A stretch of 64,000 bases of DNA from Promethearchaeia archaeon (GTDB lineage Archaea; Asgardarchaeota; Lokiarchaeia; Sigyniarchaeales; SOKP01): NCBI GenBank assembly GCA_029856085.1, contig JAHQWI010000184.1, positions 2,972 through 66,971 on the forward strand, given 5' to 3'. Below, piece by piece: positions 1 through 64,000 of this stretch; positions within the stretch are counted from its first letter, which is position 1, and the number at the start of each line of letters is the position of its first letter. Below the pieces are notes generated by a model that saw only the letters and a list, made by a program, of their open reading frames with translations, was not told the origin of the DNA and made no database searches. The position numbers were made by a program, and so were the translations under genes.

Positions 1-2
1 AA

Positions 3-224
3 TTATATAAGAAACATAAGAACCTTACAAAGAAATTTATCATCATGGATACACAATTGAATGACTTAATTGATCAATTAAATAAAACAGGTTACTTTAA
101 ATTTGTCATGAGATCAATTATTGCTCGTAGAAAGCAATTATTTCAAAGATGGAAAGAAATAGTTGTTTGGATTCTGTATTTTCCCCTCTACTTTAATAAA
201 TATGTTAGAAAATATTATACTTAA
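3..224 (+). CDS. 3' end of an unidentified CDS that starts upstream of the window
   Basis: Frame 3 is open from the window edge to TAA 222-224 (...FQRWKEIVVWILYFPLYFNKYVRKYYT*). No family recognised. Confidence 0.3.
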   Translation, partial: LYKKHKNLTKKFIIMDTQLNDLIDQLNKTGYFKFVMRSIIARRKQLFQRWKEIVVWILYFPLYFNKYVRKYYT

Positions 225-396
225 TCTAAAATATAGATCTAAATAGTACTTTCTTTAATTATATTGAACTAAAAAGACAATTTTGTTATCCTTTTCTATT
301 AATTCAAAAGAAATTAATAGAATCAATAATTCTCTATAAAATAAGTTATACGCTATTAATTTATTAGTTTTAAGTATATACTAAAGGTGATATTAC

Positions 397-1161
397 ATAA
401 AAGCAATAATCATAGCAGCAGGACCAAGTACTAGATTACGACCCTTCACAGAATATAAACCTAAATGTTTATTAGAAATTGAAGGGAAAACTATTCTTAA
501 TCGAGTTTTAGAAACTTTTTATAGTTGTGGGATTAATGAAATAGTTATTGTTCGTGGATATCAGAAAGAAACACTTAATTTACCGAATATTAGATACTAT
601 GATAATGATAACTTTTATAACAATAACATATTAGAATCCCTTTTTTACGCTGAACCAGAAATGGACGAAGAGTTTATTTTTACTTATTCAGATATCCTTT
701 ATAGTAAAAAAGTTGTTCAAAAACTCTTAGAGTCAGCTCATGACTTTAGCCTAATAATAGATACAGCTTGGAGACAACGTTATGAAAATCGGACAAAACA
801 CCCTACAGATGAAGCAGAACTAGCGATTGTAGAGAATGGTAAAGTAATGCATCTTTCAAAGTTTTTTAACCCTGATGCGGCTTATGGTGAATTTATAGGC
901 CTAGGGAAGATATCTAAGACGGGAGCAGAAATTTTTACACGAAATTATAACCGTGCGAAATACAATAAAACTTGTAAGTTTGCAGGACGATTCCATGATT
1001 CTACCACCTTCGAAAAGGCGTATTTAACAGATATGTTTGAAGAACTTATTGATAGAGGATATCCTATTTATTCAGTAGATATCCAAGAAGGTTGGGTCGA
1101 ATTAGATACAGACGAAGATTATGAATATGCTATACAATTAATAAAAGATGGAAAAATATAA
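397..1161 (+). CDS. Nucleotidyltransferase (LicC/PntC-like cytidylyltransferase), stand-alone paralog of the C-terminal domain of the PEP mutase fusion; probable AUA start
   Basis: The ORF track starts at ATG 661, but the frame is open from 391 (in-frame TGA at 388-390). That stretch encodes the nucleotide-binding N-terminus KAIIIAAGPSTRLRPFTEYKPKCLLEIEGKTIL. GGTGA at 386-390 lies 6 nt before ATA 397. The C-terminal half matches residues ~405-569 of ORF 2697-4406 (YSDIL, EF-x-G, IDRG, GW-x-E). Confidence 0.75.
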   Translation: MKAIIIAAGPSTRLRPFTEYKPKCLLEIEGKTILNRVLETFYSCGINEIVIVRGYQKETLNLPNIRYYDNDNFYNNNILESLFYAEPEMDEEFIFTYSDILYSKKVVQKLLESAHDFSLIIDTAWRQRYENRTKHPTDEAELAIVENGKVMHLSKFFNPDAAYGEFIGLGKISKTGAEIFTRNYNRAKYNKTCKFAGRFHDSTTFEKAYLTDMFEELIDRGYPIYSVDIQEGWVELDTDEDYEYAIQLIKDGKI

Positions 1162-1191
1162 TAATACAAAATTCGTTAAGGTAAATAAAAT

Positions 1192-2505
1192 ATGAATGAA
1201 AATTTAGATTCTAGTAGTGAGGCCGAGGTAAAGAAAACATATAAATCATGGAGAAATCGTATATTTTTTACGGTTTGGATTACATATATGATCTACTATA
1301 TTGGGCGTACAAATATTTCAATTGCGAAACCATTTATTATGGACGAATACGGAATTTCACTTGGAGTAATGGGATTAATAGGCACAATTTTTTTCCTTGC
1401 TTACGCCTTCGGACAATTTGTTAATGGATTTTTGGGTGATAAAATAGGTGCGAGACGATTTATTACAATAGGATTAATAATTTCAGCCGTCATTAATATA
1501 TTTATGGGGGTTGCTTTTGACTTCATCTGGGTTGCATTTTTACTATGGGGTTTGAATGGATATTTCCAATCAATGGGATGGGCTCCTTCTGTAAAAACTA
1601 TTGCAAATTGGCATCCTGTAGAAGAAAGAGGGAAATGGTCAAGTAGACTTGCTACATCATATTTGCTTGGAGGTGTCGTATCATGGATTATCGCTATATT
1701 TATAACTGATACCCTTAGTTTAAATTGGCGATTTTCTTTTATCATTCCCGGAATAATCATGGTATTCATGGCGATTCATTTTTATGTAAGGAATAGAAAC
1801 GCTCCTGAAGAATGCGGTTTACCAACTATTGAAGAAGAATATGAGGGTAAAATTGGAATGGGTGATTTCCGTGACGATGAATTTGTAGGTTTTAAGTACA
1901 CTGCCAAAACAGTTTTCTTTACAAAAACCGTTCTTTTTGCTTCTTTTGGTTTATTTTGTTTGAATATGGTTAGATATGGATTAACAGACTGGCTTCCATA
2001 TTTACTCAGTCCTGAAGTAACTGGTGCTGCTGAATTTGCTGTATGGAAATCTATATTCTACCCAATTGGAGGTACAATTGGAGTTCTTTTAGGTGCGTGG
2101 ATTTCTGATAAATTTGCTGGAAAAAGAAGAATACCTGTGATATGTGCTTTTTTTATCTTATTATCCCTAGTATTATTAATTTATACATTACTTCCCCCGC
2201 TTGACATGGTTTTTGGAATTCCTGTATTGATTTTAATTGGGATTTTGAATTTTGCACCGCATGCACTTCTAGTTGCTACAATACCTATGGAATTTGGTAC
2301 AAGAAAAGCAGCGTCTGCTGCTACGGGATTTATTGATGGCTGGGGATATATTGGAGCTGCAATTACAACTTTTACTTCAGCAACCCTTATTGAGGTTGCA
2401 GGTTCTTGGGCTGCTTTTTTACTTTGGATAATCGTAGCATTAATAGGGGGTTTAGTTCTACTAGCGGATTGGAAAAGTCTTCCAGAAAGAAAAGAGTTTT
2501 TATAA
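1192..2505 (+). CDS. MFS transporter of the organophosphate:phosphate antiporter family (GlpT/UhpC-like)
   Basis: Multi-TM hydrophobic profile. GDKIGARR and LNGYFQSMGWAPSVKTIANWHPVEERGKWSS resemble the GlpT/UhpC signature LNGWFQGMGWPPC...ERG. Confidence 0.75.
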   Translation: MNENLDSSSEAEVKKTYKSWRNRIFFTVWITYMIYYIGRTNISIAKPFIMDEYGISLGVMGLIGTIFFLAYAFGQFVNGFLGDKIGARRFITIGLIISAVINIFMGVAFDFIWVAFLLWGLNGYFQSMGWAPSVKTIANWHPVEERGKWSSRLATSYLLGGVVSWIIAIFITDTLSLNWRFSFIIPGIIMVFMAIHFYVRNRNAPEECGLPTIEEEYEGKIGMGDFRDDEFVGFKYTAKTVFFTKTVLFASFGLFCLNMVRYGLTDWLPYLLSPEVTGAAEFAVWKSIFYPIGGTIGVLLGAWISDKFAGKRRIPVICAFFILLSLVLLIYTLLPPLDMVFGIPVLILIGILNFAPHALLVATIPMEFGTRKAASAATGFIDGWGYIGAAITTFTSATLIEVAGSWAAFLLWIIVALIGGLVLLADWKSLPERKEFL

Positions 2506-2696
2506 GAACAATATTATAAAATTAATTTTTTTTTCTCTATTTTTATTTTGAACAATAATATAAATGGAAAACCTAATTAATTTTAGATAATTTAAGTAAT
2601 TAAATTAATTTTAGGTTTAAAATAATATTCTAAACATTTCACAAACCAAAAATATATTACATAATTTATGAGATTTAAACCTGACTGAACATATGA

Positions 2697-4406
2697 GTGA
2701 CAATAATGGAATTAAAAAAAACCAGTGGTATATTACCATATTTAAGAAGAGGATTGTTAAAAGAATTACTTCAAAAGAAAAAGATTGTTAAAATCATAGA
2801 GGCACACAACGGTCTTAGCGCGATAATTGCAAATAATATAAAAGAAAGTTATCAAGATGAAATTCTTGAATTTGATGGATTTTGGGTTAGTAGTTTTACT
2901 GATAGTGCTGCTAAAGGTTATCCTGATATCGAAGTAATTGGATTAGAATCAAGATACGAAACAATTAGACAGATTTTAAATAGCTCAAATAAGCCATTAA
3001 TAATCGACGGAGATACTGGTGGCGAAGCTGCAAATTTTGAATATTTCATTCGTGCTTTAGAAGATATGGGAGTATCAATGGTTATTATTGAAGATAAAAA
3101 ATTTCCCAAAAGAAACAGTTTAGAAAGCGGGACTATTCAAGATCAAGAAGAACCTGAGGTGTTTGCTACAAAAATTAAAAGAGGGAAAGACATTCAAATC
3201 TCTGATAATTTCATGATAGTTGCGCGCATTGAAAGTTTGATTTCTGGTTCAGGATTAAAGGATGCGATATATAGAGCTAAAAAATATTTGATGGCAGGTG
3301 CAGATGGGATAATGATTCATTCAAAGCAAAGGGATCCTAAAGAAATCTTAGATTTTGCCAGGGAATACGATAAATTATCAAGAGATTTAGGTTTCAGAAA
3401 ACCACTGGTTTGTGTTCCAACTACATATAACACAATTACTGAAGATGAATTGGTAGATCATGGATTTAATATCGTTATATATGCAAATCATCTATTGCGA
3501 GCTGCTCATAAAGCAATGAAAGAAACTGCCTCAATCATTCTGAAGAACAAAAGAACATTTGAAGCGGAATCTATGTGTAGTCCTGTGAAAGCTGTTTTTA
3601 AAGATGTTGGGTTCTTAGATGTCAAAGAAAAAGATTTAAAATATATAAAAGGACCAACAAAAGTAATAATCCCTGCTGCAGGGAGTGATCAAGATTTCAT
3701 TATTCCAAAAGGAATGACACCTTTAAATGGTAAGCCTGTTCTCCAACGACAAATAGAAACCTTAAACAATTGTAAAATTAAAGATATTATTGTTATAAGA
3801 GGATATGGAAAAGAGGAATTTAGTATGGGGGGTGCAAGATATATTGATAATGATGAGTATGAGAAGTTTTACATCTTATATTCTTTATTCAAAGCTGAAG
3901 AGGAAATGGAGGGGGGCTTTATTTTCATATATTCAGATATATTGTTTAATGACCAAATAATAAAAAATCTTCTCAGCACGAAAGGAGATATTATCTTAGT
4001 TCTCGATAATTCTTATACATATCATAAACATAAAATTGATAAAAATCTCGAACTCGTTCTAACGAAGAATAAACCAAGTGAACAAACAAGGGATCTCTAT
4101 CAATTAGAAAACGAAATTATCAGAATAGGAAGAAGTATTAATATGGATATGGCAGATTATGAATTTACGGGGATAGCTTATTTCTCGGAATATGGTGTTG
4201 AAATCATCAGAAAAATATATAATGAGTGCAAACTGAGCCATAAGGGTAAATTTCATGAAGCAAATTCATTTGAAAATGCCTCTTTTATAGATCTTATACA
4301 AGAGGTAATAGATAGAGGGTTTAGAGTAGATATTTTGGAAGTACATAAAGGATGGTTTGAGATTCATAATAAAAAAGATATTGAAATTGCTGAAAGATTA
4401 ATATAA
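2697..4406 (+). CDS. ppm: Phosphoenolpyruvate phosphomutase fused to a C-terminal cytidylyltransferase domain
   Basis: The N-terminal ICL/PEP-mutase fold carries DGDTGG and the PEP-mutase-diagnostic EDKxxxxxNS motif (EDKKFPKRNS, nt 3090-3119). The C-terminal ~240 aa form a nucleotidyltransferase fold (VIIPAAGSDQ..., YSDILF, IDRGF, GWFEI). The start may be GTG 2697 or ATG 2706. Confidence 0.85.
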   Translation: MTIMELKKTSGILPYLRRGLLKELLQKKKIVKIIEAHNGLSAIIANNIKESYQDEILEFDGFWVSSFTDSAAKGYPDIEVIGLESRYETIRQILNSSNKPLIIDGDTGGEAANFEYFIRALEDMGVSMVIIEDKKFPKRNSLESGTIQDQEEPEVFATKIKRGKDIQISDNFMIVARIESLISGSGLKDAIYRAKKYLMAGADGIMIHSKQRDPKEILDFAREYDKLSRDLGFRKPLVCVPTTYNTITEDELVDHGFNIVIYANHLLRAAHKAMKETASIILKNKRTFEAESMCSPVKAVFKDVGFLDVKEKDLKYIKGPTKVIIPAAGSDQDFIIPKGMTPLNGKPVLQRQIETLNNCKIKDIIVIRGYGKEEFSMGGARYIDNDEYEKFYILYSLFKAEEEMEGGFIFIYSDILFNDQIIKNLLSTKGDIILVLDNSYTYHKHKIDKNLELVLTKNKPSEQTRDLYQLENEIIRIGRSINMDMADYEFTGIAYFSEYGVEIIRKIYNECKLSHKGKFHEANSFENASFIDLIQEVIDRGFRVDILEVHKGWFEIHNKKDIEIAERLI

Positions 4407-4426
4407 CTAATTTTTAAAAATGCGAT

Positions 4427-5569
4427 ATGAATATGAATGAATTTATTGGGAACGGTTCCATTAAAAATCTTCATAAAATTCTCTCAGAAAATAATTATAA
4501 GAACATCTTTTTTATTACAGGTAAATCGCCTTTAGAACAGGAGAATATTGACAAAACTTTAAAAATAATTAAAAATATGTCTCAGTTTTTTCACTACAAT
4601 GATATAGCCCCGTCTCCTAGTGTTGAGGGTGTGGAAAAAGCCCTAAATTTATTTAATAAGGGTAATTTCGATTTGGTTGTCGCCATGGGAGGAGGTTCTG
4701 TTTTAGATATTGGTAAAAGTGTATCAGTTTTTTCTGCAAACGAAGGAAAAATTGAAGATTTTCTTTTAAAGAATAGAAGAATTAAAAAAAAAGGAACCCC
4801 CTTAGTATTAATACCCACAACAGCAGGAACGGGGAGTGAAGCAACTCATTTTGCTGTAATTTTTATTAAAAAAACAAAGTATTCCTTAGCAAATGATAAA
4901 TACATACCCGGTGATTATGTGATTATAGATCCAGAATTAACATATAGCCTTCCAAAGAGGGTGACTGCATATACAGGTATGGATGCATTAAGCCAAGCAA
5001 TCGAATCATATTGGAATATTAATTCTACAAAGGATTCAAAAGAATACGCAAGGAAAGCAATAAAACTCATAATGAATAATTTGTTAAAAGTTGTTCATAA
5101 TCCCGATAAAGAATCTAGATACAATATGGCAATAGCCGCGAATTATGCAGGTAAAGCAATAAATATAACAAAGACTACTGCTTGTCATGCTATTTCATAT
5201 CCTATTACTTCATTTTTTAACATTCCTCATGGTCAAGCTGTTGCTTTGACTTTACCTTCTATGGTTGTATTCAATTCAGAAGTTGATAACGATGATGTGT
5301 TAGATTTACGTGGATGTGATTATGTAAAAGAAATAATGAAAGATTTGATCACTTTAATAGGAACCTCTACATTTAATGAAGCAAAAGAAAAGATCAATGA
5401 AATCATAAAGAATATTGGATTAGAATCAACATTATCAAATTTAGGAATAAAAAGTCAAGAAGAAATTGAAATTTTAATAAAGAACGGATTTAATCCTGAT
5501 AGGGTTAAAAATAACCCGCGGTTATTAACAGAAACTCATCTAAGAAAGATTTTAGAGGGGATTAGATGA
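4427..5569 (+). CDS. Iron-containing (group III) alcohol dehydrogenase, probable phosphonoacetaldehyde reductase
   Basis: Fe-ADH motifs are present: VAMGGGSVLDIGK, PTTAGTGSE and the His-rich metal site (CHAISYP...PHG). It lies between ppm and ppd. Its stop overlaps the next start (ATGA at 5566-5569). Confidence 0.75.
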   Translation: MNMNEFIGNGSIKNLHKILSENNYKNIFFITGKSPLEQENIDKTLKIIKNMSQFFHYNDIAPSPSVEGVEKALNLFNKGNFDLVVAMGGGSVLDIGKSVSVFSANEGKIEDFLLKNRRIKKKGTPLVLIPTTAGTGSEATHFAVIFIKKTKYSLANDKYIPGDYVIIDPELTYSLPKRVTAYTGMDALSQAIESYWNINSTKDSKEYARKAIKLIMNNLLKVVHNPDKESRYNMAIAANYAGKAINITKTTACHAISYPITSFFNIPHGQAVALTLPSMVVFNSEVDNDDVLDLRGCDYVKEIMKDLITLIGTSTFNEAKEKINEIIKNIGLESTLSNLGIKSQEEIEILIKNGFNPDRVKNNPRLLTETHLRKILEGIR

Positions 5570-6282
5570 AGGTTATAATATTAAATGCAGGAATAGGTAA
5601 AAGATTAGCACCATTAACTTATAAAATGCCAAAATGCCTTATTAAAATAAGTAATAATAATACAATATTGGATCATCAGCTAAAGAATATAATAAAACTA
5701 GGCTTTAAAGATTTCATTTTGCCTACTGGTCCTTTTGAGGATCAAATTATAAATCATATTGATAAAAATTATCCTAATATTAATGTACAGTATGTTAACA
5801 ATCCGGTTTATAATAAGACAAATTATATTTATTCTTTATATTTAGCTAAAGAGATTATTGATGACGACGTTTTATATTCTCATGGGGATTTAATCTTCTC
5901 TGAAAATTTAGTAAAACTTTTACTTGATTCCAAAGCTAGTGATTGCGTTTTGATTAATAAAGAAATCCCCCCTCCAGTAAAAGATTTTAAGGCGATTATA
6001 TTAAACGATAAAATAAATAAAATAGGAGTAAACCTATTTGGAGAAAACACAGCCTTTTTGGCTCCATTATACAAATTGTCTAAAGAATTTATGATACAAT
6101 GGTTAACTCATATTGAAAATTTTGTTAAAAATAACAGAGTAAATTGTTATGCGGAAGATGCTTTAAATGAAATTTTGGATATTCTTCTACTAAAACCTTG
6201 TTATTATAATGAATTTTGTGTTGAAATTGATGATCATGAAGATTTAGAAGGAGTAAAGAATTATCTATCTAAAAATAAATAG
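5566..6282 (+). CDS. Nucleotidyltransferase (LicC/MobA-like NTP transferase)
   Basis: N-terminal MKVIILNAGIGKRLAPLTYKMPKCLIKI (G-x-G-x-R-L loop). Translationally coupled to the upstream ADH by a 4-nt overlap. Confidence 0.7.
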   Translation: MKVIILNAGIGKRLAPLTYKMPKCLIKISNNNTILDHQLKNIIKLGFKDFILPTGPFEDQIINHIDKNYPNINVQYVNNPVYNKTNYIYSLYLAKEIIDDDVLYSHGDLIFSENLVKLLLDSKASDCVLINKEIPPPVKDFKAIILNDKINKIGVNLFGENTAFLAPLYKLSKEFMIQWLTHIENFVKNNRVNCYAEDALNEILDILLLKPCYYNEFCVEIDDHEDLEGVKNYLSKNK

Positions 6283-6299
6283 ATCACTAGTTAAAATAG

Positions 6300-7436
6300 A
6301 TGAAAATGATATCTTGTAGAGATTTTATTAATATCTTAATTAAACATGATTTAACTTTCTTTACTGGAGTTCCAGATTCGACTTTTAAAGATTTGATGAA
6401 ATTTTTATCAGAAAGTGATATAAAAAGTCTTGAGAATATTATAGCATGTAATGAATGTGAAGCCATTGCATTAGCTTCAGGTTATCATCTAGCTACAAAT
6501 AAAGTTGGGATTGTTTATATGCAAAATTCCGGGCTTGGAAAAGCAGTTAATCCTCTTACATCTTTATGTGATCCTGATGTTTATTCAATTCCGATCCTTT
6601 TGATGATTGGATGGCGTGGGGAACCAGGAAAAAAAGATGCACCTCAACATAAAAAAATGGGTAAAATTACACTACAACTACTAGACACACTTCAGATACC
6701 TTATACTATTTTGGATGCTGATTTGGATTATGTTGATAAAGAACTAAAGAAAGTAAAAAATCATTTTAATGAGCAAAAGGGACCATACGCTTTTATTTTT
6801 CGTCGTAATTTCTTTAAAGAGTATGAAATGAAGAAAAAGCCATTAAATAATTACTCATTAACTACTAACGATGTAATTCATTTGATTGTGGATAATTTAG
6901 ACAATACTGAAGTAATTGTTTCTACAACGGGTTATATCTCAAGAGAATTATTTGAATATAGTGAATCAAAAAATATGGATCATAATAAAAGTTTCTATAA
7001 TATAGGATCTATGGGTTGTGCTAGTTCTATTGGGTTGGGTATAGCGCTCCAAAAACCAAATAAAAGGGTAATAATATTTGATGGAGATGGAGCGGCAATC
7101 ATGCAGATGGGGGCTTTTACTACAATTGGAAAGAACTCTCCACCAAACTTTGTTCATATAATATTTGATAATGAAGTTCATGAATCAACTGGAGGTCAAC
7201 CTACAAATTCCTCGATAGTTGATTTTTCTGCAATTGCAAAAGCGAGTAATTATAAATTAACGCTTTTTATACAAACGCGAAAAGAATTATTGGATTGCAT
7301 GAACCAAATTAAAAATAGACAGGGACCAATTTTAGTTAGAATAAAAATTAATCTTTCACATGATAAAGAACTAAAAAGACCAAACAAACTTCCAAAAGAA
7401 TATAAGGAAGAATTTATGAAGTATTTAAAAATTTAA
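6300..7436 (+). CDS. ppd: Phosphonopyruvate decarboxylase (thiamine-diphosphate dependent)
   Basis: GVPDSTFKDL N-terminus, GSMGCASSIGLGIAL, and the TPP-binding GDGAAIMQMG...IIFDNEVHESTGGQ motif. A size of ~378 aa is typical of single-chain Ppd. It sits in the ppm cluster. Confidence 0.8.
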   Translation: MKMISCRDFINILIKHDLTFFTGVPDSTFKDLMKFLSESDIKSLENIIACNECEAIALASGYHLATNKVGIVYMQNSGLGKAVNPLTSLCDPDVYSIPILLMIGWRGEPGKKDAPQHKKMGKITLQLLDTLQIPYTILDADLDYVDKELKKVKNHFNEQKGPYAFIFRRNFFKEYEMKKKPLNNYSLTTNDVIHLIVDNLDNTEVIVSTTGYISRELFEYSESKNMDHNKSFYNIGSMGCASSIGLGIALQKPNKRVIIFDGDGAAIMQMGAFTTIGKNSPPNFVHIIFDNEVHESTGGQPTNSSIVDFSAIAKASNYKLTLFIQTRKELLDCMNQIKNRQGPILVRIKINLSHDKELKRPNKLPKEYKEEFMKYLKI

Positions 7437-7551
7437 AAGAAAAGAGTTTAATTGCAATTCTCAGAATTTCAGTTTTATGAATATTTTTATAGGATATGAG
7501 ATTTTTTATGATAAAATTTAATTTAAATTTGCTTTAATGTGTATTAGATAA

Positions 7552-9837
7552 ATGAGTGAAATTAGACTAAAATTTAATAGAATTCTCTTCTTCATCCATT
7601 CTAGAATTAATTGCTTCATCTTCTTAGTTTCTATAATCTCTATGATGTTTGTTTTTTTAAAATTAATTGATTTTAATACGATTATAGGAATATCAGATAT
7701 AATTGGTCTTGAAATTATATTTGAATTTATAGTAATTTTTAGTTCAATCTTTGTCATATTATTTTTACCTTCTTACCCTATTTTCTTCAAGCTACTAAAT
7801 AAAAGTGAATTTACCTCCTTAGAGAAATTAGGATTAACCATTGTTATCAACTCAGCTTTCTATATCTTTTTAGGGTATTTTGGGTATTGGATTGGAGCCT
7901 CAATAACAGGTCTCTTTTTCTTTTATGGAACATTGATTTTATTTCTTATATTTATTTGTTATATAGCATATAATGAATTTAAAAAGGAAACTTATGTATA
8001 TTTTAAACCAAGAAAACCATCAATAAATAATCTCGAGAGATTACAGCAATTTTCCCTCTTTAAATACTTTAAAAATAAAATAAATTTAAACTTATTCTTA
8101 CTTATTGCTTTTATTTCCTTAATTTGTATTCTTAATATCACTAAATTTAGTGTTTTTGTTGGAACGGACCCATGGCTTCACATTCTTAATAGTAGAATAA
8201 TAACTGAAGAAAATATTCTTCCCCTAAAAGGATATCATGGAACGATGGGTATTAGTATTTTTGGAGCAGTTATCAATTTTTTTTCTGGAGTAAGTCATAT
8301 TTTAATTCCTAAATATTTTGTAATTTATACATTCTTTCTTTCTGCTATTATCTTCTATAGTATCTCTATGAGGATTTTTAAAAGGAAAAATCTAGCTATT
8401 TTTAGCGTTTTTATCATTGAGTTTTCTTCATTGGGATTTTCTAACATGATGCTTCAGTATTGGCCTTCAGGATCTGCATTAATTAAATGTTTAGCAATAT
8501 TTCTCCTTCTTTATATTAGATTGCAGAAATTCGTTCAATTGGAGCGCCCAACTAAAAGGGAGATACTTTCAAACATCTTTTTGATCTATATTTTAACTAT
8601 TTTGATATTCACTAGTGCTGTGCTCACACATGTAGTTACATCTATTTTCTTTTTATTTTCATTTTTGTGGGTATATCTAATTTATTTCTTGAAGGATTAT
8701 AGAAGGGGAATAGATTTTATTTTCTTATGTGGCCTAGTGGGGATTTTTTTGATTTTAAATATTTTTGGCATAGGAAGTGGTCATTATTGGTTTTTTATCC
8801 CACTTAATCTCTCTTGGTATTTTTTACTTCTAATTGGCGGTGTGGGATGTATAGCAGGTGGAATTTTATTATGGAAATTACAGAATTCAATTAATTTCAC
8901 CAAGGGTAGGTTTAAGTTGGTAATAACAGGAAAGCGAGACAAATATTTCAAAAAAATTGAAGATAAAGCAATAATTCCTCTTATCTTCAGTATTTTAATA
9001 GCAATAACCATTAGTTTATTGATTGTAAATCTGATTTGGATAGAAATAGAAATTACTAATATATTTTACGTATCTGAAATCATATTACTTAGTGCTTTTG
9101 CTGTATGGGGCTTAATAGTCTACCAAAAGAAGCCAAGAGGAAAGCCATTATTTATTTGGGGTATAGGACTTTCTATTCTATTAGGTGTAGGATTTGTTTT
9201 CAATATACTGATATTAAGTAATATGATTTGGCAGAGAATTTTATATCTAATTCCTCCGATTATTGTAATTGGATTTATTTCTTATATATATAAAATTATT
9301 AAGATAAAGAAGATTGGAACATTTCGCATGAAATTCATAATTTTCATTATTATAACTTTCTCATTATTAACCACTTACTTTTTTGAATCTGTTAATTTTG
9401 ATGTTTTTACACTAAGAAGAAGAGATATAAGCCCGATTCAATGGTATTCGAATAATACTTCCGATAAGAATGTCTTAATTACTGAATTCGGTTGGAAAAA
9501 TGTATTTAAATATTATGGTTATGATCATAATAATACAAATGGTACTCTTGCTTTTGAAGGCAATTTTTACAATCTAAAATATGAAATTGATTTATTTCCC
9601 CCAGATAATCATCTTTATGAAAATAAGACCAATATTTTACAAGAAATTAAAGAAGATTATAATACAGATGTATATATTATTTTTTCTGATACTTATATTA
9701 TTAATAAAGGATTTGAGTTGTTTGGACACTTATCACAGGATGAATTAGAAGAATACTACAGTCTTCCTTATTTAGATAAAATTTGTTCTTCTAAAACAGA
9801 GGGAGGAGGGGAAACTCCTATATTTTGGGTCATTTAA
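7552..9837 (+). CDS. Large polytopic membrane protein with a C-terminal soluble domain; possible GT-C-type glycosyl/oligosaccharyl-transferase-like enzyme
   Basis: About 20 hydrophobic segments precede a ~150-aa hydrophilic C-terminus. The loop motif GTDPWLHILNSR resembles the acidic first-loop motif (DP-x-x-H/Y...R) of GT-C enzymes. No WWDYG motif is present, so it is not called AglB. Confidence 0.35.
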   Translation: MSEIRLKFNRILFFIHSRINCFIFLVSIISMMFVFLKLIDFNTIIGISDIIGLEIIFEFIVIFSSIFVILFLPSYPIFFKLLNKSEFTSLEKLGLTIVINSAFYIFLGYFGYWIGASITGLFFFYGTLILFLIFICYIAYNEFKKETYVYFKPRKPSINNLERLQQFSLFKYFKNKINLNLFLLIAFISLICILNITKFSVFVGTDPWLHILNSRIITEENILPLKGYHGTMGISIFGAVINFFSGVSHILIPKYFVIYTFFLSAIIFYSISMRIFKRKNLAIFSVFIIEFSSLGFSNMMLQYWPSGSALIKCLAIFLLLYIRLQKFVQLERPTKREILSNIFLIYILTILIFTSAVLTHVVTSIFFLFSFLWVYLIYFLKDYRRGIDFIFLCGLVGIFLILNIFGIGSGHYWFFIPLNLSWYFLLLIGGVGCIAGGILLWKLQNSINFTKGRFKLVITGKRDKYFKKIEDKAIIPLIFSILIAITISLLIVNLIWIEIEITNIFYVSEIILLSAFAVWGLIVYQKKPRGKPLFIWGIGLSILLGVGFVFNILILSNMIWQRILYLIPPIIVIGFISYIYKIIKIKKIGTFRMKFIIFIIITFSLLTTYFFESVNFDVFTLRRRDISPIQWYSNNTSDKNVLITEFGWKNVFKYYGYDHNNTNGTLAFEGNFYNLKYEIDLFPPDNHLYENKTNILQEIKEDYNTDVYIIFSDTYIINKGFELFGHLSQDELEEYYSLPYLDKICSSKTEGGGETPIFWVI

Positions 9838-10625
9838 ATCTCGTAATCTCCGAGAAATAAATCATCCAATTTTTCTCGTAAAATCTGTCTTTTATCCCCT
9901 TCAATCTTTATTAATTTTGGTAATTTCCCTGCTTGACCAATTTTATCTTCTCTACTAATAAAAGTACCTATAACCCCATCAATATCATCAGCAATGTCTA
10001 GTCCTTTTTTTATTGATTTCTCAACATCTTTACCTTTTACTGAATTTGCCACTTTAGTTGCTGCTGCATCAGCTAGAGCCGCGTTTGTGGCAAAAATAGT
10101 AACAGCATCAGCTTGTCCAAAACTAATAGCATGCCCAATGGTTGCAGAACTTGTGCCAACACCAATTGGACAATCCTTTTTTTCTATTAAAAATCCAATA
10201 TTCAAATTCAATTCATTATTTCCAGCATACAGAGCTATATTCATAGGTTTTATAGAATCGATAGCAATTTCACCCCCATTTTCAACTAAGGCAATTTTGG
10301 CTTTAACAAAATCGGTGTCTTCTTCCTCATCTCTATTTTTCATAACTTCTAACATGAGATCGGCTAGGGCTCCCGCAACAGCAGCCATAGGACCTACATC
10401 ACAAACATAGGCAGCATCAGCCATTAGTTTAATAACTCTTATTTCTGTATTCACATTAATAGGAGATAGTGAAGTTAAAAAATGATTATTTTTTAGTACG
10501 TATTTCTCTAAATTTCCCCGATGTAGATAAAAAATTTTTCTCGCTTTTAATATTGCAGTTTTGGATTCTGAAATGATAGTTATATCAGATTCTTTTTCTG
10601 AAAAATGAGTTTTATATACTTTCAA
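9834..10625 (-). CDS. UPF0280 / ApbE-superfamily protein
   Basis: CDVGPMAAVAGALADLM and the Gly/Ala-rich C-terminal half resemble archaeal UPF0280 (ApbE-like) proteins. Its 3' end overlaps the convergent upstream gene by 4 nt. Confidence 0.45.
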   Translation of the reverse strand: MKVYKTHFSEKESDITIISESKTAILKARKIFYLHRGNLEKYVLKNNHFLTSLSPINVNTEIRVIKLMADAAYVCDVGPMAAVAGALADLMLEVMKNRDEEEDTDFVKAKIALVENGGEIAIDSIKPMNIALYAGNNELNLNIGFLIEKKDCPIGVGTSSATIGHAISFGQADAVTIFATNAALADAAATKVANSVKGKDVEKSIKKGLDIADDIDGVIGTFISREDKIGQAGKLPKLIKIEGDKRQILREKLDDLFLGDYEI

Positions 10626-10733
10626 TTTGGGTATCTTTTTAATTCAAAATCTAAGTGATATAATGAGTTTAATAACAAATAAATATAAATAAATTGGGTT
10701 TCATTATTTAATCAAAAATAAAATTTCCAAATT

Positions 10734-11225
10734 ATGAGTCAAATTAATTACGAGGAAATTATCGGACAATTAAAATCTGATTTAAATGCTGAATGTGCTA
10801 TAGCAAATAAGTATGGAGTCATATTAGGAACTAAGATTAAAGAATTATCTAAGGGAAAAGTTATTCCTCAAAAAATTCTTTCGCTAATTTCAAATTCAAA
10901 AGAGATTGCTAAGGAACTGAATTTAGATAAGATAAATTCATTTGCCATCGAAGCTCAGGAAAATAATTATTTATTTTCTTTTTCAGAAAAATTGATCCTG
11001 ATTTCAAAACTAGATCTAAGTGTTAATTTAGCTAAATTTATGCCTAGTATAAGTGTTTTTTTGAAAAAATTAAGTGAAAGCTCGAAGGATGAGGAGATTA
11101 AAGAATTCTCAATCTTTAATTTTTCTAAGGAGTTATCAAAAATAGAAGAAACTCTAAAACAAGAAGAAATAAAAAAGGAAAAATATTCAATTATAAAAGA
11201 TTTAGTAAGACACGTCTCTAGCTAA
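10734..11225 (+). CDS. Roadblock/LC7 (MglB-like) domain protein
   Basis: The alpha-beta-alpha pattern (ECAIANKYGVILG...INSFAIEAQENNYLFSFSEKLILISKLD) is typical of Roadblock/LC7. It lies directly upstream of a small-GTPase gene. Confidence 0.45.
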   Translation: MSQINYEEIIGQLKSDLNAECAIANKYGVILGTKIKELSKGKVIPQKILSLISNSKEIAKELNLDKINSFAIEAQENNYLFSFSEKLILISKLDLSVNLAKFMPSISVFLKKLSESSKDEEIKEFSIFNFSKELSKIEETLKQEEIKKEKYSIIKDLVRHVSS

Positions 11226-11368
11226 TCTTGAAATTATATGGTATATTTCATTGGTGAATTATCATTCTAAGGCAAGTATTCATTTATAAAGGGGAGGAAC
11301 TTCTTTATTACAGGCATTTTGGTAAAGCATTAAAACATGAAGCTTTAGATTATCTTATATCAGAAATC

Positions 11369-13207
11369 ATGGAAGATGAATCTACCAGAGGGGAAGATAG
11401 TGTGGAATTCCATGATTATTATAAATTTAGAGTATCATACGTAACACAAAAGAGTTTAGGAATAATTGTTTTATTTGTTACTGGTTTAACAGATAAATTT
11501 GATAATATTAAAAAGGAATTAGTGAAATGTAGGAAAGAATTTATTAATTTATTTGAAGAAATCCTACAACATCGTTTTGATGCAAAAACTTTCGAAGTGT
11601 TTGATCCAATAGTAGATTCAATCCATAAAAATCTTCGACCTAAGATATCTTTGATTGGTTTTTCTGGAGTAGGAAAAACAACTATAACTAGATTAATCAG
11701 AGCAGAAGAAATACCATTGCAACATATACCTACGATTACTGGTGACATAGCTACTGTAAGAATAGGAAAATTACATTTTCATTTATGGGATTTTGCTGGA
11801 CAGGAACAATTTAGTTATCTTTGGAATAATTTTATTAAAGGTAGTGATGCTGCTCTTTTAATTACTGATTCAACTTTAGAAAATGTTGAAAAAAGCAAGT
11901 TTTTCTTAGAATTAATAAAAGAACAATCCCCACATGCGCACACAGCAGTAATCGGAAACAAACAAGATTTAGGAGGAGCTATTAAATCTGCGCAAATTGA
12001 ACGGATTTTAGGGTTAAAAACATACTCTATGATCGCAAAAAAACCTGAAAATCGGGACAAGATGATTCAAATTATTGCTGATATATTGGAAATGAGCGCA
12101 GAGGTTTCACCCTTATTAAAACCGCTTTTAGAGCGAGATAAATTAATAGAAGAAGCGACAGGAGCATTGAAAAGTGCAGATTTCGAAAAAGCTGCATTTC
12201 TTTTTGATAAGATTAGTGATTTGTGCTTAGAATTGGGAGATGATTCATTAGGTAAAGAATTTTTTGAGAAATCACAAAAAATTAAAACTATGTTAGAACA
12301 AGTTGGGGCTCCTCAACCAACACCAGCTTTTCCAATAGAAACAGATAGGGCTGAACAATCTAAAGCTTCAGGAAAACCAAAATTGTCAGAAGAAGTTATT
12401 GTATCAAAGCCAACAATAGCAATTGAAACATCAGAAATGCCTAAGCCCCCTGCGCCTATTCTTCCACCTCCAAGACCAATAAAAGAACAAACAGTAGATC
12501 ATAATATAGCAGAATTACCAAAAGAAAAACTAGATTCTACAATAGATTGGATTAAATCTAGCAAGCCTATACAAGAACAAAATAAAGTGATGGAATCTGA
12601 AATTGAAAATAATAATATCGGTTTGAAATTAAATCCCGAAGATTATATAGTAAAAATTAGACCAAAAACTATAGGAGCTGTACCGAAAGATGCTAAATCA
12701 AAGTTGAAAACATCTGCATATGGTCATGTTAAAAATATACCCTCCTTAAAAGAAGAAGCAATTGTTAGTCAAACAAAAACGCAAGAACCTGTATCAATAA
12801 AAGTGTCTGAAGAAGTGTCAACAGTAAGATCACCCTCCCGCCCTTCAGAACTATTCAAGACGGATACCCAATCGATATCTACGCAACCACTAGAGACTCA
12901 TGAACAATTAAAATCTACTGTAACACCTAAAGACATAATTCCAGAGACAATTTCTAAAGATGTTATTGAAACTGAACGACCGATATCTACGATTGATAAA
13001 ATTCAAATAGACCATGCGAAAAAAACACTGATAGAATTAAAATTAAAAAAAGCTGATTTATACAAAATGGCTTTAGATTTTGATATAAAAGAACTTAAAG
13101 GTGAAATTTCTGAAGAGGAACTTGAAAATAAAAAGAAGAAAATAAAGGAATATGAGAAAAAAATAGATATTCAGATTCAAGAGATGCAAAAACTATTAAA
13201 AGATTAA
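11369..13207 (+). CDS. Multidomain Ras-superfamily small GTPase with a long disordered P/S/T/E/K-rich region and a C-terminal coiled coil
   Basis: G1 GFSGVGKTT, G3 WDFAGQEQF and G4 GNKQDL are present. There is a ~90-aa N-terminal domain, a ~300-aa low-complexity region and a terminal coiled coil. The frame is open upstream to 11258 (VFIYKGEELLYYRHFGKAL...), so the true start may be ATT 11264, 6 nt after GGTGA 11253-57. Confidence 0.8.
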   Translation: MEDESTRGEDSVEFHDYYKFRVSYVTQKSLGIIVLFVTGLTDKFDNIKKELVKCRKEFINLFEEILQHRFDAKTFEVFDPIVDSIHKNLRPKISLIGFSGVGKTTITRLIRAEEIPLQHIPTITGDIATVRIGKLHFHLWDFAGQEQFSYLWNNFIKGSDAALLITDSTLENVEKSKFFLELIKEQSPHAHTAVIGNKQDLGGAIKSAQIERILGLKTYSMIAKKPENRDKMIQIIADILEMSAEVSPLLKPLLERDKLIEEATGALKSADFEKAAFLFDKISDLCLELGDDSLGKEFFEKSQKIKTMLEQVGAPQPTPAFPIETDRAEQSKASGKPKLSEEVIVSKPTIAIETSEMPKPPAPILPPPRPIKEQTVDHNIAELPKEKLDSTIDWIKSSKPIQEQNKVMESEIENNNIGLKLNPEDYIVKIRPKTIGAVPKDAKSKLKTSAYGHVKNIPSLKEEAIVSQTKTQEPVSIKVSEEVSTVRSPSRPSELFKTDTQSISTQPLETHEQLKSTVTPKDIIPETISKDVIETERPISTIDKIQIDHAKKTLIELKLKKADLYKMALDFDIKELKGEISEEELENKKKKIKEYEKKIDIQIQEMQKLLKD

Positions 13208-13320
13208 CTCCAATAGAAACTGATCTCATCCAATAATTTTTTACTCTTTTGAAAAACACTTAGTTAAAAAAGTAAGTATCCTAATAGAGAATATGTATAG
13301 AATTAAAATTGAACCCTTAA

Positions 13321-14193
13321 TTAAATAAAACTCTTTAAATATTCATTAGGTACATTTGCATCTCCGATCTTTATTCCCTTTATCCCTCCATGGTAATCGG
13401 AACCACCTGATTTTATTAAGTTATATTTTTCTGCAATATTTCTGTAATAATTTGGGAAAAATTCTTGTGCCCATGTAGCTTTATCTGTTTCATAAAATGG
13501 TCTATTTTTCGCATAAGTATATTCGATTTCAATCCCTTCAATTCCTGCTTCAACACAAAATTCAATAAATTTTACTCGATTTGATACCTGATAAATTCCA
13601 GGATGGGCAAGAATGGGAACACCTCCAACAGATTTAATTAATTCAATAGATTCTTCAAAGTTGAGCTCAATTTCTCTATCTACAAATGCAACACCACCAA
13701 TACTAATCATCTTAAAGAGGTCCTTTTTAGATTGTCCCTTAATCCTATCTGGGTTATTTTTTATCATAATTTCAACAATATGAGGGCGTCCAATAACCTT
13801 ACCTCCGGCTATAGCTTTAACTTCTTCGAAAGAAATATTGTAATCAAATTCATTTCTAAGACGATTACAAATCGCTTCTTTTTGTTCCAATCTTCCTCTA
13901 ATTTGATTTTCTATCGATTTTATTAATTTTGTTGACTTGTGATCGATATTTAAGCCAAGAATATGTATATCTATTAATTCTCTTTCGGGTTCGTGTTTTA
14001 TTGAAATCTCAATGCCTGGTATTACAATTAAATCTTTTTTTTCCCCATAGGATAAAAAATCTCCCAATCCATCAATTGTATCATGATCTGTTAAAGCAAT
14101 GGCCTTTAAGTTAAGTTTCAATGCTTTATCTATTAATTGAGAAGGTGTATTTAAACCATCAGAACTAGTTGAATGAAGGTGAAGATCAATCAC
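13321..14193 (-). CDS. PHP-domain metal-dependent phosphoesterase (TrpH/YciV-like)
   Basis: MIDLHLHSTSSDG...LTDHDT and the C-terminal GGSDYHG PHP motifs. Confidence 0.8.
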   Translation of the reverse strand: MIDLHLHSTSSDGLNTPSQLIDKALKLNLKAIALTDHDTIDGLGDFLSYGEKKDLIVIPGIEISIKHEPERELIDIHILGLNIDHKSTKLIKSIENQIRGRLEQKEAICNRLRNEFDYNISFEEVKAIAGGKVIGRPHIVEIMIKNNPDRIKGQSKKDLFKMISIGGVAFVDREIELNFEESIELIKSVGGVPILAHPGIYQVSNRVKFIEFCVEAGIEGIEIEYTYAKNRPFYETDKATWAQEFFPNYYRNIAEKYNLIKSGGSDYHGGIKGIKIGDANVPNEYLKSFI

Positions 14194-14307
14194 GTGATAT
14201 GAAAATTAATTCTGAAATTTTACTTTTTCTTTAAAATTTATTAAAGGATTTGAAAAAAATATAAGTGTACAAGAATTAAAGGGTTTAAACAGAGATGTTT
14301 AAAATAT

Positions 14308-15717
14308 ATGCCTATAATTGTTATGAAATTTGGAGGTTCGTGTTTGATCGACAAAACGGCATTCAAAAAAATTCTAAATATCAATAATATCTATAATGAT
14401 GTAAAGAAAATTTTTGTGATTTCAGCTTTAAGCGGGATAACAGATTTACTTTTAAAAACAGCTCAAAAATTAGAAGACACTAAAATAACTGATCAGGCTA
14501 TTTCTTTAATTGAAAAACGGCATATTGATATAATTGAACAAATATTTGATGAAGATTCTGATTATTATATTAAGGCTAAAGACTGGATTGACGATAAATT
14601 AAGTGAGTTAGATGATGCATTTGCGGACATAAAAGAATTTGGATTAGAACCATATTATAGAGATTATGTTCTTAGTTTTGGGGAGATACTTTCAACCTAT
14701 ATTTTAAATCAGTATCTTTTAAGTAATGGATTAGATTCTGTATATATTCCAGCAAATAAAATTATAATTACAAATGATGAATTTAATAACGCCTATCCTT
14801 TATATGATTTAACAAATTCTCGAATTAAAAATCTTTTAACTCCTCTTTTGGAAAATCCTAAAAAAGATACTATAATTTGTTTAACCGGTTTTATTGGAAG
14901 AAATAAAATAGGATATATTACAACTTTAGGAAGGGGTGGTTCAGATTATACTTCAACAATAGTAGCTCATTCTCTTTTTACTGTTGGAAATGATAAGGAT
15001 ATTAAAGTTATTTTATGGAAAGATGTCGATGGATTGTTAGCAATAAATCCAAAATATGTCCCTGAATCTTCCCTAATAAAGAATTTAGATTATGGTGAAG
15101 CAAAACATATTGCTAATTTTGGAGCGAAAATCCTTCACCCAAAATGTTTAGAAGCAATAGAGAAATTTAAAATACCTCTAGAAATCAGAAATTTTGATAA
15201 CCCTTTAGGTGACGATTTTACTGAAATTTCAGATCGAACAGATAAAGAACAAATAAAAGGAATTTCTGCTGTTGAGTTGGCAACGATTATAACAGTAATT
15301 TCCGGGAGTTTAGTTGATGTGCCTGGAGTTCTGGCAAAAATTTTTAAAACCATGAGCAAAAAAAAAATAAGCGTATCTTTAGTTGCGCAAAGCTCATCTG
15401 AAATAAGCACTTCTTTTATTGTTAGTGCAGAGGATTCGGAAAAGGCACTCCAAGCATTAAAAAAGTCAAAGTTCTTTTCAGAATTTTTTGAAATAAAAGG
15501 GGAAGATGTCGCAGTAATTAACATAACAGGTTTAAAAATCCTTGAAACTAGAACTAAAGCAGAAATATTCAATGCATTAGATAAAAAACATATTAAGGTT
15601 AAAGCAATTTCTCAAAGCTATGATGAATTAAATTTATCAATTGTTATTAATAGAGAAAAATTATCAGATGCAATTAAAATAATTCATGAGGATTTATATG
15701 AAGAATTTGAATCCTAA
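14308..15717 (+). CDS. Aspartate kinase with C-terminal ACT domains
   Basis: IVMKFGGSCL N-terminus, GRGGSDYT, FGAKILHP, and a tandem ACT-like C-terminus. Confidence 0.85.
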   Translation: MPIIVMKFGGSCLIDKTAFKKILNINNIYNDVKKIFVISALSGITDLLLKTAQKLEDTKITDQAISLIEKRHIDIIEQIFDEDSDYYIKAKDWIDDKLSELDDAFADIKEFGLEPYYRDYVLSFGEILSTYILNQYLLSNGLDSVYIPANKIIITNDEFNNAYPLYDLTNSRIKNLLTPLLENPKKDTIICLTGFIGRNKIGYITTLGRGGSDYTSTIVAHSLFTVGNDKDIKVILWKDVDGLLAINPKYVPESSLIKNLDYGEAKHIANFGAKILHPKCLEAIEKFKIPLEIRNFDNPLGDDFTEISDRTDKEQIKGISAVELATIITVISGSLVDVPGVLAKIFKTMSKKKISVSLVAQSSSEISTSFIVSAEDSEKALQALKKSKFFSEFFEIKGEDVAVINITGLKILETRTKAEIFNALDKKHIKVKAISQSYDELNLSIVINREKLSDAIKIIHEDLYEEFES

Positions 15718-15802
15718 ATAGAATTCATTATATTTTTAATAATTCAATATTAAGTGTAAAAGAGCTATTAAGGATAAAGAAAAAGAAAACAAATAATAAC
15801 TA

Positions 15803-16327
15803 CTATGTTCTTGAATCTATAATTCGACGGGTCAATTCAGTAAAGGCTTCATCAACATTTACACCCGTTTTAGCAGATGTTTCAACATATATACTCCCTT
15901 CTTTTTCTGCAAATGAACGAGCTTCATCTCTATCTATAACTAAACCAACATCCTCGATTAAATCCGCTTTATTTCCAATTAATACAAAAGGAATATTCTC
16001 TCCCGCAAACTGGCGTATCTCCGTTAACCATTTCCTAGTTTCTGTGTAAGTTTGCTCTCTAGTTAAATCAAATACCAACAGGGCACCGGCAGCTCCTTTG
16101 TAAAATGTACTACGTATAAACTCGAACCGTTGTTGTCCACCAATGTCCCAAATTGACAAAGTTGCTATTTCACCAGATCTAAATTCTACATCTTTAGTAA
16201 GGATATCAACCCCCACTGTTAATTTGTAATTAGCTTGGAATCTGTTTTTGATGAATCTTTGAACCAGACTTGTCTTACCAACGGCAGCCGCGCCAGTAAG
16301 TAATACTTTTAATTTAAAACTTGACAT
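15803..16327 (-). CDS. Rab-like small GTPase (Asgard-type, no C-terminal prenylation Cys)
   Basis: GAAAVGKTSL (G1), WDIGGQQRF (G3), YKGAAGALLVFD, GNKADL (G4) and ETSAKTG (G5). The protein ends ...RIIDSRT without a CC/CAAX motif. Confidence 0.85.
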   Translation of the reverse strand: MSSFKLKVLLTGAAAVGKTSLVQRFIKNRFQANYKLTVGVDILTKDVEFRSGEIATLSIWDIGGQQRFEFIRSTFYKGAAGALLVFDLTREQTYTETRKWLTEIRQFAGENIPFVLIGNKADLIEDVGLVIDRDEARSFAEKEGSIYVETSAKTGVNVDEAFTELTRRIIDSRT

Positions 16328-16594
16328 TAAGCTCCACTCACGTCGATTGTTATGATTTTAGTTATTAATCATTTTGTATTTTCTATAAATTAATTATAAA
16401 ATTATGATATTTAATAATTTATTTAATTTATTAATACAAATTAAATTATAGATTTAATATATTAACAATTTAAATATTTTTACATAAACTTAACCAGAAT
16501 TTTAATCGTTCTAAACCTGATTTATACATTATTGTGGCATAAGAAAGATTTATATTTAGTTAGATAAAAAAAATGCAAATCTTTTAACTATTAA

Positions 16595-18553
16595 TTATCT
16601 TTTTTGAATCTCTTTATATTCTATTAAAGTGGGAAAATAATCGAGATTCAGGTGGGGGAAATACATGGCTTCAGCATATTCTTTTTGAAATTCTTCTTTA
16701 ACTGCTATTTCTATATATTGAATTCTGTTTAACAATTGTTCTGCTTTATTTCTTAAATCTTTATTTAACAAGCAATATTGAGCTCCAATTCCCGCAGCAT
16801 TACCAATCTGAAATATATTTTCATTAGGTATGTCAGGAATCATTCCAATAAATTTTGCATTTTCTGAATTGATATAGTTCCCAAAAGCTCCAGCTAGAAA
16901 TACTTTTTTGATTTTTAAGCTTTCACTACCCATGTTATGTAAAATAAGTCTTGTTCCAGAAAAAAATGCTGCTTTTGCCATTTGAATTTGTCTGATGTCA
17001 TTTTGAGTTATAGTAATATCTTTTCCTATAGACGTTTCGTCTTTATTAACAATAATAAACTTAAAAGATTTATCAGATTTAATCAATCTCTCATGATTGA
17101 CAAGGACTTTATTGAAATTACCACTCCTCGTGAGAATTTTAGATTTTAACATCTCTGCTACCGCATCTATTAAACCAGATCCACAGATCCCTATCGGTTT
17201 TTTATTCTTTATTGTTGAAAAAGATACGTCTAGATTATCAGGATCAATTTTTAGTGAATCAATTGCGCCAGCAGCGGCTCTCATACCATCACTAATATGA
17301 GCACCTTCTAGTGCTGAACCAGCGGCGCACGAGCCAACAGCTAAAGTTTTCCGGTTTCCTATGATAATCTCTCCATTAGTTCCAATATCAATTGCTAAAG
17401 TGAGATCTTTTTCTTTATATATATTTGAAGAAAGAATAACTCCAATGGTATCAGCTCCAACAAACCCAGATATAATTGGAGCAGTATAAACTATACCGTT
17501 TTTAGAAATATTAAGCTTCAAATCTTTAGCTGCAACATTTAATCCCTTTTGAATAACAGGAACAAAGGGACTTAAACCTATATTAGTAGGGTCTAATCCT
17601 AAAAATATATGATGCATAACGGAATTCCCAACAATGCTAGCTTCATAAACTCGAGATGGATTAATTTTAGCTTTAGAACATGTCTTCAAAAGTATTTCAT
17701 TTAAATCTTTTATTACTATGGAATTTAATACATCAAGGTTTTTTCTATCACTCTTTATAAAAGTTATTCTGGTGATAACATCTTCTCCATAAGCTGTTTG
17801 GCTATTTAGATTAGAATCTAAAGCATAAACTTTTCCATTATTTAGATTTATTAAATAACCGACTACAGTTGTCGTTCCTATGTCAAAGGCTATTCCATAA
17901 TTGTCCTCAACAGTATTACCGGGTTCGCAAGCTATTATAGTTTTATTATTCCATAAAGTAATGGTAATTTTATGTTTTTTTTCTCTTAAAATATTTGGCA
18001 AATCGTTTAATAAATCTAAACTGATATCAAATTGAATATTTCTACTAAAATTTTTATTCGTAGAAATAAGCTTCTTAATAATCCTTTCAAAATCAGCTTG
18101 AGGTTCTTCTAAGGAGGCTGTATCAACCTCAAGATAGTATTTCTTAATTGCAGGAAGTAATTTTACTCCCTTTCCAACCCCCGCAGTGAGAATATTAAAA
18201 TCTTCCAGCATTAACTCATTCGGTAAAAATATCCGAAATTGAGATGTTTCAATTTTTTCTAATGATTGGAGTTTATTCTTATCTATTCTTGCTTGACATG
18301 CTAACCGCCAACCATTTTCTAAATCAATTTGATCTAAGAATTTTCTCTCAGCACTGGTTGGTAGGTTAAAAAATTCTTTACCTTTTTGAATTAATAACCT
18401 ACATTTTCCACAAGTACCTAAACCACCACATATAGATCTGATTGGAACACTTAAATCTGAAAGTAGATCATACATTGATTTATCACTTGTTAATATCACC
18501 CTCCTTGAAATTGGTTCAATATCAATAATGATATTTTTATTTTTAAAATCCAT
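16595..18553 (-). CDS. RACo-type corrinoid reductive activase: N-terminal [2Fe-2S] ferredoxin plus ASKHA ATPase (DUF4445)
   Basis: The plant-type ferredoxin motif CGGLGTCGKCRL...C is followed by a ~500-aa ASKHA-like body (DIGTTTVVG, DIGTNGE, GSCAAGSALEG). Confidence 0.7.
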   Translation of the reverse strand: MDFKNKNIIIDIEPISRRVILTSDKSMYDLLSDLSVPIRSICGGLGTCGKCRLLIQKGKEFFNLPTSAERKFLDQIDLENGWRLACQARIDKNKLQSLEKIETSQFRIFLPNELMLEDFNILTAGVGKGVKLLPAIKKYYLEVDTASLEEPQADFERIIKKLISTNKNFSRNIQFDISLDLLNDLPNILREKKHKITITLWNNKTIIACEPGNTVEDNYGIAFDIGTTTVVGYLINLNNGKVYALDSNLNSQTAYGEDVITRITFIKSDRKNLDVLNSIVIKDLNEILLKTCSKAKINPSRVYEASIVGNSVMHHIFLGLDPTNIGLSPFVPVIQKGLNVAAKDLKLNISKNGIVYTAPIISGFVGADTIGVILSSNIYKEKDLTLAIDIGTNGEIIIGNRKTLAVGSCAAGSALEGAHISDGMRAAAGAIDSLKIDPDNLDVSFSTIKNKKPIGICGSGLIDAVAEMLKSKILTRSGNFNKVLVNHERLIKSDKSFKFIIVNKDETSIGKDITITQNDIRQIQMAKAAFFSGTRLILHNMGSESLKIKKVFLAGAFGNYINSENAKFIGMIPDIPNENIFQIGNAAGIGAQYCLLNKDLRNKAEQLLNRIQYIEIAVKEEFQKEYAEAMYFPHLNLDYFPTLIEYKEIQKR

Positions 18554-18760
18554 ATCCTATTTTTATAAATAATTTATATTTTTTTCTCAAAATCTGAGTT
18601 CAATCTTCTTGTAAATTAGATAAAAATTAACGTATTCAGTAATTTAGTTAAGATAATTATAACAATATAAAAAATTTAATTACTTAGTTGGGATAATTTA
18701 AAGTAAGAAAATTAATTGTTATTTTTTAATTCAAATTACGATTAAACAGGTTTTTTTAAA

Positions 18761-21700
18761 ATGCAAAATCCAGAAGAATTAGCTCAAGAAGCTTTAAAAT
18801 TTTTAGAACTAGCTCAAAAGTTTGAAGAAGAAAAAATGGCAGAAGAGGCAATCTCAAATTATCAAAAAGCAGTGGAATTTCTGAAAAAAAGCGGATATTT
18901 AATGCATAGAATTAATGAGATATATGAAAGAATAGAGGAATTGAAAGATTTCATAAAACAGAAAAAGTTATATCAACAGACTCAAATTAAGACTCAAGTA
19001 GAACAACTCCAAGACCAAGCATTTGCCTTATTAGAAGGGGCTAAAAAATTAGAATTTGATGGCTTTTTTGAAGATGCTATCCAACAATATTTATCGGCTA
19101 TTAATTTATTAAATCAATCTGGTTGGTCTGAAACTCAGTTAGAAAACTTAAGATTAAAAATAAAAGATCTTTCCGATACCTTAAAAAAGGAACAAGGTAT
19201 TCATCAAAAACAACAAAAAGAACTGACTCCTCCTGAGGAATATCTACAAAAAATAGAAGATATAAAACCTGAAGTTGTTGGTATGTTTGGGGAAACAGCA
19301 AGTAGAGAAAAAGCAGAATCTATAGCCCGATATAGATCTAGGAAGATGCAAGAGGAAGAAACACAAAATCATGCGTTTGCTCATATAGATAAAGCTAAAG
19401 AATTTGAAAAAGAAAGAAAATTCGATAAGGCAATATTGAATTATGAAAGCGCAATAGATTTATTAAATTCTATAGGGTGGGATGAACAAACTCAAAAAAT
19501 TAAGGTTATTATTGAGAAGCTTAAGAAAGACAAACAACAATTTGAAGACTTTCAACAAAAACAAGCTAGCATTGAAATAATAGGTAAAACAACAAGTGAA
19601 GAATCAATTGAAAAATCAGAAACAGAATTGGAAAAAGCTAAACTAATTGAATTTGAAGAAAAAAAGAAGAGAGAAGAAAATATTCAAGCAAGTGCGTTTA
19701 ACTTAATTAATATTGGAAAAAGATTCGAAAGGGAGAAAGATTATGAAAATGCCATTCAAAAATTTGAACAAGCCGTTGATTTATTCAAATCAATAGATTG
19801 GGATTCATATATTCAGCCTGTTATTAATTTAATAGAAGATATTAAAGCAAGGAAGGAAAGAGAACAAAGAGCAGGGCAATTAAAAGAAAAAAGACAAAAG
19901 GATATTACAATTCTTCAAAAATCTATATATAGAAAGCAAAAGGAAGAAATTTTTCAATCAGCAAAGGAATTGGATTTACGAAGACGACAATTTGAAGAAA
20001 AAAGAGAAGATGAAACAAAGAAGGAAAAACATTTTTTTACAATTTTAAGTAATGCTGATAGCATTTTACAGTCAAAAAATTATGAAGAGGCGATTAATGA
20101 ATATCAGGATGCTTTAAAACTTATAGAAGAATTGGGTCCTGGTTGGGAAACTTATGTTTCTAATATTAATAATACCATTTCAAATGTACAAAAATTGAAA
20201 AATTCACAACTAAAGAAAGAATATGAAGTTCAACAGAAACTAGAAAAAAGAGAAATTGAGGAATTGGAGTTTCAAAAACAAATTGCTAATCAATTAGATA
20301 AAGAGCGAGAGCATTTAAAACAAAAAGAAATTGTATTAAAAGATAAAGAAAAAGAAATAATATATTTAGAACAACGTAAAAATGTTGCATTTGAATCTTT
20401 AGATTCTGCTATAAATTATATAAACCAAGGGGATTATGATAATGCGATAATAGCTTACCAAAATGCAGGTAATATATTTGCTGAAATTCAATGGAAGGAT
20501 GAAATTCCTATAATAGAAAAGTCTATACTAAAAGTTGAAGAACTACGAAAAAACCAAAAAATTCTAAAACAAAAAAGAATGCAAGAAACGTTGGAAAGAC
20601 AGAAAGAAGATGAAGCATTCCAAAAACAGATTTCTCAATATTTAAAACAAGAACGTGAAAAATTAAAGAAAGGAGAAATAGAATTAAAAAAACGTGAGGA
20701 AGAACTAAAATATCGTGAAGAAAGAAGAGAAGCAGGATTTAAATTGCTTGAGCAAGCTCAAGATGAAGTAACCAAAGGAAATTTTGATAAAGCTATTGAG
20801 ATACTTCATTATACCACAAACTTCTTCGCTGAAGCTCAATGGCAAAATGAAATTAGTTTAATTCAAGATTCGATAATTGAAATTGAAAATAAAAAAAGAG
20901 AAGCAGAAATACAAGAGCAGATAAAATTACAAACAAAATTGGAAAGAGATAAGCAAGACAAAGCTTTTCAAAAGTTGGTAACATATGAGATTAAATCACG
21001 TCAAGAAAAACTAAAAAAACAAGAGATTATCGTTAGGGAACGCGAAAAAGAAATCGCATTTCGTGAGAAGAAAAAAGAAGAAGCGTTTAGTTTGCTAGAT
21101 GAAGCGAAAAAATTAGTATCTGTTAATAACTATGATGCTGTTCTTGAAATATATTATAGAGTATTAAACTTGTTTGCCCAGATTCAATGGAAAGAAGAAA
21201 TTTCAATATTAAAAGAAGCAATACAAGATATAGAGGAAAAGAGGAGGGAAGAAATACTTTTTAAACAGAAACAATTGCAAATAGCTGTTAAAAAAGAAGT
21301 AGATGATAAAGTTTTTATCGAAAAAATTAAATATCAGAGAGAAAGAGAAAAACAAGAAGCTCTTACAGATTTAGAATTTATTGAAAAGCAAAAGAAAATA
21401 TCTGCTCAGAATTTAACTAAACAACAGGAAGCTTTTATAATGATTGAAGGAGGAGAAAATCTACTTCAAGTTGAGAAATATGAGGAGGCTGCAAAAAATT
21501 ATCGGAAAGCAATAGAGATATTAAAAGAGATTGGCTGGGGAACGGATTATTTGAAATTATTAAAGGAAACAATATTCACAATACAATCTAGAAAATTAGA
21601 AAAAGAAAAAGAGACCCAAATTGAATTTGAATTAAAATTAAAACATCAAAAAGAAGAAGAACAATTTCAAAAGAAAATTTCTGGATATCTGAAAACAGAA

Positions 21701-24700
21701 CAAGAGCGAATTAAAGCAAAACAAATACAATTTCAAAAACGCGAAGAAATGTTAGATATTATTGAAACACGTAAATCAGAAGCTTTTAGTATGATGGATA
21801 AAGCAGAGAATTTATTAGACCAAGGTCAATATAACGAATCAATAGAACATTACAGGCAAGCTGAATTAAATTTAAATGAAATTGGTTTTCCAACTGATCT
21901 TATTAGAGAAACTATTCAAAAGATTCAAGAAAAAAGAAGAGAGGAAGAATTAAATAAATTTAAAGAATTAGAGATGAGTCTCAGAAAAGAACAAGAAGAT
22001 TTGGCATTTCAACAACAAATTTCTGAAAAAGTAAGACTGGAACAGGAAAAAATGAGAGCAAAGCAGGAGAAACTAAAGAAACAGGAGGAAATTAGGTTAT
22101 TAATCGAAAAGAAAGAAGAAAACGCATTTAATATATTAGAAAAAGCACAAACCAACATTGCTAAGGGAGAATTTGATAAAGCAATTGTTTTATATCAAGA
22201 AGCATCTGAGATTTTTACAGAAATTCATTGGGATGATGAAATTAAGTTAATTCAGAACTCAATCAGAGATGTTGCGAATAAAAAGCGTGAAGCTGAATTG
22301 AAAAAACAGAGAGAGTTAGAAGAAGCTTTAGAACATGAAAAACTTGAAAACGCGTTTCAAGAACAAATCGTAATAGAAATTACAAGTCAAAGAGAACAAA
22401 TAAAACAAAGAGAAATTGTCCTCAGAAAAAAAGAAAAAGAAATTGCTTATCGCGAGGAACAAAAGGAAATAGCGTTCAATTTATTAGATGAAGCTCAAGC
22501 TCTTCTCTCACAAGGAAAATATGATAACGCACTCAAATTATATAATAATGTTGCCAATATATTTGCTCAAATTCAATGGGTTGATGAGATTCCTATAATT
22601 CAAGAAGCAGTAAATGATATCAAGAAGATAAAAAGAGAAAAAGATATCATACAACAAAGAGAATTAGAAAAAGCAATAGAAGATGAAAAAGGTAATTATG
22701 CTTTTCTGGAGCAAATTAAAGTTCATAAAGAACGAGAAAAAGCAATGGCAATGAGGGAACTGGAATCAATAGAAATACAAAAAAAAGCAACAACTCATAA
22801 TTTAATAAAACAGCAAGAAGCATTTAAACAAATTGAAGAAGGGGATGAATTACTTAAACAAAATAACTTTGAAAACGCCTTAAACAAATATAATGAAGCT
22901 ATTACTATTTTAACCGAAATTGGGTGGACTGGGGCTTATTTAAAATTATTGAATGATACTATTAGTACAATCAAGAGTAGGAAAAGAGAATTAGAAGAAG
23001 CCAAAAGATTAAAACAGCAATTATCAATTAGACAACTAAAAGAAGAGGAAAAATTCCAGAAAAAGGTTTTCGAATCTATTCAGAGTGAAAAAGAGAGATT
23101 AAAAGAAAAAGAAATCCAAATTCAAAAACAAGAGGAATTACTAAAATTATTGGAAAAAAGAAAGTCAGAAGCATTTGAATTAATGCATGGTGCTGAAAAA
23201 ATTTTAAGTAAAGGTCAATATGAGCAAGCGATTGAAAAGTACCGTCAAGCAGAATTAATATTATATGAAATCGGATTTCCTACTGGAGCAGTTAAGGAAA
23301 TGATAAATAAAATTCAAGCGAAGAACAGAGAAGAAATCATTTCAAAGCAGAAAGATTTGGAGAATATGTTAAGAAAAGAAAGCGAAGAACTTCAGTTTCA
23401 GAGAAAAATCGCTGAAAGTATACAAATAAATGAAATGAAGATGAAAACTAACCAGAAAGAATTTGAAAGACAAAGGGAATATTATGAGTACATGGAGAAA
23501 AGAAAGAATGAAGCTTTTGAACTCCTTGAAGAAGCAGAAATCTATATGAACCAAGCTCAATATGATAAATCTCTTGAATATTATCGTTCTGCTGAAATTT
23601 TACTAAATGAAATAGCCTTCCCAACTGAAGCTATTCGAGAAATGATTCAAAAAGTTCAAGAAAAGAAAAAAGGACATCAACTACAGAAACAAAAAGAACT
23701 AGAGCTAAAACTTCTAAAGGAAAGGGAAGAATGGGAGTTTCAGCACAACATTACCGAACAATTTAAAGAAGAAACAGAAAGATTACAAGTAAAACAAGTA
23801 CAAATTGAGGAAATGGAAAATTTGAAAGCAAAGCTTGAAAATAGAAAACAAGATGCTTTTAAGATTTTGGATGATGCAGAGGATTCATTAAAAAGATTTG
23901 AATATGAGAAAGCAATTGAAAGTTACAGAAGAGCAGAATTAATTTTAAATGAATTGCGTTTCCCGACGGATTCGATTAAGAGTATGGTAATGAAGGTTAG
24001 ACAAGTAATAAAGCAAAAGGAAGAAATACAAGAATTACAATTTCAAAGAGAACTAGAAAAAGTACAGGAAGAAAAAGATTTACAATTGCTTATTGAAGAA
24101 AGGCAAAGACAAGAAAGAGAAAAGAAAAAAGCCCAACTATTAGCACTTCAAGAAAGAGAAAGAATCATTCAAGAACAAATGAGTATAAGAGAATCTGCTT
24201 ATTCTATGTTAGAAGAAGCAGGGAAGTATCTGAAACAATTAATCCCCGACTACAATAAAGCTATTTCTTTATATGTTCAATCTAGGAATCTTTTAGCAGA
24301 AAATATAGGATGGGATCTTGAAATAAATAATTTAAATGCCTTGATCAAGGATTTACAGCAAGAGCAGGTTAATTATCAAGAAAAAAAACGATTAGAGGAA
24401 CAAGCGCGAGTCCAAAGACAGAAAGAATATGAATTATTCCAAGAAGAAGTTAAAGCAAGAAGATTAGAACAAGAAAAGCTAAAGAGAGAACAAGAAAGGC
24501 AATATAGGGAACTAATTCTAAGCAAACGTAGAATAGATGAAATTAAAGATGAGGGATTAAAATTAATAGATGAAGGTAAAAAGTGGGGAGCATATCATGA
24601 CTTTAAGAGAGCGTATCAAAATTTTGAGATGGCAAAAGGAAAGTTCAAGGATATTGGTTGGCTTGAAGAAATAAAATATATTGAAACTGAAATAAAAAAT

Positions 24701-25123
24701 ACGAAAGCTCTTGAAGAAAGAGTTGAAGGTGAGGAATTAAAAATCCAAAATCTTCAAGATCAATTAGAGAAGCAGAGAGTATTAGAAGAAAGTCGCAGAA
24801 AAACAGAAGAAGCGCAATTGAGAGAAACTGTTGGAGACGTTAGTAATCTAGCTAATGAGGTTATTAATTTAATTGAAGAAAGGAGAAAACAACAAGAAAT
24901 AACAGATACACAGAAAAAAGAGGAGATAAAGTATGAAGCAAAAGAATTTAGACGAATGATGGGAGATATAATAAAGATAAAAGAAGAGCTAATTAAAGAA
25001 TTAGAAACAAAAGAAATTGAAAAACGAGATTTCCAAGAAAAATTACAAAGGGCTAAAGAGAGAGAAGAAATAGATAATTTAAAAAGGATAATTAAAGAAG
25101 CGGGGAAAAAGGAAAAAAAATAA
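18761..25123 (+). CDS. Giant (2120 aa) repeat protein: about 18 MIT/TPR-like three-helix units separated by K/E/Q/R-rich coiled-coil linkers
   Basis: A single uninterrupted ORF. The recurring unit is AF-x-LL-x-x-A-x(5-7)-G-x-Y(F)-D/E-x-A-I-x-x-Y-x-x-A-x-x-I/L-F/L-x-E-I-(Q/G)-W (or G-F-P-T), about every 115 aa. Confidence 0.85.
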   Translation: MQNPEELAQEALKFLELAQKFEEEKMAEEAISNYQKAVEFLKKSGYLMHRINEIYERIEELKDFIKQKKLYQQTQIKTQVEQLQDQAFALLEGAKKLEFDGFFEDAIQQYLSAINLLNQSGWSETQLENLRLKIKDLSDTLKKEQGIHQKQQKELTPPEEYLQKIEDIKPEVVGMFGETASREKAESIARYRSRKMQEEETQNHAFAHIDKAKEFEKERKFDKAILNYESAIDLLNSIGWDEQTQKIKVIIEKLKKDKQQFEDFQQKQASIEIIGKTTSEESIEKSETELEKAKLIEFEEKKKREENIQASAFNLINIGKRFEREKDYENAIQKFEQAVDLFKSIDWDSYIQPVINLIEDIKARKEREQRAGQLKEKRQKDITILQKSIYRKQKEEIFQSAKELDLRRRQFEEKREDETKKEKHFFTILSNADSILQSKNYEEAINEYQDALKLIEELGPGWETYVSNINNTISNVQKLKNSQLKKEYEVQQKLEKREIEELEFQKQIANQLDKEREHLKQKEIVLKDKEKEIIYLEQRKNVAFESLDSAINYINQGDYDNAIIAYQNAGNIFAEIQWKDEIPIIEKSILKVEELRKNQKILKQKRMQETLERQKEDEAFQKQISQYLKQEREKLKKGEIELKKREEELKYREERREAGFKLLEQAQDEVTKGNFDKAIEILHYTTNFFAEAQWQNEISLIQDSIIEIENKKREAEIQEQIKLQTKLERDKQDKAFQKLVTYEIKSRQEKLKKQEIIVREREKEIAFREKKKEEAFSLLDEAKKLVSVNNYDAVLEIYYRVLNLFAQIQWKEEISILKEAIQDIEEKRREEILFKQKQLQIAVKKEVDDKVFIEKIKYQREREKQEALTDLEFIEKQKKISAQNLTKQQEAFIMIEGGENLLQVEKYEEAAKNYRKAIEILKEIGWGTDYLKLLKETIFTIQSRKLEKEKETQIEFELKLKHQKEEEQFQKKISGYLKTEQERIKAKQIQFQKREEMLDIIETRKSEAFSMMDKAENLLDQGQYNESIEHYRQAELNLNEIGFPTDLIRETIQKIQEKRREEELNKFKELEMSLRKEQEDLAFQQQISEKVRLEQEKMRAKQEKLKKQEEIRLLIEKKEENAFNILEKAQTNIAKGEFDKAIVLYQEASEIFTEIHWDDEIKLIQNSIRDVANKKREAELKKQRELEEALEHEKLENAFQEQIVIEITSQREQIKQREIVLRKKEKEIAYREEQKEIAFNLLDEAQALLSQGKYDNALKLYNNVANIFAQIQWVDEIPIIQEAVNDIKKIKREKDIIQQRELEKAIEDEKGNYAFLEQIKVHKEREKAMAMRELESIEIQKKATTHNLIKQQEAFKQIEEGDELLKQNNFENALNKYNEAITILTEIGWTGAYLKLLNDTISTIKSRKRELEEAKRLKQQLSIRQLKEEEKFQKKVFESIQSEKERLKEKEIQIQKQEELLKLLEKRKSEAFELMHGAEKILSKGQYEQAIEKYRQAELILYEIGFPTGAVKEMINKIQAKNREEIISKQKDLENMLRKESEELQFQRKIAESIQINEMKMKTNQKEFERQREYYEYMEKRKNEAFELLEEAEIYMNQAQYDKSLEYYRSAEILLNEIAFPTEAIREMIQKVQEKKKGHQLQKQKELELKLLKEREEWEFQHNITEQFKEETERLQVKQVQIEEMENLKAKLENRKQDAFKILDDAEDSLKRFEYEKAIESYRRAELILNELRFPTDSIKSMVMKVRQVIKQKEEIQELQFQRELEKVQEEKDLQLLIEERQRQEREKKKAQLLALQERERIIQEQMSIRESAYSMLEEAGKYLKQLIPDYNKAISLYVQSRNLLAENIGWDLEINNLNALIKDLQQEQVNYQEKKRLEEQARVQRQKEYELFQEEVKARRLEQEKLKREQERQYRELILSKRRIDEIKDEGLKLIDEGKKWGAYHDFKRAYQNFEMAKGKFKDIGWLEEIKYIETEIKNTKALEERVEGEELKIQNLQDQLEKQRVLEESRRKTEEAQLRETVGDVSNLANEVINLIEERRKQQEITDTQKKEEIKYEAKEFRRMMGDIIKIKEELIKELETKEIEKRDFQEKLQRAKEREEIDNLKRIIKEAGKKEKK
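20640..23430 (+). repeat. Tandem ~1.39-kb (about 462 aa, four-unit) super-repeat inside the giant ORF
   Basis: Units 7-10 match units 11-14 one-to-one. Examples: NLTKQQEAFIMIEGGENLL..EIGWGTDYLKLLKETIFTIQSRK versus NLIKQQEAFKQIEEGDELL..EIGWTGAYLKLLNDTISTIKSRK, and EIGFPTDLIRETIQKIQEK versus EIGFPTGAVKEMINKIQAK. The offset between matching motifs is ~1386-1390 nt. Boundaries are approximate. Confidence 0.6.
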
Positions 25124-25245
25124 TAATTGATTTTATTGTCTATTAACATTCAAATTTTAGATATTGTTATTTCCTTATACTTAAACTAATCAACTGAAAG
25201 AGTTTATATTTAGATGATTAAATTATAATAGTATATTCGTAAAAA

Positions 25246-26874
25246 ATGAGGATATTTGGAATGACTGAAAAAATTGAAGATGTTGTTAAGGCACGTATGT
25301 ATGCTCGACAACAGCTTATTGACGGATGGGATCAAGACATCATAAATGAAGGATGTATTATAATCATCGGAGTAGGCGCGTTAAGAATATTATAATTAAT
25401 AAATTTCGCGAATGGCTGTGAAATCGCTAAAGATTTCGCTCTGATGGGTATAGGTAAATTAATATTAGTTGATCTTGATACAATTGAAACGTCTAACTTG
25501 TCTCGTCAAATGCTATTTAGACCTGGAGATGAGGGACGCCCAAAAGCAGAAGTCGCAGCTGAACGACTAAAAGAAATGAATCCGTATTTAAATATTGATT
25601 TTTACTTTGAAAAACTCCAAAAGTTGTCGATGTCAGTTTATGAAGAATCAGACGTAGTTGTCGCTGCTTTAGATAACTTTAATGCAAGATTAGATTTGAA
25701 CAAAATCTGCCTTAGAATGAAAAAACCCATGGTTGAGGGAGGTACAGTAGGTTTTGAAGGACATGTGCAAATCGTAATTCCTGAAGGTACAGGATTAAGA
25801 TATAAAAATAAAAAAAATGAAATTGAAAATTTAGTAGAAGCAAGACTTTGGGAAATAACGGATACTGAATATCCTGATTATTATAGGGCTCAAAGAGAAA
25901 TTGAATTATTAGAAGAGGAAATTGAACGAATAAAGAATGCAAGAATCTATCCTATAGTCAATAAAATAAAAAAAGAAATTGAATTGGTTTTTGATTGGAA
26001 ATATGCCCCTGAGTTTTTAGACCAAACACCATGTTATAGATGTTTAGTTCCAATTCCTCCTGCTGATGATAAATTAGTAGCTGCGTGCACTTTAAAAGGG
26101 TTACCCCGTAATAGAAATCATTGTGTTATCAAAGCTGAAGTCGAATTTGAAAAAAAATACAGTCATAAGCCAGATCTCAATTTAAATGATGAAGTTCTTA
26201 AGTTAATGGAGATTGCCCAAGTAGAATTAGAAAATCTAAGAGAAAGAGTATTTAATGAGAATGTTCCTTCAGAAGAGAGGGATTCTTTAACCAAAGAACA
26301 AATTGAAGATTGGAAAAAAAATATTAGAGAGACATTCGGACCAGATTATAAGTTTGAGGAAATGGAAAATATTTTGGGAAATAAAATAGCTGCGATACAA
26401 ACTGTTAGTTCTATTATCTCTAGTATTCAATCTCAAGAAGCGTTAAAACTTTTATTCAGAGTTAATGGAAGAAATATTGGACCCCCAATGGATCCTCCGT
26501 ATGTCAATTATAATGGTATCTATGGTCAATTTGATCACTTAAATATCCTAAAAAGAGATGATTGCCTTGCTTGCGGAAAAATAGAAGGAGAAGAAAATGT
26601 TCAAATTGTAGTTCCTTTTGATGCGAATGTAGGTTATATATTTGAAGCAATGGAAATTTCAGGACATATGTTAGATTCAGAATTATGGATGATTACGAAT
26701 CCTATGACTAAAGAAATCTATTGGAATCCATATATGCCTTCATTGAAAGACCCAGAGGTAAAACTGACTTCTCTAAAAATAAAGAGCAATGATATAGTTA
26801 CGCTGAGTCCGTTAGGAAAGGCATTAGCAGAATCAGAAATAAAAAAGTTTAATGTCGTAATCGCTTTTATGTAG
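25246..26874 (+). CDS. Ubiquitin-activating E1-like enzyme (ThiF/MoeB/UBA fold), interrupted in its GxGxxG loop by a 30-nt stop-containing insert (putative BHB intron)
   Basis: The upstream piece reads M(RIFGM)TEKIEDVVKARMYARQQLIDGWDQDIINEGCIIIIGVGA. It continues in the same frame after the insert as GCEIAKDFALMGIGKLILVDLDTIETSNLSRQMLFR. The zinc motifs PCYRC and CLACG are present. In-frame TAA at 25393-95. Confidence 0.8.
25383..25412 (+). other. Putative BHB-type intron in the E1-like gene (30 nt)
   Basis: A 4-bp helix CGCG(25377-80)/CGCG(25407-10) is flanked by 3-nt bulges UUA(25381-83) and AAU(25411-13). Cutting after the 2nd bulge nucleotide joins GCG UU|U GGC to give GVGAFGCE, in frame and with the stop removed. 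No convincing outer helix was found. Confidence 0.5.
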
Positions 26875-26894
26875 AATTTATTTCTTATATTTCT

Positions 26895-27500
26895 TTACAG
26901 GTTTCTTTTTTTTACTAAATTTATTAAATCGTCTATTAAGTATGCATCAATTCCAGCATTTTCTCCTGTCAAAAGGTCATTTTCTAAATCTCCGAAATAC
27001 ACCATTTCTTCTTTTTTTATCTTGAAATAATTTTGAATTTTTATAAGTCCCTCTGGAGCGGGTTTCCATTTCCTCACATCTTCCCTACCTATAATAAGTT
27101 CTATTTTATCATGTATGTTAGCTAATACTAAAGCCTGGATTATTGTATCTCTAACATTAAGTGATAGAATTGCAAATTTAGCATTATTTTTTACACCAAA
27201 TAACTCCTTGCTTTTTATGAAAAAAATTGTCTCCTCTATTAGCTGGGTATCTCTTATATTTTCTAGCTCATAATGCCGTATTACGCCAAAGAAATTCTCT
27301 AAAATATTTTCGTCATTTTTCTCTACTATTTTTTCTAAACATATTGAAATCCTTTTAAAATCACATTGTTCTTTATATATTTCTCTATATTTCTCAACTA
27401 AATTCTCTTTTAAAGCCATCCAATCCACTATTAAATTAACGATAGTACCATCAAGATCAAAAATTATGACTTTCTTTTCTGTAAATGAGATATTGTTCAT
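26895..27500 (-). CDS. HAD-superfamily hydrolase (phosphatase-like)
   Basis: Motif I IIFDLDGTIV and a C-terminal GD-x-x-x-D (YFGDLENDLL). Confidence 0.75.
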   Translation of the reverse strand: MNNISFTEKKVIIFDLDGTIVNLIVDWMALKENLVEKYREIYKEQCDFKRISICLEKIVEKNDENILENFFGVIRHYELENIRDTQLIEETIFFIKSKELFGVKNNAKFAILSLNVRDTIIQALVLANIHDKIELIIGREDVRKWKPAPEGLIKIQNYFKIKKEEMVYFGDLENDLLTGENAGIDAYLIDDLINLVKKRNL

Positions 27501-27528
27501 GGCTTTTCTCCTAAGAATTCAGAATCTT

Positions 27529-28401
27529 TTATATTTGCCTATAAAACAGTACTTGGTACCCAACTTTATGAAAAGGACATTTCTCTATACATACAGAACA
27601 TCCAGTCGTTTCATAGAAATATTCAAAACATTTTTTACTATCTATGCGTGTTACTGTTCCATTTTCATTAACAACTGGTTCATCCAAAATAGCATTGACA
27701 GGACAAAAATTAATACACCTTCTACATTTCTCACAAAACTTAGAAATTTCAAATTCTTCATGCTTATTTTCTGGCAGTGGCCCTGCTTTTATTGAGATCA
27801 ATGATAATCTTTGTCTTGGCCCAAATTTCTTTGTGATCAAGAGCCCCTGACTGCCTATTTCCCCCATATTCGCCTTAACTGCCATGGCAGGATAAAGAAT
27901 TGGTCCACCTAAGGGGTGACAAGCGATTGCTCTATAGCCTTTAGAACGAATGAAATCTGCAAGCTGATTTGTAGCCTCTCCTAATTCTGCATATATCCTT
28001 AAAGACTCTAAACCCGCAGGAGGATTAGGGGCAGTATTAATGGCATCATAATCCATTTCCATCCCCAATACAATTCCATTTTCATATAATAACTCAATAG
28101 CACCTATATAATCATTCTCAAAAATTAGATTTTCATCAATAGGAGCAAACCCAATAAGATCGATTCCTAATGACTTAGCCATCTGATTAATTTCATCCCA
28201 CAATTCTTCTGGGGCTGTTTTTATTTCTTGGGGTAGATCTTTGATCTCATTTTTATAATCTCTTCTAGCTTTTTGGATCCCCTTAAACATTTTTGGGATT
28301 ATTTTTGAAGCGTCTTCTGCTAAGTGCTCCTGAAATGAAGAGATTTTAAATTTAGTGTTGTCAATAAACTTCGCTTTTAATCCTTTTGATTTTTTAATCA
28401 A
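27529..28401 (-). CDS. 4Fe-4S dicluster protein of the QueG / reductive-dehalogenase-like family
   Basis: C-terminal CEKCRRCINFCP and CSVCIEKCP ferredoxin motifs follow a ~200-aa N-terminal domain. Confidence 0.45.
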   Translation of the reverse strand: MIKKSKGLKAKFIDNTKFKISSFQEHLAEDASKIIPKMFKGIQKARRDYKNEIKDLPQEIKTAPEELWDEINQMAKSLGIDLIGFAPIDENLIFENDYIGAIELLYENGIVLGMEMDYDAINTAPNPPAGLESLRIYAELGEATNQLADFIRSKGYRAIACHPLGGPILYPAMAVKANMGEIGSQGLLITKKFGPRQRLSLISIKAGPLPENKHEEFEISKFCEKCRRCINFCPVNAILDEPVVNENGTVTRIDSKKCFEYFYETTGCSVCIEKCPFHKVGYQVLFYRQI

Positions 28402-28520
28402 TCAAACCACTATTAGATTAAGTAGTTAGGTTAATCCATTTATCATTTTAAATATTTGGATTATGATTTTAAGAAAAATGGTATAAAATTACAATAAAAT
28501 TGACAAATGAGCGAAAAAAG

Positions 28521-28657
28521 TTTTTCGATTTGGAAAAAGATCCTTTTGAATTCGAGAACTTAGCTGACTCGAGTCAGCATAAAAGCCTTCGGAACGAACT
28601 GGAAAAACTGTTGGAGCGCTGGAATGCAGAAACTCCATGGCAGGCTTCAGATTCCTG
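28521..28657 (+). pseudogene. Relic 3' fragment of a sulfatase gene
   Basis: It translates to FFDLEKDPFEFENLADSSQHKSLRNELEKLLERWNAETPWQASDS*, the typical sulfatase C-terminal LYDLxxDPxExxNLA region. No upstream sulfatase body is present. It is visibly more GC-rich than its flanks. Confidence 0.6.
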
Positions 28658-28783
28658 ACCGTGGTTGACTATTGCTATTCAAGAATATGAAACTTTTTGA
28701 AGTTATTATCTATATAGAAATTCATAAAATTAAAAATTAAATATATGATTGCTAATGTTATAAGCTTATTATAAAAATATTTT

Positions 28784-29806
28784 ATGGTTAGAAGGATGAA
28801 ACTTAAAGTTGGGTTAATTGGTGCTGGAGGGTTTGGGTATCTGCATCTATCCGGCTATAAAAGGAATGAAAATTGTGAAATAACCGCAGTAGCATCTCGA
28901 ACAGAGAAATCCGCTAGAAAAGCAGCTGAAAAATTCAATATACCACGGGTGTATTGGGGTGATGGTTGGAGAAAAATGCTTGAACTTGAAAAGTTGGATG
29001 CGGTATCGATTTGTTCTCCAAATTATCTTCATGCTCAAATGACATTGGAAGCACTTAAAAATAATTGTAACGTTTTGTGCGAGAAACCTATAGCAATTTC
29101 ACAGAAGGAACTCTATGAAATAGAAAAGGAAATGAAAAGTAAGGAACTGATTTTTTTTAGTTCATTCCAGAAGAGATATATACCGTTTATATCACGAATA
29201 AAAGAAATGATTAAAAACAATGTATTAGGAGAGATCAACCTAGTAAGACATTTCTTTAGTCATTATGGCCCATATACCTCCTGGAGACCATTATCGGAAC
29301 AAAAATGGTTTTTTGATGCTGATAAAGCGGGAGGTGGTGTGTTAATGGATCTCGGTGTGCATTCAATTGATTTACTTCGTTATTTAATCGGTGAGTATGA
29401 TAGAGTCGAAGGATACAGCCATAATACAACATGTAAAAAAATAATTAAAGAAGACAATTGTAACGTCATATTTAGATTTAATAATGGTGTTCTCGGAACT
29501 ATAATGATATCCTGGTGTAATGAACCATTAGATATTATAGAACTTTTCGGTACAAAGGGAATGCTTAAGCTAGATCTGCAATCTAAGGAACCCTTATCAT
29601 ATAGGCCAAAGAAGTTAAGAAGAAACCCAGCAATTAAAGAATTTTTAGAAGGAGACCATTCAATGAAAATAATACCACAACATCTTTTAATTAATCATTT
29701 CATCGATTGTATCCTGAAGGGAAGGCAAGAAAATCCAGACTTTAACGATGGTAAGAGAGCAGTAGAATTTGTCTTGGAAGCATACTCAAAATCGAATTCG
29801 GACTGA
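28784..29806 (+). CDS. Gfo/Idh/MocA-family NAD(P)-dependent oxidoreductase
   Basis: KVGLIGAGGFG Rossmann N-terminus and the EKP motif (LCEKPIA). The start may be ATG 28796. Confidence 0.8.
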   Translation: MVRRMKLKVGLIGAGGFGYLHLSGYKRNENCEITAVASRTEKSARKAAEKFNIPRVYWGDGWRKMLELEKLDAVSICSPNYLHAQMTLEALKNNCNVLCEKPIAISQKELYEIEKEMKSKELIFFSSFQKRYIPFISRIKEMIKNNVLGEINLVRHFFSHYGPYTSWRPLSEQKWFFDADKAGGGVLMDLGVHSIDLLRYLIGEYDRVEGYSHNTTCKKIIKEDNCNVIFRFNNGVLGTIMISWCNEPLDIIELFGTKGMLKLDLQSKEPLSYRPKKLRRNPAIKEFLEGDHSMKIIPQHLLINHFIDCILKGRQENPDFNDGKRAVEFVLEAYSKSNSD

Positions 29807-29952
29807 AGAAAGACAGAAATACATATTAATTCACTTAATACTTATTATAATATAAGAAAAGATATTTAAATAGATGAGATCTTAATGCTCTTCTTCGTTA
29901 TAGCCTAAATCTTAAAAAATAAAAATAGAATATAAAAATTGATTAAGCTCCT

Positions 29953-30471
29953 TCAATCTTTTGAATATTTTTCAGTCCATGATTTCGCTTTAGCTTCGAA
30001 CTTTTTCTGTGCTCTAAAATATTGCTCTCCTGCTTCGTGGTTTAATGGATCTCCCGGGTTAAAGAAAGGAGGCTCGACATGCATCATGCCTTTGAGAGCT
30101 TCAATAATATTAGTTAAAGTTTTACTTGGTGTCCACCCCGATGCCCCCGTACTTGCATCAACTTTTCCCACAAGGTCTGGATTAATTAAATCTAAACAAA
30201 TGTTAAGCTTTCCCGGTGGAATAGAACTGTCAATATTGGGATGCCACATTAGGGTAACGGCATAAGCATATGGAGGGGCGAAAGGGTAATTATCTGGAAA
30301 TTTGATTTCAAATATAAATTTGCCATCTGCATAAGGAGTTCCTTTCTTGCCTATGATAGTTAAGCGTAAGTGATCAATACTCCTACCCCATGGTTCTAAA
30401 ATGACAGTAGGTTCGTTCTTATACGTTTCGATTGCTTCAGTATAATCAGTTTCTTCCCTGATGGTAATCAC
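29953..30471 (-). CDS. Ubiquitin-conjugating E2-like enzyme (UBC fold)
   Basis: FPDNYPFAPP followed by WHPNIDSSIPPGKLNICLDLI (HPN motif plus catalytic Cys, compare HPNI..G.ICLDIL). GTG start within aaaGGTGAtt. Confidence 0.85.
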   Translation of the reverse strand: MITIREETDYTEAIETYKNEPTVILEPWGRSIDHLRLTIIGKKGTPYADGKFIFEIKFPDNYPFAPPYAYAVTLMWHPNIDSSIPPGKLNICLDLINPDLVGKVDASTGASGWTPSKTLTNIIEALKGMMHVEPPFFNPGDPLNHEAGEQYFRAQKKFEAKAKSWTEKYSKD

Positions 30472-30758
30472 CTTTATAATAAATTTACAATTAAATTGTA
30501 ATAGTTATATTAGTTTAATTTTATAAAAATATTTATTATGACAATAAAAATTTTTCACAACAAAAGTATTTTGCGTTTTTTTATTGGAAAATTTTTTGTT
30601 AATATTCTTATAAAGTAAACATATTTGAAGTTTTCTTAATCAAAAGGTAGAACTTTGTGGGTATAAAAAAAATATCAATATCTTTTTGTTATTACTCACT
30701 CTATCTAAAAACATAAAAAATAAATTAATTATATTATTATTTTATTTTAAAACATATC

Positions 30759-30912
30759 CCCTCCCTAACTCAGTGGTCAGAGTGCTCGGCTGTAGATAAT
30801 ATCGCGTACTAAAGCTTGTAGCTAATGAAGTTACGTCAGCCGTTACCGAGCGGTCCCCGGCTCGAAATAAGGTTCCATATCGGAACAAGCTAGAATCCGG
30901 GGGGAGGGACCA
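30759..30912 (+). tRNA. tRNA-Tyr (GUA) with two introns (49 nt at 37/38 and 29 nt in the T-loop at 59/60) and an encoded CCA
   Basis: Acceptor CCCUCCC/GGGAGGG with the C1:G72 pair plus A73. D arm ACUC-AGUGGUCA-GAGU. Anticodon stem CUCGG(30785-89)/CCGAG(30846-50), loop CU-GUA-G|..|A. T stem CCCGG(30856-60)/CCGGG(30897-901). Introns at 30796-30844 and 30867-30895. 154 nt minus 78 nt gives a 76-nt mature tRNA. Confidence 0.85.
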
Positions 30913-30987
30913 TTTATTCTAATATTATATATTAATGTAAAAAAAAAGGTTTAAAATGGAGAAAATTGGAATTTAATAGTAATAGCT

Positions 30988-31323
30988 TTAGGGTTGAATT
31001 GCTTCAATAACCTTCTCCTTAAAATCTTCTCCTTCTAATATTTGCATTTCGTAAATTGCTTCTATTTCTATTCCAGTACCTCCTTCACTCTTCTCAAATA
31101 TTTTACGTATTGATTCAAGGTCTTTTGCATTCCATTCACAATATAATTTTTCTTGTTCAGGTACTGCCCAGCTTCTCAGCCAATCAGCATCATCTGTACA
31201 ATCTGATTTTAGATTACGTAGTAATACATTTTTCTCAGAAGGAAGTTTTAACATCCCCTCTAAAGTCCGTTTTCTAATTGGATGAATCACAATATACTTC
31301 GGCATTTTCATCTCACCTTTCAA
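30988..31323 (-). CDS. DUF4242-like small protein
   Basis: MPKYIVIH... and DWLRSWAVPEQEKLYCEWNAKDLESIRKIF fit the DUF4242 pattern (MPK-hydrophobic-H, W..S.V..D...YC.Y.A.S.E). Confidence 0.45.
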   Translation of the reverse strand: MKGEMKMPKYIVIHPIRKRTLEGMLKLPSEKNVLLRNLKSDCTDDADWLRSWAVPEQEKLYCEWNAKDLESIRKIFEKSEGGTGIEIEAIYEMQILEGEDFKEKVIEAIQP

Positions 31324-31566
31324 ATTTATTGATTTCCTTTTAATTTTATTAAATTAATTTACAAAATTGTAAACCAATTATAAAGTAATACAATTAATAA
31401 TATAACTTTTACATTTTAGTAACAATGAATTAAGAGAAGAAGTAAAGATATCTTTATTATTTTTCTTTCGGAACAAAAATTCTCAAAAAATTATTATTTT
31501 AGCCACCATTAATTATTAATATAATTATTTAAATATACTATTAAATTAGCGGAGATAATTGATTAA

Positions 31567-31992
31567 ATGAATGAAAGCGATAAAGATTTTGAACAGCATG
31601 AGTTAGAAAAAATACGGATGAGAAAAATGAAAGCGATAATAGACGCAAAAAAACAACAAGAATTTGCTAAAGATAGAGTAGTTTCAATTTCAGAAAAAGG
31701 TGAATATGTTTTAAAGGTGGTATTAGCTCCAGAAGCGTATAACTACTTAAACAGTATAAAGAGTAAGGAACCAAATGTATATCAAGCAATTTACAATGAG
31801 CTAATTAGCCCAGATGTAATACAAAGCATAGATTATTTATTGGCAATTATCCAACAAAGAGGAGGTGTTCCAAAAAAAATTCCTCTTGATGCTATAATAT
31901 ATTTAGAGCGGAAAGTTAAAGGAATAAAAAGTAAGATCCAGGTTAAACGTGGTGATGATCTCATGGATTTAGGATCATTTTTAACTAAATAA
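31567..31992 (+). CDS. Possible PDCD5/TFAR19-like dsDNA-binding protein
   Basis: N-terminal ELEKIRMRKMKAIIDAKKQQE plus the helical VLKVVLAPEAYNYLNSIKSKEPNVYQAIYNELI resemble archaeal PDCD5 homologs. Recognition is weak. Confidence 0.3.
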   Translation: MNESDKDFEQHELEKIRMRKMKAIIDAKKQQEFAKDRVVSISEKGEYVLKVVLAPEAYNYLNSIKSKEPNVYQAIYNELISPDVIQSIDYLLAIIQQRGGVPKKIPLDAIIYLERKVKGIKSKIQVKRGDDLMDLGSFLTK

Positions 31993-32032
31993 TAATGAAA
32001 TTCCAACCACATTAACTATTATAATGGAATTT

Positions 32033-32587
32033 TTATTGCTCTCTCCCTGATATTATGGCTATTACTTCACATTCGTCATTAGGAAGAGGATTTGATGATA
32101 TCTCGAAAAATTGAAAGGCAAATGGCCTCCCAAAAATTTGCTCTACTAAATAACCAAACGACTGAATCGCAAATATAAAAACTCTTTTCAGAGTAGATTC
32201 AGTATCGGTTTGAATATTTAATTCCTTTATTACTTCTTCAATTACTTCAATTTCTTTGGAATTATATCTATACTTAAATACTAATTTGAAATCAACAGGA
32301 GTAGGGGCTTCAGGATCTTCAAATGAAAGGCCTTGCTTTCGGAAATGAAAAGAAGTATTTAAATACAATGAAAAGATTTCCTCATGATGATCCTTTAAAA
32401 GATGAGATATACGTGAACGGGCTTGATATTGAGGCCAATAATCCTTCATGAGTTTTAGTAATCTCGGGTAATTCTTGTATTTGTTTTCACTTTCCTTTTT
32501 CAAACAATTGAGTAACTGATTCTTCAGGGGCTTAAATTCAGACTGTTGCCCAACCCGAGTTATAAATTTTCGAAATGTAACACTCAT
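32033..32587 (-). CDS. Hypothetical protein
   Basis: A 184-aa ORF with normal composition. No motif recognised. Confidence 0.5.
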   Translation of the reverse strand: MSVTFRKFITRVGQQSEFKPLKNQLLNCLKKESENKYKNYPRLLKLMKDYWPQYQARSRISHLLKDHHEEIFSLYLNTSFHFRKQGLSFEDPEAPTPVDFKLVFKYRYNSKEIEVIEEVIKELNIQTDTESTLKRVFIFAIQSFGYLVEQIFGRPFAFQFFEISSNPLPNDECEVIAIISGREQ

Positions 32588-32784
32588 TCTTTAAAGTAAG
32601 AAAATAATTTTGTATGAACTATATATTATATATTTATTTTTTCCTATGATATTTTGATAATACTAGTTCTCTTATATATTACTATTTTTTTATCAAATTT
32701 ATCAAACAGATAAAGCACTTTTGAAATTAAGTTTTATAAAATATGTAAAAAAAATTTATAGTAATCCTAATTTTACTTATTATA

Positions 32785-33978
32785 ATGGTGGATAAAGTTG
32801 GGCTTGTTTATACCAAAGAATATCAAAAATACAATTTTGGAAAAGATCATCCTTTGAGACCCTTAAGGCTCAAATTGACATATAGCCTTATGGATAAGCT
32901 AAAATTGTTAGAAAATGAAAGATTAGAGATTCTGGAACCTCGAATGGCCACCAGAGAGGAATTAGAAAGAGTCCATTCTCCGAAATATGTTGATGTTGTA
33001 AAAAAATTGAGTGAAAATCCCAATGATAAATCAACGTCTCCTTATATCTATGGTTTAGGACCTGGAGATAACCCAATCTTTAAAGGTATGTATGAAGCTT
33101 CTGCTTTGATATCTGGAGGAAGTATTATTGCTGCAGATAAAGTGTGGAATGAACAAGAGATTAGAATCGCATTTAATCCGGCTGGTGGGCTTCATCACGC
33201 GATGAGAGAAAAAGCTTCAGGTTTTTGTATTTTCAATGATATTGCTGTCTCTATTCAGCATTTAAAAACCTTGAAAAAAGACATTAGAATTGCTTATGTT
33301 GATATTGATTGTCATCATGGTGATGGTGTTCAATGGCTTTTCTATAATGATCCGAACGTTTTAACAATATCATACCATCAAGATGGAAAGTTTCTTTTTC
33401 CAGGAACGGGATTTATTAATGAAACTGGGGAAGGAGAGGGGAATGGCTTTTCTATAAATTTTCCTTTGATACCAGGGACAAATAATAAATCTTTTATTAA
33501 ATTATTTAGGAAAACTGCACCAAAATTATTAGAAGCATATAAACCAGATATTTTAATAACTCAATTAGGGGTAGATACCTACTTTGATGATCCCTTAACA
33601 CAGATGGGTTTTTCATTATCAGTTTATAGAGATATTGCCCAAACGATGAAAACATGTGCAAAAGATTATTGTCAAGATAAATGGGTTGCATTTGGAGGGG
33701 GAGGTTATTTATTAACTGTTGTACCTAGAGCTTGGAGTATCTTTTTAGCCAGGATGCTTGGCATAGAATTGCCTAATGAATTACCAGATAGTTGGATAAA
33801 AGAAGTTAAGAAAGAGGTTCCTTATGAAGATACACCATACCTATTATGGGATAGAGGTGAAAAGGTTGAGATTCAAATGCTTCGAAACCCTGAAATCGCT
33901 AAAAAAATCATAGATTATACAAACTCACTTGTTGAGCTTTCAAATGAAAAATTTCTACCAAATTTGATTAAAATATAA
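32785..33978 (+). CDS. Histone deacetylase-family enzyme (class I HDAC / AcuC-like)
   Basis: HPLRPLRL, GGLHHA, FCIFNDIAV and DIDCHHGDGVQ catalytic motifs. Confidence 0.85.
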   Translation: MVDKVGLVYTKEYQKYNFGKDHPLRPLRLKLTYSLMDKLKLLENERLEILEPRMATREELERVHSPKYVDVVKKLSENPNDKSTSPYIYGLGPGDNPIFKGMYEASALISGGSIIAADKVWNEQEIRIAFNPAGGLHHAMREKASGFCIFNDIAVSIQHLKTLKKDIRIAYVDIDCHHGDGVQWLFYNDPNVLTISYHQDGKFLFPGTGFINETGEGEGNGFSINFPLIPGTNNKSFIKLFRKTAPKLLEAYKPDILITQLGVDTYFDDPLTQMGFSLSVYRDIAQTMKTCAKDYCQDKWVAFGGGGYLLTVVPRAWSIFLARMLGIELPNELPDSWIKEVKKEVPYEDTPYLLWDRGEKVEIQMLRNPEIAKKIIDYTNSLVELSNEKFLPNLIKI

Positions 33979-34196
33979 AAAAAATTCAATAATTTTTTCC
34001 CTAAAAAGATTTGCCAGTAAGGAGTGAAAAGAAAAGATATCTCTACTGTTAAGTAAGTAATCAAATTTGTGATAAATTTCTAAATTTCAAATTTTAAGTG
34101 GTGAAATTCTTGTATAATTTATTTTCTACTTTGTCATGTGAATTTTTGGAAATCTTTAAATAGTAGAAAAATTCAACATATATTGTTAAAATAAAA

Positions 34197-34336
34197 GATC
34201 GGAAGACCATGAACGACAATATATTCTTATACCTAAAGTCGAGCAATCGGCTAAATACCTCAACCCTTAACCCTGTTATTAGATAAATACGTCTCCTCTT
34301 TTTAATTTTTTAAGATTCATGGTTTCCGATTTTTTG
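34197..34336 (+). ncRNA. Candidate structured small RNA closed by a 15-bp terminal helix (function unknown)
   Basis: AUCGGAAGACCAUGAA (34198-213) pairs with UUCAUGGUUUCCGAU (34316-330): 15 bp with one bulged A. A T6 tract follows at 34331-36 and TTTAAATA lies at 34155-62. It sits in a 430-bp gap between convergent genes and is locally GC-richer. The strand is uncertain. Confidence 0.35.
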
Positions 34337-34407
34337 CTTTTTCTACTTAACTTACTCGAAATCAAAATAAATTATCTAAAATTCAAGAAGTAAAAGAGTG
34401 TGTCTTT

Positions 34408-34788
34408 TTAGGCAAATAATTCTAAAAACTGACCTGCGATCCCAAAAAAGTCTTCATCGTTTAGAGGGCCAAGATCACCTTTTAAATATAATACTATATC
34501 CCCATCGGAATCTACAATCTCCCCTTTTTCTTTTTTAAATTCAAAAATAAACTTATCTGCAAAAGAAGAAAATATCTTTCCTTCTTTGATATAACCCTGT
34601 TGTTCTCCTTCATTCCAAGTTATGGCGCCATTTTCCTTAAGAATCAAAAGTGTATAGCCTGTTTTGTCTTTAAACTCATTTTTTTCCAAGTAGCCAATCA
34701 ATTTCTTTTTTTTATTCAAGAATCTATTCCCTTCAATAAAACCTTCTAATTTCTCCTTTTTATTAAAAACTTCAATCATAAATTTCAC
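34408..34788 (-). CDS. Hypothetical protein with short internal G-x-I/L beta-hairpin-like repeats
   Basis: A 126-aa ORF. No family recognised. Confidence 0.45.
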   Translation of the reverse strand: MKFMIEVFNKKEKLEGFIEGNRFLNKKKKLIGYLEKNEFKDKTGYTLLILKENGAITWNEGEQQGYIKEGKIFSSFADKFIFEFKKEKGEIVDSDGDIVLYLKGDLGPLNDEDFFGIAGQFLELFA

Positions 34789-35012
34789 CCTAATATGTGT
34801 ATTTAGAAATAAGTAAGACAGAAAATTTAAGTTTTATTTAAAGAAGTTAATTAAAATTATTCGAACGAATTTTTTTTAGTCAGACTGAATAATCATCAAT
34901 TCTTAATGGATTTTAATTCAGTTGTAAACTTTTTAAATACTTTGTTGATTGAAAATATTTATTAAATCGTAATCCATTAATTATTAAGGATTATCATAAT
35001 TTTAGATTCAAG

Positions 35013-35480
35013 TTGAGATTGGGTATGAGTGAAGATACCAAAAAGATAAAATTAAGTACAGACACAGAAGTAGATTTTGATGAAAAAGCCCCGACAACTC
35101 TTTTTGAAATTATTATTAGTGAGATTCTGATTCCTAAGTATAAGGAAAATGCGGATTGGAATTTATCTTTAAATATTATCATCGAGGAAATGAATAAGCT
35201 TATAATAAAGTATGACCTTAGTCCAAAACTTAAGTTAGGCTTGCTTAATAATGTTGAAAAACATCTAGATAAAGACATTGAAGAGTTAACTGGAGTGGAT
35301 AAGATTGAAATATTATTCTTAAATATGGATGATTATGTTGAAGATATACGAACACTGATACTTGCAGGTAAAGATAAAGAAGAACTCCGTACTGATATGG
35401 CAAATTTAGTAATGCCATTGACGCTTTTTGAGTTAGCAGAGCTTTTTATTTATTTAGGAAAGAGAACATTTTTAAAATGA
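35013..35480 (+). CDS. Hypothetical acidic helical protein
   Basis: A 155-aa ORF (probable start ATG 35025). The antisense ORF 34994-35278 is low-complexity and judged spurious. Confidence 0.45.
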   Translation: MRLGMSEDTKKIKLSTDTEVDFDEKAPTTLFEIIISEILIPKYKENADWNLSLNIIIEEMNKLIIKYDLSPKLKLGLLNNVEKHLDKDIEELTGVDKIEILFLNMDDYVEDIRTLILAGKDKEELRTDMANLVMPLTLFELAELFIYLGKRTFLK

Positions 35481-35501
35481 TTAAATTAATTTTTTCTCTT
35501 T

Positions 35502-36482
35502 CTATTCTATTAATCTCAGAGTTGTAATGGGTCGACTTTGGAGGGGATATAGAATATCATTTTCAATAGCCCATTCAATATCTTGAGGATAATTGAAGAT
35601 TGTCTCAAGATTCAATCCTAGATTGTAAAGTTGGAAGAGCTGATCGTTATTTAAAGAAAGTTTTTCTTTAAGTTCTGGTTTAGTGTCTAATAGTATTGTT
35701 GATGAACCTTCAGGGTTTGGGACAGACATTTTCTCCTTTTTTCCAATTATAATCTTTATCAATCTAAACTGTTTTTTATCAAGGATTATCATATCGGGAA
35801 TAACAAGGTTGTTCGTAATAAGTTCACCAAGACCCCAGGTTGAGTTAATCAGCATTTCATTTTTTTCATTATTTAATACATTTACCGTGAATAAAACGCC
35901 CGAAGTTTGAGAATTAATCATTTTTTGAATTATTACTGCCATCTCTAAATCTATTAAAGATATTTCTTCATTTCTTTTCTTCATTTGGAGGAAATATAAT
36001 AATGCTTGAGGGCTGTACAATGATATCCAGCAGTTTTTTACATAGATTACGATATCTTTAAAAGTTTTGATATTTAAATAACTTTCTGCCTGTCCAGCAA
36101 AGGAGAACGATTTTGAATCTTCAATATTGGCTGATGATCTAACAGAAAACGAGGTTTTTTTGCCAATTTTTTTAATCAGATTAATATAAGCGCTCTTAAT
36201 TTCATCAACAATTCCCTGGGGGATTTGTGCTCTAAGGAATAATTCTTTTATTCTAGTAGAAATATCCATAATATCGTTCGGAGTGTAGTCGGTTGAAATA
36301 ATTTGAAGAAGTTTTTCATTTAAATGGGAAGTTTTTAGAAATTGTCTATAGGAATTTGTATTTACAATAATTCCTGGGGGGGTATTGACGCCAAAATTTA
36401 TGAGATTAATTAGATTTGAGCCTTTTCCACCGAACAATGATGGATTGGGTTTTGCATTATCTAAAAAATCCACAAAATTCAT
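35502..36482 (-). CDS. PEP synthase / pyruvate phosphate dikinase N-terminal ATP-grasp domain protein (PPDK_N)
   Basis: FGGKGSNLINL (compare GGKGANL), SVRSSANIEDS and the C-terminal QDIEWA motifs. Confidence 0.75.
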   Translation of the reverse strand: MNFVDFLDNAKPNPSLFGGKGSNLINLINFGVNTPPGIIVNTNSYRQFLKTSHLNEKLLQIISTDYTPNDIMDISTRIKELFLRAQIPQGIVDEIKSAYINLIKKIGKKTSFSVRSSANIEDSKSFSFAGQAESYLNIKTFKDIVIYVKNCWISLYSPQALLYFLQMKKRNEEISLIDLEMAVIIQKMINSQTSGVLFTVNVLNNEKNEMLINSTWGLGELITNNLVIPDMIILDKKQFRLIKIIIGKKEKMSVPNPEGSSTILLDTKPELKEKLSLNNDQLFQLYNLGLNLETIFNYPQDIEWAIENDILYPLQSRPITTLRLIE

Positions 36483-36483
36483 T

Positions 36484-36882
36484 TTATTCCAAGTTAGAAT
36501 TTAATTCATTCAAATATAAAATCCCTTTGTCATCTCCGTCATGAATAATTTTAGCGTTTTTACCGTTTAGAGATGACACATCTTCTGTAAGAAATTCTGT
36601 AGCCATTATACAAGGAAGGCCGAACTCTCTTGAAACTATAGCTAGATGCGATCCTGCTGATCCAGTAGTACAAATTGTACCAGATAATTCTGATAATATA
36701 GGACTCAGTGTAGTTATTCCAGCATCATCAACAATACATATTTTTCCAGCAGCACTATCAAAAAGGTTTATTACATCTTCTATGGTCCTAACGTAAACTA
36801 ACTCTCCAGAAACATCAGATTTTGAAGAACAAGATAAACCTTCACCGATTTTTATCATGATAAATATACTTAAGAATTCCAA
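36484..36882 (-). CDS. PEP-utilising enzyme mobile (swivelling phosphohistidine) domain protein
   Basis: GSAGSHLAIVSREFGLPCIM matches the phosphohistidine motif G-x-TSH-x-AIVARE-x-G-IP. Its stop lies 1 nt before the start of the PPDK_N gene. Confidence 0.7.
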   Translation of the reverse strand: MEFLSIFIMIKIGEGLSCSSKSDVSGELVYVRTIEDVINLFDSAAGKICIVDDAGITTLSPILSELSGTICTTGSAGSHLAIVSREFGLPCIMATEFLTEDVSSLNGKNAKIIHDGDDKGILYLNELNSNLE

Positions 36883-37033
36883 AACAAATGATATTAATTA
36901 AATTTTTATTTTTTATACTTTAATCAAATTTGTGACTTAAGTTTTATTAAAACCATTAAAACTGGTTATTAAATATAAATAGTATTAAGTTTAAACATAT
37001 TATCAAAAATTAAAATTTTAGTATGATAGATAC

Positions 37034-38191
37034 ATGAATGTAAAAGAAGCAAACGAGCTTATCGCTCATGCGTCTAAATTAGTTGATTATCAAGTATCAA
37101 AAAGAGGCTTATTGGAAACACAATTATTTCCAGTTACTGCTTATATCTGTGTATCCTTTTATAATAGTTATGATATGCTTTATGATATACTAAAAAAAGT
37201 ATCAGAAAAGACTACACCCGAACAAATGGGAAAGGAAAGTAGGAAAATTCTTTCAGAAATTCATGCTTTAAGTATTTTTTATATCCCGTTATATTATATG
37301 GCAGGAAGGATGGGAGAAATTTGCCGAAATAATAATGATCCTAAGAGTGAAAGTGTCGAAAAAAGAGAACAAACAATTTTTGTACTTGATTTTTGGAAAC
37401 GGATGGCATCATCCTATTTCCCAGAGGGTAAAGTATCTGTGTTTGATTCAGATAAAAAGAATATCGCATTGGATCAACATGATATTGATTGGGCAATGAA
37501 TCATATTATGAATGTAACAAATGATCAAGCTACAAAAGTAAAGCGTGCTGTAGCTAATCTAGAATTAGTTTCATTTATTGATGAATGTGAAGCGAGAGCG
37601 AAATTATGCGATCATGGCCCATATAATTTAGAGGATAATGAAATTTTAGTTTTTAGGGAAATTTCTCATCTATATGATGGAGGTAAACCTCATTTTCCTT
37701 GGTCTATAACAGAAGCAAAGGCACCTTACAATAATATTGCTGTGGCGTTCCGACTAAAAGATGTAGAAACAAGTTTTGATGATTTTGCATCCTTAGAATC
37801 TAATCCCGTAGATTTTTTAAATAATATAACGGGTATTGCCTTATTTACACGCGATAAAGAAAAAGTTATCCCTCTTGATCTTGATATTTTAAATGATTTT
37901 AGCGATTATGCTGTAAAGGCAAATAAAGAACTATTTTTGAAATTCTCTAAATGGGATAAACGGCAAAGATTAACAGCAGGAGCTTTTGCATACTGTTATG
38001 GATATGCCAGATTTACTAATTTTGTTGGAATAGCTGAGAAGATAAATTGGGATCTTACGGAAAGAACTATTAGTAAGTACATACCCGAATTCATGGAGAG
38101 TGATTTTGATCCAGGGATTCCAAGATTTTTAAGGAGTAGAGTAAAGAAGAAAAAAGAAGGTCCATCACTTTTTCTATTACCAGAGGACTAA
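37034..38191 (+). CDS. Hypothetical protein
   Basis: A 385-aa ORF, first of four co-directional genes. No motif recognised. Confidence 0.5.
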   Translation: MNVKEANELIAHASKLVDYQVSKRGLLETQLFPVTAYICVSFYNSYDMLYDILKKVSEKTTPEQMGKESRKILSEIHALSIFYIPLYYMAGRMGEICRNNNDPKSESVEKREQTIFVLDFWKRMASSYFPEGKVSVFDSDKKNIALDQHDIDWAMNHIMNVTNDQATKVKRAVANLELVSFIDECEARAKLCDHGPYNLEDNEILVFREISHLYDGGKPHFPWSITEAKAPYNNIAVAFRLKDVETSFDDFASLESNPVDFLNNITGIALFTRDKEKVIPLDLDILNDFSDYAVKANKELFLKFSKWDKRQRLTAGAFAYCYGYARFTNFVGIAEKINWDLTERTISKYIPEFMESDFDPGIPRFLRSRVKKKKEGPSLFLLPED

Positions 38192-38196
38192 TTAGT

Positions 38197-39120
38197 ATGA
38201 ATTCAGAAAAAGTAAAATCAGCTCTTACAGACGCCGATGAGCTTCTTCATAACCCCACTGATGAAATGAAATGGCGAGAATCATACTACTTCAATTGGGT
38301 TGATCTTAAAAATAGAGTTTCGGGATTTTCTACAATTGGAATATTGCCCAATGAAAAAAGGCGTGAATTTGTATTTTTGCTTTTTTTAGAAGATCAAAAT
38401 GAAATTTATTATAAAGAACCCCCACTCCATCAATATGAAGATAATATTGAAATTATGCTTAAGGAAAAACGACTATCTTATAAACTCGTTAAGCCCTTCA
38501 AGATTTGGGAGATTGAATACAATTCTCGAAAATTGGAATTTAAAATTATATTTGAAACTAGATTTCCAACATATTATTTTGGCTTAGATTCCTCTGCATC
38601 ATGGCATCAGCATTTTGAGTCATCTGGAACCATAAAAGGGACATTAAAGATAAAGGATCATACACCAATAATTATCAATGGATATGGTCAACGTGATAAG
38701 AGTTGGGGTTATCGAGATTGGCACCAATTTGATAAATGGTATGCAGGTCACTTTCAATTTAAGGATTGGTCGTGTGCCTTCCGAAAGGATTATTATGAAG
38801 ATAGAATAGATTTATCAGGTCATATTTCAAATGATAAAGGAAATTCTCCTTTATCTATTTTAGATATCGAAACTATCAATGATGATGATAAATTTCAAAG
38901 TCCTCTCACAGCAACTTATTTCATTAAAGATGCAAATAAAAATTCTTATACAATAAAAGCAGAGAGAATAAAGAAAAATTCATTTATAAGATTTGCACGA
39001 ACATTTCTAGGAGGTTTTACAGAGCTGTTTGAGCAAATAGTTGTTATGAAAAACCTAGATACGGGTGAAGTGGGCTCTGGAATGATGGAGCATTTACGTA
39101 CTTTTAAATCAGATGATTGA
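38197..39120 (+). CDS. Hypothetical beta-rich protein
   Basis: A 307-aa ORF starting 5 nt after the upstream gene. The W/Y-rich WRESYYFNWVD segment gives no confident family call. Confidence 0.5.
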   Translation: MNSEKVKSALTDADELLHNPTDEMKWRESYYFNWVDLKNRVSGFSTIGILPNEKRREFVFLLFLEDQNEIYYKEPPLHQYEDNIEIMLKEKRLSYKLVKPFKIWEIEYNSRKLEFKIIFETRFPTYYFGLDSSASWHQHFESSGTIKGTLKIKDHTPIIINGYGQRDKSWGYRDWHQFDKWYAGHFQFKDWSCAFRKDYYEDRIDLSGHISNDKGNSPLSILDIETINDDDKFQSPLTATYFIKDANKNSYTIKAERIKKNSFIRFARTFLGGFTELFEQIVVMKNLDTGEVGSGMMEHLRTFKSDD

Positions 39121-39188
39121 ATATTAATTTTTAAAATTAAAGGTTTTAAATTAGTTTACATTTAATCTAAAATAAATTATAAAGAATT

Positions 39189-40085
39189 TTGAAAAATAAG
39201 GGGATAAAAAAAATGTGTAAATGGTGTTTTTCTCACGGAACCAATGGCGAGAAATGGTACATGAATGCTAAAAATTATTCCAATCAGCTTGCCGATGAGA
39301 TGAATCTAAAAGATTATTTAAGCGAACAATGGCAACATTATGAACAAATTTATATTAGGAAAATTATGGGTGTTTCTTCGAAAGATTTAGGGTATAAATT
39401 GAAAATGCCAATAATAGGTAGAGTAGTTAGAAATATGGCTGAGAACATGATTCATAGTGAAAAGAAAAACAGGAAGGGAGTAAGAGCAGATGGTCATTTT
39501 GGTCAAGTTATACCTCTTGAAGATGGAAAAATTATTCTCTCTGAATTAGCTGCCGAACCAATAATTTGTAATTATTGTATGTGTCGTTGGCAACGGAGAG
39601 GTGAAAAAGAAGCGGTTTGTATTAATTTTGGAGCTTTATCTGAAGTTATTGAAAAACTCCCCCGTTTTATACCAAAAGATAGAGCAGTGAGATTAGATCG
39701 TGAGGCAGCTGTAAAACAACTAGAAGAAAATAATAAGAAAGGATATATAGCTTCTGTTTGGTTTCAACCGGTGCCATATATATCTGCTATTTGTTCGTGT
39801 GAAAATCCAGAATGCGGAGCTTTTACTCTAAGAAATAGTTTTGATATTAATATTATGTATAAGGCAGAGTATATAATTAGTTTAAACCAGGATAATTGCC
39901 AAGGATGTAAGTCGTGCGTTTCTTGGTGCCAACTTGGAGCTTTGAAATACATCCCTTCAATGAAAAGAGTGATCGTTGATTACGATAAATGTGTTGGTTG
40001 CGGAGTTTGTCGGCATGCTTGTGAAAATGATGCGTTGAAATTAATTCCTAGAGAAGAATTCCCGGGATATAACGGAAAATATTAG
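39189..40085 (+). CDS. 4Fe-4S dicluster domain protein
   Basis: C-terminal CQGCKSCVSWC and CVGCGVCRHAC ferredoxin motifs, with additional N-terminal Cys pairs (CKWC, CNYCMC). Confidence 0.6.
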   Translation: MKNKGIKKMCKWCFSHGTNGEKWYMNAKNYSNQLADEMNLKDYLSEQWQHYEQIYIRKIMGVSSKDLGYKLKMPIIGRVVRNMAENMIHSEKKNRKGVRADGHFGQVIPLEDGKIILSELAAEPIICNYCMCRWQRRGEKEAVCINFGALSEVIEKLPRFIPKDRAVRLDREAAVKQLEENNKKGYIASVWFQPVPYISAICSCENPECGAFTLRNSFDINIMYKAEYIISLNQDNCQGCKSCVSWCQLGALKYIPSMKRVIVDYDKCVGCGVCRHACENDALKLIPREEFPGYNGKY

Positions 40086-40097
40086 ATTGGTGATCTT

Positions 40098-40397
40098 ATG
40101 GGAAGTAAAGTAAAAACTAAAAAGTTAAAAAAACAATTAAAGGAAAAAAGAACGAAAATCCGAATTGATTACTCGATTTGTGGTGAAGATGGAAAGATAG
40201 ATCCAAGAGATTGTTGTAAGTGTCTTAAAGTTTGCGATCCCGCAGTTTTTACGATGCATTCTGCATTAGATCTAAAATTTAAAGATCCTTATGATCCACA
40301 GAGATGGATGATAACTCCCCAATGGGGTTCACTTTGTACACGTTGTCTAAAGTGTGTTGAAGTGTGTCCTGAAAATGCAATAAGTATAAAATGGTAA
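40098..40397 (+). CDS. Small Cys-rich ferredoxin-like protein
   Basis: CGEDG...CCKCLKVCDP and CTRCLKCVEVCPENAI. Confidence 0.5.
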   Translation: MGSKVKTKKLKKQLKEKRTKIRIDYSICGEDGKIDPRDCCKCLKVCDPAVFTMHSALDLKFKDPYDPQRWMITPQWGSLCTRCLKCVEVCPENAISIKW

Positions 40398-40420
40398 ACT
40401 GCTTTTATTTCAAAATATTT

Positions 40421-41218
40421 TTAATCCAATTTTACTTCCTTTGCACTTTTATAAAGATAATCAAAATAGTATAAAGAAGAAGGACCAAAAGCTACATGGT
40501 CCGTGACAATACCGAAATAAGACATTTTTTTTAGGAAGAAACTTTCAGAGAGAATAATAAAAGCATCTTCTCCCTCATCAATTATAACTGAACTGCCAAA
40601 AATTTGATCTCTCCACCTGATTTCACTGATTGTATTATATTTCTTAAGTAGAGATTTAAAATTTTTTACTTCTAAACCTTTAGCTTCAACTAGGAGCTTT
40701 ATATCAGTTACACCCCTAGCTCTTGCTTTTTTTATGTCATCAAAAAACAATTCCAACAATTCGAATTCGTTTGAGGTAAAATAAATTGAAGTTTTTGCCA
40801 AATTTATTAAAGATAGAGCTCTGTTTATGCAGACATCTCTGCCTCTGTGAACGTATAAAGCGATTTTGATTGGGGTATCGTGTGATTGGTAAATAGGCGT
40901 AAGAGTATGGATAATTTTATTTGAATGATCATTGAAGTTATCACTATATTGTTTTTTAGCAATTATTAAAGCCTCATCAGGTGATTTTGCAAAGTAACGA
41001 CTAGGCCTGGAATCTTCTTTGATTATCCACATTTTATCCTTTTCCAGCTGTGTAAGGATGTTATATATCCGGGAGTAAGGAACACCTGATGCCTCTGATA
41101 ACTCTCGAGCATCCATTGGGCCTTTTGAGATCAAAGTGAGATAAATTGAGATTTCATAATCTGTAAGACCTATTGATCTTAAAGATCCCTTAACATTTTC
41201 TGGAATTTCTTTTGACAT
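40421..41218 (-). CDS. TrmB-family transcriptional regulator
   Basis: N-terminal wHTH GLTDYEISIYLTLISKGPMDARELSEASGVPYSRIYNILTQLEKDKMW plus a TrmB-like C-terminal domain. Confidence 0.8.
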   Translation of the reverse strand: MSKEIPENVKGSLRSIGLTDYEISIYLTLISKGPMDARELSEASGVPYSRIYNILTQLEKDKMWIIKEDSRPSRYFAKSPDEALIIAKKQYSDNFNDHSNKIIHTLTPIYQSHDTPIKIALYVHRGRDVCINRALSLINLAKTSIYFTSNEFELLELFFDDIKKARARGVTDIKLLVEAKGLEVKNFKSLLKKYNTISEIRWRDQIFGSSVIIDEGEDAFIILSESFFLKKMSYFGIVTDHVAFGPSSLYYFDYLYKSAKEVKLD

Positions 41219-41611
41219 TATTTTACCACTTCTATATGATTATATATTGAAAAATTAATGCATCTCTAATAATATTAATGGTACTACAATTTCTTCTAAA
41301 AATAATCGGAATTCAAATTAAAGAAATGAGGATAAACAAAATATAGCTAAAATTTTTGATGTTATAAATATTTAAACGCAATTAATTATCAAAAAATTCT
41401 AAATTTTAGTTCTTTTTACCGTATTTGTTCTTGTTTATTTCTTTATTAATAGATTGATAAACATTTTCAGACAATAGTTTTTTCAATTCGCAAAAAAATA
41501 TTTGAATTTGAGAATACAATTAAAGTTTTTATATACATTATTCATCACATTTAATAATAAAGTTAAATTATTTTTATAAAAAGCATATAAAAAATTCGTG
41601 ATTTCGATATT

Positions 41612-42031
41612 ATGGATATTGTAGATCTAAAAATTTTAGAATTATTAAAAGATAATAGTAGAATGTCTTTTAATGAGATTTCTCAAAGTGTAGGCAAAAC
41701 TGAAGCAACTGTTAGAAGACGTGTAAAAAAGTTAACAGACGAGGGTGTAATTAGAAAATTTACCATTGATTACGCAATCGATAACAAACCCCGTACTCGG
41801 GCTACCGTGAAAATTGAACCAGATTTTAAAGAGATTAAGAGAATTTTAAAGGAATTGTTAGAAATTGAAGAAATAACAAATATTTGGAGACTTTCAGGAG
41901 ATTGTGGATTATTTATGAAAGTTGAAATACCTTCTATTGAACAATTTAATCCTCTCATAGAAGAGAAGATCTCACAAATTAAGGGACTAAAAATAGTAGA
42001 AACATGTTTTATTACTGATGTAATCAAATGA
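41612..42031 (+). CDS. Lrp/AsnC-family transcriptional regulator
   Basis: DLKILELLKDNSRMSFNEISQSVGKTEATVRRRVKKLTDEGVIRKFT HTH plus a RAM-like C-terminus. Confidence 0.85.
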   Translation: MDIVDLKILELLKDNSRMSFNEISQSVGKTEATVRRRVKKLTDEGVIRKFTIDYAIDNKPRTRATVKIEPDFKEIKRILKELLEIEEITNIWRLSGDCGLFMKVEIPSIEQFNPLIEEKISQIKGLKIVETCFITDVIK

Positions 42032-42178
42032 AGTTTTTCTTTTTTTATTGAATTTTCTAATTTTATTAACTATATGTGTTTTCTTCTTGTTTTTAGATTA
42101 TCTTGTAGTTTTTCTATAAATGAAATTTATTTGTATTCCATAATTTTAACTATCATCAATAATAATTAGGATGAAAAT

Positions 42179-43501
42179 ATGTCGTACAAATTCTCAAAGG
42201 AGGAGCTTCGGGAACTCCTTATTGATTATAATAAAATTGCATTGGAAAATTATGATTTACTTGATAGTATTGAGATCTGGGATGAAACTCTACGTGATGG
42301 AGAACAAAGCCCTACAGTTTATTTAACTCTTGATGAAAAGATACATTTAGCAAAATTGATGGATGAAATAGGAGTTAAACTAATAGCAGTAGGTTTTCCA
42401 GCAGTTTCAGATTCAGAAAAGAAAATTGTAAAAACAATCGTTAATGAAAATATTAATAATTCCACAATTTTAGGTATAGCTCGACCAAGGAAGGATGATA
42501 TCGATGCTTGTATAGACGCAGATCTTAAAGAAATTGTTATCTTTATGCCAATATCACCTATTTTTAGAAAAACATTAAAACAAAATGAGAATCAACAATT
42601 AGACGAGATTAAAACATCTATTCAATATGCAAAAGACAATGGATTCAAAGTTAATTGGGTTTCAGAAGATGGGACTAGGTGTGATTTTAGTCATTTAAAA
42701 AATGTTTTTGCTACAGCAATAGAAGCAGGAGCAGAACGTATAGTCTTAGGAGATACCGTTGGTGTTTTAACACCCCCCTCTACTTCATATCTAATAAAAC
42801 GTATTAAAGAGGAAGTAATTTCACCGTTAAAGGAAAAAATTCCATTAGGAATTCATACTCATAATGATTTTGGTCTAGCTGTTTCAAATACTATAACTGG
42901 TGTTATAGAAGGATGTCAATATCCTCACACCTGTATAAATGGATATGGCGAACGTGCAGGGAATGCGGCTCTAGAAGAAGTAGCCACAATTTTAGAACGA
43001 TTAGGAATAAGCACAGGGATAGATCTAACCAGGTTACCAGAATTAAGTGAAGTTTGCGAAAAATATTTTTGTAAACCTTTATCACAATATAAACCAATCG
43101 TAGGAGATTTTGCATTTTCTCATGAAAGCGGACTCCATATTGCTGCAATTCTTGCTCATCCATTAACCTACGAACCAATAAACCCCCATATGGTCGGCAG
43201 GAAAAGAAAGTTTTATTTAGGAAAATTTTCAGGGACAAAATCAGTTTCCCATGCATTACAACAGAAGATAAAAGTACTAGATATAGATATACCTATAGAA
43301 ATAATTAGAAAAATTTCTACGGAAGTTAAAAGGAAACACGAGACGACATCGAAAGAAGAACTCAGAAAATCGTTCAATATTATTAAAGAAGAGCTAAAGA
43401 AAGTTACGAAAGGTGTTAGTGATAAAGATTTTTTTGAAATCGTCAATAAATACGCACAGCCTTATATTCCGAAAGGCCACCCAGTGAAGCCAAAAGATTA
43501 A
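42179..43501 (+). CDS. 2-isopropylmalate / homocitrate / citramalate synthase family enzyme (DRE-TIM aldolase)
   Basis: IWDETLRDGEQSP, HTHNDFGLAVSNT and GYGERAGNAALEE motifs. It lacks a LeuA-type regulatory domain. Confidence 0.75.
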   Translation: MSYKFSKEELRELLIDYNKIALENYDLLDSIEIWDETLRDGEQSPTVYLTLDEKIHLAKLMDEIGVKLIAVGFPAVSDSEKKIVKTIVNENINNSTILGIARPRKDDIDACIDADLKEIVIFMPISPIFRKTLKQNENQQLDEIKTSIQYAKDNGFKVNWVSEDGTRCDFSHLKNVFATAIEAGAERIVLGDTVGVLTPPSTSYLIKRIKEEVISPLKEKIPLGIHTHNDFGLAVSNTITGVIEGCQYPHTCINGYGERAGNAALEEVATILERLGISTGIDLTRLPELSEVCEKYFCKPLSQYKPIVGDFAFSHESGLHIAAILAHPLTYEPINPHMVGRKRKFYLGKFSGTKSVSHALQQKIKVLDIDIPIEIIRKISTEVKRKHETTSKEELRKSFNIIKEELKKVTKGVSDKDFFEIVNKYAQPYIPKGHPVKPKD

Positions 43502-43526
43502 TTTTCATTAAGAATATTGTGGTTAC

Positions 43527-44921
43527 TCATTTTTCTAAAAATTTATCGATAACATTGATCTTTTTCTTTGTTTTCTTTACATCATTTTGCAGTTTCTTTG
43601 ATCTTTTTGAATATTCTTCATCATTAATCGTTCCAGACGAATGTTTTTTGTCAATAAACTCTAGTAAGTCCTCAACAGAAGTAAGTTTTGATTCTAATCC
43701 CTCTTTTTCATCTTTTAACTCCTTTTTTGTCTTACCTTTTGTTTTGAGTTTAGGTACTGGCTTTAAGCCTGTTTCTTCAACTTCTTCTTCCATCAGAATT
43801 TCAGGTTTTGGTGGTAAAGCTGTAAGGGCTTCTTCACTTTTTTCCTTATTGCTAATAGCACTTATTTCACTAGTTATTTCTGGTAATGATGGAATCTTTT
43901 GGACACTAGGCTGAATATCTTGAGCTTTATCTTGTACTTCAGAAATATCGAGTTGCGTGGATTCAATTATATCTTTATCTGACTCTGATGCAGTCTTTAT
44001 TAATTTATCAATAGTAGTTTTAATTGTGTTTATTTGATTTTGAAAAATCTTTAATAATTCTACCAATTCACTTTTTTTAGAAATTTTCATAGAAAAATCT
44101 ATGTTGATTGTTCTTCCTTCGCTTGGAGTGGAAGTGGTTGATGTTTCAGGTTGTATTTGTATTTGAGAAGTTTCTTCAGCTGGACGAGAAATAGGTGTTG
44201 GAATATCCAGGGTTGACCTCAATTCCATACGATAATCAGAAACAAGCCATTTAAAAATATTTAATGCAAAACTAGGATGATCATAACATTGGAATCCTCC
44301 TCCAATTTTATCTCTAAATATTTCATAACTACCAATGCAACAAACCCTTCCATTTCCTATTTCGGATACACAGACTAGAGGACAAGAAAAGGGTTCTGAT
44401 GTTTCGTTCGAATCAGCTATCGAGAATGCCCCACTCCCAACAATTGAAAGAGAGCACCCTGATCTATAACATAAAGTGTCTATTTTAGACGTAATTGGAT
44501 GAGGAATGTTGAATGTCGAAATTAATGGGATATTTTCCATCCCTAAATTAACTCTTTCATCTAAAACTTGATCATTTTCAAAAATTATTCCAAATTGTTC
44601 CGATATTTCAGATAAGTTGCTCCCACGACCTCTATCACCACCTGCGTGTGATAACAATAAGAGTCCACCTCCAGAATTTTTAACCCACTTTACTATTTGT
44701 GTGATTTCATTAGCAGTAATTCTTGAAAAGTCAGGACATACGAATACTAATATATCAAAGGGCATTAGTGATTCTTCTGTTATGGGAACCTCTAAAAAAT
44801 TATAACATACAAAATCATTTGAATTTAATTGATCTCGAAGTTCAGTTAAATTATCATCAATTCGACCTCTTGGTTTATGAGCAACATCAAATGCGATGTG
44901 ATACGACATGATTAACCACAA
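43527..44921 (-). CDS. Hypothetical protein: N-terminal ~230-aa globular domain, S/T/P/E-rich linker, C-terminal coiled coil
   Basis: A 464-aa ORF. The N-terminal domain (DILVFVCPD...LLLLSHAGGDRGRGSNL) has a flavodoxin/GATase1-like alternating pattern. The family is uncertain. Confidence 0.5.
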   Translation of the reverse strand: MWLIMSYHIAFDVAHKPRGRIDDNLTELRDQLNSNDFVCYNFLEVPITEESLMPFDILVFVCPDFSRITANEITQIVKWVKNSGGGLLLLSHAGGDRGRGSNLSEISEQFGIIFENDQVLDERVNLGMENIPLISTFNIPHPITSKIDTLCYRSGCSLSIVGSGAFSIADSNETSEPFSCPLVCVSEIGNGRVCCIGSYEIFRDKIGGGFQCYDHPSFALNIFKWLVSDYRMELRSTLDIPTPISRPAEETSQIQIQPETSTTSTPSEGRTINIDFSMKISKKSELVELLKIFQNQINTIKTTIDKLIKTASESDKDIIESTQLDISEVQDKAQDIQPSVQKIPSLPEITSEISAISNKEKSEEALTALPPKPEILMEEEVEETGLKPVPKLKTKGKTKKELKDEKEGLESKLTSVEDLLEFIDKKHSSGTINDEEYSKRSKKLQNDVKKTKKKINVIDKFLEK

Positions 44922-45070
44922 GACAAGTATAATTTAAAATTCTTATATATTCAAAATCATGATATTATTAATTACTATTTTAATCTTTCTAAAATTAATA
45001 TTTAACTATATTATATAGAAATTACTAATCTCTAATTTTTAAGTTAGACACAATTTGATGAGGAGTTTTA

Positions 45071-46168
45071 CTAAGACCTGCTTTTATCTCCTATAATTAG
45101 GTAATCTTTACTAATATTCTCAACCATTACATCGCTACCTATGATTGAGTTTGTTGTAATAATGTTATTAAGCTGTGCTCTTTTTTCTATGACACTATTT
45201 TCTAAAATGCAGTTTTCTATATATGAATTTTCTCCTATTGAAACATAGGGACCGATAACACAATTATTAATTTTAGTGTTCTCTCCAATGAAAATAGGAT
45301 TTTTCAAAAAGGACTTATCGACTGTTATATTTAATTTTGGAAAATCTTCCTTTTTAACAGAATTTTGCGTTAGTAGATATCTATTACCGTTAAGTAATTC
45401 AGAGGGCCTACCAAAGTCAAGAATTCCTTTTTTTAGTTTAACTGCGGCGATTCTAAAACCTTTATCCACTAAATCTTGTAAACTTTGTGTTAAATATATC
45501 TCCTTTGTTGTATCTGACTTCTGATCTAGATAATATTTAATGTTTTCAAAAAGTGCAATTGTAGCTGAATTTGAAAAAGCGTAAGGACCAGCAATGGCTA
45601 AATTCGAGATGAATTCTTTTGGTTTTTCCACGAGACTTTGAATAATTGAATTTTCATCTACAGTCACTACACCATATGAGCTTGCATCTTCGTTTGGGAC
45701 TTCCATAACTGTAATAATTCCATCTATATCAGATTCAAAATAACGATACATAAAATATGAATATTCATCAATAGGAATCATATCTCCTAAAAAGATAAGA
45801 GCACCTTCTCTTTTATCTTGCTCTTTTGTTTCAAAATGCTGTTTTTTAAACCTTATATTTGATAAATAAACTGCTTCACCTAATCCCCAATAAAAGGGAA
45901 TGTTATTGGAATATCCTCTCGGAATTTGTTCAATAAATGTAAGTTTAAATTTATCAGCATAATTTTTTTTTACATAATCAATTATTTGTCTCTTTTTATA
46001 GCCAACAATAAGTATTAATTCTGTGTTTGGATCAAAAGTATTACTAAATTTTTCGAGAATGTGATCCAAAACAGTTTTTCCTGCAACTGTTAAAAAAGCT
46101 TTTGGTTTGCTTAAAGTAAACGGTTTTAATCTTGAACCGATGCCTGCTATGGGTCCTATAATTTTCAT
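45071..46168 (-). CDS. Sugar-phosphate nucleotidyltransferase with a C-terminal left-handed beta-helix
   Basis: MKIIGPIAGIGSRLKPFTLSKPKAFLTVAGKTVLDHIL N-terminus. C-terminal hexapeptide-like repeats (IGENTKINNCVIGPYVSIGENSYIENCILENSVI). Confidence 0.75.
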   Translation of the reverse strand: MKIIGPIAGIGSRLKPFTLSKPKAFLTVAGKTVLDHILEKFSNTFDPNTELILIVGYKKRQIIDYVKKNYADKFKLTFIEQIPRGYSNNIPFYWGLGEAVYLSNIRFKKQHFETKEQDKREGALIFLGDMIPIDEYSYFMYRYFESDIDGIITVMEVPNEDASSYGVVTVDENSIIQSLVEKPKEFISNLAIAGPYAFSNSATIALFENIKYYLDQKSDTTKEIYLTQSLQDLVDKGFRIAAVKLKKGILDFGRPSELLNGNRYLLTQNSVKKEDFPKLNITVDKSFLKNPIFIGENTKINNCVIGPYVSIGENSYIENCILENSVIEKRAQLNNIITTNSIIGSDVMVENISKDYLIIGDKSRS

Positions 46169-46213
46169 TCTTTTTAGAATAATCTTTCTAATTGATTTGA
46201 AATTTAAATTTAT

Positions 46214-46990
46214 TTAATAGAATTTTGATTCATCTGAATCAAAAACTCTTTGTAAATGCCCAAATAGAATATCTAAACCATGGTCTTCTCTTGATGAACA
46301 TGGAATTAATTCACTTGTAGATCCCATTTGGATAAATACTTCTGAAAGAAGCATTGATAATTCTCTGATCAATCCCTTTTCTCTTTCATTGGTTGAATCC
46401 TCTAACGCTTGAAAGTCGTGACTCCAATTAAGAATCATATCTATTTGATCTTCATCAATAAGATCAACTTTAGATAAGATATTTATTTGCGAGATATTCC
46501 TAAAACGAAACTGAACAGAAGCTGCTAAAAGTAAGGTTGAAATAAAACCATTAGGTCTGAGAACAAAATTTGAATCAAAGAGAAAACTCACAGATCTTTG
46601 GATATCGCCAAATCCTAATGCGCTAGCTATTAAAGGTCCAGTTTCTCGAAAAGCAAATAGCTCTAATTGCCCTGCAGTATCCACAAATATCCAATCCGGG
46701 TTATATTCATCAATTTCGTCTTTTATATCATCTAAAAAATTTACCATTAAATCAGAAGCTAAAATCATCCCACCATTCGGTCCTAAACCATATTCTTCCA
46801 TAACCTCTTCTAAAACAATATAATCCCTTACATCGATGTCAGGAACATAAGAAATAACTTTAACTCCAGGATCAAGATTCAACGTAATTGCTGAAATCTC
46901 TGGATTTCGATTTACAACATATTCCTTTAACTCACCCGTGAGAGTACTCTTACCACTTCCGGCTGTACCTATGAAATAATTTAATAATAT
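46214..46990 (-). CDS. GPN-loop GTPase (Npa3/XAB1-like); probable AUA start
   Basis: GLGPNGG GPN motif and DTAGQLELF. The ORF track starts at TTG 46882, but the frame is open to 47002 and encodes the P-loop (I)LLNYFIGTAGSGKSTLTGELKEYV. The only plausible start is ATA 46990, 8 nt after AGAGGT. Confidence 0.8.
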   Translation of the reverse strand: MLLNYFIGTAGSGKSTLTGELKEYVVNRNPEISAITLNLDPGVKVISYVPDIDVRDYIVLEEVMEEYGLGPNGGMILASDLMVNFLDDIKDEIDEYNPDWIFVDTAGQLELFAFRETGPLIASALGFGDIQRSVSFLFDSNFVLRPNGFISTLLLAASVQFRFRNISQINILSKVDLIDEDQIDMILNWSHDFQALEDSTNEREKGLIRELSMLLSEVFIQMGSTSELIPCSSREDHGLDILFGHLQRVFDSDESKFY

Positions 46991-47120
46991 TTTAAATAAC
47001 CTCTATTGAATAAATTTCCTCTTTTATCTCTTTTAAACCAATATTAGAAAATAATTAAAGATTTGCCACTTAATTATTAGAAATAACTGTCAAAAATTTA
47101 ATGATCCATATAAATCTATT

Positions 47121-48101
47121 TTATTTCGGTTTTTTGAGACCATCTAAGTGGATTTCTTTTTCCTGTTGTTTTTTAAGCCTTTTTATCTGATTATTAATTG
47201 CCTCTTCTTCTTTCTTCATCAAAACTTCATCGTCCACCATCAATTCTTTAAGTTCCTCTTCAGTTAATGGTTTTAAAATCTCTTTAACATTAAATATTTC
47301 ATTTTTTTCAAAATTTTGCTTGAAAATTGTTTTCATCTCTTTGATTACCATTAATTTACCGGAGGACATTTGACCTTGAATTAATGCTGGTTTTGTTGGA
47401 CCTCTTATTCTTTCAATTCCAGATTCAGAACTCCTGTTAGGTAGACGAGGGGGTGAACCATAGGAAAAATTTCCAACCGGCATGTTTTGAAATGTCAAAT
47501 TTAAATTCTTTAGATGTTGCTCAATGTTTTTTAATGTTTGATTGCTTTCACTAATCATTGAGATAATCGAATCATCTACAGATATACTTTTGATGCTATT
47601 TTTCTCGTAAATAACCGTACTCTTTCGTTCCTTATTATTGAAATCAGTTTTTACCTCCTGATATAGTTTTTCTCTGGTAAAACTGTGATGTTGGTTTTTC
47701 TTTATACCTAAATCGATGAAGTGAAAGCCGATATAACAATCTTCATTAATCCATATATCTGAAATGTTGAATTTTTCTTCGAATGTAAATTCAATACGCT
47801 GTCCAGAATACATGAAGACTGTTAACCTTAAAATTCTAATTTGTAAATCGTCATATCCAAATATCTCGTCTAAATCTATTGAAAAACAGAGATGTTCATC
47901 CGAATAATAGAGCTTCTTAATAGAAACAAGATAAGGAGGTTGATTAGAAAATATGTCTTGTTTAGTCGTTTTTGAAATCTCAAATTTTAGGTTTAAACGT
48001 TTAATTTTTTCTGGGAGAAGAAATTGATTTTCTCTTTCATCTTTCTTGAATTCTAAAAAAAGTCTTTTTCCCTCGTCCCAAAAAACTTGGAACAATTCCA
48101 T
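47121..48101 (-). CDS. Hypothetical protein with a C-terminal charged helix
   Basis: A 326-aa ORF upstream of the GPN GTPase on the same strand. No motif recognised. Confidence 0.5.
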   Translation of the reverse strand: MELFQVFWDEGKRLFLEFKKDERENQFLLPEKIKRLNLKFEISKTTKQDIFSNQPPYLVSIKKLYYSDEHLCFSIDLDEIFGYDDLQIRILRLTVFMYSGQRIEFTFEEKFNISDIWINEDCYIGFHFIDLGIKKNQHHSFTREKLYQEVKTDFNNKERKSTVIYEKNSIKSISVDDSIISMISESNQTLKNIEQHLKNLNLTFQNMPVGNFSYGSPPRLPNRSSESGIERIRGPTKPALIQGQMSSGKLMVIKEMKTIFKQNFEKNEIFNVKEILKPLTEEELKELMVDDEVLMKKEEEAINNQIKRLKKQQEKEIHLDGLKKPK

Positions 48102-48211
48102 TTTTGCGTTTAAACCCTTAAATTCAATTTCCTATTAATAGTTCATTTGTAAGTATTAGGCTTTCCTTAATAAAAATGTGAGCTTATGAAATTAATGATT
48201 TACTTGAGATA

Positions 48212-48616
48212 TTATAGATTTTTTCTTAACTCAGAAAAGTAGTAAATTGGTTTTTTGTATTTTTTCTCAAAAATCTCGATTTCTTCCATAGAATGATCTC
48301 CAATATAACCATCTATATCCAATACTAACATAGCATCTTGATCTTGTAATTTTCTTAGGGCTATTTCTTGTAATTTCTCCCATTCTCTTAGGGAAAACTT
48401 TTCTTTATTTAATAATCCATCAACCGAGCATATATAGACGATTTTATTATATAGAATTTGCAAAATAGACTCAATTTTGATAAAATAGTTTTTAAAGCGA
48501 ATTGACCCAACTAAATATATTTTATTCTCTTGGATTTTAGAAAAATCATAATCTTTAAATTCATCCAAGAAATTCTTATTTAACCGTTCCTTACTCATAA
48601 TAATTGTATAAATCAT
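48212..48616 (-). CDS. Nucleoside 2-deoxyribosyltransferase-like / SLOG-like small protein
   Basis: KIYLVGSIRF ... DAMLVLDIDGYIGDHSMEEIEIFEKKYKKPIYYF fits the NDT-like Rossmannoid pattern (IYLAG ... D..v.....g.s.G...E.g.A...gkPv). The start may be ATG 48598. Confidence 0.4.
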   Translation of the reverse strand: MIYTIIMSKERLNKNFLDEFKDYDFSKIQENKIYLVGSIRFKNYFIKIESILQILYNKIVYICSVDGLLNKEKFSLREWEKLQEIALRKLQDQDAMLVLDIDGYIGDHSMEEIEIFEKKYKKPIYYFSELRKNL

Positions 48617-48636
48617 CAGTTCTATTTAACTACCAT

Positions 48637-49437
48637 ATGATTTTAAATAGTGTCTATCTCGCAGAAAATTTAGAATTCTTAAGAAAACTTGATTCAGATT
48701 TTCTTGATCTAATATATATTGATCCACCTTTTTACACAGGAGTAGATTATAAAGAATTTTCAGATAATTGGAATTCTTTAGAAGAATATTTGAATTTCAT
48801 GGAAAAAAGATTAACAGAAATGCACCGTGTCTTAAAACATTCTGGTAGCTTTTACTGTCATTGTGATGCAAATGCGGTGTTTGATCTTAAACTTTTATGT
48901 GATAGAATCTTTAGAAGGCGGTTTTTTAGAAGAGAGATTATATGGAATGTAGGAAGTGTGTCTGGATTTAAAAGTCAGGTTAAAGGATGGGTGCGTCAAC
49001 ACGATACAATCTTATTCTATACCAAATCTGATCAATATACATTCAATAAACAATATACTCCTTATAAGGAAGAATATATTAGAAAAATGTTTCGATATAG
49101 AGATGAGGACGGACGCGTTTATAGAAAAAGAAGGGGAGGAAAACAATACTTAGATGAAAAGCCTGGAAATGCAGTCGGAGATGTTTGGAACGATATATAT
49201 TCATATCAAACAAGAACAAGATCAAAAGAGTATTTAGGGTACCCAACACAAAAGCCTGAAGAACTACTTGAACGAATAATTTTAGCATCCTCAAATGAAG
49301 AAGATATTGTGGCTGACTTTTTTTGTGGAACGGGTACAACTTTAGCCGTAGCTAACAAATTAAATCGAAAATGGATAGGTGTAGATAATAATTCAAATGC
49401 TATTGATTTATGTAAAAAGAGATTAAATATTAAATGA
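48637..49437 (+). CDS. DNA methyltransferase, beta-class N6-adenine/N4-cytosine (DPPF motif before the AdoMet motif)
   Basis: LDLIYIDPPFYTG (motif IV) and the C-terminal VADFFCGTGTTLAVA (motif I). ATG 48637 is preferred over the track's TTG 48604. Confidence 0.8.
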   Translation: MILNSVYLAENLEFLRKLDSDFLDLIYIDPPFYTGVDYKEFSDNWNSLEEYLNFMEKRLTEMHRVLKHSGSFYCHCDANAVFDLKLLCDRIFRRRFFRREIIWNVGSVSGFKSQVKGWVRQHDTILFYTKSDQYTFNKQYTPYKEEYIRKMFRYRDEDGRVYRKRRGGKQYLDEKPGNAVGDVWNDIYSYQTRTRSKEYLGYPTQKPEELLERIILASSNEEDIVADFFCGTGTTLAVANKLNRKWIGVDNNSNAIDLCKKRLNIK

Positions 49438-49443
49438 TAATGA

Positions 49444-49821
49444 TTAGTCTGATTCTATTATAATCTCTGTAACTCCAATCCAATCTTTTGCATCATCAAG
49501 ATTCTGTACGATTTTCCTTTTCGGAGATTTAGCTCTATCCAGAAGTATTTGGATTTCTGTATCCAATGGTGGATTTTTAGAAACAATCCAAGCAGATCTA
49601 TTCAATCTTTCATTGTTTTTTTTTAGGAAATCTAAAATTATTTCAAATGATTCAAGGTTGAGCAAAATAAAATCCACCCCATCTATAATTACAGAAAATA
49701 ACTTTAATTTTTTCGTGTTTTTATTAAATTCTTTTATGAAACGTTTTGCTACTGAGGGTGGAAATGTACCTAATACCTTTATATAAAGTTGATTTTCCCC
49801 AATTTTCTCGATTCGATACAT
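49444..49821 (-). CDS. Hypothetical small alpha/beta protein (possibly STAS-like)
   Basis: A 125-aa ORF. Resemblance is pattern-level only. Confidence 0.4.
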   Translation of the reverse strand: MYRIEKIGENQLYIKVLGTFPPSVAKRFIKEFNKNTKKLKLFSVIIDGVDFILLNLESFEIILDFLKKNNERLNRSAWIVSKNPPLDTEIQILLDRAKSPKRKIVQNLDDAKDWIGVTEIIIESD

Positions 49822-50057
49822 GATTAAACTCTCAATTTCTTTAATTGCAAATTAAATAATTGTTAGTTGTTCATATTAATTTTATCATAAAATGTAATTC
49901 TTTTTTTTAATATTATGGTTAAAAACATTAATTCAATTATTTTATGATATCAAAATATGATGAGAAAATCATAAATTATTAGATGCCAATTATTATTATA
50001 ATATTAGAAATCATTTTTTTAAAGTTTTCAAACATATTTCGAGCTGATATTAAGTAA

Positions 50058-51956
50058 ATGGAGAATATAAATATCGAACAATCAGAAAAAGAGAGAATTG
50101 AAAAAGAAAAAATGGAAAAGGAAAGATTAGAAAAAGAGAGAATTGAAAAACAGAAAATGGAGATTAAATTATTTCCCAGCAACTCGCTTTTTATGATACC
50201 CAGTTGGGGCGATTTGTTAGGTTACCCCACATTAGGTATGTATGCTCATCATCGGGTATCAAGAATAGTATCAGATACAGTAATCTTTTTAACCGGCTAT
50301 GATTATTCCATTGAAATTGAAAGAGGAACACTCCATTATCTCTTTGGTTTAGGATATTATTTTCTAAAATTTGAACTAGAATCTGGTAAGTATATTACTG
50401 ACAACAGAATTTTAACGGGTTTAATACTATCTGACTTCGCTTATGACCATATGGCTACATCCATAAATGTTACTTTAGAAGATGATCATGACGTTATTAT
50501 CGCAGAAAAAGTGATTAAAGTTCCGGTCGATTTATCTTATAAATCAGAGAACCATAAAACTTTCATAAAGGGTGCATTAATGAGAAATATATTCATACCT
50601 TATAAGGATGTATTTTTAGAGATGATGGAGACAATCCGTAATGATAATTCCTATCAAATTGCTAAAGATGGTCATATGCTCTTGAGTACTCATTGGGATT
50701 TTTACAATCAGATTTTAGTTTCTGATAAAATGAGAGAAAAATCTGATCCTTCCTACTTAAATTCAGTAGCAGGATTAGATGGGATTGTTTTCGCAGCTGA
50801 TCAACACTTACAAGAAACACTATCTCCTGTAAATCTCACCATTATTGAAAGTCATATCAATTGTTTGAAAAGTATTTATTCTAATCTTGAGTTTGATCCA
50901 ATGTATCTATTCTCAATATTAGAAAAAGCATCAACAGTGTTATCATCTGGTGTACCACAGATTGCTTCGAAACAAAGAGATTCAATTTCTACGAAATCAT
51001 CTAAAGAATCAATTTTTGCTTCCGCAGAAGATCGCTTGTATGCATTCGCCAGTTGGCCAATACAGTTTAAAAGAAAAGCAAAAAAAGAACCCTTAATTAC
51101 TCCTAAAATGGTAGAAGAACCTGTTTATCTTCAACAAAATGATATTCGAAGTACCCAAATTAGAACCACAAAAACACCTGACTATAAACAAGAAGAATTT
51201 GAGCTAAAAACATTGAAATCCGAAAAGGTTGAATTTAAGCCATTGCCCAATCAACCTGCAGCAGATATTAAACAAATAGTGTTATATTTAAAAAAGGTGA
51301 TTGAAGAAGATTATGAAATGCGATCTATTGGACAAGCTTTTGAAATCGCTAGGGAAAGTATGAGACAAATTGGCATTAGTTCAACTACAACGCAACAGAA
51401 AAAAATATGGGAAATGAGTAAATATGCTAATATTTACTTGAAAAAAGAACCTAGTTTTGGATTACCAGCAAAAGAAAAACAGGAATTAATTCTAAAAGTA
51501 GACTCATGGTTTTTTGAAATCGAAGAGGAAGAGAGAAAAGAAAGAGAAAGATTAGAGAGCATTCGCTTGGAAAAAGAAAGGAGAGAAAGGGAAGAAAAGA
51601 AGAGAAAGGAAAGGGAAATTCGAGAAAGGGAAAAACGGGAAAGAGAACGTCTAGAAAGAGAACGAAAAGAAAGAGAAAGGTTAGAGCAAGAAAAAGCAGA
51701 AAAAAGGCGATTAGAAAAAATTGAAAAAGAGAGACAAGAGGAGATCAGAATAGAAAAGGAACGTATAGAAAGGGAGAGAGAGGAAATAGAAGCAATTGAA
51801 AGAGAAAAACTGGAACTTGAAAGGTTGAAACAAGAAAGAAAACTAAAAGAAAAAGAAGCGAAACAAGAAACAAAAAGACGAAAAAAGTTAGAAAAACAAA
51901 AGAAAAAAATAGAAAAAAAGAAGCAAAAAGAACAAGAAAGGTTGAAAAACTTATAA
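50058..51956 (+). CDS. Hypothetical protein with E/K/R-rich coiled-coil termini flanking a ~400-aa globular core
   Basis: The N-terminus reads EKERIEKEKMEKERLEKERIEKQKME. The C-terminal ~140 aa are almost pure E/R/K heptad-like repeats. Confidence 0.6.
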   Translation: MENINIEQSEKERIEKEKMEKERLEKERIEKQKMEIKLFPSNSLFMIPSWGDLLGYPTLGMYAHHRVSRIVSDTVIFLTGYDYSIEIERGTLHYLFGLGYYFLKFELESGKYITDNRILTGLILSDFAYDHMATSINVTLEDDHDVIIAEKVIKVPVDLSYKSENHKTFIKGALMRNIFIPYKDVFLEMMETIRNDNSYQIAKDGHMLLSTHWDFYNQILVSDKMREKSDPSYLNSVAGLDGIVFAADQHLQETLSPVNLTIIESHINCLKSIYSNLEFDPMYLFSILEKASTVLSSGVPQIASKQRDSISTKSSKESIFASAEDRLYAFASWPIQFKRKAKKEPLITPKMVEEPVYLQQNDIRSTQIRTTKTPDYKQEEFELKTLKSEKVEFKPLPNQPAADIKQIVLYLKKVIEEDYEMRSIGQAFEIARESMRQIGISSTTTQQKKIWEMSKYANIYLKKEPSFGLPAKEKQELILKVDSWFFEIEEEERKERERLESIRLEKERREREEKKRKEREIREREKRERERLERERKERERLEQEKAEKRRLEKIEKERQEEIRIEKERIEREREEIEAIEREKLELERLKQERKLKEKEAKQETKRRKKLEKQKKKIEKKKQKEQERLKNL

Positions 51957-52010
51957 TTCGTCTATTCAATAATTAATCTTATTGATTATTTTAAATATTA
52001 TTTAAGTAAA

Positions 52011-52113
52011 TGGGGACTGAGGGATTTGAACCCCCGACCGACAGGTGTCCACGGAACAGCTTTTGCTTGTAGGATCTGGAGCCTGCTGTGCCACCGGGCT
52101 ACACCAAGTCCCC
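52011..52113 (-). tRNA. tRNA-Trp (CCA) with a 29-nt intron at the canonical 37/38 site
   Basis: Acceptor GGGGACU/AGUCCCC plus A73. D arm GUGU-AGCCCGGUG-GCAC. Anticodon stem GCAGG/CCUGU, loop CU-CCA-G|..|A (anticodon 52079-52077). T arm GGGGG-UUCAAAU-CCCUC. Intron at 52047-52075. No encoded CCA. Confidence 0.9.
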
Positions 52114-52232
52114 TTTGGTAATTTAAATTATTAAAGAATTTATGAAATTTATATCTTTTCTTAATTATTCATGCTTTTTGATATTAACTGATTGAATAAA
52201 GTAAAAATAATTAATGAAATAGAAATCTAAAT

Positions 52233-52733
52233 TCATGTTTTCGGAAAACCTTTCATACCTTCTTCAAGTTGAAGTCCGAGGGAGTTGAGTACCATCGAAA
52301 CTAAATTGTATTGACCAACAGTAAAGACCAGATCCATGAGTTGGTGCTTATCATAGGTTTTCGCAAGTTCATTCCATGTAGTATCGCTTATAAAGGAATC
52401 AACATATAATTCGTCTACAGCATGTAGTAAAAGAGCATCAAAAGGGCTCCAACCTTCAGCATCAGGACCATCTCTAATCCTTAATATCTCCTCATCACTA
52501 AGTCCCGCTCGTTTTCCTATAAAAGAATGCTGAGCCCATTCATATTCCGAATTACAGAGCCAACCAATGCGTAGAATAAGAATTTCTTTTTCTCTAAGGG
52601 GAAGTGAACATTTATATAAAATGTGATTACCAAAAACACGCCATCGGTTATATAACTTCGAATAATTGCCTAGAGTTTTCATAATGTTTGGAGCTGGAGC
52701 ATTATTATTCATCTTCGCCCATCCCTCAATCAA
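52233..52733 (-). CDS. Carboxymuconolactone decarboxylase (CMD/AhpD-like) family protein, N-terminus apparently frameshifted
   Basis: CMD-like helical core. The frame stays open upstream to 52862 and encodes the conserved PRIPPVEEADWDDD N-terminal region. The only upstream ATG (52816) is in another frame. Confidence 0.6.
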   Translation of the reverse strand: MIEGWAKMNNNAPAPNIMKTLGNYSKLYNRWRVFGNHILYKCSLPLREKEILILRIGWLCNSEYEWAQHSFIGKRAGLSDEEILRIRDGPDAEGWSPFDALLLHAVDELYVDSFISDTTWNELAKTYDKHQLMDLVFTVGQYNLVSMVLNSLGLQLEEGMKGFPKT

Positions 52734-52962
52734 ATTTCGAGTATCATCATCCCAATCTGCTTCTTCTACTGGTGGGATTCTTGGTTTAGGAAGGTAAACT
52801 GATTTTCTCGGACCATTTTTTCTATTATAGGTTTCTCTTCTTTTTTCTGAAATTGTTTATCTCACCAATTTTAATCTATAAGGATAAAAAATATTCTATC
52901 ATTATAGGATTTATTATTTATCTTAATTAATTTGAAAAAACATAATAGGATTTTGAAAACCT

Positions 52963-53538
52963 TTGAAAACCATATTTTCTAATTTAAATTTACACACTAT
53001 CACTATTATCCAGTTTGCTATAGCAATATTAATATCATTAACTTTCCAATTTTTAATTCCCTTTTCATGGCAACCATTAGATACATTCCTATATGGTGCC
53101 AAACAACATGGAGATCCTGGTGCAAATATAATAATTTTTACCATTAGCCAATGGTATTTCTCTCTTTCAATCGCATGGCTCTTTTATCGCAAAAATCCTT
53201 ATGTAAACAATTTTTTAATTTATTCGATTGCACCTTTAAGTATTATTGTAATCTATGAATATTTTGTTTTATATCTCTACTACGATTATATTCATATAAC
53301 TCCAATCATCATTGATATATATTTAATCTGGAAACGAAGGGAAACTCTTTTTAGGAAATTTGCACCACTTATTATTACATTAAATATAGCATGGTTATTT
53401 TTAGTCTATTTTTTTAAATTGGCTTATTATAACGAGGATTTACTAATTTTTATAAGAAATGTTATTGTTTATTTAGGTTTATGGACTGCCCTATCATTTT
53501 TATTTAATTCTAAGAAAAAGGAAGGATTGAATAGTTAG
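52963..53538 (+). CDS. Integral membrane protein (about 6 TM segments)
   Basis: Hydrophobic 191-aa ORF. The antisense ORF 52923-53144 is judged spurious. Confidence 0.5.
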   Translation: MKTIFSNLNLHTITIIQFAIAILISLTFQFLIPFSWQPLDTFLYGAKQHGDPGANIIIFTISQWYFSLSIAWLFYRKNPYVNNFLIYSIAPLSIIVIYEYFVLYLYYDYIHITPIIIDIYLIWKRRETLFRKFAPLIITLNIAWLFLVYFFKLAYYNEDLLIFIRNVIVYLGLWTALSFLFNSKKKEGLNS

Positions 53539-53545
53539 ATGTTTA

Positions 53546-54037
53546 CTATATTTTTTCTCCGCATTCTTCACAAAATTTAATATTTGTGCTTTTCAATTCA
53601 GCACCACAATTGGCACAAAAATTAGGTTTTTTAGGTAAAGGAGAACCTTTTTCAATAATTTCATACTGAAATGTTTCTCTTTCTTTCTCAGTATGTTTAA
53701 ATTCAATATTGCAATTATCGCAAAATTTAGTATCAGCACGCATATATTTGCCGCATGAAAGACACTTGAACCATAGTTTGAGACCACAATTTCTACAAAA
53801 TTCACCATATTTACTTACAGGAGCATTGCAACGTGGACAATATTCTTTTTCTAACCAGAAATAACGTGAAGTCAATTGAACTACGATAATCAAGAACAAT
53901 GATATAGGAAGTAAGATCCACCAAAATGGATTGATTAATAGAGATAATATAAAAGTTAAGGATGTAATTAAAATGAATATTAAAATCCCTATAGCAAATG
54001 AACTTTTTTTCTTCGTGTTTTTACCTTTAAAGCTCAC
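53546..54037 (-). CDS. Membrane-anchored double zinc-ribbon protein
   Basis: Two N-terminal TM segments are followed by CPRC..CRNC, CLSC..CDNC and CANC..CEEC pairs. Confidence 0.6.
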   Translation of the reverse strand: MSFKGKNTKKKSSFAIGILIFILITSLTFILSLLINPFWWILLPISLFLIIVVQLTSRYFWLEKEYCPRCNAPVSKYGEFCRNCGLKLWFKCLSCGKYMRADTKFCDNCNIEFKHTEKERETFQYEIIEKGSPLPKKPNFCANCGAELKSTNIKFCEECGEKI

Positions 54038-54115
54038 AGAAATGCCTACGTTTTATAATTTAATTAGTATAAATTATAATATTTCTTTAGCTTTAAGATA
54101 TTTGGGATGGAAGAA

Positions 54116-54265
54116 TTATTCAATAGGCGTTTTGCAATAGGGGCAAATTTCTGTATCTTTGTCAATTTGTTCCCCGCATGCAAAACAGACTTTTTTATTT
54201 ACCCCGTACAATATTTTTTCTTCACCCTTTTTAACAATACTATTATCAAATCCTTCTTCAGGCAT
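54116..54265 (-). CDS. Small (49 aa) zinc-ribbon protein, below the ORF-track size cutoff
   Basis: MPEEGFDNSIVKKGEEKILYGVNKKVCFACGEQIDKDTEICPYCKTPIE*, with CxxC...CxxC. Confidence 0.4.
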   Translation of the reverse strand: MPEEGFDNSIVKKGEEKILYGVNKKVCFACGEQIDKDTEICPYCKTPIE

Positions 54266-54383
54266 AATGCAACTTAAAATAAGATTTAGTTTAATTAAAA
54301 AAATTACTAATAAATTTAATAAAAAATTGGAGTCCGATCTTTAAGATTAGCTTTTGACAGCAAAATTTAAGAATTTGAATTTA

Positions 54384-54392
54384 TTTATATAA
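54384..54392 (+). promoter_or_regulatory. TATA-box-like element upstream of the eS30 gene
   Basis: TTTATATAA lies 41-49 nt upstream of ATG 54433. The predicted TSS (~25 nt downstream) falls just before the GGTGA Shine-Dalgarno-like element at 54418-22. Confidence 0.4.
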
Positions 54393-54432
54393 TCATACTA
54401 ATAATATAAAAAAATAAGGTGATAAAAAGAAA

Positions 54433-54667
54433 ATGCCTGGTTCTCATGGGAGTTTGACTAAAGCTGGAAACTCATTCTAGAAAGACTAGATGAGCTAGAG
54501 AAGTCAAAATGCAAACTCCTAAAATTGCAAGGTCAGGAGTGAATTCTCGAAAGAAGAAATCTCCAAGAATGCGATTTCGGGATTTATATAAAGCTCGATT
54601 TGTTGATGGTCGATTTGGAGGTCAACAAGATAGTATTGGGGCTAAAAGAGCTCAATTTAAAAGATAA
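54433..54667 (+). CDS. rps30e: Ribosomal protein eS30 (S30e), split by a 31-nt BHB intron (exons 54433-54469 and 54501-54667)
   Basis: Exon 1 reads MPGSHGSLTKAG-. Exon 2 reads -KVKMQTPKIARSGVNSRKKKSPRMRFRDLYKARFVDGRFGGQQDSIGAKRAQFKR*. The join gives 204 nt (67 aa), matching the conserved SHGSLTKAGKV.xQTPK core. The unspliced frame stops at TAG 54478. Confidence 0.8.
54470..54500 (+). other. BHB (endonuclease-type) intron in rps30e
   Basis: H helix CUGG(54464-67)/CUAG(54495-98). Bulges AAA(54468-70) and AGA(54499-501). Inner hairpin 54471-94. Outer helix UUUGACU(54453-59)/AGUCAAA(54502-08). Confidence 0.75.
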
Positions 54668-54679
54668 AATCTTTTTTTA

Positions 54680-56569
54680 TTATTCACCTACTCCTATTTT
54701 CTGAAGTTGATTCTTTAAATCTCGACTTTGTTTTACATGATATTGTGATTTCTGGTTATTTTTTTCTATAACCTTGTAATAATCACTCATCAACAAGTTC
54801 CACCGTATAGCTCTCTCTATATTATTGATTTCTTTAGGGGAAAGATGGTTTTCTAAGCTGCTCAAATAGTAAATTGCTTTCTTGGAATCTTTTCTATGAT
54901 GGATATAGAATTCAGCTAATTCTAGAACATAATCAATAAAAACATTCTGATTTTGGTCATCATTAAAATTAAAATCAGCATTATTTAAGCCTGCTTTTAA
55001 GAATCTTTGAGCTTGTGAAAGATTTCCTTGATTTTTAAATCTAATAGCACGAGTTAAAAAGTATGTTAACTTGATTTTAGGTAATTTGCTCCCGATTTCA
55101 AGCACTCGTCTAAAATAAGCTTTTGATTCAATAATTTTATTTTGTTCCAAATAGATTAGTCCGATGTGAAGGTATGCCATTCCAACATAATCTTCTTTAA
55201 TGAAAGGGATTTTTTCGTTTTTTAAGAAATTGATAATTATATTAAAATGATTTAATGCCTTCTCATAATCTTTCTGCTTGAAATAACTAATTCCTAATTT
55301 ATAATGTATTTTTATTATGTAATCTATTGGTACCTCTCCTGATTTAGCAACACCAAGAGCGCTTTCTAAGTAATTACGTGCTAAATCTTCATTATTTAAA
55401 AGAGCTGCAATTTTCCTTAATTTCAAAAGAATTGCAACAACCACTTTTTTTTGTTGATTCTTATTAAATACTTTTAATGATTCGTTGAGTTTTTTTGTCG
55501 CTTCCTCAAAACTATAATTCTTAATAAGCTCTTCTGCCTCTGTATATTGATTTATAGTTTCAATTACTTCGAAATTGGTTGGTGGTTTATTAAATAAATC
55601 ATTATGTATTTGAAATAACTCTTTAGCGATTGAACTTTCATAGCACAGTCCTGTAAATGGAAAATTATTTTGGTCTGAAATAAAATTTTTACTTCTGTAA
55701 ATCAATTCCTTTGAAGGTCTAAAGTTTAGAAGTTCACTCTGATTAATTTTATCCCTTTCAATAACCTTTAAGATTGAATTTAAAATGATTCTGGAGAATT
55801 TAATCCAATTTTCCACTAATTCTTCTAACTTAAAGTCAGGAACATCATTAAATAAGTCAATTAATACGTATGGAGAATAAGTATCAAAAGAACTCCTAAT
55901 GTAGAATTTTTTATATTCAAGATCTTTAAAATATGAAAAAAATCCTTTTTCTAATATGAAGAATTCATTAAATTCACCCTCATTTGAAAAAAATAACGTT
56001 TCAGACGTTCTGATTTTGGGAACCCCATTCTTTAATTCCCATGGTAAATTAAAACTAGGTTCTAATCCAATATTTTTGAGAGATTCTATAAGATTCTTAT
56101 GTTGATCAATTGTGAAATCCTTTAATTGTTCTCTCTTATTTAAGAGGGAAACTCTGATGCGATTTAGCCAAGTGTTCTCATTTTCTCCTCTTATTAATTC
56201 AGGCATTATCAAATTTAGTAAACTAATGATTTTCTGCTCTTTTCCCATAATTGGAAAAGTATGCTCCAAGGTGAGAGATATCGCTAAACTTCTAAGAGCT
56301 TTCATTAAATAAAGTATTGCAGTAAAAGAATTTTGATCCAAGTTCCAAATTTGAAATGCTACGGAAACTCGAAAACTTACAACTTCAAATGGAACATTTA
56401 GCCTTATTGGTAGTGTTATAGGAAATTTTATAGTAAATATTATAATTTTTTCCTTTTTCAAGCTATATCGAAAATAATTTTCTGTGACTCCATTTATTTT
56501 CCATCCATATTTTTCGATTAATTCTCTAAGATTTTTTATTTCGTTTAATGAAAATGGGTTTAGAGACAT
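54680..56569 (-). CDS. TPR-repeat protein with an unknown ~330-aa N-terminal domain
   Basis: The C-terminal half carries several 34-aa TPR-like units (…YEKALNHFNIIINF…, …GMAYLHIGLIYLEQNKIIESKAYFRRVLEI…). Confidence 0.6.
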   Translation of the reverse strand: MSLNPFSLNEIKNLRELIEKYGWKINGVTENYFRYSLKKEKIIIFTIKFPITLPIRLNVPFEVVSFRVSVAFQIWNLDQNSFTAILYLMKALRSLAISLTLEHTFPIMGKEQKIISLLNLIMPELIRGENENTWLNRIRVSLLNKREQLKDFTIDQHKNLIESLKNIGLEPSFNLPWELKNGVPKIRTSETLFFSNEGEFNEFFILEKGFFSYFKDLEYKKFYIRSSFDTYSPYVLIDLFNDVPDFKLEELVENWIKFSRIILNSILKVIERDKINQSELLNFRPSKELIYRSKNFISDQNNFPFTGLCYESSIAKELFQIHNDLFNKPPTNFEVIETINQYTEAEELIKNYSFEEATKKLNESLKVFNKNQQKKVVVAILLKLRKIAALLNNEDLARNYLESALGVAKSGEVPIDYIIKIHYKLGISYFKQKDYEKALNHFNIIINFLKNEKIPFIKEDYVGMAYLHIGLIYLEQNKIIESKAYFRRVLEIGSKLPKIKLTYFLTRAIRFKNQGNLSQAQRFLKAGLNNADFNFNDDQNQNVFIDYVLELAEFYIHHRKDSKKAIYYLSSLENHLSPKEINNIERAIRWNLLMSDYYKVIEKNNQKSQYHVKQSRDLKNQLQKIGVGE

Positions 56570-56731
56570 ATTTTAAGTGTTTTACAATGAGAGAAATTAA
56601 ATTCTTATTTAATCTTAAAGAAATAGTAGTGTTAGGAAATTTTAATTTTTGGGAAATAATCAAATAAATATTTAATAATATGAATTTACATGTAAAACAT
56701 GTAATTTAAATAAGAATGGGTAGAATCACGG

Positions 56732-57397
56732 ATGGATGTTGAAAAATTTAATGAAGCACTAAAAACTAAAGTCGCATTAGCTAAAGGCTACGAAAGAAGA
56801 AATGAAATTGAGTCTGCTATAAAAATTTGGTTAGAAATTTCTGAAATGACGCTGAATTTTTCAAAATCCCGTAATATTGACGCTACTTATAAGAATATGC
56901 TTATCAATAGAACTAAAGGTATTGTAGCTCATATAAAAAATCTGAAAGCTGGTCAAATAGAAAAAGTTCTGTTCGAAGAAGAGATTATTGTGCAAGAAGA
57001 AGATACTCAAGAAGAAATTAATTCTAAATTAATTGAAAATGAGAAATTAGCATCTCATAAGATTGAAAAAGAAGAGATTGAACCTAGTGAAGCTGTGGTT
57101 AATAATGATACAAATATTGTAGAAAAGCCTGAATTTAAAAAAATACCTAAGGGATTCAAAGAGATTCAGACCTCAACAGATTTTAAAATTATCACACCCC
57201 ACGACGAAGATTATGTGAAAAAACGTTTGAATCCTGAATCAGACTCAATCCACAAACAACAAACTCAACCAAAGCAGGAAAGACTTGATTTTGAACAACC
57301 AAAGGATGGTAAAAGCTTGATTTGTTTCGCGTGTGGATACGATAAAAATCCTAAGAATGCTAAAACCTGTAAAAGTTGTGGCACTAAATTAAACTAA
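56732..57397 (+). CDS. MIT-like N-terminal domain protein with an acidic linker and a C-terminal zinc ribbon
   Basis: N-terminal FNEALKTKVALAKGYERRNEIESAIKIWLEISEMTLNFSK three-helix pattern. C-terminal CFACG...CKSCG. Confidence 0.5.
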   Translation: MDVEKFNEALKTKVALAKGYERRNEIESAIKIWLEISEMTLNFSKSRNIDATYKNMLINRTKGIVAHIKNLKAGQIEKVLFEEEIIVQEEDTQEEINSKLIENEKLASHKIEKEEIEPSEAVVNNDTNIVEKPEFKKIPKGFKEIQTSTDFKIITPHDEDYVKKRLNPESDSIHKQQTQPKQERLDFEQPKDGKSLICFACGYDKNPKNAKTCKSCGTKLN

Positions 57398-57410
57398 ACT
57401 TTTGGATTTT

Positions 57411-57968
57411 TTAATCATTTTTCTTCTTTCTTTCCTCTCTAATTTTATTGTATTTTTCAATTGCTCTTTCGCGCCACACCGAATTCCATTTTTTGAAGCC
57501 AGATTTTACGTATTTTTCTCTCTTAAAGAAGTCATAACAGACCCAATTAAACAAAATAAAGTAACGTCTTGCTCCAGATTTCTTTGTTAAGTTTCTTGAC
57601 CGTACGTTTAAATCATTTCGAAGGTGATCAATTAATTTTCCTTCAACTGCATCTTGAAGTTTGCCTTCAACTATCGCGTCTTCGTAATTAATTCCCTCTT
57701 CTAAAAAATAGGATCTCACTTGATCGAATATATTGCCGCGGCAAAGATGTACTATTTCTGTATCCTTTTTGAAGTTTAGTTCTCGTAATCCATCTTTAAC
57801 TAAATTTACTGCTTCGCTATATGGTTTTTTATTTTTCCAATTTTCCCCCTTAAATAAGTCAACAGATAAAGTTTTAAAAATAAGCTCGTCTGTTTCCTTC
57901 CTCAAGAGACCAATAAAGGCATCTCCAACGAGATCTCCGGTACCTGCGTCATCAATTTCTATTGTCAT
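57411..57968 (-). CDS. Conserved-looking hypothetical protein
   Basis: A 185-aa ORF with an N-terminal IEIDDAGTGDLVGDAFIG acidic motif and a basic C-terminus. No family assigned. Confidence 0.5.
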   Translation of the reverse strand: MTIEIDDAGTGDLVGDAFIGLLRKETDELIFKTLSVDLFKGENWKNKKPYSEAVNLVKDGLRELNFKKDTEIVHLCRGNIFDQVRSYFLEEGINYEDAIVEGKLQDAVEGKLIDHLRNDLNVRSRNLTKKSGARRYFILFNWVCYDFFKREKYVKSGFKKWNSVWRERAIEKYNKIREERKKKND

Positions 57969-58113
57969 TGATTTCCAAGAGCATTTCTTATATCTATCGG
58001 TAATTGAATAAATTAATTAATAAATATCAAGTTTTATAAAATTAAATTGTTAAGAAAAATAAATGAAATTATTGAATATTATAAGTTTCAAACTTCTTTT
58101 TGATGGTTAAAAT

Positions 58114-58908
58114 ATGGATGTGGAATTATTAGTTATCGGTAATGAGATTTTAATTGGAAAGACACTTGATAGCAATTCAAATTGGATGGCAAAAAGGATT
58201 ACTCGATATGGTCATCAACTTAGAAGGATATCCACGGTAGGGGATGATCTGAATGTAATCTCTAGTACATTACAAGAAATTTTAAAACGAAATCCGGATT
58301 TAATTATTACTTCCGGCGGACTTGGACCAACCTTTGATGATATGACTTTAGAGGGAATAGCTATTGGTTTAAAAAGGAAATTGGAACTAAATGAACATGC
58401 TTTTAGTTCAATAAAGAAGGTTTACAAACATGCTTATGAAAGAGGAATTTTAAAACTTGAAGGGATGACAAAAGAACGAAAGAAAATGGCATTTCTTCCA
58501 CAAGGTTCTACCCCCTTGCCAAATACGGTGGGTACTGCCCCAGGAGTTAAAATTAGAGAAAAAAGCACAACAATATTTATACTTCCAGGTGTACCCGCAG
58601 AGATGAAATCAATATTTAGGAATATAATAAATCCTATTTTGAAAGAGAAGAAAGGTAAGTTTGTTGAAAAAGGATTTCTTTTCTCGGGTATTGGGGAAAG
58701 TCAGATTGCACCATATACGAGTGAGTTAGAAAATAAATATCCTCAGTTGTGGATCAAAACTCACCCCAAGATTGGGCTATCTGTTTTGGTTGAGGTCTCT
58801 ATTACTGCTTTTAATGTAGAAAATGGGGAAGAATTAATAGATAAAGCCTTAAGTGAAATTAAAGAGATTATCTTAAACCTAAAAGGAGAAATTAAAGAAA
58901 GAAACTAA
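58114..58908 (+). CDS. CinA-family / MoaB-Mog-like molybdopterin-binding domain protein
   Basis: VELLVIGNEILIGKTLDSNSNWMAKRI... and TSGGLGPTFDDMT motifs. Confidence 0.8.
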   Translation: MDVELLVIGNEILIGKTLDSNSNWMAKRITRYGHQLRRISTVGDDLNVISSTLQEILKRNPDLIITSGGLGPTFDDMTLEGIAIGLKRKLELNEHAFSSIKKVYKHAYERGILKLEGMTKERKKMAFLPQGSTPLPNTVGTAPGVKIREKSTTIFILPGVPAEMKSIFRNIINPILKEKKGKFVEKGFLFSGIGESQIAPYTSELENKYPQLWIKTHPKIGLSVLVEVSITAFNVENGEELIDKALSEIKEIILNLKGEIKERN

Positions 58909-58918
58909 TTTTAGATAT

Positions 58919-58942
58919 GAAGCCACCTTGCAGGTGGAATTC
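58919..58942 (-). terminator. Hairpin between convergent genes, downstream of the SelD-1 SECIS
   Basis: CCACC(58923-27)/GGTGG(58933-37) stem with flanking GAA/TTC pairs. The equivalent position after SelD-2 carries a different but also self-complementary sequence. Confidence 0.3.
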
Positions 58943-58989
58943 TCAATAAGTCCCCACTAAAAAGTGTTTCAACTTATCTCATTGACATC
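58941..58989 (-). promoter_or_regulatory. SECIS element (kink-turn AUGA...GA type) in the 3' UTR of SelD-1
   Basis: mRNA sense: AAUGA-G-AUAAGU-UGAAACAC-UUUUUA-GUGGGG-ACUUAU-UGAG. The AUAAGU/ACUUAU helix becomes AUAAGC/GCUUAU in the paralog (compensatory change). Confidence 0.65.
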
Positions 58990-58990
58990 T

Positions 58991-60019
58991 TTAAATTTTT
59001 GTAATTTCAATATTTTGAACATTTTCTGAAATTCTAACTAAACCAGACTGAACGTGATCTATTGTTCCCACGATCCAATTAGAAATTTTATTACTAGTAA
59101 GTGTTGTTGTGAAATCTTCTACTCTAGTAGGATCAACGGCAACAATCATGCCTCCCGCAGTTTCATGGCACATGCAATCATCAAAAGCATACCCTAACTC
59201 ATGGGATAATTCTTCAGAAAATTTTATCGAGGGCACGGTTTCTATTATTGCAGAGAGATCAGAATTCTGAAGCAATTCTGCAGTATGACCAGCTAAGCCA
59301 AATCCGGTAATATCACTTAAGGCATGAATAAATGAAAAATCATCATAGGAGTGTATTGCTTTGACAACATTCTGATTAGGAGTTGTCATAATTTTTATTG
59401 CAAGATCTATAGATTTTTGAAGTTCATCAGTAGAATATTGTTCTAACATTTCTGGAAAATCCTTAAGAATCCTATATGATGCCATAATTGCTTGTAGTCC
59501 AATGGGTTTTGTTATTACTAGTTTATCTCCTTTCTTTACTCCTTGTTTTTGAATAATTGCATCTTTATGTACATATCCAGAGGCTTCACCACCCATTAAT
59601 GGCCATTCACTATAAATAGTGTGCCCACCAACCACGTTAGAATTTATTTTTTCTTCCATAAAATACTTTATACCCTTTAGAATCCCTTCAGCTACTTTTA
59701 TTGGAGTTCTATTACTTATAGCTAGAAACACAAGCATTCCTGATATCTCCGGAACATTCATCGCAAAAATATCATTTGTAACATTACACGCAGCAATTTC
59801 ACCCTCTATTTCGGGTTCATCAATAATGGGCGTGAAAATATCAATATTTTTCACAAGAACCAAATCACTGTTAGGTATGGGTATAATAGCAGCATCTTCA
59901 ATGTCTCCCGCTAATCCCACATTGGCTAATAAATCGTTTAAATCGTTTTGTCCGAGTTTACAGCTTCATCCGTGTATGCCTACATCTTTCGTAAGCCTAT
60001 ATTCTGATTCTTTGTTCAT
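58991..60019 (-). CDS. selD: Selenophosphate synthetase (SelD), selenocysteine-containing, paralog 1
   Basis: The ORF track begins at 59920, but the frame continues through TGA 59968-59966 to ATG 60019: MNKESEYRLTKDVGIHG-U-SCKLGQNDL... This is the U/C-x-C-K active-site motif. The AIR-synthase-like body carries DAAIIP and GGHTI. GAGGTG lies upstream of the ATG. Confidence 0.85.
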
Positions 60020-60188
60020 ACACCTCAACTTTTAATGATTTCAATATATTTTAATTTAAAGTTAGTTAATAAATCAAATTCTTACTATCTATAAATATTT
60101 TCGATATTATTTATCAATTCTATCGATAAATTAATCTAATAAAATTAAAAATAAGAAGTAGAATAAAGAAGTTATTTTTATATATTCG

Positions 60189-60207
60189 ATGCCGTTTCGC
60201 AACGGAT
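60189..60207 (-). terminator. Hairpin downstream of the SelD-2 SECIS
   Basis: CCGTT(60192-96)/AACGG(60201-05) with a 4-nt loop. It is positionally equivalent to the hairpin after SelD-1. Confidence 0.3.
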
Positions 60208-60208
60208 T

Positions 60209-60257
60209 TCTCTATAAGCACCCACAATGATGTGTTTTTGCTTATTTCATCGACATC
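60209..60257 (-). promoter_or_regulatory. SECIS element (kink-turn AUGA...GA type) in the 3' UTR of SelD-2
   Basis: mRNA sense: GAUGA-A-AUAAGC-AAAAACAC-AUCAUU-GUGGGU-GCUUAU-AGAG. It is colinear with the SelD-1 element. Confidence 0.65.
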
Positions 60258-60258
60258 G

Positions 60259-61290
60259 TTAGAATTTTGTTATTTCAATATGTTCAACATCTTCAGAAAC
60301 GTGAACATATTTATGCTTATGAACATTATCGATTGACCCAATAATCCAATTTGAAACTCCAAACTTTGTAAGTCGTTCTGAAAATTCTTCTGCTTGTTTA
60401 TGATCAACAGAAATGAGCATCCCGCCTGCTGTTTCTGGCATTTCGCATGAATCAAATTTATAACCAAAATCATATGACAATTCTCTAGATAATTTAATAA
60501 TAGGCACTATATCAATAGTTGCTGAAAGTTTAGAATTTTGAAGCATCTCTTTTAAATGACCTGCTAAGCCAAATCCAGAAACGTCTGTCATTGAATGAAT
60601 GAAGTTATTCTCAGGGTAAGAATGTGTTACTTCTACTACATCTTGAAGCGGTGTAATCATTAAATTTATTGCTAAATCAATAGAAGCATCAATCTTCGAT
60701 TTAGAGTAATTCTCTATAAGAGCGGGGTTGTTTTTTTGTAGACGATATGCTGCCATAATAGCTTGATTTCCTATTGGTTTAGTAACTATAAGTTTATCTC
60801 CTAATTCAACATAGTTTTTTCGTATAATCTTGGTTTTCTCAACGAAGCCTGATGCCTCACCTCCAATCAGCGGCCATTCAGAGTATATTGTATGTCCCCC
60901 TAAGATTTTAGAATTTATCTTATTTTCCATGAAATTTTTAATTCCACTTAATATACCTTCAGCAACGTGCATTGGCATATTTTTCTTCATTCCTAAGAAA
61001 ACAAGCATTCCAGAAATGTCTAGTACATTTAATGCAAAAACATCATTAGTTACATTGGCAGCAGCAATCTCTCCCATGATTTCTGGTTCATCTAGGATTG
61101 GAGTGAAAATGTCAATATTTTTCACCATGACAAGGTCGGTATTAGGCACAGGAATTACGGCAGAATCTTCAATGTCTCCTTTTAATCCAACGTTGGATAG
61201 TAGTTTATCTAACTTTTCCGCGTCAAGTTTACAATTTCAGCCAAATAGTTTCGTTTGCAATGTCAATCGATAACTCTCTAACTCTTGCAT
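60259..61290 (-). CDS. selD: Selenophosphate synthetase (SelD), selenocysteine-containing, paralog 2
   Basis: The frame continues upstream of 61149 through TGA 61239-61237 to ATG 61290: MQELESYRLTLQTKLFG-U-NCKLDAEKL... GAGGTGA lies 3 nt before the ATG. The body is similar along its whole length to paralog 1. Confidence 0.85.
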
Positions 61291-61504
61291 CCTTCACCTC
61301 AATTTTATTATTCCTATAGCATTAGTAGATTTATTTAGAATTAACAAATATATTAATCTTTTTCATATAATTTATTCAAAAAATAAATTAAACTATTCAT
61401 GAGATAAGAAATTTCTAATAAAAATTTATAAGAAATTAATTAAATGATAAACGAAATTTATAACAGTATCATTAATCGAAAAGAAGTTAAATCTTCATAC
61501 TGCT

Positions 61505-64000
61505 TTATGGAATGAATAAATCAATATGTTTAGTTGTTTTTTTTGTGTTGTTGAATTGATCTTTATAGAATAATTCTACTTTAATTTCGTCTGCTGAAGC
61601 ATTAAAAAGGTTCTTCTTAAGTTCTTTTTGTTTGTCTATTTTCAAGACATAATTAAACTTAAAAGCAGAACCAGGTTTTAACTCACTTAATTGTAGGTAT
61701 TTTGGATAACTTTCCTTTCTCTTAATGTTGACATAGGTCGGGACTTTTAAAGAAATTTGGAAATCTTTAAATTCCAAACTTGAAGGGTTAGTTAGTTTAA
61801 AATTCAAGTAGATTTCGTTGCCAATTGTCTTTATGTTTTTGAAAAAGAAGATATCTTTAGAATCTGTAATAAAAGACTCAATTTGCTCGAAAGATAATGT
61901 TTCATTTATGATTTTCGCATTAAGCTTATTCCTGTTAATGAATTTAAGAATAGTTTCTTTTAATTGCTCTGTGTTAACATTTAGAAATTTAGAGAGTAAA
62001 TCCAATTTTATGGGGTTGCTAATTTTGGAGTAATACTTAATCTGACTTAGATGAAGTTTATCTTCTCCTTTTCGTATGAAATTTTTAAGCCGATTTATCA
62101 GTAATTCTTTTGAGGTGTTAAATTTGTCGATATATGGTCTCACATATAAGTTAAACACATTATTGTCTTCCAGTAATTTCTCTTTACCAAGAATGTTTTC
62201 AATTTGTTTATCAGTTTCTTCTATATAATTCTGTATTTGTCTTGTATTCATTTCAATTAACTTTTTTCCATCACTAAACTCATTAGTCTTTATTAAAAAT
62301 TCTAATTTTGGAGTTAGTGTTTCAAAATTATCATTTAACTTTTTAATTCCTTCGATTCTCTCTGTAATAATAGATTGGATATGTCCTTGAAGGAGTTGAA
62401 ATCTAAGTTCATTATCAATCCCATTTATCTCTTTATTATCAGAAATTTCCCCTATGACCCTACTTTGTATCATATAGTCGATTAAATCATCTTTTATCGT
62501 CTTAAATTGTCTATCTAAATCAATTAAATATTCCTGAATTTCAATTTTTATTGAAACCCATTTTCTTAACAGATCTTCGAAGATTTCATCAAACTCTACA
62601 TTATTTATTAATAGTTCTCTTATTTCTCCATCTAACGTGAATAATTTTTTTCTTATTTGGGTTATATAAGTGAATGTTTCATTTTCACCATTGCTAACAT
62701 TCATCTCAAGTTCATTTTCTTTTATGTAATCAAATTCAGCTTTAAGGATATTTATGCGATTATCTAATAGCTTGATTTCTTGATGTAAATCAGAGACAAA
62801 CTCTTGCTTTTTTTCTTCGCATATTTCAGAGATAAAACTTTTTATAATACTTAATTCTTCAATTATCTGGACTTTAGTATCTTCCCAATCTTCAATTAAT
62901 CCAAAAGCTAATCTTTTATAATCAAATTTATTAATTACGTTATCAAATTTTTTGATTTTTCTAAGAATCTTATTGTATTTTCTATTTAATTGAACTTCTG
63001 TATTGTTAAATTTAAAATTTTCAATATAGGAATTTAGTTTTTCTCTGAATTGCGCAGGAATTTTTCGAAATCTAACTATTTTTTTATGAAATAATGCTAA
63101 TTCATAATTTATGCGTTCTATTGTAGAATCGATTTTTTTAAAGTTGGTGTTAATATTTTCTAATGTAAAAAAGATCTCTTCCTTCACTTCTGGATCTTTT
63201 TCAATTTGTAAGGATTTGTTTAATTCAATCGTAATCCAAACAGCTATTTTATGGCTTTTTAAAATGAAACATATATGGTTTAAAAAATTGATTGTTTGTT
63301 TTCTTTCTCTCCAAAAACGCGACTCTAGTTGATATAATATTCTGGTTATTTCGTTCTCAATTTCAATTTGATATTCTTCAAATAGCCGCTTAAAAACCAG
63401 GGCAATTCCTTCTCTAATGTTTTCAGAAGGGTTTTCTAATTCTTCGAACAAATAAGGAAATATTTCGGTAATATTTTTTTGACAGAGCTGATATAACGCA
63501 TTTATTAATGAATTTCTATAATAAGAATGTCCTGTTTCTGACATTGAATTTAATAAATTAGCCCATATCTGGTCAAAGTTATTTTCTGCTATATTTACGA
63601 GAGCTTCTATTACTTTTGATTGAATGCGATAATCTTTCTCTTTTAAGATGTTTATTAATTTTGGAATAATTGAGATTATTTCAGAAGACTTTTCTTTACC
63701 TATTTCGCCAAATAACCAAATAATTAATTCTTTGACTCTATTTGCTTCGTTGTAAAGAAGGTTGAGTAGAAGATAGAATAATTTTTCTTTAGATAGGAAG
63801 TACGTACCATGGATCTTTAGGAGTTCAGCAGCAGCGTGCGCAACATCATCATCTTCATCTCTGAGATTTATGATTACCATTGATAATAATGGTTCTAAAT
63901 CTCTTATTTTAGTATAATCTTGATTTAATATCTTTTGTATCGTTTTGATTACATTGAGTTTTACTTTCCAATCATTATCCATCAATTTTTCCGTGTATTC
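61505..64000 (-). CDS. HEAT/ARM-repeat N-terminal domain protein with a long helical/coiled-coil body (5' end probably beyond the window)
   Basis: HEAT-like units (DWKVKLNVIKTIQKI..., DEDDDVAHAAAELL...). The frame remains open from 63985 to the window edge. Confidence 0.55.
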   Translation of the reverse strand, partial: EYTEKLMDNDWKVKLNVIKTIQKILNQDYTKIRDLEPLLSMVIINLRDEDDDVAHAAAELLKIHGTYFLSKEKLFYLLLNLLYNEANRVKELIIWLFGEIGKEKSSEIISIIPKLINILKEKDYRIQSKVIEALVNIAENNFDQIWANLLNSMSETGHSYYRNSLINALYQLCQKNITEIFPYLFEELENPSENIREGIALVFKRLFEEYQIEIENEITRILYQLESRFWRERKQTINFLNHICFILKSHKIAVWITIELNKSLQIEKDPEVKEEIFFTLENINTNFKKIDSTIERINYELALFHKKIVRFRKIPAQFREKLNSYIENFKFNNTEVQLNRKYNKILRKIKKFDNVINKFDYKRLAFGLIEDWEDTKVQIIEELSIIKSFISEICEEKKQEFVSDLHQEIKLLDNRINILKAEFDYIKENELEMNVSNGENETFTYITQIRKKLFTLDGEIRELLINNVEFDEIFEDLLRKWVSIKIEIQEYLIDLDRQFKTIKDDLIDYMIQSRVIGEISDNKEINGIDNELRFQLLQGHIQSIITERIEGIKKLNDNFETLTPKLEFLIKTNEFSDGKKLIEMNTRQIQNYIEETDKQIENILGKEKLLEDNNVFNLYVRPYIDKFNTSKELLINRLKNFIRKGEDKLHLSQIKYYSKISNPIKLDLLSKFLNVNTEQLKETILKFINRNKLNAKIINETLSFEQIESFITDSKDIFFFKNIKTIGNEIYLNFKLTNPSSLEFKDFQISLKVPTYVNIKRKESYPKYLQLSELKPGSAFKFNYVLKIDKQKELKKNLFNASADEIKVELFYKDQFNNTKKTTKHIDLFIP

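Follow-up and report, generated by a model that had tools for sequence, protein, structure and literature searches.

A methylphosphonate cluster is reportedly carried by the archaeon Nitrosopumilus maritimus, in which MpnS is said to convert 2-hydroxyethylphosphonate (HEP) to methylphosphonate, and esterification of the phosphonate onto an exopolysaccharide has reportedly been proposed. Like the locus described here, it is said to combine an archaeal route to HEP, through PEP mutase (Ppm), phosphonopyruvate decarboxylase (Ppd), and an Fe-type alcohol dehydrogenase (Fe-ADH), with nucleotidyltransferase and sulfatase-like neighbours. However, N. maritimus belongs to another archaeal phylum and another habitat than the present host, a member of an anoxic sediment lineage, and no gene resembling its MpnS, or HEPD, was found among the ORFs scanned in the window (the whole 64,000-nucleotide stretch analysed).

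Phosphocholine decoration by the Lic pathway uses a transporter (LicB), a kinase (LicA), a cytidylyltransferase (LicC), and a transferase (LicD). The proposed likeness to the present locus lies in the import of a head-group precursor, its activation by a LicC-fold enzyme, and its transfer to a surface glycan; LicC is the best solved relative of the nucleotidyltransferases NT1 and NT3. Unlike the LicB-type permease, the transporter here is an MFS protein of the organophosphate:phosphate antiporter (OPA) family. A kinase would not be needed if a phosphate or phosphonate were imported, and no LicD homolog was seen.

In the fosfomycin pathway of Streptomyces, Fom1 (a cytidylyltransferase-Ppm fusion), Fom2 (Ppd), and FomC (Fe-ADH) carry PEP through phosphonopyruvate and phosphonoacetaldehyde to HEP and CMP-HEP, the series of steps predicted here as well. 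In the window, however, the domain fused to Ppm is C-terminal, has a PF12804 (LicC) fold, and is degenerate. Nothing equivalent to Fom3, Fom4, or FomD was found, and the setting is one of surface-glycan assembly, not of antibiotic synthesis.

In bacterial Pnt clusters, as described in Rice et al. 2019 (PMC6697681), a Ppm with the EDKxxxxxNS motif is likewise fused to a PF12804 domain, a fusion found in 33% of Ppm proteins. Extra stand-alone LicC/PntC-like transferases and glycan or lipid genes are neighbours, and the logic is alike: a phosphonate is made, activated with CMP, and placed on the surface. The same paper gives CMP-HEP as the product of Fom1 and CMP-AEP (AEP, 2-aminoethylphosphonate) as that of PntC. 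The characterised PntC enzymes act on AEP, and their clusters include an AEP transaminase, whereas the Loki locus has an Fe-ADH instead, which would lead to HEP. The locus differs further in its Asgard host, in the pairing of an OPA antiporter with one of the transferases, and in a fused domain without the catalytic signature. The HEP type accounts for 8.5% of neighbourhoods overall (PMC8942020).

We propose, with a probability of roughly 0.7, that the window carries a cell-surface "phosphonyl tailoring" locus of the HEP type from a Lokiarchaeia-type archaeon, with a salvage branch and a non-catalytic fused domain. Pathways of this kind are known from bacteria; we found no description of one for Asgard archaea. 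The host had been correctly guessed to be of the Asgard type, and it has a cultured relative that makes the predicted pathway testable. All six ORFs that the original prediction placed in the cluster were recovered at the same coordinates, all on the + strand, but its limits, 397-7436, are too narrow: the functional unit is larger at both ends (Table 1), and the window holds the right-hand part of a larger locus that extends past both positions. Rfam gave no match within 1-11000.

Table 1. Features of the locus, in window coordinates
Feature	Coordinates	Strand	Basis
Sulfatase/alkaline-phosphatase-superfamily gene, 3' end (last 73 codons)	3..224	+	C-terminal match to upstream genes of relatives
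NT1, stand-alone LicC/PntC-like nucleotidyltransferase	397..1161	+	PF12804 (NTP_transf_3) 2e-13; intact signature
OPA-family (GlpT/UhpC/PgtP-like) MFS organophosphate:phosphate antiporter homolog	1192..2505	+	PF07690 (MFS_1) 2.5e-49
T-rich run ttttttttctctatttttatttt	2527..2549	+	Read directly from sequence, 3' of MFS stop codon
PEP mutase (Ppm) domain of fusion protein	2697..3611	+	TIGR02320; PF13714 (1.9e-51); active-site residues
LicC/PntC-fold domain C-terminal to Ppm	3654..4406	+	PF12804 3.7e-7; degenerate signature
Group III Fe-ADH, predicted phosphonoacetaldehyde reductase (to 2-HEP)	4427..5569	+	PF00465, PF25137
NT3, canonical LicC/PntC-like nucleotidyltransferase, predicted CTP:2-HEP cytidylyltransferase	5566..6282	+	PF00483 (NTP_transferase) 3.7e-12
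Phosphonopyruvate decarboxylase (Ppd), TPP-dependent	6300..7436	+	TIGR03297; TPP_enzyme_N, TPP_enzyme_C domains
761-aa polytopic membrane protein, GT-C (STT3/PglB/AglB-like) fold	7552..9837	+	AF2 model, Foldseek

Enzymes of the predicted route to 2-HEP

The identities first assigned to Ppm and Ppd hold, since both exceed NCBIfam equivalog cut-offs. Ppm scores 349.8 bits against TIGR02320 (cut-off 319.55), compared with 112.9 and 158.5 for the rival methylisocitrate lyase and phosphonopyruvate hydrolase models, and Ppd scores 444.5 bits against TIGR03297 (cut-off 312.5). The whole fusion ORF, 2697-4406, is PEP_mutase plus NTP_transf_3 in Pfam, and the EDKxxxxxNS motif predicted for it is present as EDKKFPKRNS (residues 132 to 141, nucleotides 3090-3119). 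The closest solved structures to Ppm are the PEP mutases 5unc and 1m1b. Alignment to 1m1b, the Mytilus enzyme, reveals that D58, D85, D87, E114, N122/S123, R159, and H190 are all retained; both the motif and the metal ligands are present. The start of Ppm is ambiguous, as ATG 2706 may replace GTG 2697.

The Fe-ADH assignment is supported in part. The phosphonate-type model TIGR03405 (Phn_Fe-ADH) is indeed its best NCBIfam match, but the score of 203.6 bits is well under the cut-off of 423.7, and general alcohol dehydrogenase models score nearly as high. Of the 19 Loki loci long enough to include this position, 17 have the Fe-ADH gene directly 3' of the Ppm fusion and two (L013 and L014) have it after Ppd; it adjoins Ppm/Ppd in bacteria and Lokiarchaeum ossiferum too.

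The core of Ppm, Fe-ADH, NT3, and Ppd is kept in 21 Promethearchaeota species representatives, with 67-92% identity. The cultured L. ossiferum has the core genes with a different Ppm fusion, which carries EDKVGPKRNS and shares the architecture of Fom1, an N-terminal PF01467 (CTP_transf_like) domain followed by Ppm. The nearest bacterial loci combine Ppm with Fe-ADH, Ppd, and an NT3-like domain. Family assignments and this recurrence in 21 species are consistent with the route to 2-HEP outlined in the original prediction. Ppm would convert PEP to phosphonopyruvate, which Ppd would decarboxylate to phosphonoacetaldehyde, pulling the unfavourable Ppm step forward; Fe-ADH would then yield 2-HEP. 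NT3, whose start overlaps the Fe-ADH stop (ATGA, 5566-5569), would be translationally coupled to Fe-ADH and would convert HEP and CTP to CMP-HEP.

Several known pathways pass through HEP (PMC8942020), which might likewise be a mere intermediate here, with a different final phosphonate (AEP, methylphosphonate, or methylated HEP) arising through tailoring genes located elsewhere, such as an AEP transaminase, MpnS/HEPD, or a Fom3-like B12 radical-SAM enzyme. A nanoarchaeal locus with an NT1-like/MFS pair also has a B12 radical-SAM gene, and methyltransferases are present in some Loki flanks. In addition, with the cluster placed at the extreme left of the window, the absence of a gene from the window tells little about the remaining locus. 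Against these points, the ORFs scanned in the 64-kb window include no such tailoring gene. As the original prediction had it, neither aminotransferase nor cupin/HEPD families matched any of the 31 ORFs scanned with Pfam outside the cluster, which include every listed ORF of at least 250 residues; four of the 31 have no Pfam match whatever. Likewise, flanking ORFs were compared across 14 Loki loci (87 ORFs), and the 25 families listed for them include no aminotransferase and no other such gene. The tight coupling of Fe-ADH to NT3 suggests activation of HEP itself, and a different end product is considered quite unlikely.

NT1, NT3, and the domain fused to Ppm

Two of the three cytidylyltransferase copies originally predicted, NT1 and NT3, are canonical, but the domain fused to Ppm fails the consensus. 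NT1 (GPSTR-x8-PK at 415-465, together with YSD and ELD) and NT3 (GIGKR-x8-PK at 5584-5634) fit GXG(T/S)RX4-8PK, the consensus given in PMC6697681, with one variant each: NT1 has Ser in place of the second Gly, and NT3 has Lys at the T/S position. The closest solved relatives of both are LicC and then PntC (for NT1, 1jyk with an E value of 1.4e-12 and 6pd1 with 2.3e-7; for NT3, 3.6e-10 and 5.7e-6). In bacterial NTase-CTP_transf_like-Ppm triple fusions, the N-terminal NTase domain shares 35-42% identity with NT3, and each of the 18 Loki loci long enough to show it has a canonical NT3 alongside the Ppm fusion. Sequence does not reveal the nucleotide or substrate specificity of NT1 and NT3, and the substrates and cytidine specificity given here are inferred.

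ORF 397-1161 does contain the NTP_transf_3 domain, but the ATG start of NT1 has been lost: position 397 begins an ATA in this genome, whereas 11 orthologs start with ATG, and no in-frame ATG occurs before 661. GGTGA at 386-390 precedes the ATA, and NT1 on JGI contig L041 likewise starts with ATA. With such a start, NT1 may be expressed poorly or not at all.

The degenerate signature of the fused domain consists of PAAGSDQDFIIPK at 3672-3710, which reads G-S-D-Q-D-x3-PK and is missing the arginine of GXG(T/S)R, and WFEIH at 4353-4367, in which EIH replaces E-x-D (His for the conserved C-terminal Asp). The same loss is seen in all Loki orthologs (21) as well as in 20 metagenomic relatives (distant Ppm C-terminal fusions), and no statement about it was found in the searched passages of PMC6697681. 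The AF2 model of the domain (pLDDT 90.7) finds its best fold matches in LicC (TM 0.71-0.78) and PntC (TM 0.75), and dN/dS is 0.06-0.16 in six of seven pairs, similar to the 0.06-0.10 of the Ppm domain. Thus, the domain is under purifying selection and keeps the LicC/PntC fold. Judged by its signature, it is probably non-catalytic and not a canonical enzyme, most likely binding a ligand or partner instead of catalysing transfer.

Such strong conservation would also fit an active, non-canonical cytidylyltransferase that makes CMP-HEP, with His/Lys of an HKH insertion replacing the lost Arg and with NT3 and NT1 activating other glycan substrates (sugar-1-phosphates, glycerol phosphate). The domain retains the YSD aspartate along with the fold, contains a conserved insertion, DNSYxYHKHxIDK, that is missing from NT1, and belongs to a kind of fusion classed with the nucleotidyltransferases in PMC6697681. 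However, the consensus Arg15 is missing in all members examined, and canonical NT3 stands alongside the fusion throughout the 18 loci. Activity of the fused domain therefore appears unlikely, and a binding role is preferred.

The transporter and its pairing with NT1

The best NCBIfam models for the MFS protein are PgtP, UhpC, and GlpT; its score against TIGR00881, 232 bits, is under the cut-off of 407. GlpT (1pw4, E 2e-45) is the closest solved relative. In the alignment, R45 and R269 of GlpT are retained (R39 and R261 of the query), while K80 is replaced by Q and H165 by Y; by this comparison, the protein keeps both phosphate-binding arginines and loses the glycerol-side residues. The same pattern has been reported for AepP, the 2AEP permease of Pseudomonas putida (Murphy et al. 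2021, PMC8316502), another GlpT-related MFS that carries a phosphonate. The likeness is one of residue pattern; AepP serves catabolism, whereas the Loki MFS has a cytidylyltransferase as its partner, in a context of biosynthesis and decoration. The transporter is of the GlpT/UhpC type, as predicted, but calling it unusual in such a cluster overlooks its pairing with NT1 and the precedent of AepP as an OPA phosphonate permease.

NT1-like and MFS genes are also adjacent in Prometheoarchaeum MK-D1, L. ossiferum, and a nanoarchaeon, and a Patescibacteria MFS homolog adjoins a TagD-sized cytidylyltransferase and a TagF-like gene. NT1 and the MFS gene are a conserved, portable pair that probably forms a transcription unit separate from the ppm genes, and the T-rich run between the two units looks like a likely archaeal terminator. 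The pair is probably an uptake-and-activation branch, with direction and substrate inferred: the antiporter would exchange phosphate for an organophosphonate or organophosphate from outside the cell, and NT1 would cytidylylate the imported compound, feeding the same decoration. In MK-D1 the pair has no ppm within 10 kb, so its substrate may be something other than a phosphonate, glycerol phosphate for example.

Flanking genes and the surface-glycan context

The idea that the phosphonate decorates a glycan or lipid agrees with flanks rich in glycan-assembly genes. The 87 flanking ORFs from the 14 Loki loci include epimerase/dehydratase (14), GT4 (10), sulfatase-like (10), flippase (6), GT2 (4), CDP-OH_P_transf (3), and TagF-like (2) genes. 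CMP-HEP would be used by transferases encoded by such neighbours, which would put HEP on a lipid-linked glycan or lipid. The candidates, which lie outside the window and are observed in relatives only, are CDP-alcohol-phosphotransferase-like and sulfatase-like proteins in the closest relatives and a TagF-like neighbour in two other lineages. The sulfatase-like gene is represented here by its 3' end, whose translation ends in RSIIARRKQLFQRWKEIVVWILYFPLYFNKYVRKYYT before the stop codon; the rest of the gene lies beyond the left edge of the window. This C-terminus matches proteins of about 500 residues with PF00884 encoded directly upstream in four relatives (L002, L003, L005, and L012), and the product may act as a phosphonyl transferase or esterase.

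These neighbours also bear on whether the product could be a free, secreted, antibiotic-like phosphonate, made as in the early steps of fosfomycin synthesis, with cytidylylation transient and the MFS acting as an exporter or self-resistance pump. Ppm, Ppd, Fe-ADH, and a cytidylyltransferase are the exact first steps of that synthesis in Streptomyces (PMC6697681), L. ossiferum has the Fom1-type fusion, and the cluster contains a transporter. However, the scanned window ORFs include no Fom3, Fom4, FomD-like, or other late-stage gene, and flippase, GT4, GT-C, epimerase, sulfatase-like, and TagF-like neighbours are typical of surface polymers. The MFS belongs to a phosphate-antiporter family, not to the drug-efflux families, and accompanies NT1 even where no ppm is nearby. 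A secreted product is thus very unlikely, and surface decoration is the favoured reading.

The 761-residue protein encoded downstream of Ppd, an arrangement found in 11 loci, has no Pfam or NCBIfam match. It has 161 homologs, with all source-named matches labelled Asgard, and the family has only 112 representatives among 1.84 billion; GTDPWxH at residues 204 to 210 is invariant. The top Foldseek matches of its AF2 model (pLDDT 80, pTM 0.84) are OST STT3, PglB, AglB, and DPY19, with E values of 3e-5 to 4e-3 and TM of 0.34-0.40. The homologs mark the family as Asgard-restricted, the model points to a GT-C fold, and the protein is likely the glycan transferase of the locus; this GT-C enzyme, together with a Wzx-like flippase, would handle the HEP-bearing product.

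The core enzymes and the predicted pathway

As originally predicted, positions 1-10000 of the window hold six open reading frames (ORFs) in a tight run on the forward strand. Two of the assignments reach equivalog level, those of PEP mutase (Ppm) and phosphonopyruvate decarboxylase (Ppd). The Ppm domain scores 349.8 bits with TIGR02320 (cut-off 319.55) versus 158.5 with the phosphonopyruvate hydrolase model, 112.9 with PrpB, and 44.5 with CPEP mutase; the proposed Ppm identity is thus upheld, and no grouping with methylisocitrate lyase or similar families is seen. The EDKxxxxxNS motif is present as EDKKFPKRNS (residues 132-141), and the GYPD, DGDTG, ARIES, and IHSK stretches align with Mytilus Ppm residues (1m1b; D58, D85, D87, E114, R159, and H190), an alignment in which the Mg2+ and substrate ligands of the Mytilus enzyme are kept. 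The closest solved structures to this domain are PEP mutases. Ppd scores 444.5 bits with TIGR03297 (cut-off 312.5), contains both PF02776 and PF02775, and carries a GDGA...DNE motif at residues 262-295.

Features of the phosphonate cluster and of the rest of the window
Feature	Positions	Strand	Basis or remark
Sulfatase-like protein, last 73 residues	3-224	+	translation
NT1, NTP_transf_3 protein	397-1161	+	domain match
MFS protein	1192-2505	+	best curated models PgtP, UhpC, GlpT
T-run after the MFS stop codon	2527-2549		
Ppm fusion, PEP-mutase domain + NTP_transf_3 domain	2697-4406	+	domain matches
Iron-type alcohol dehydrogenase (Fe-ADH)	4427-5569	+	domain match
NT3, second nucleotidyltransferase	5566-6282	+	domain match
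Ppd, TPP enzyme	6300-7436	+	domain match
761-aa membrane protein	7552-9837		predicted GT-C fold
163-aa protein	10734-11225		no Pfam match
Arf/Roc-family small GTPase	11369-13207		~400-aa low-complexity tail
2120-aa protein	18761-25123		MIT + TPR repeats
ThiF/E1-like protein	25444-26874		
326-aa protein	35502-36482		PPDK_N (PEP-utilising enzyme, ATP-binding) domain only
IFT52 GIFT domain protein	43527-44921		eukaryote-like intraflagellar-transport-related domain

The dehydrogenase is less sharply defined. TIGR03405 is its top NCBIfam model, but the score of 203.6 bits lies below the equivalog cut-off of 423.7, and a lactaldehyde reductase model scores 200.7. Consequently, its role rests on context: it adjoins Ppm and/or Ppd in all 19 Lokiarchaeia-type (Loki) loci that reach that far, and it is found beside Ppm/Ppd in bacterial loci and in Lokiarchaeum ossiferum as well. 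It is classed here as a group III Fe-ADH, with a PhpC-like function suggested by its surroundings, and not as an established member of the PhpC/FomC/PsrA type. The claim that the window encodes neither an aminotransferase nor an MpnS/HEPD-like enzyme also held, since no aminotransferase or cupin/HEPD family was found among the 31 window ORFs scanned outside the cluster, a set that includes every listed window ORF of 250 aa or more. Likewise, no MpnS or HEPD dioxygenase that would mark a methylphosphonate- or phosphinothricin-type pathway is seen among the ORFs scanned in the 64-kb window. Rfam gave no match in 1-11000, so the 191-nt stretch ahead of ppm holds no riboswitch. Elsewhere in the window, the protein with only a PPDK_N domain has a possible link to PEP supply.

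These assignments fit a five-step pathway, to which we give a probability of about 70%. PEP would be converted to phosphonopyruvate by Ppm and phosphonopyruvate to phosphonoacetaldehyde by Ppd, steps backed by the family membership of the two enzymes. Phosphonoacetaldehyde would then yield 2-hydroxyethylphosphonate (HEP), as suggested by the Fe-ADH family, its constant association with Ppm/Ppd, and the lack of a transaminase. NT3 would convert HEP to CMP-HEP by analogy with Fom1 and PntC, precedents described in an earlier study (PMC6697681). Finally, to judge from the neighboring genes, the product may be transferred to a glycan or lipid. The core of the original interpretation is therefore sound, given the family membership of Ppm and Ppd and the association of Fe-ADH with both. 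A catabolic reading, in which HEP or 2-aminoethylphosphonate (AEP) is imported and the pathway runs backwards, was rejected because Ppd is an irreversible decarboxylase and because no phnW, phnX, or C-P lyase genes are present.

The cluster is of the phosphonyl-tailoring type, HEP branch, in a new lineage, and its core will be of little surprise to the phosphonate specialist. HEP-type neighborhoods make up 8.5% of ppm neighborhoods (PMC8942020), and cold-seep surveys have counted phosphonate biosynthetic gene clusters in six archaeal phyla, without detail (PMC11051675). A literature search combining Asgard, Lokiarchaeota, or ossiferum with phosphonate returned only such surveys of cluster counts and no description of the pathway.

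The host had been taken for an Asgard-type archaeon. This assignment is borne out by the full-length matches to the Ppm fusion, nearly all of them labelled Promethearchaeota or Promethearchaeia, together with the Arf-family GTPase, MIT/TPR, and IFT52-GIFT proteins of the window. In a scan of one genome per species, the full-length Ppm fusion was found in 21 archaeal MAG species at 67-92% identity; the next matches are bacterial (Fretibacterium, Clostridia), cover only the Ppm domain, and are about 44-48% identical. The order NT1-MFS-Ppm fusion-Fe-ADH-NT3-Ppd is kept in 12 Loki loci, NT1-MFS is missing at that place in six, and two (L013 and L014) have the order Ppm-Ppd-Fe-ADH-NT3. The G+C content is ~30% both in the cluster and throughout the window, indicating that the cluster is a long-term resident. 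Recent horizontal acquisition was rejected on this ground, together with the synteny across many Loki species and the distance of the nearest bacterial Ppm, which is only 45-48% identical; any transfer would thus be ancient.

Three nucleotidyltransferase domains

The original prediction counted three cytidylyltransferases. The two stand-alone proteins, NT1 and NT3, keep the catalytic signature; the domain fused to Ppm lacks it, including its Arg. In sequence comparisons, the closest solved structures to NT1 and NT3 are LicC and then PntC, whose type of signature is given in the study cited for PntC as GXG(T/S)RX4-8PK, with Arg15 and Lys25 (PMC6697681). NT1 reads GPSTR-x8-PK, with Ser in place of the second Gly, and NT3 reads GIGKR-x8-PK, with Lys at the T/S position. 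Both also keep an E-x-D near the C-terminus. The Ppm-fused domain, a paralog of NT1 with 31-36% identity, does not match the signature; it reads PAAG-S-D-Q-D-FII-PK, lacking the second Gly, the T/S, and the Arg, with a spacer shorter by five residues, and has EIH where NT1 and NT3 have E-L/I-D. The loss is common to all 21 Loki sequences. It extends to 20 metagenomic relatives (40-62% identity), eight of which also lack the Lys and most of which have upstream Ppm-domain sequence or a PEP mutase annotation; stand-alone relatives from the same search retain the signature.

Though it has lost the signature, the fused domain is not decaying. Six of seven pairs give dN/dS values of 0.06-0.16, near the 0.06-0.10 found for the Ppm domain; the seventh has too few substitutions to judge. 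Its AF2 model has a pLDDT of 90.7, and the top Foldseek matches are LicC (1jyk, TM 0.71/0.78) and PntC (6pd1, TM 0.75). The domain is a conserved LicC-fold module and probably not a canonical transferase; it may sense a ligand, bind a partner, or work by a non-canonical mechanism. NT3 is the counterpart of the N-terminal NTase domain in bacterial NTase-CTP_transf_like-Ppm triple fusions (35-42% identity). It begins where Fe-ADH ends, the two genes overlapping at ATGA (5566-5569), which makes NT3 the best candidate for the HEP cytidylyltransferase.

Fusions of this kind have precedents. One study found 33% of bacterial Ppm proteins to be fused to PF12804, and it already noted clusters that encode a fused transferase along with a separate one (PMC6697681). 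A fusion with Ppm at the N-terminus and a cytidylyltransferase at the C-terminus has been reported from the Borg elements of Methanoperedens (bioRxiv 10.1101/2024.11.05.622173). Should domains fused at the C-terminus prove non-catalytic as a rule, a field-wide inference would need qualifying.

The start of NT1 is unusual. Eleven of 11 orthologs begin with ATG; in the window, the corresponding codon at 397-399 is ATA, preceded 7 nt upstream by GGTGA, and ATA is also present in a JGI metagenome contig (L041:180-182), for which automated gene calling kept only a truncated 166-aa NT1 ORF. The next in-frame ATG is at 661, and a start there would lose the catalytic signature. To judge from the ATA codon and the truncated call, expression of NT1 may be weak in this genome, or the gene may be in the process of being lost. 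Many NT1 orthologs (loci L001, L002, L003, L006, L010, L018, L042, and L043) have an N-terminal extension of ~53-65 aa (MPKQKYSD...ISLLERIVRRYE), which the window NT1 lacks; four stand-alone metagenomic relatives (P0030-P0033) have a different extension that resembles a small DNA-binding domain.

The transporter and its pairing with NT1

The MFS protein scores below the cut-off with each of its best OPA-family models. TIGR00881 scores best (232.3 bits, cut-off 407.75), followed by the UhpC model (210.8, cut-off 564) and the GlpT model (191.7, cut-off 632). Nevertheless, it aligns along its length with GlpT, and the phosphate-binding residues R45 and R269 of GlpT are kept as R39 (YYIGRTN) and R261 (MVRYGLTDW); K80 and H165 correspond to Gln and Tyr. 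The same pattern has been described for AepP, a 2AEP permease of the OPA family (PMC8316502). Judged from its sequence, the protein is a divergent member of the OPA (GlpT/UhpT/PgtP) family and an ortholog of no named transporter. The T-run that follows its stop codon points to transcription of NT1-MFS apart from the ppm genes.

Pairs of this type occur in other settings. In Prometheoarchaeum syntrophicum MK-D1, an NT1-like gene abuts an MFS homolog in a glycan locus (TagF-like, GT2, DegT, NUDIX, sulfatase-like, and GT4 genes) with no ppm within 10 kb. In Lokiarchaeum ossiferum, whose proteins share 40-58% identity with their window counterparts, the NT1-MFS pair is oriented divergently from a group of genes for NT3-like, Fe-ADH, and Ppd proteins and for a CTP_transf_like-Ppm fusion of the Fom1-like kind (EDKVGPKRNS). 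A nanoarchaeal (DPANN) locus (L044:5115-11526; Nanoarchaeota MAG JADHYD010000001.1) combines the pair (NT1-like, 42% identity; OPA MFS, 47%) with genes for a B12 radical-SAM protein, CTP_transf_like, a CDP-alcohol phosphotransferase, and a phosphodiesterase, with no ppm nearby; its gene content suggests that a scavenged phosphonate is taken up, activated, and perhaps methylated in a Fom3-like manner. In a Patescibacteria genome, the neighbors of the MFS homolog are a TagF-like gene and a cytidylyltransferase about the size of TagD. The recurring logic reads as organophosph(on)ate in for phosphate out, cytidylylation, and transfer to a surface polymer. NT1-MFS thus reads as a salvage branch feeding the decoration served by the de novo route, with HEP, AEP, and glycerol phosphate all possible substrates.

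Surface-polymer context and the downstream membrane protein

The locus reaches past the six ORFs on both sides. The sulfatase-like protein whose end is encoded at 3-224 has counterparts in relatives, where it immediately precedes NT1 or Ppm; farther upstream, the relatives have GT4, CDP-alcohol-phosphotransferase-like, and Wzx-like flippase genes and another MobA-like transferase. A Pfam census of 87 flanking ORFs in 14 Loki loci listed 25 families, among them epimerase/dehydratase (14 ORFs), GT4 (10), sulfatase-like (10), flippase (6), GT2 (4), CDP-OH_P_transf (3), and TagF-like (2); no aminotransferase family is among the 25. The core genes of L013 and L014, four in number, adjoin a gene of the TagF-like CDP-glycerol glycerophosphotransferase family (E 1.5e-80) and lie near dTDP-rhamnose-type genes. 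One of two TARA/ENA contexts of distant Ppm fusions also has a flippase, a sulfatase, and a GT4. Going by their families, the flanking genes are typical of a surface-polymer locus rather than of antibiotic secretion. In the closest relative, the CDP-alcohol-phosphotransferase-like protein upstream of the cluster (L002:606-1409) reads DEIDGEVAR-x8-G-x3-D-x3-H, with the last conserved Asp of the signature changed to His.

If the predicted pathway is right, many Lokiarchaeia coat their surface glycans or lipids with a C-P compound that resists phosphatases. Lokiarchaeia belong to the known prokaryotes most closely related to eukaryotes, and such a coat would have consequences for the chemistry of their unusual envelopes and protrusions, for how they interact with syntrophic partners and viruses, and for where the phosphonate in anoxic marine sediments comes from. 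The presence of the gene set in cultured L. ossiferum makes surface phosphonylation in an Asgard lineage directly testable. Three features go somewhat beyond the core pathway: the fused domain with its degenerate signature, the portable module of NT1 and the antiporter, and the putative GT-C enzyme specific to Asgard archaea.

A more ambitious reading, which we regard as unlikely when taken as a whole, combines a dead Ppm-fused domain that senses CTP or CMP-phosphonate, phosphonate salvage by NT1-OPA, and TagF-like polymerization of HEP. Here the catalytically dead domain, in this cluster and in the metagenomic C-terminal fusions to Ppm, would gate the committed C-P bond-forming step. GMPPA, an inactive subunit that regulates GMPPB, would be the analogy for such a pseudo-enzyme. 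NT1-OPA salvage would be common to Lokiarchaeia and a DPANN nanoarchaeon without ppm nearby, in which case phosphonate head groups are traded between sediment archaea. Lastly, because HEP has a free hydroxyl, TagF-like enzymes could polymerize CMP-HEP, giving the Loki cell surface a poly(hydroxyethylphosphonate) akin to teichoic acid.

The 761-aa membrane protein directly downstream of Ppd is Asgard-labelled in every homolog whose source is named (most matches are unnamed), and its family has only 112 representatives among 1.84 billion proteins. It has no Pfam or NCBIfam match, and a profile search of the PDB found nothing. Its structural model (pLDDT 80, pTM 0.84) matches STT3, PglB, AglB, and DPY19 in Foldseek with a probability of 1.00 and E values of 3e-5 to 4e-3, at TM scores of only 0.34-0.40. 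It therefore has a predicted GT-C fold but does not belong to the AglB/STT3 sequence family. WWDYG is absent from the protein, the nearest conserved stretch being QWYSN, and GTDPWxH is invariant in the family. Based on the model, it is possibly a second, non-AglB glycan transferase of Lokiarchaeia.

Farther along, the gene pair encoding the 163-aa protein and the small GTPase keeps its place downstream of the cluster in most Loki loci that reach that far. The gene for the 2120-aa MIT/TPR protein shows a strong GC and AT skew along its length. A UQ_con + RWD (E2-like) protein lies beside the phosphonate genes in L013 (16088-17740); this protein and the ThiF/E1-like protein of the window are both components of Asgard ubiquitin-like systems.

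Follow-up and report, generated by a model that had tools for sequence, protein, structure and literature searches.

A putative BHB-type intron in the ATP-binding loop of an E1-like gene from Lokiarchaeia

The interrupted E1-like gene

An E1-like gene in the 64-kb stretch of Lokiarchaeia DNA analyzed here (the window) raises the question of how an activating enzyme can be produced from a reading frame closed inside its nucleotide-binding loop. In the window sequence, the frame at 25246–25395 reads ...EGCIIIIGVGAL-RIL and ends at a TAA codon (25393–25395), after which the same frame continues as LINFAN-GCEIAKDFALMGIGK. The insert is 30 nt long, in frame, and stop-containing, and it lies within the GxGxxG ATP-binding loop. 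The initial annotation had reported this insert, together with two CGCG tetranucleotides (25377–25380 and 25407–25410), and all of these elements are found in the sequence. It had also remarked that the called 476-aa ORF would lack the loop. This ORF (25444–26874) starts with the Met of MGIGK, and its alignment to Pfam ThiF begins only at profile position 42, as against position 10 for the repaired protein.

We propose, with a probability of roughly 0.82, that nucleotides 25384–25413 constitute an archaeal BHB intron in the E1 coding sequence of this Lokiarchaeia (Promethearchaeota) archaeon. Excision by EndA and ligation of the exons by RtcB is the most likely route, as we infer from the sequence comparisons described below. 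If the transcript were left unspliced, translation would end at the TAA, and active E1 could therefore not be made. The mRNAs of cbf5 and HVO_1309 are established cases of EndA-dependent splicing (PMC10485636, PMC7714728), and Asgard archaea possess a broad-specificity (alpha-beta)2 EndA with an L1 loop, which tolerates relaxed motifs (PMC5829648).

The E1 protein matches Pfam ThiF with an E-value of 7e-58. Its best PDB matches are UBA1, UBA6, and UBA7 (1e-39 to 1e-32), followed by weaker matches to UBA3 (1e-28), SAE2 (1e-26), MoeB (1e-24), and ThiF (4e-22). GVGALGCE of E1 is aligned with GAGAIGCE of UBA1, which has an Ile at the position of the Leu in the orthologues. The ThiF adenylation domain and the GxGxxGCE loop identify the predicted product of the host gene as a eukaryote-type E1 (UBA) activating enzyme, nearer to UBA than to MoeB or ThiF.

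All parts of the gene are on the forward strand. The 5′ exon (25261–25383) comprises 41 codons, from MTEK to IIIIGVGAL, and is followed by the putative phase-0 intron (agaauauuauaauuaauaaauuucgcgaau, 25384–25413). The 3′ exon (25414–26874) runs from GCEIAKDFALMGIGK to the stop codon, and its first 10 codons (25414–25443) precede the first Met. Translation probably starts at ATG 25261 and not at the upstream in-frame ATG 25246: splicing from the former would give a protein of 527 aa, and the orthologues are also of 527 aa and start with MTEK or MxEK. The 532-aa product proposed initially is accordingly probably too long.

Structure and splice sites predicted for the proposed intron

In the pre-mRNA, the exonic segment 25375–25381 would pair with the intronic and exonic segment 25408–25417 to form a 3-bp outer helix and a 3–4-bp central helix, and the interior of the intron would fold into a 9-bp hairpin. 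Two 3-nt bulges, UA/a and au/G (slashes mark the predicted cuts), would remain on opposite strands. EndA would cleave each bulge between nucleotides 2 and 3, and RtcB would join the exons to encode ...GVGAL/GCEIAK..., a 527-aa protein with an intact GxGxxG loop.

The outer helix h consists of exonic GGC (25375–25377) and exonic GCU (25415–25417), which pair through G25375-U25417, G25376-C25416, and C25377-G25415. Across the variants, 91.7% of the cells in this helix are paired; three base pairs are formed in 9 of 12 variants and two of the three in the deep clade. At the third base of the Gly codon, 14 of 14 intron-bearing genes have C or T, as opposed to 33 of 71 intronless ones. The central helix H is formed by exonic GCGU (25378–25381) and intronic gcga (25408–25411), with the pairs C25379-G25410, G25380-C25409, and U25381-G25408, while G25378 and A25411 are mismatched in the window-type variants; the deep clade has G-U at this position. 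A compensatory change has turned pair 17:46 from G-C into A-U in the L017 clade, and in two lineages U-G has become U-A at pair 18:45. The inner helix h′ (25385–25407) pairs 25385–25393 with 25399–25407 around a 5-nt loop (25394–25398). Seven of its nine pairs are formed in the window and eight or nine in the other variants (88% of cells paired), and four pairs have changed on both sides in the variant alignment. The initial annotation had seen no outer helix and only a weak AU hairpin inside the insert; the former emerges once the register is corrected, and the latter is a 9-bp hairpin conserved with double substitutions.

The 5′ splice-site bulge (25382–25384) is 3 nt long and sharply defined in all variants, with a predicted cut between 25383 and 25384. 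The 3′ bulge (25412–25414), also of 3 nt, lies between the central helix, whose fourth pair on this side is weak, and the outer helix of 3 bp; its predicted cut is between 25413 and 25414. These positions follow the rule that BHB motifs are cut between the second and third bulge residues (PMC2738675), and the two cuts give GVGALGCE, the sequence of the intronless orthologues. With a central helix relaxed at its fourth pair, two 3-nt bulges on opposite strands, and both h and h′, the modeled motif is intermediate between the canonical and relaxed BHB forms in the published classification (PMC5829648, PMC6379350).

Taken as a whole, the structure has 86.5% of its cells paired, a figure that drops to 25–45% if the partners are slid. 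Both bases have changed in five of the pairs, and the observed covariation was reached by none of 500 shuffles, a comparison that draws on few independent events (about four lineages) and on a shuffle control that ignores phylogeny. RNAalifold independently returned the same helices in the same register, and in L058 the plain minimum-energy fold is the proposed BHB structure. The exonic bases of the helices and bulge do not vary among the intron-bearing genes (14 of 14) but are free in the intronless ones, of which only 5 of 71 have the same combination.

A different register of the same mechanism was originally put forward, in which CGCG 25377–25380 pairs with CGCG 25407–25410, leaving the bulges UUA and AAU and cuts at 25382/25383 and 25412/25413. 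When only the window sequence is folded, RNAfold favors this helix of four G-C pairs as the minimum-energy pairing, and the fold that we propose is weak (approximately −2 kcal/mol at 37 °C; z-score of −0.19 for the 70-nt region). Since the single-sequence thermodynamics are not significant and favor CGCG:CGCG for the window, they were not counted for either register. Across the variants, the CGCG helix gives no sign of covariation, as its score is attained by 282 of 500 shuffles. Of 12 variants, 4 break pair 16:45 and 3 break pair 17:44, with internal mismatches in the deep clade and in L089. It lacks an outer helix and competes with the covarying pair 22:44 of the inner hairpin, and RNAalifold selects the other register. 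The intron ends with "a" in 7 of 12 variants, and hence both registers yield the same Leu product in these. In the window-type variants, removal of 25383–25412 does give GVGAFGCE as originally translated, but this places a Phe where all 71–72 intronless orthologues have Leu; the junction itself is not upheld, and the supported intron, 25384–25413, gives ALG. We thus regard the CGCG register as improbable.

Recurrence, selection, and other readings of the insert

In 19 loci, an insert of exactly 30 nt interrupts the gene at the same codon boundary, the loci representing 13–14 distinct variants and reaching down to approximately 71% protein identity. They were drawn from assemblies that different projects have placed at NCBI, ENA, and JGI; a metagenome scan for intron-bearing E1 genes, using a pattern validated on known loci, yielded four loci. 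Two of the loci, L081 and L084, share 98% and 95% DNA identity with the window, yet their intron is identical to that of the window. The intron length stays constant at a DNA p-distance of 0.27. All 71–72 intronless orthologues have GxGALGCE with nothing between L and G, and the comparison with orthologues suggested in the initial annotation shows an insert that is either present at the same codon or absent. Among the 120 matches listed, there was no intact counterpart resembling a spliced transcript or a recent loss, that is, one with more than about 91% identity to any intron-bearing gene. Intron presence is patchy on the E1 gene tree, the divergence of the intron follows that of the host gene, and the position is the same in all lineages. 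The E1 intron appears to be old, to have been passed on vertically, and to have been lost exactly several times.

Selection was evaluated by pN/pS in the intron-bearing genes only, with the alignment anchored on the junction. Exon 1 had a ratio of 0.20. For the 10 codons that follow the intron and precede the first Met (GCEIAKDFAL; 240 synonymous versus 11 non-synonymous differences), it was 0.013, and downstream of them it was 0.09. None of 12 intron-bearing genes contained another stop or a frameshift. These values indicate that both exons are under purifying selection in the intron-bearing genes.

The selection values bear directly on the possibility that the gene is truly split, with a 41–49-aa N-terminal peptide joined non-covalently to a separate C-terminal protein, or with the C-terminal part used alone. 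Gene callers do annotate two ORFs in every intron-bearing MAG, and a GTG inside the L017-group insert could start MKGCEIAK.... However, the window sequence has no ATG, GTG, or TTG between the intron stop and ATG 25444 (the Met of MGIGK), the deep clade likewise lacks a start codon in this interval, and its TAA directly adjoins GGG. The GCEIAKDFAL codons are unreadable without splicing and yet have the lowest ratio, 0.013, which argues against a split gene. Such a gene would also separate the halves of one glycine-rich nucleotide-binding loop, and the changes in the insert preserve structure, unlike those expected of a translation-coupling signal. A split gene, one of the two fallback readings in the initial annotation, is refuted by the selection analysis and is very unlikely.

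Ribosomal recoding would dispense with splicing, either by readthrough of the stop, resulting in a 10-residue P-loop insertion, or by a 30-nt bypass similar to that of phage T4 gene 60. In favor of this, the insert keeps the frame, and its stop is covered by a hairpin, as at some recoding sites. Against readthrough, every intron variant has at least one in-frame stop, any of TAA, TAG, and TGA may stand at the stop position, two stops are present in several variants, and the amino acids that the "codons" of the insert would specify are not conserved. The occurrence of all three stop codons led us to reject Sec/Pyl recoding as well. As for bypass, the landing codon (AAU, AAA, or UAA) differs from the take-off codon (Leu UUA), the stop is three codons downstream and does not directly follow the take-off codon, and a GCG...GCG repeat exists only in the window-type variants and would give ANG. 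The rps30e gene described below, moreover, requires a frame-changing removal of 31 nt. The probability of recoding is accordingly very small.

It is similarly hard to credit that a dispersed mobile mini-element, such as a MITE-like palindrome, landed in E1 and was tolerated, although the insert is a short AT-rich palindromic hairpin with a patchy distribution. A covariance-model search of the 64-kb window found the E1 intron as its sole match (70 bits; the next best scored 13 bits), and neither the rest of the window nor related loci totaling 717 kb gave a further copy with this model. The constant position and the divergence in step with the host gene also speak against mobility, and target-site duplication is absent. 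This reading concerns only the origin of the insert, and removal at the RNA level would still be needed.

An in-frame stop in an essential motif of a metagenome-derived sequence might point to a pseudogene in decay or to an artefact of assembly or sequencing, but the same 30-nt element of invariant length in 19 loci from independent projects and separate strains, the lack of any other lesion in 12 of 12 genes, and the strong purifying selection on both exons make this extremely improbable and, as far as sequence data can, refute it, including the pseudogene fallback of the initial annotation. A self-splicing group I or group II intron was rejected, as the insert is only 30 nt long and has no Rfam match at gathering thresholds.

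Related introns, known systems, and implications

A second protein gene in the window, rps30e, contains a putative mRNA BHB intron of 31 nt (54470–54500, forward strand) between exons 54433–54469 and 54501–54667, with a frame shift of +1. Its sequence is unrelated to that of the E1 intron. The unconstrained minimum-energy fold is a BHB, composed of an outer helix, a central pairing of CUGG (54464–54467) with CUAG (54495–54498), and an inner hairpin, with the bulges AAA and AGA. The canonical cut gives MPGSHGSLTKAGKVKMQTPK..., which matches S30e orthologues of 67–68 aa end to end and restores the invariant AGKVK, in which G12-K13-V14 are invariant. The original suggestion that the tRNA-splicing machinery processes BHB-type introns in both mRNAs is well supported by the comparative evidence.

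The window also carries a tRNA-Trp(CCA) gene on the reverse strand (52011–52113) with a 29-nt intron at approximately 52047–52075, seen in the Rfam tRNA match (49 bits) as a 33-nt insertion in the anticodon loop. Pre-tRNAs like this one are what the splicing machinery normally processes, and the intron implies that this genome possesses the machinery. The gene was not called by ARAGORN.

Motif searches of the window were less informative. A generic BHB descriptor gave approximately 2,800–3,000 matches per strand compared to approximately 2,550 in shuffles, and a screen combining BHB architecture with ORF merging gave hundreds of matches and was uninformative. Requiring both frames to be closed when unspliced left 157 matches, as against 158–192 for slid decoy geometries, which is noise. 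BHB-like motifs thus occur at about chance frequency in this 30% GC genome, and the motif alone is no proof of an intron. No further split genes were evident in a Pfam check of adjacent same-strand ORF pairs in the window.

Among known systems, the cbf5 pre-mRNA intron is found in Crenarchaeota of the Desulfurococcales and Sulfolobales (Yokobori 2009, PMC2738675). Like the putative E1 intron, it is a short coding-sequence BHB intron with a relaxed ("unconventional") motif, occurs in a host lineage with a hetero-oligomeric (alpha-beta)2 EndA, is cleaved between the second and third bulge residues, and disrupts an active-site element, making splicing obligatory; it has also been lost in specific lineages, and its gene has been missed or mis-called by annotation. 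The cbf5 intron of Crenarchaeota is reportedly treated also by Watanabe (2002) and Yoshinari (2006). The two differ in their host genes (a pseudouridine synthase in Crenarchaeota versus E1 in Asgard/Lokiarchaeia), their introns have no sequence relationship, and, unlike in the case of cbf5, a second gene in the same 64 kb, rps30e, has such an intron. For cbf5, cDNA and in vitro cleavage have demonstrated splicing, whereas for E1 it is predicted from sequence. The E1 intron is therefore of the same class as the cbf5 introns but not of the same family, its host being a ThiF/UBA gene of Promethearchaeota.

HVO_1309 of Haloferax volcanii is an mRNA substrate of the splicing endonuclease with BHB recognition, as is predicted for E1 (PMC7714728, PMC10485636), but its intron is in the 5′ UTR and its enzyme is of the alpha2 type, whereas the E1 intron is in the coding sequence and its splicing would restore the content of the reading frame. 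Pre-tRNA introns share the h-B-H-B-h′ architecture, a similar size (29 nt in tRNA-Trp versus 30–31 nt), and presumably EndA and RtcB. Unlike in pre-tRNA, the exonic helix strands of E1 are also codons, and the helix bases therefore double as constrained synonymous sites. In HAC1/XBP1 splicing, a protein endonuclease, the stress-regulated Ire1, cuts at stem-loop-defined sites without a spliceosome, RtcB joins the exons in metazoans, and splicing is needed for the active protein. Ire1 is distinct from EndA/TSEN and recognizes another motif, and the comparison implies no homology.

The accepted archaeal mRNA substrates of the tRNA-splicing endonuclease are only cbf5 and HVO_1309, and more were expected by a 2023 review (PMC10485636). 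We found no report in the literature of such an mRNA intron in Asgard archaea. If our reading is correct, two coding-sequence introns would be added in the lineage closest to eukaryotes, and the E1 intron, located in the ATP-binding loop of an archaeal ubiquitin-system enzyme, would be among the very few cases of protein-gene splicing in archaea. The 13–14 covarying variants and the intronless controls would serve as natural substrates for studying the recognition of relaxed mRNA motifs by (alpha-beta)2 EndA, and the intron would document repeated exact intron loss in evolution.

A broader proposal, which we advance tentatively and rate somewhat below even odds, is that Asgard archaea of the Lokiarchaeia type harbor a whole population of EndA-spliced introns of about 30 nt in housekeeping and "eukaryotic signature" genes, ancient, vertically inherited, and repeatedly lost exactly, with at least two of them, those of E1 and rps30e, in the window. 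In that event, mRNA splicing by protein enzymes would be a regular layer of Asgard gene expression, possibly with regulatory roles such as an on/off gate on the ubiquitin system, and annotation artefacts caused by such introns would make up a sizeable share of the ORFs that pass as "truncated" or "orphan" in Asgard MAGs. For E1 itself, at least 19 public loci annotate the gene as a 41–49-aa orphan and a truncated ThiF protein lacking half of the nucleotide-binding loop, an error that would be inherited by surveys of the Asgard ubiquitin system, phylogenies, and expression constructs.

With regard to the gene neighborhood, UQ_con (E2) genes are located close to E1 in loci L085 and L086.

The interrupted E1-like gene and its relatives

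The open reading frame of the E1-like gene, which extends from position 25246, includes EGCIIIIGVGAL, followed by RIL and a TAA stop codon (25393-95), after which the frame resumes unchanged with LINFAN and then GCEIAKDFALMGIGK. The insert separates the L from the G in the nucleotide-binding loop, and CGCG occurs at 25377-80 and 25407-10 in a window of approximately 30% GC. In these respects the sequence is as the initial annotation described it: a stop-containing, in-frame insert in the glycine loop, flanked by the CGCG pair. The annotated 476-aa ORF begins at ATG 25444 and matches the Pfam ThiF profile from position 42 of 238 (164 bits), and the repaired protein matches it from position 10 (196 bits). 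Orthologue length and MTEK... N-termini indicate ATG 25261 as the probable start, giving 527 aa after repair. The homologues are 527-aa proteins of Promethearchaeota (Lokiarchaeia-type Asgard MAGs) named 'ThiF family adenylyltransferase' or 'ubiquitin-activating enzyme E1 C'. The best matches among solved structures are eukaryotic UBA1, UBA6, and UBA7 (1e-39 to 1e-32), followed by weaker matches to UBA3 (1e-28), SAE2 (1e-26), MoeB (1e-24), and ThiF (4e-22). In human UBA1, the counterpart of GVGALGCE is GAGAIGCE of the active adenylation domain; this alignment and the eukaryotic UBA matches justify the label 'E1-like'.

The comparison with orthologues proposed in the initial annotation showed that the insert is present at the same codon, and exactly 30 nt long, in 19 loci (13-14 distinct variants) and absent from 71-72 loci, all of which read GxGALGCE. 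Six of the 80 species-representative genome loci carry it (L017, L026, L058, L066, L079, and L080; 70-83% protein identity). A DNA pattern search of metagenomes added 4 loci, and 476-, 488-, and 490-aa 'truncated' database proteins led to 8 more. L081 and L084, from two different metagenomes (98% and 95% DNA identity to the window, respectively), are strains separate from that of the window, with an identical intron. Everywhere, gene callers report the gene in two pieces, an orphan ORF of 41-49 aa and a ThiF protein called to start either inside the insert (GTG-AAA-GGC, giving MKGCEIAK) or at the Met of MGIGK. The public MAG annotations of this gene (L017, L026, L058, L066, L079, L080, and L081-L092) are systematically wrong, half of the GxGxxG loop being missing from the 476-/488-/490-aa ThiF protein.

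Fold and predicted splice junction of the proposed E1 intron

Alignment A1 of the variants has no gaps, and adding 25363 to a column number gives the window position. The supported bulge-helix-bulge (BHB) structure consists of an outer helix (25375-77:25415-17, GGC:GCU), a central helix (25378-81:25408-11), a 5' bulge (25382-84, UA/a; the slash marks the cut), an inner hairpin (25385-93:25399-25407) with a 5-nt loop, and a 3' bulge (25412-14, au/G). Across 12 variants, 86.5% of the cells are paired; sliding the 3' partners lowers this to 25-45%. Five pairs (17:46, 22:44, 23:43, 25:41, and 26:40) changed on both sides, among them 17:46 in the L017 clade, a group of intron-bearing variants, and 22:44 in L086, both from G-C to A-U. 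The observed covariation, which involves few independent evolutionary events, was reached by none of 500 shuffles. RNAalifold independently gave identical central and inner helices, and the plain minimum-energy fold of L058 is the supported structure. As caveats, the window-type variants have G/A as the fourth central pair, the outer helix is short, and the fold is thermodynamically weak.

The initial annotation had paired CGCG with CGCG as the central helix and found no outer helix. The CGCG:CGCG helix covaries no more than expected by chance (its score was reached by 282 of 500 shuffles), and its pairing is disrupted in the deep clade, another group of intron-bearing variants, and in L089. 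At column 45, a change of g to a in two separate lineages keeps the pair with U18 and loses that with C16. RNAfold on the window sequence alone (25364-25433) gave CGCG:CGCG as the minimum-energy pairing, whereas comparison among variants points to the shifted register. These alternatives are mutually exclusive and might compete in vivo; only the shifted register yields Leu.

According to PMC2738675, the splicing endonuclease EndA cleaves each bulge between its second and third residues. Applied to the supported register, this rule removes 25384-25413 and joins GCG-UUA/GGC-UGU, and the predicted product, GVGALGCE, is the same as in every intronless orthologue. With the previously proposed cut (25383-25412), the window-type variants would have Phe instead of the Leu of the intronless orthologues. 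Because 'a' is the last intron base in 7 of the 12 variants, either register gives Leu in these; the products differ only for variants like that of the window. The bases of the exonic helix strands and bulge occupy third-codon positions. They are fixed in all 14 genes that carry the intron (Gly GGY, Ala GCR, and Leu NTA) and vary freely in intronless genes, 5 of 71 of which have the combination (Fisher p = 3e-12, phylogeny ignored).

Asgard archaea reportedly possess an (alpha-beta)2 EndA with an L1 loop, a type that cleaves relaxed motifs (PMC5829648). For the coding-sequence intron of crenarchaeal cbf5 and the 5'-UTR intron of Haloferax HVO_1309, mRNA splicing by EndA is established, and a 2023 review counted 'at least two archaeal genes' (PMC10485636, PMC7714728). 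In the full-text literature searched, of which journal coverage is incomplete, BHB introns were described neither for Asgard mRNAs nor for an E1 gene. From the comparative evidence we infer that the E1 mRNA is spliced. The initial interpretation as a BHB intron in an mRNA is retained, with a different helix register, Leu rather than Phe at the junction, and an outer helix. It would be a very rare kind of intron in a noteworthy lineage and gene.

Distribution of the proposed intron and alternatives to splicing

An approximate NJ tree built from 89 spliced proteins divides the intron-bearing genes among at least four separate groups. Two of these, window/L084 and L026/L091, fall within intronless sequences (close relatives L001, L002, and L005, and L021, L009, and L011, respectively), implying several exact losses or intronless replacement over short evolutionary distances. 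The divergence of the intron sequence parallels that of the host gene. With a covariance model built on the 43-nt core, the E1 site scored 70 bits and the next best site in the window 13 bits, and no second copy was found in the window or in 717 kb of related loci. These patterns fit an old, single-copy, vertically inherited intron that would have undergone repeated exact losses, a history also proposed for the cbf5 intron. Lateral replacement by an intronless E1 copy is a possible substitute for exact loss.

The initial annotation had kept a truly split gene or a decaying pseudogene in reserve. No ATG, GTG, or TTG lies between the insert stop and the Met of MGIGK in the window or the deep clade, where TAA directly adjoins GGG; the codons of GCEIAKDFAL, the ten between the insert and the first Met, are therefore readable there only when the insert is absent from the message. 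Even without a usable start codon, they are conserved among intron-bearing genes (pN/pS 0.013; 240 synonymous versus 11 non-synonymous differences), which excludes a split gene. Once the 30-nt insert is removed, no other stop or frameshift is present in any of 12 representative genes, and pN/pS among intron-bearing genes only is 0.20 in exon 1 and 0.09 in exon 2; this purifying selection and the lack of a second lesion exclude a pseudogene. Codon-specific recoding is excluded by the use of TAA, TAG, and TGA at the insert stop position (two stops in some variants); the take-off and landing codons that a gene-60-type hop would use do not match. Among the matches listed, no intact protein was more than about 91% identical to an intron-bearing gene, as a candidate spliced transcript would be.

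Other probable introns in the window and neighbouring genes

The rps30e gene (54433-54667, + strand) reads MPGSHGSLTKAG from ATG 54433, followed by a stretch full of stops, beyond which the coding sequence continues in the +1 frame. Folded without constraints, 54451-54520 adopts a textbook BHB as its minimum-energy structure, with an outer helix, CUGG (54464-67) paired with CUAG (54495-98), bulges AAA and AGA, and an inner hairpin. The canonical cut removes a 31-nt intron (54470-54500) and gives a 67-aa protein with a Pfam Ribosomal_S30 match, which aligns end to end with S30e orthologues at up to 96% identity; AGKVK is restored, with the invariant junction residues G12-K13-V14. The earlier suggestion of more than one BHB-intron mRNA is borne out by this junction and full-length match. 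The rps30e and E1 introns have no sequence relationship. A tRNA-Trp(CCA) gene (52011-52113, - strand; Rfam match, missed by ARAGORN) contains a 29-nt intron (~52047-52075); its BHB is slightly off-canonical, since either the central helix contains a C/U mismatch or the register is offset by one. Together, the E1, rps30e, and tRNA-Trp introns represent three correct predictions of the cut rule in one window. Three motif-based screens for further BHB introns in the window stayed at noise level, and a Pfam check of its other adjacent ORF pairs revealed no further split genes.

Directly upstream of the E1-like gene, a 2,120-aa protein (18761-25123, + strand) with repeated coiled-coil units and TPR/MIT-like character is encoded; all related loci examined have it in synteny (2,122-2,124 aa). 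In the related loci L085 and L086, a UQ_con (E2-like) gene is located about 1.3 kb downstream of E1 (4284-4467 and 4164-4343, respectively), with a methyltransferase and a HAD hydrolase in between. The corresponding stretch of the window instead holds a HAD hydrolase (26895-27500, - strand) and a 290-aa ferredoxin-type protein (27529-28401, - strand).

What the first reader, a model, noticed from the sequence alone, without database searches (positions are those of the whole stretch)
54433..54667. Endonuclease-type (bulge-helix-bulge) intron inside the ribosomal protein eS30 gene
ATG 54433 opens MPGSHGSLTKAGN and then hits TAG at 54478. The rest of eS30 (VKMQTPKIARSG...GAKRAQFKR*) continues from ~54503 in the +1 frame. 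The intervening 31 nt fold as a near-textbook BHB. It has a 4-bp helix CUGG(54464-67)/CUAG(54495-98), 3-nt bulges AAA(54468-70) and AGA(54499-501), an inner hairpin CUCAU-U-CUAG/CUAG-AUGAG (54471-94) and a 7-bp outer helix UUUGACU(54453-59)/AGUCAAA(54502-08). Four extra unpaired nucleotides (54460-63) lie on the 5' strand. Cutting after the second nucleotide of each bulge also reproduces the three tRNA splice sites in this window. Applied here, it removes 54470-54500 and joins GGA A|AA GUC. That gives ...SLTKAGKVKMQTPK..., the conserved eS30 core, in a 67-aa ORF. To my knowledge, BHB introns in archaeal protein-coding genes are known essentially only for cbf5 in some Crenarchaeota. One in a ribosomal protein gene of an Asgard-like genome would be new, and bears on how mRNA splicing is distributed among the closest archaeal relatives of eukaryotes.
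Basis: partly seen in the sequence, partly recalled or inferred. Interest (0 to 1): 0.9.

Follow-up and report, generated by a model that had tools for sequence, protein, structure and literature searches.

The report
tRNA-type intron inside Asgard eS30 gene
The gene for ribosomal protein eS30 in this Asgard archaeon is interrupted by a 31-base intron shaped like the introns that the tRNA-splicing enzyme cuts out, which would extend protein-gene splicing by that enzyme to the closest archaeal relatives of eukaryotes.

Summary
ATG 54433 reads MPGSHGSLTKAGNSF and stops at TAG 54478; the rest of eS30 follows in another frame. Removing 54470-54500 gives a 67-aa eS30 that is 96% identical, end to end, to uninterrupted genes in close relatives. 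Those relatives lack exactly these 31 nt.

The same 31-nt insert sits at the same codon in 11 contigs from independent assemblies (8 distinct sequences). The fold is conserved: outer helix, 4-bp central helix, two 3-nt bulges, inner hairpin. 95% of pair cells are paired, 7 pairs show compensatory changes, and no shuffle reached this. All exon 1 changes are synonymous. The last intron base varies freely and would create a stop or destroy invariant Lys13 if retained.

Best explanation (0.85): a relaxed bulge-helix-bulge intron, cut by the splicing endonuclease and ligated by RtcB. This is inferred, with no RNA data. The 3' site lies in a 4x3 internal loop, so the motif is not textbook.

Intron presence is patchy, and two close intron-plus/intron-minus pairs show a patch of flank divergence, suggesting recombinational gain or loss. 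In the literature searched, the only reported coding-region precedent is crenarchaeal cbf5. A second candidate intron lies in the E1-like gene at 25384-25413.

The parts
54418..54423 (+). Shine-Dalgarno-like GGTGAT, 9 nt upstream of the exon 1 start codon
   Evidence: Read directly. Comparable purine-rich motifs precede the ATG in the other intron-bearing loci. Its function is inferred.
54433..54469 (+). Exon 1 of the eS30 gene: MPGSHGSLTKAG plus the first base of Lys13
   Evidence: There are 7 variable sites among the intron-bearing alleles, and all are synonymous.
54453..54459 (+). Outer (exon-exon) helix, 5' strand UUUGACU. The conserved core is 54455-54459.
   Evidence: MFE fold. The 5 core pairs are 97.5% paired across 8 sequences, with G-C, G-U and A-U at pair 54456/54505.
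54460..54463 (+). Four unpaired bases AAAG opposite the 3' bulge. They turn the 3' site into a 4x3 internal loop (a relaxed motif).
   Evidence: These bases are invariant in all alleles and are fixed by the Lys10-Ala11 codons.
54464..54467 (+). Central 4-bp helix, 5' strand CUGG
   Evidence: 100% paired in 8 sequences. G-U changes to G-C in L006 and L025.
54468..54470 (+). 5' bulge AAA, with the predicted cut between 54469 and 54470
   Evidence: invariant. The cut-after-second-bulge-nucleotide rule is taken from PMC2738675.
54470..54500 (+). 31-nt intron, carrying in-frame TAG 54478
   Evidence: It is absent, to the exact base, from syntenic relatives L001-L004 and L010-L012. It is present at the same site in L005-L008 and L020-L025.
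54471..54494 (+). Inner hairpin of the intron (CUCAU-U-CUAG / loop AAAGA / CUAG-AUGAG)
   Evidence: All 9 pairs vary. 7 pairs show changes on both sides that keep the pairing, and 91.7% of cells are paired.
54495..54498 (+). Central 4-bp helix, 3' strand CUAG
54499..54501 (+). 3' bulge AGA, with the predicted cut between 54500 and 54501
   Evidence: Position 54500 varies (G, A or U) among alleles, while 54501 is an invariant A. If 54500 were retained, L006 and L025 would read UAA and the window would read Glu in place of invariant Lys13.
54501..54667 (+). Exon 2 of the eS30 gene (the last two bases of Lys13 through the TAA stop)
54502..54508 (+). Outer helix, 3' strand AGUCAAA

Best explanation
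The eS30 gene is transcribed as a pre-mRNA carrying a 31-nt archaeal bulge-helix-bulge intron.

Exon 1 (54453-59) pairs with exon 2 (54502-08). This brings together a 4-bp helix (54464-67 / 54495-98) flanked by two 3-nt bulges on opposite strands, and the intron's own hairpin (54471-94) closes the motif. The tRNA-splicing endonuclease EndA cuts after the second base of each bulge (54469|54470 and 54500|54501). In Asgard archaea EndA is the broad-specificity (alpha-beta)2 type. An RtcB-type ligase then joins GGA A|AA GUC. This restores the frame and creates the invariant Lys13 codon, and the excised 31-mer is probably circularised. Only the spliced mRNA encodes full-length eS30; unspliced mRNA terminates after 15 codons.

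Shown here: the insertion, its exact boundaries relative to intron-less relatives, the conserved and covarying structure, and coding selection on both exons.

Inferred: the enzymes involved and the actual excision.

Evolution: the intron is old within one syntenic Lokiarchaeia-like group. It is present or absent even between near-identical lineages, most likely through homologous recombination that swaps about 110 nt including the intron site.
For: 1. Exact insertion. Syntenic contigs about 93-97% identical to the window lack exactly these 31 nt.
2. Spliced product. It is 96% identical over 100% of its length to uninterrupted 67-aa eS30 proteins, and M1-V14 are invariant in the homologue alignment. 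It passes the Pfam threshold only when spliced. The junction motif SHGSLTKAGKV..QTPKI aligns to eS30 chains in solved archaeal and eukaryotic ribosomes.
3. Recurrence. 11 contigs carry a 31-nt insert at the same site, with 8 distinct sequences. They come from NCBI MAGs, JGI, ENA and Logan. All yield full eS30 when spliced.
4. Structure. On the 8 sequences, 95.1% of pair cells are paired and 7 pairs have compensatory changes. 0 of 500 shuffles reached the observed values. Slid controls gave 20-47% paired. RNAalifold independently returns the same structure.
5. Cut site. The last intron base (54500) is G, A or U, while 54501 is an invariant A.
6. Coding selection. All 7 variable exon 1 sites are synonymous.
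7. Enzymology and context. Asgard EndA is (alpha-beta)2 with the L1 loop, which confers broad specificity (PMC5829648). The window itself holds three tRNA introns, one of them in a T-loop, so the organism must process non-canonical BHB sites.
8. Exon adaptation. Intron-bearing alleles all use GGG AGU/UCU YUR ACU/ACA AAA GCU GGA A|AA GUY, which builds the helices. Intron-less alleles use GGU UCN YUA ACN AAA GCN GGA AAR GUN.
Against: - There is no transcript, circular-intron or peptide evidence.
- The 3' splice site is not a clean bulge: four unpaired bases lie opposite it, so the strict hBHBh' definition fails.
- Single-sequence MFE folds of L005 and L008 do not fully recover the motif (z = -0.5 and -1.1).
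- No EndA or RtcB gene was found among the 50 of 53 window ORFs that were scanned.
- A second, intact eS30 copy elsewhere in these genomes cannot be excluded. None is present in the window.
- Eight related sequences are few, and relatedness inflates shuffle statistics.
Confidence: 0.85

Rival explanations
1. The gene is a pseudogene, inactivated by a small palindromic insertion. eS30 is supplied by another copy, or only the 52-aa C-terminal part is made from ATG 54509.
For: Gene callers and NCBI annotate only the 52-54-aa exon-2 ORF, as 'hypothetical protein'. The rest of each genome could not be searched for a second copy.
Against: The insert is kept at 31 nt, with a covarying structure, in lineages whose neighbouring TPR protein is only 60-78% identical. 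Exon 1 shows only synonymous change across them. No second copy is in the window. ATG 54509 has no ribosome-binding motif of its own and lies inside the helix. The missing N-terminus is the most conserved part of eS30.
Confidence: 0.04
2. The ribosome recodes the gap by translational bypassing (as in T4 gene 60) or by frameshifting, skipping it without any RNA cutting.
For: A stop codon and a stable hairpin lie just downstream of the break, which superficially resembles gene 60.
Against: No landing codon matches the take-off codon GGA or AAC. Resuming in the exon-2 frame upstream of 54501 would read GAA (Glu) in the window and UAA (stop) in L006 and L025, instead of invariant Lys13. The conserved features are two 3-nt bulges exactly 4 bp apart, which is the endonuclease signature and has no role in bypassing.
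Confidence: 0.03
3. The 31 nt are an assembly or sequencing artefact.
For: The window comes from a metagenome-type assembly, and short palindromes can cause mis-assembly.
Against: 11 contigs from at least 9 different samples and several assemblers carry the insert, with lineage-specific sequence differences.
Confidence: 0.01
4. The structured insert is really excised, but by machinery other than EndA and RtcB. Alternatively, its main role is regulatory: controlled retention could tie eS30 synthesis to tRNA-processing capacity.
For: The enzymes are inferred only. The 3' site is relaxed. Unspliced mRNA ends after 15 codons, so splicing efficiency would set eS30 output.
Against: The geometry and cut positions are exactly those of known EndA substrates, including cbf5 pre-mRNA (PMC2738675). 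No other archaeal enzyme is known to recognise this motif. Many close relatives do without the intron, which argues against an essential regulatory role.
Confidence: 0.06

Closest known systems
cbf5 pre-mRNA intron of Crenarchaeota (Desulfurococcales and Sulfolobales; Watanabe 2002, Yokobori 2009, PMC2738675)
   Same: It is a short intron inside a protein-coding region. Its BHB is unconventional or relaxed, with cuts between the 2nd and 3rd bulge bases. It is associated with a hetero-oligomeric endonuclease, shows patchy gain and loss among relatives, and is routinely mis-annotated.
   Different: The gene differs (a ribosomal protein rather than a pseudouridine synthase), as does the phylum (Asgard rather than Crenarchaeota). 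Here the length is fixed at 31 nt and the intron splits a codon of the most conserved motif. The cbf5 case has cDNA and in vitro evidence, and this one has none.
Non-canonical archaeal tRNA introns (relaxed HBh'/hBH motifs; Marck and Grosjean 2003; PMC5829648)
   Same: The structural signal and the predicted enzymes are the same. The window's own tRNA-Tyr carries a T-loop intron whose boundaries (GCUCGAA|A ... AGCUAGAA|U) closely resemble the eS30 boundaries (GCUGGAA|A ... AGCUAGAG|A).
   Different: The host RNA is an mRNA. The outer helix is formed by coding sequence, so synonymous sites are constrained by RNA structure.
BHB intron in the 5' UTR of Haloferax volcanii HVO_1309 mRNA (PMC7714728)
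   Same: It is an EndA substrate within an mRNA.
   Different: It lies in the UTR rather than the coding region, in a euryarchaeon with the strict alpha'2 enzyme. Removing it does not rebuild a reading frame.
HAC1/XBP1 unconventional mRNA splicing (IRE1 plus RtcB or Trl1) in eukaryotes
   Same: It works similarly. A protein endonuclease cuts two loops of a folded mRNA, a tRNA ligase joins the exons, and excision of the short intron (26 nt in XBP1) changes the reading frame.
   Different: The nuclease (IRE1) and the recognition motif differ, and the eukaryotic system is stress-regulated. There is no membership relation.

Membership tests
Archaeal BHB (EndA-dependent) intron, relaxed class | Two 3-nt bulges on opposite strands separated by a 4-bp helix | tested here: met
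   Helix 54464-67 / 54495-98 is 100% paired in 8 sequences. The bulges are AAA and A-N-A.
Archaeal BHB (EndA-dependent) intron, relaxed class | A helix adjoining at least one bulge (h' next to the 5' bulge) | tested here: met
   The inner hairpin starts immediately after the 5' bulge. All 9 pairs vary and 7 show compensatory change.
Archaeal BHB (EndA-dependent) intron, relaxed class | Cutting after the 2nd base of each bulge yields a functional mature RNA | tested here: met
   Tested in silico. The frame and the invariant Lys13 are restored in all 11 loci. The same rule gives valid tRNA-Tyr and tRNA-Trp in this window.
Archaeal BHB (EndA-dependent) intron, relaxed class | The host encodes a broad-specificity splicing endonuclease and an RtcB ligase | tested here: inconclusive
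   Neither gene is among the 50 of 53 window ORFs that were scanned. Indirect support comes from three tRNA introns in the window, including a T-loop intron, and from the report that Asgard EndA is (alpha-beta)2 with the L1 loop (PMC5829648).
Archaeal BHB (EndA-dependent) intron, relaxed class | Excision and exon ligation observed in RNA | not testable with these tools
   No transcript data are available. Exact look-up found no spliced-form sequence of the window allele in the protein collection.
Strict canonical hBHBh' motif | The outer helix lies directly adjacent to the 3' bulge, with no opposing unpaired bases | tested here: not met
   Four invariant unpaired bases (54460-63) lie opposite the 3' bulge in every allele.
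Ribosomal protein eS30 (Pfam PF04758) | The whole-protein score exceeds the gathering threshold and the N-terminal HGSL.KAGKV motif is present | tested here: met
   The spliced product scores 49.8 bits against a cutoff of 27, and the exon-2 ORF alone scores 22.4. The spliced product also matches eS30 chains in the PDB.
Translational bypass element (T4 gene 60 type) | Matched take-off and landing codons flanking the gap | tested here: not met
   There is no GGN or AAY landing codon. The exon-2 frame upstream of 54501 reads GAA or UAA.
Self-splicing group I or group II intron | A catalytic RNA core of hundreds of nucleotides | tested here: not met
   The insert is 31 nt, and Rfam gives no hit at this locus.

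The most novel reading that the evidence does not exclude
Endonuclease-type introns may be a recurrent and exchangeable feature of protein-coding genes in Lokiarchaeia-like Asgard archaea, not a one-gene curiosity.

Three observations point this way. This 64-kb window alone holds two candidates: eS30, and the E1-like ubiquitin-activating enzyme at 25384-25413. E1 homologues in relatives, including the original Lokiarchaeum contig, break off at many different conserved positions. Intron-plus and intron-minus eS30 alleles appear to move between lineages by recombination, with co-converted flanks, and the eS30 intron may derive from a tRNA-Tyr T-loop intron.
Probability: 0.35. Interest if true: 0.9.

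Novelty: new member of a known kind. Interest (0 to 1): 0.78.

Why it matters
Confirmed coding-region splicing by the tRNA endonuclease in archaea has rested on a single gene (cbf5) in Crenarchaeota. A covariation-supported case in a core ribosomal protein gene of Asgard archaea would change that in four ways.

1. It would show that the closest known relatives of eukaryotes splice mRNA with protein enzymes they share with eukaryotes.
2. It explains why eS30 appears 'missing' or 'hypothetical' in public Asgard MAG annotations. That affects marker-gene sets, completeness estimates and phylogenomic matrices.
3. It provides natural intron-plus and intron-minus allele pairs for studying how such introns are gained and lost.
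4. It gives a concrete, cheap experimental target: one RT-PCR junction, or one in vitro EndA assay.

Tried and rejected
- A generic BHB scan of the whole window, with and without a frame-restoration filter, gave thousands and then 360 hits in this 30% GC sequence. It was abandoned as uninformative.
- Its best-looking hit, 36524-36470 (-), is simply two abutting genes.
- Two pattern scans of the JGI metagenome collection found no intron-bearing copy. The single hit, L009, is an intron-less gene matched through its ribosome-binding site. Intron-bearing JGI contigs were later reached by exact look-up of exon-2 ORFs.
- Exact look-up of the window's 52-aa ORF in the contig index found nothing, although the sequence is in the protein collection.
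- The intron hairpin is not repeated elsewhere in the window.
- A sigma-70 promoter and terminator scan was uninformative for an archaeon.
- The apparently start-less GPN-loop GTPase gene was considered as a third split gene. An ATA start codon behind a GAGGT motif explains it better.
- Four literature searches for Asgard mRNA introns found no prior report. The library lacks most subscription journals.

Full report
**Observation.** ATG 54433 is preceded by GGTGAT at 54418-23. It opens MPGSHGSLTKAGNSF and stops at TAG 54478. From 54503, a different frame reads VKMQTPKIARSG...AQFKR to TAA 54665-67. ORF listing finds only the 52-aa piece 54509-54667. An unconstrained RNA fold of 54445-54515 returns the proposed structure base for base: outer helix 54453-59 / 54502-08, four unpaired bases 54460-63, helix 54464-67 / 54495-98, bulges 54468-70 and 54499-501, and inner hairpin 54471-94. 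The energy is -18.1 kcal/mol against -10.7 +/- 2.6 for shuffles. Removing 54470-54500 gives a 67-aa protein that scores 49.8 bits on Pfam Ribosomal_S30 (cutoff 27). The downstream ORF alone scores 22.4 bits, below the cutoff.

**The insert is exact.** The spliced protein finds 314 homologues. The best are uninterrupted 67-68-aa eS30 proteins from Promethearchaeota and Lokiarchaeota metagenomes, at up to 96% identity over 100% of the length. Residues 1-14 are invariant in an alignment of the query with 13 of them. The junction motif SHGSLTKAGKV..QTPKI aligns to eS30 chains of solved archaeal and eukaryotic ribosomes. Contigs carrying the closest homologues are syntenic with the window: a 191-aa ORF, a 163-aa double zinc ribbon, a 49-aa ORF, eS30, and a convergent 629-aa TPR protein. 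They lack exactly the 31 nt.

**The insert recurs.** A degenerate DNA pattern requiring a 13-43-nt gap at this codon found four GTDB species-representative MAGs, L005-L008, each with a 31-nt insert. Exact look-up of their exon-2 ORFs showed that public records annotate them as 'hypothetical protein'. It also led to six more intron-bearing contigs from JGI, ENA and Logan assemblies, L020-L025. In total 11 contigs carry the insert, with 8 distinct sequences. All give a full-length eS30 when 31 nt are removed, and each tested without splicing stops after 13-15 codons. This excludes an assembly artefact.

**The structure is under selection.** On the 8 distinct sequences (alignment A5), 95.1% of pair cells form standard pairs. 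Seven pairs show changes on both sides that preserve pairing, and no shuffle out of 500 reaches these values. Sliding the 3' partners by 1-3 columns drops pairing to 20-47%. The central 4-bp helix is 100% paired, the bulges are AAA and A-N-A, and all nine inner-hairpin pairs vary. RNAalifold independently predicts the same consensus. The differences between near-identical alleles that lie within the modelled region are at unpaired positions or keep pairing:
- L022 differs from the window at the bulged U54476.
- L020 differs from L005 in the loop, and it restores the U54459-A54502 pair.
- L025 changes U-A to U-G.

**The cut site is supported by variation.** The second base of the 3' bulge (54500, the last intron base under the BHB rule) is G, A or U, whereas 54501 is always A. 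If 54500 were kept, the window would encode Glu, and L006 and L025 would read a UAA stop, in place of invariant Lys13. This argues against ribosomal bypassing, for which no matching landing codon exists either. Exon 1 has 7 variable sites among intron-bearing alleles, and all are synonymous. Exon 1 is therefore translated as part of a protein, and the gene is not decaying.

**Mechanism.** These features match substrates of the archaeal splicing endonuclease: two 3-nt bulges 4 bp apart, with cuts between the 2nd and 3rd bulge bases, as established for cbf5 pre-mRNA (PMC2738675). The 3' site is relaxed, because four bases (AAAG, fixed by the Lys10-Ala11 codons) lie opposite the bulge. The strict hBHBh' definition is therefore not met. 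Relaxed motifs are cleaved by (alpha-beta)2 and epsilon2 enzymes, and Asgard archaea are reported to carry (alpha-beta)2 EndA with the L1 specificity loop (PMC5829648). The window shows that this organism processes such sites. It holds tRNA-Trp(CCA) with one intron. It also holds a tRNA-Tyr(GUA), missed by ARAGORN and Rfam, with two introns, one of them in the T-loop. Splicing them by the same rule gives sequences that ARAGORN accepts. No endA or rtcB gene lies among the window ORFs that were scanned. The enzymes and the excision itself remain inferred.

**Evolution.** I used the neighbouring TPR protein as a yardstick of relatedness to the window. The two identity columns are whole-protein identity and identity over the C-terminal ~300 aa.

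| Locus | Intron | Identity, whole protein | Identity, C-terminal ~300 aa |
|---|---|---|---|
| L008 | present | 78% | 76% |
| L005 | present | 72% | 68% |
| L006 | present | 63% | 60% |
| L007 | present | 61% | 61% |
| L010 | absent | not measured | 97% |
| L001-L004 | absent | 94-95% | 95-96% |
| L011, L012 | absent | not measured | 93-94% |
| L013-L017 | absent | not measured | 74% |
| L009 | absent | 62% | 59% |

The spliced L007 protein is identical to an uninterrupted NCBI protein (MEE9377897.1; loci L018 and L019). Intron presence is therefore patchy, down to near-identical lineages.

Two independent close intron-plus/intron-minus pairs differ far more in the first 54 nt of the coding sequence than in the rest:
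- window versus L010: 9/54 against 4/147 differences (p = 0.0012)
- L007 versus L018: 10/54 against 7/153 differences (p = 0.003)

Intron-plus pairs show the opposite pattern, for example 0/54 against 15/150. Bin counts place the divergent patch in the window at about 54403-54522. All intron-bearing alleles share GGG AGU/UCU YUR ACU/ACA AAA GCU GGA A|AA GUY, which builds the helices. Intron-less alleles use GGU UCN YUA ACN AAA GCN GGA AAR GUN. AGU and UCN serine codons cannot interconvert through synonymous steps. Allelic replacement of a short tract by homologous recombination is therefore my preferred explanation for recent gain or loss. Structural selection on synonymous sites explains the long-term conservation of the flanks. 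This step is inference.

**Comparison with what is known.** The closest precedent is the crenarchaeal cbf5 intron. It shares the relaxed motif, the link to a heteromeric enzyme, the patchy distribution and the annotation problems. A 2020 study states that cbf5 was the only additional BHB intron reported in archaea, and adds one 5'-UTR case in Haloferax (PMC7714728). Four full-text searches found no report of such introns in Asgard protein-coding genes. I classify the finding as a new member of a known kind: a new gene and a new phylum, with a known mechanism.

**A second candidate in the same window.** The E1-like ThiF gene reads ...IIIGVGAL, then RIL*LINFAN, then GCEIAKDFALMGIGK... More than 50 homologues have a contiguous GVGALGCEIAKD. 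Removing 25384-25413 (30 nt, with an in-frame TAA) gives a 527-aa protein. A BHB-like register exists whose second-base cuts restore Leu41. It is weak, at -2.2 kcal/mol. The MFE fold (-8.1 kcal/mol) uses a CGCG/CGCG helix that would instead give Phe41. ORFs of relatives' E1 genes stop at several different conserved positions, including in a 107-kb Lokiarchaeum contig. I could not fetch their DNA, so this remains a lead. It raises the possibility that such introns are common in this group.

Noticed in passing
window 25261-26874 (+); insert 25384-25413: The E1-like ThiF (ubiquitin-activating enzyme) gene is interrupted by a 30-nt insert with an in-frame TAA between GVGAL and GCEIAKD. More than 50 homologues are contiguous at this point. 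A weak BHB-like register restores Leu41, and the alternative CGCG/CGCG register would give Phe41. This is a candidate second mRNA intron.
   Followed up: partly
proteins P0144, P0155, P0168, P0170, P0173, P0141, P0147 (homologues of the window E1 gene): E1-like ORFs in related Lokiarchaeia end or diverge at different conserved positions: after VEG, after DLDTI, and just before GLGCE. One case is LCGC14_0832410, on a 107-kb contig. This suggests further short inserts, but the DNA could not be fetched.
   Followed up: partly
window 30759-30912 (+): tRNA-Tyr(GUA) has an encoded CCA and two introns: 30796-30844 in the anticodon loop and 30867-30895 in the T-loop. ARAGORN and Rfam do not detect it, but ARAGORN recognises it after in-silico splicing.
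   Followed up: yes
window 30860-30900 versus 54463-54505: The boundaries of the tRNA-Tyr T-loop intron (GCUCGAA|A...AGCUAGAA|U) closely resemble those of the eS30 intron (GCUGGAA|A...AGCUAGAG|A). The other two tRNA introns and the E1 candidate do not. The eS30 intron may therefore descend from a tRNA intron.
   Followed up: no
window 52011-52113 (-): tRNA-Trp(CCA) has a 29-nt intron. Its predicted BHB is relaxed, with the 3' site in a 1x2 loop and the 5' site in a 6x4 loop.
   Followed up: yes
NCBI records MFW9865871.1, MFX1469963.1, MFX1596016.1, MBY8991782.1; window ORF 54509-54667: In public MAG annotations the intron-bearing eS30 genes appear only as 52-53-aa 'hypothetical protein' ORFs, so eS30 looks absent from these genomes.
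   Followed up: yes
window ~403 (+) and ~46982 (-): Two genes have conserved N-terminal motifs upstream of any ATG, GTG or TTG: an NTP-transferase (KAIIIAAG) and a GPN-loop GTPase (P-loop GTAGSGKS). Each has an in-frame ATA placed 5-8 nt after a GGTGAT or GAGGT motif, which suggests ATA start codons.
   Followed up: partly
window 60259-~61290 (-) and 58991-~60010 (-): Two tandem AIRS-family (SelD-like) genes each have an in-frame stop codon in a G-[stop]-x-C-K-L motif; the codon was read as TGA in the first gene and was not read in the second. An ATG-initiated ORF lies upstream of each. These are candidate selenocysteine codons.
   Followed up: partly
window 11369-13207, 15803-16327, 29953-30471, 18761-25123: The window carries eukaryote-signature genes typical of Asgard archaea: Roc/Arf/Ras-family GTPases and an E2 ubiquitin-conjugating enzyme next to the E1-like gene. 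It also has a 2120-aa ORF that was not scanned against any family library.
   Followed up: no
window 35075-35132 (+): There is a weak, sub-threshold Rfam match to the C/D-box sRNA family sR18 (22.6 bits, E = 0.9), with recognisable UGAUGA and CUGA boxes.
   Followed up: no
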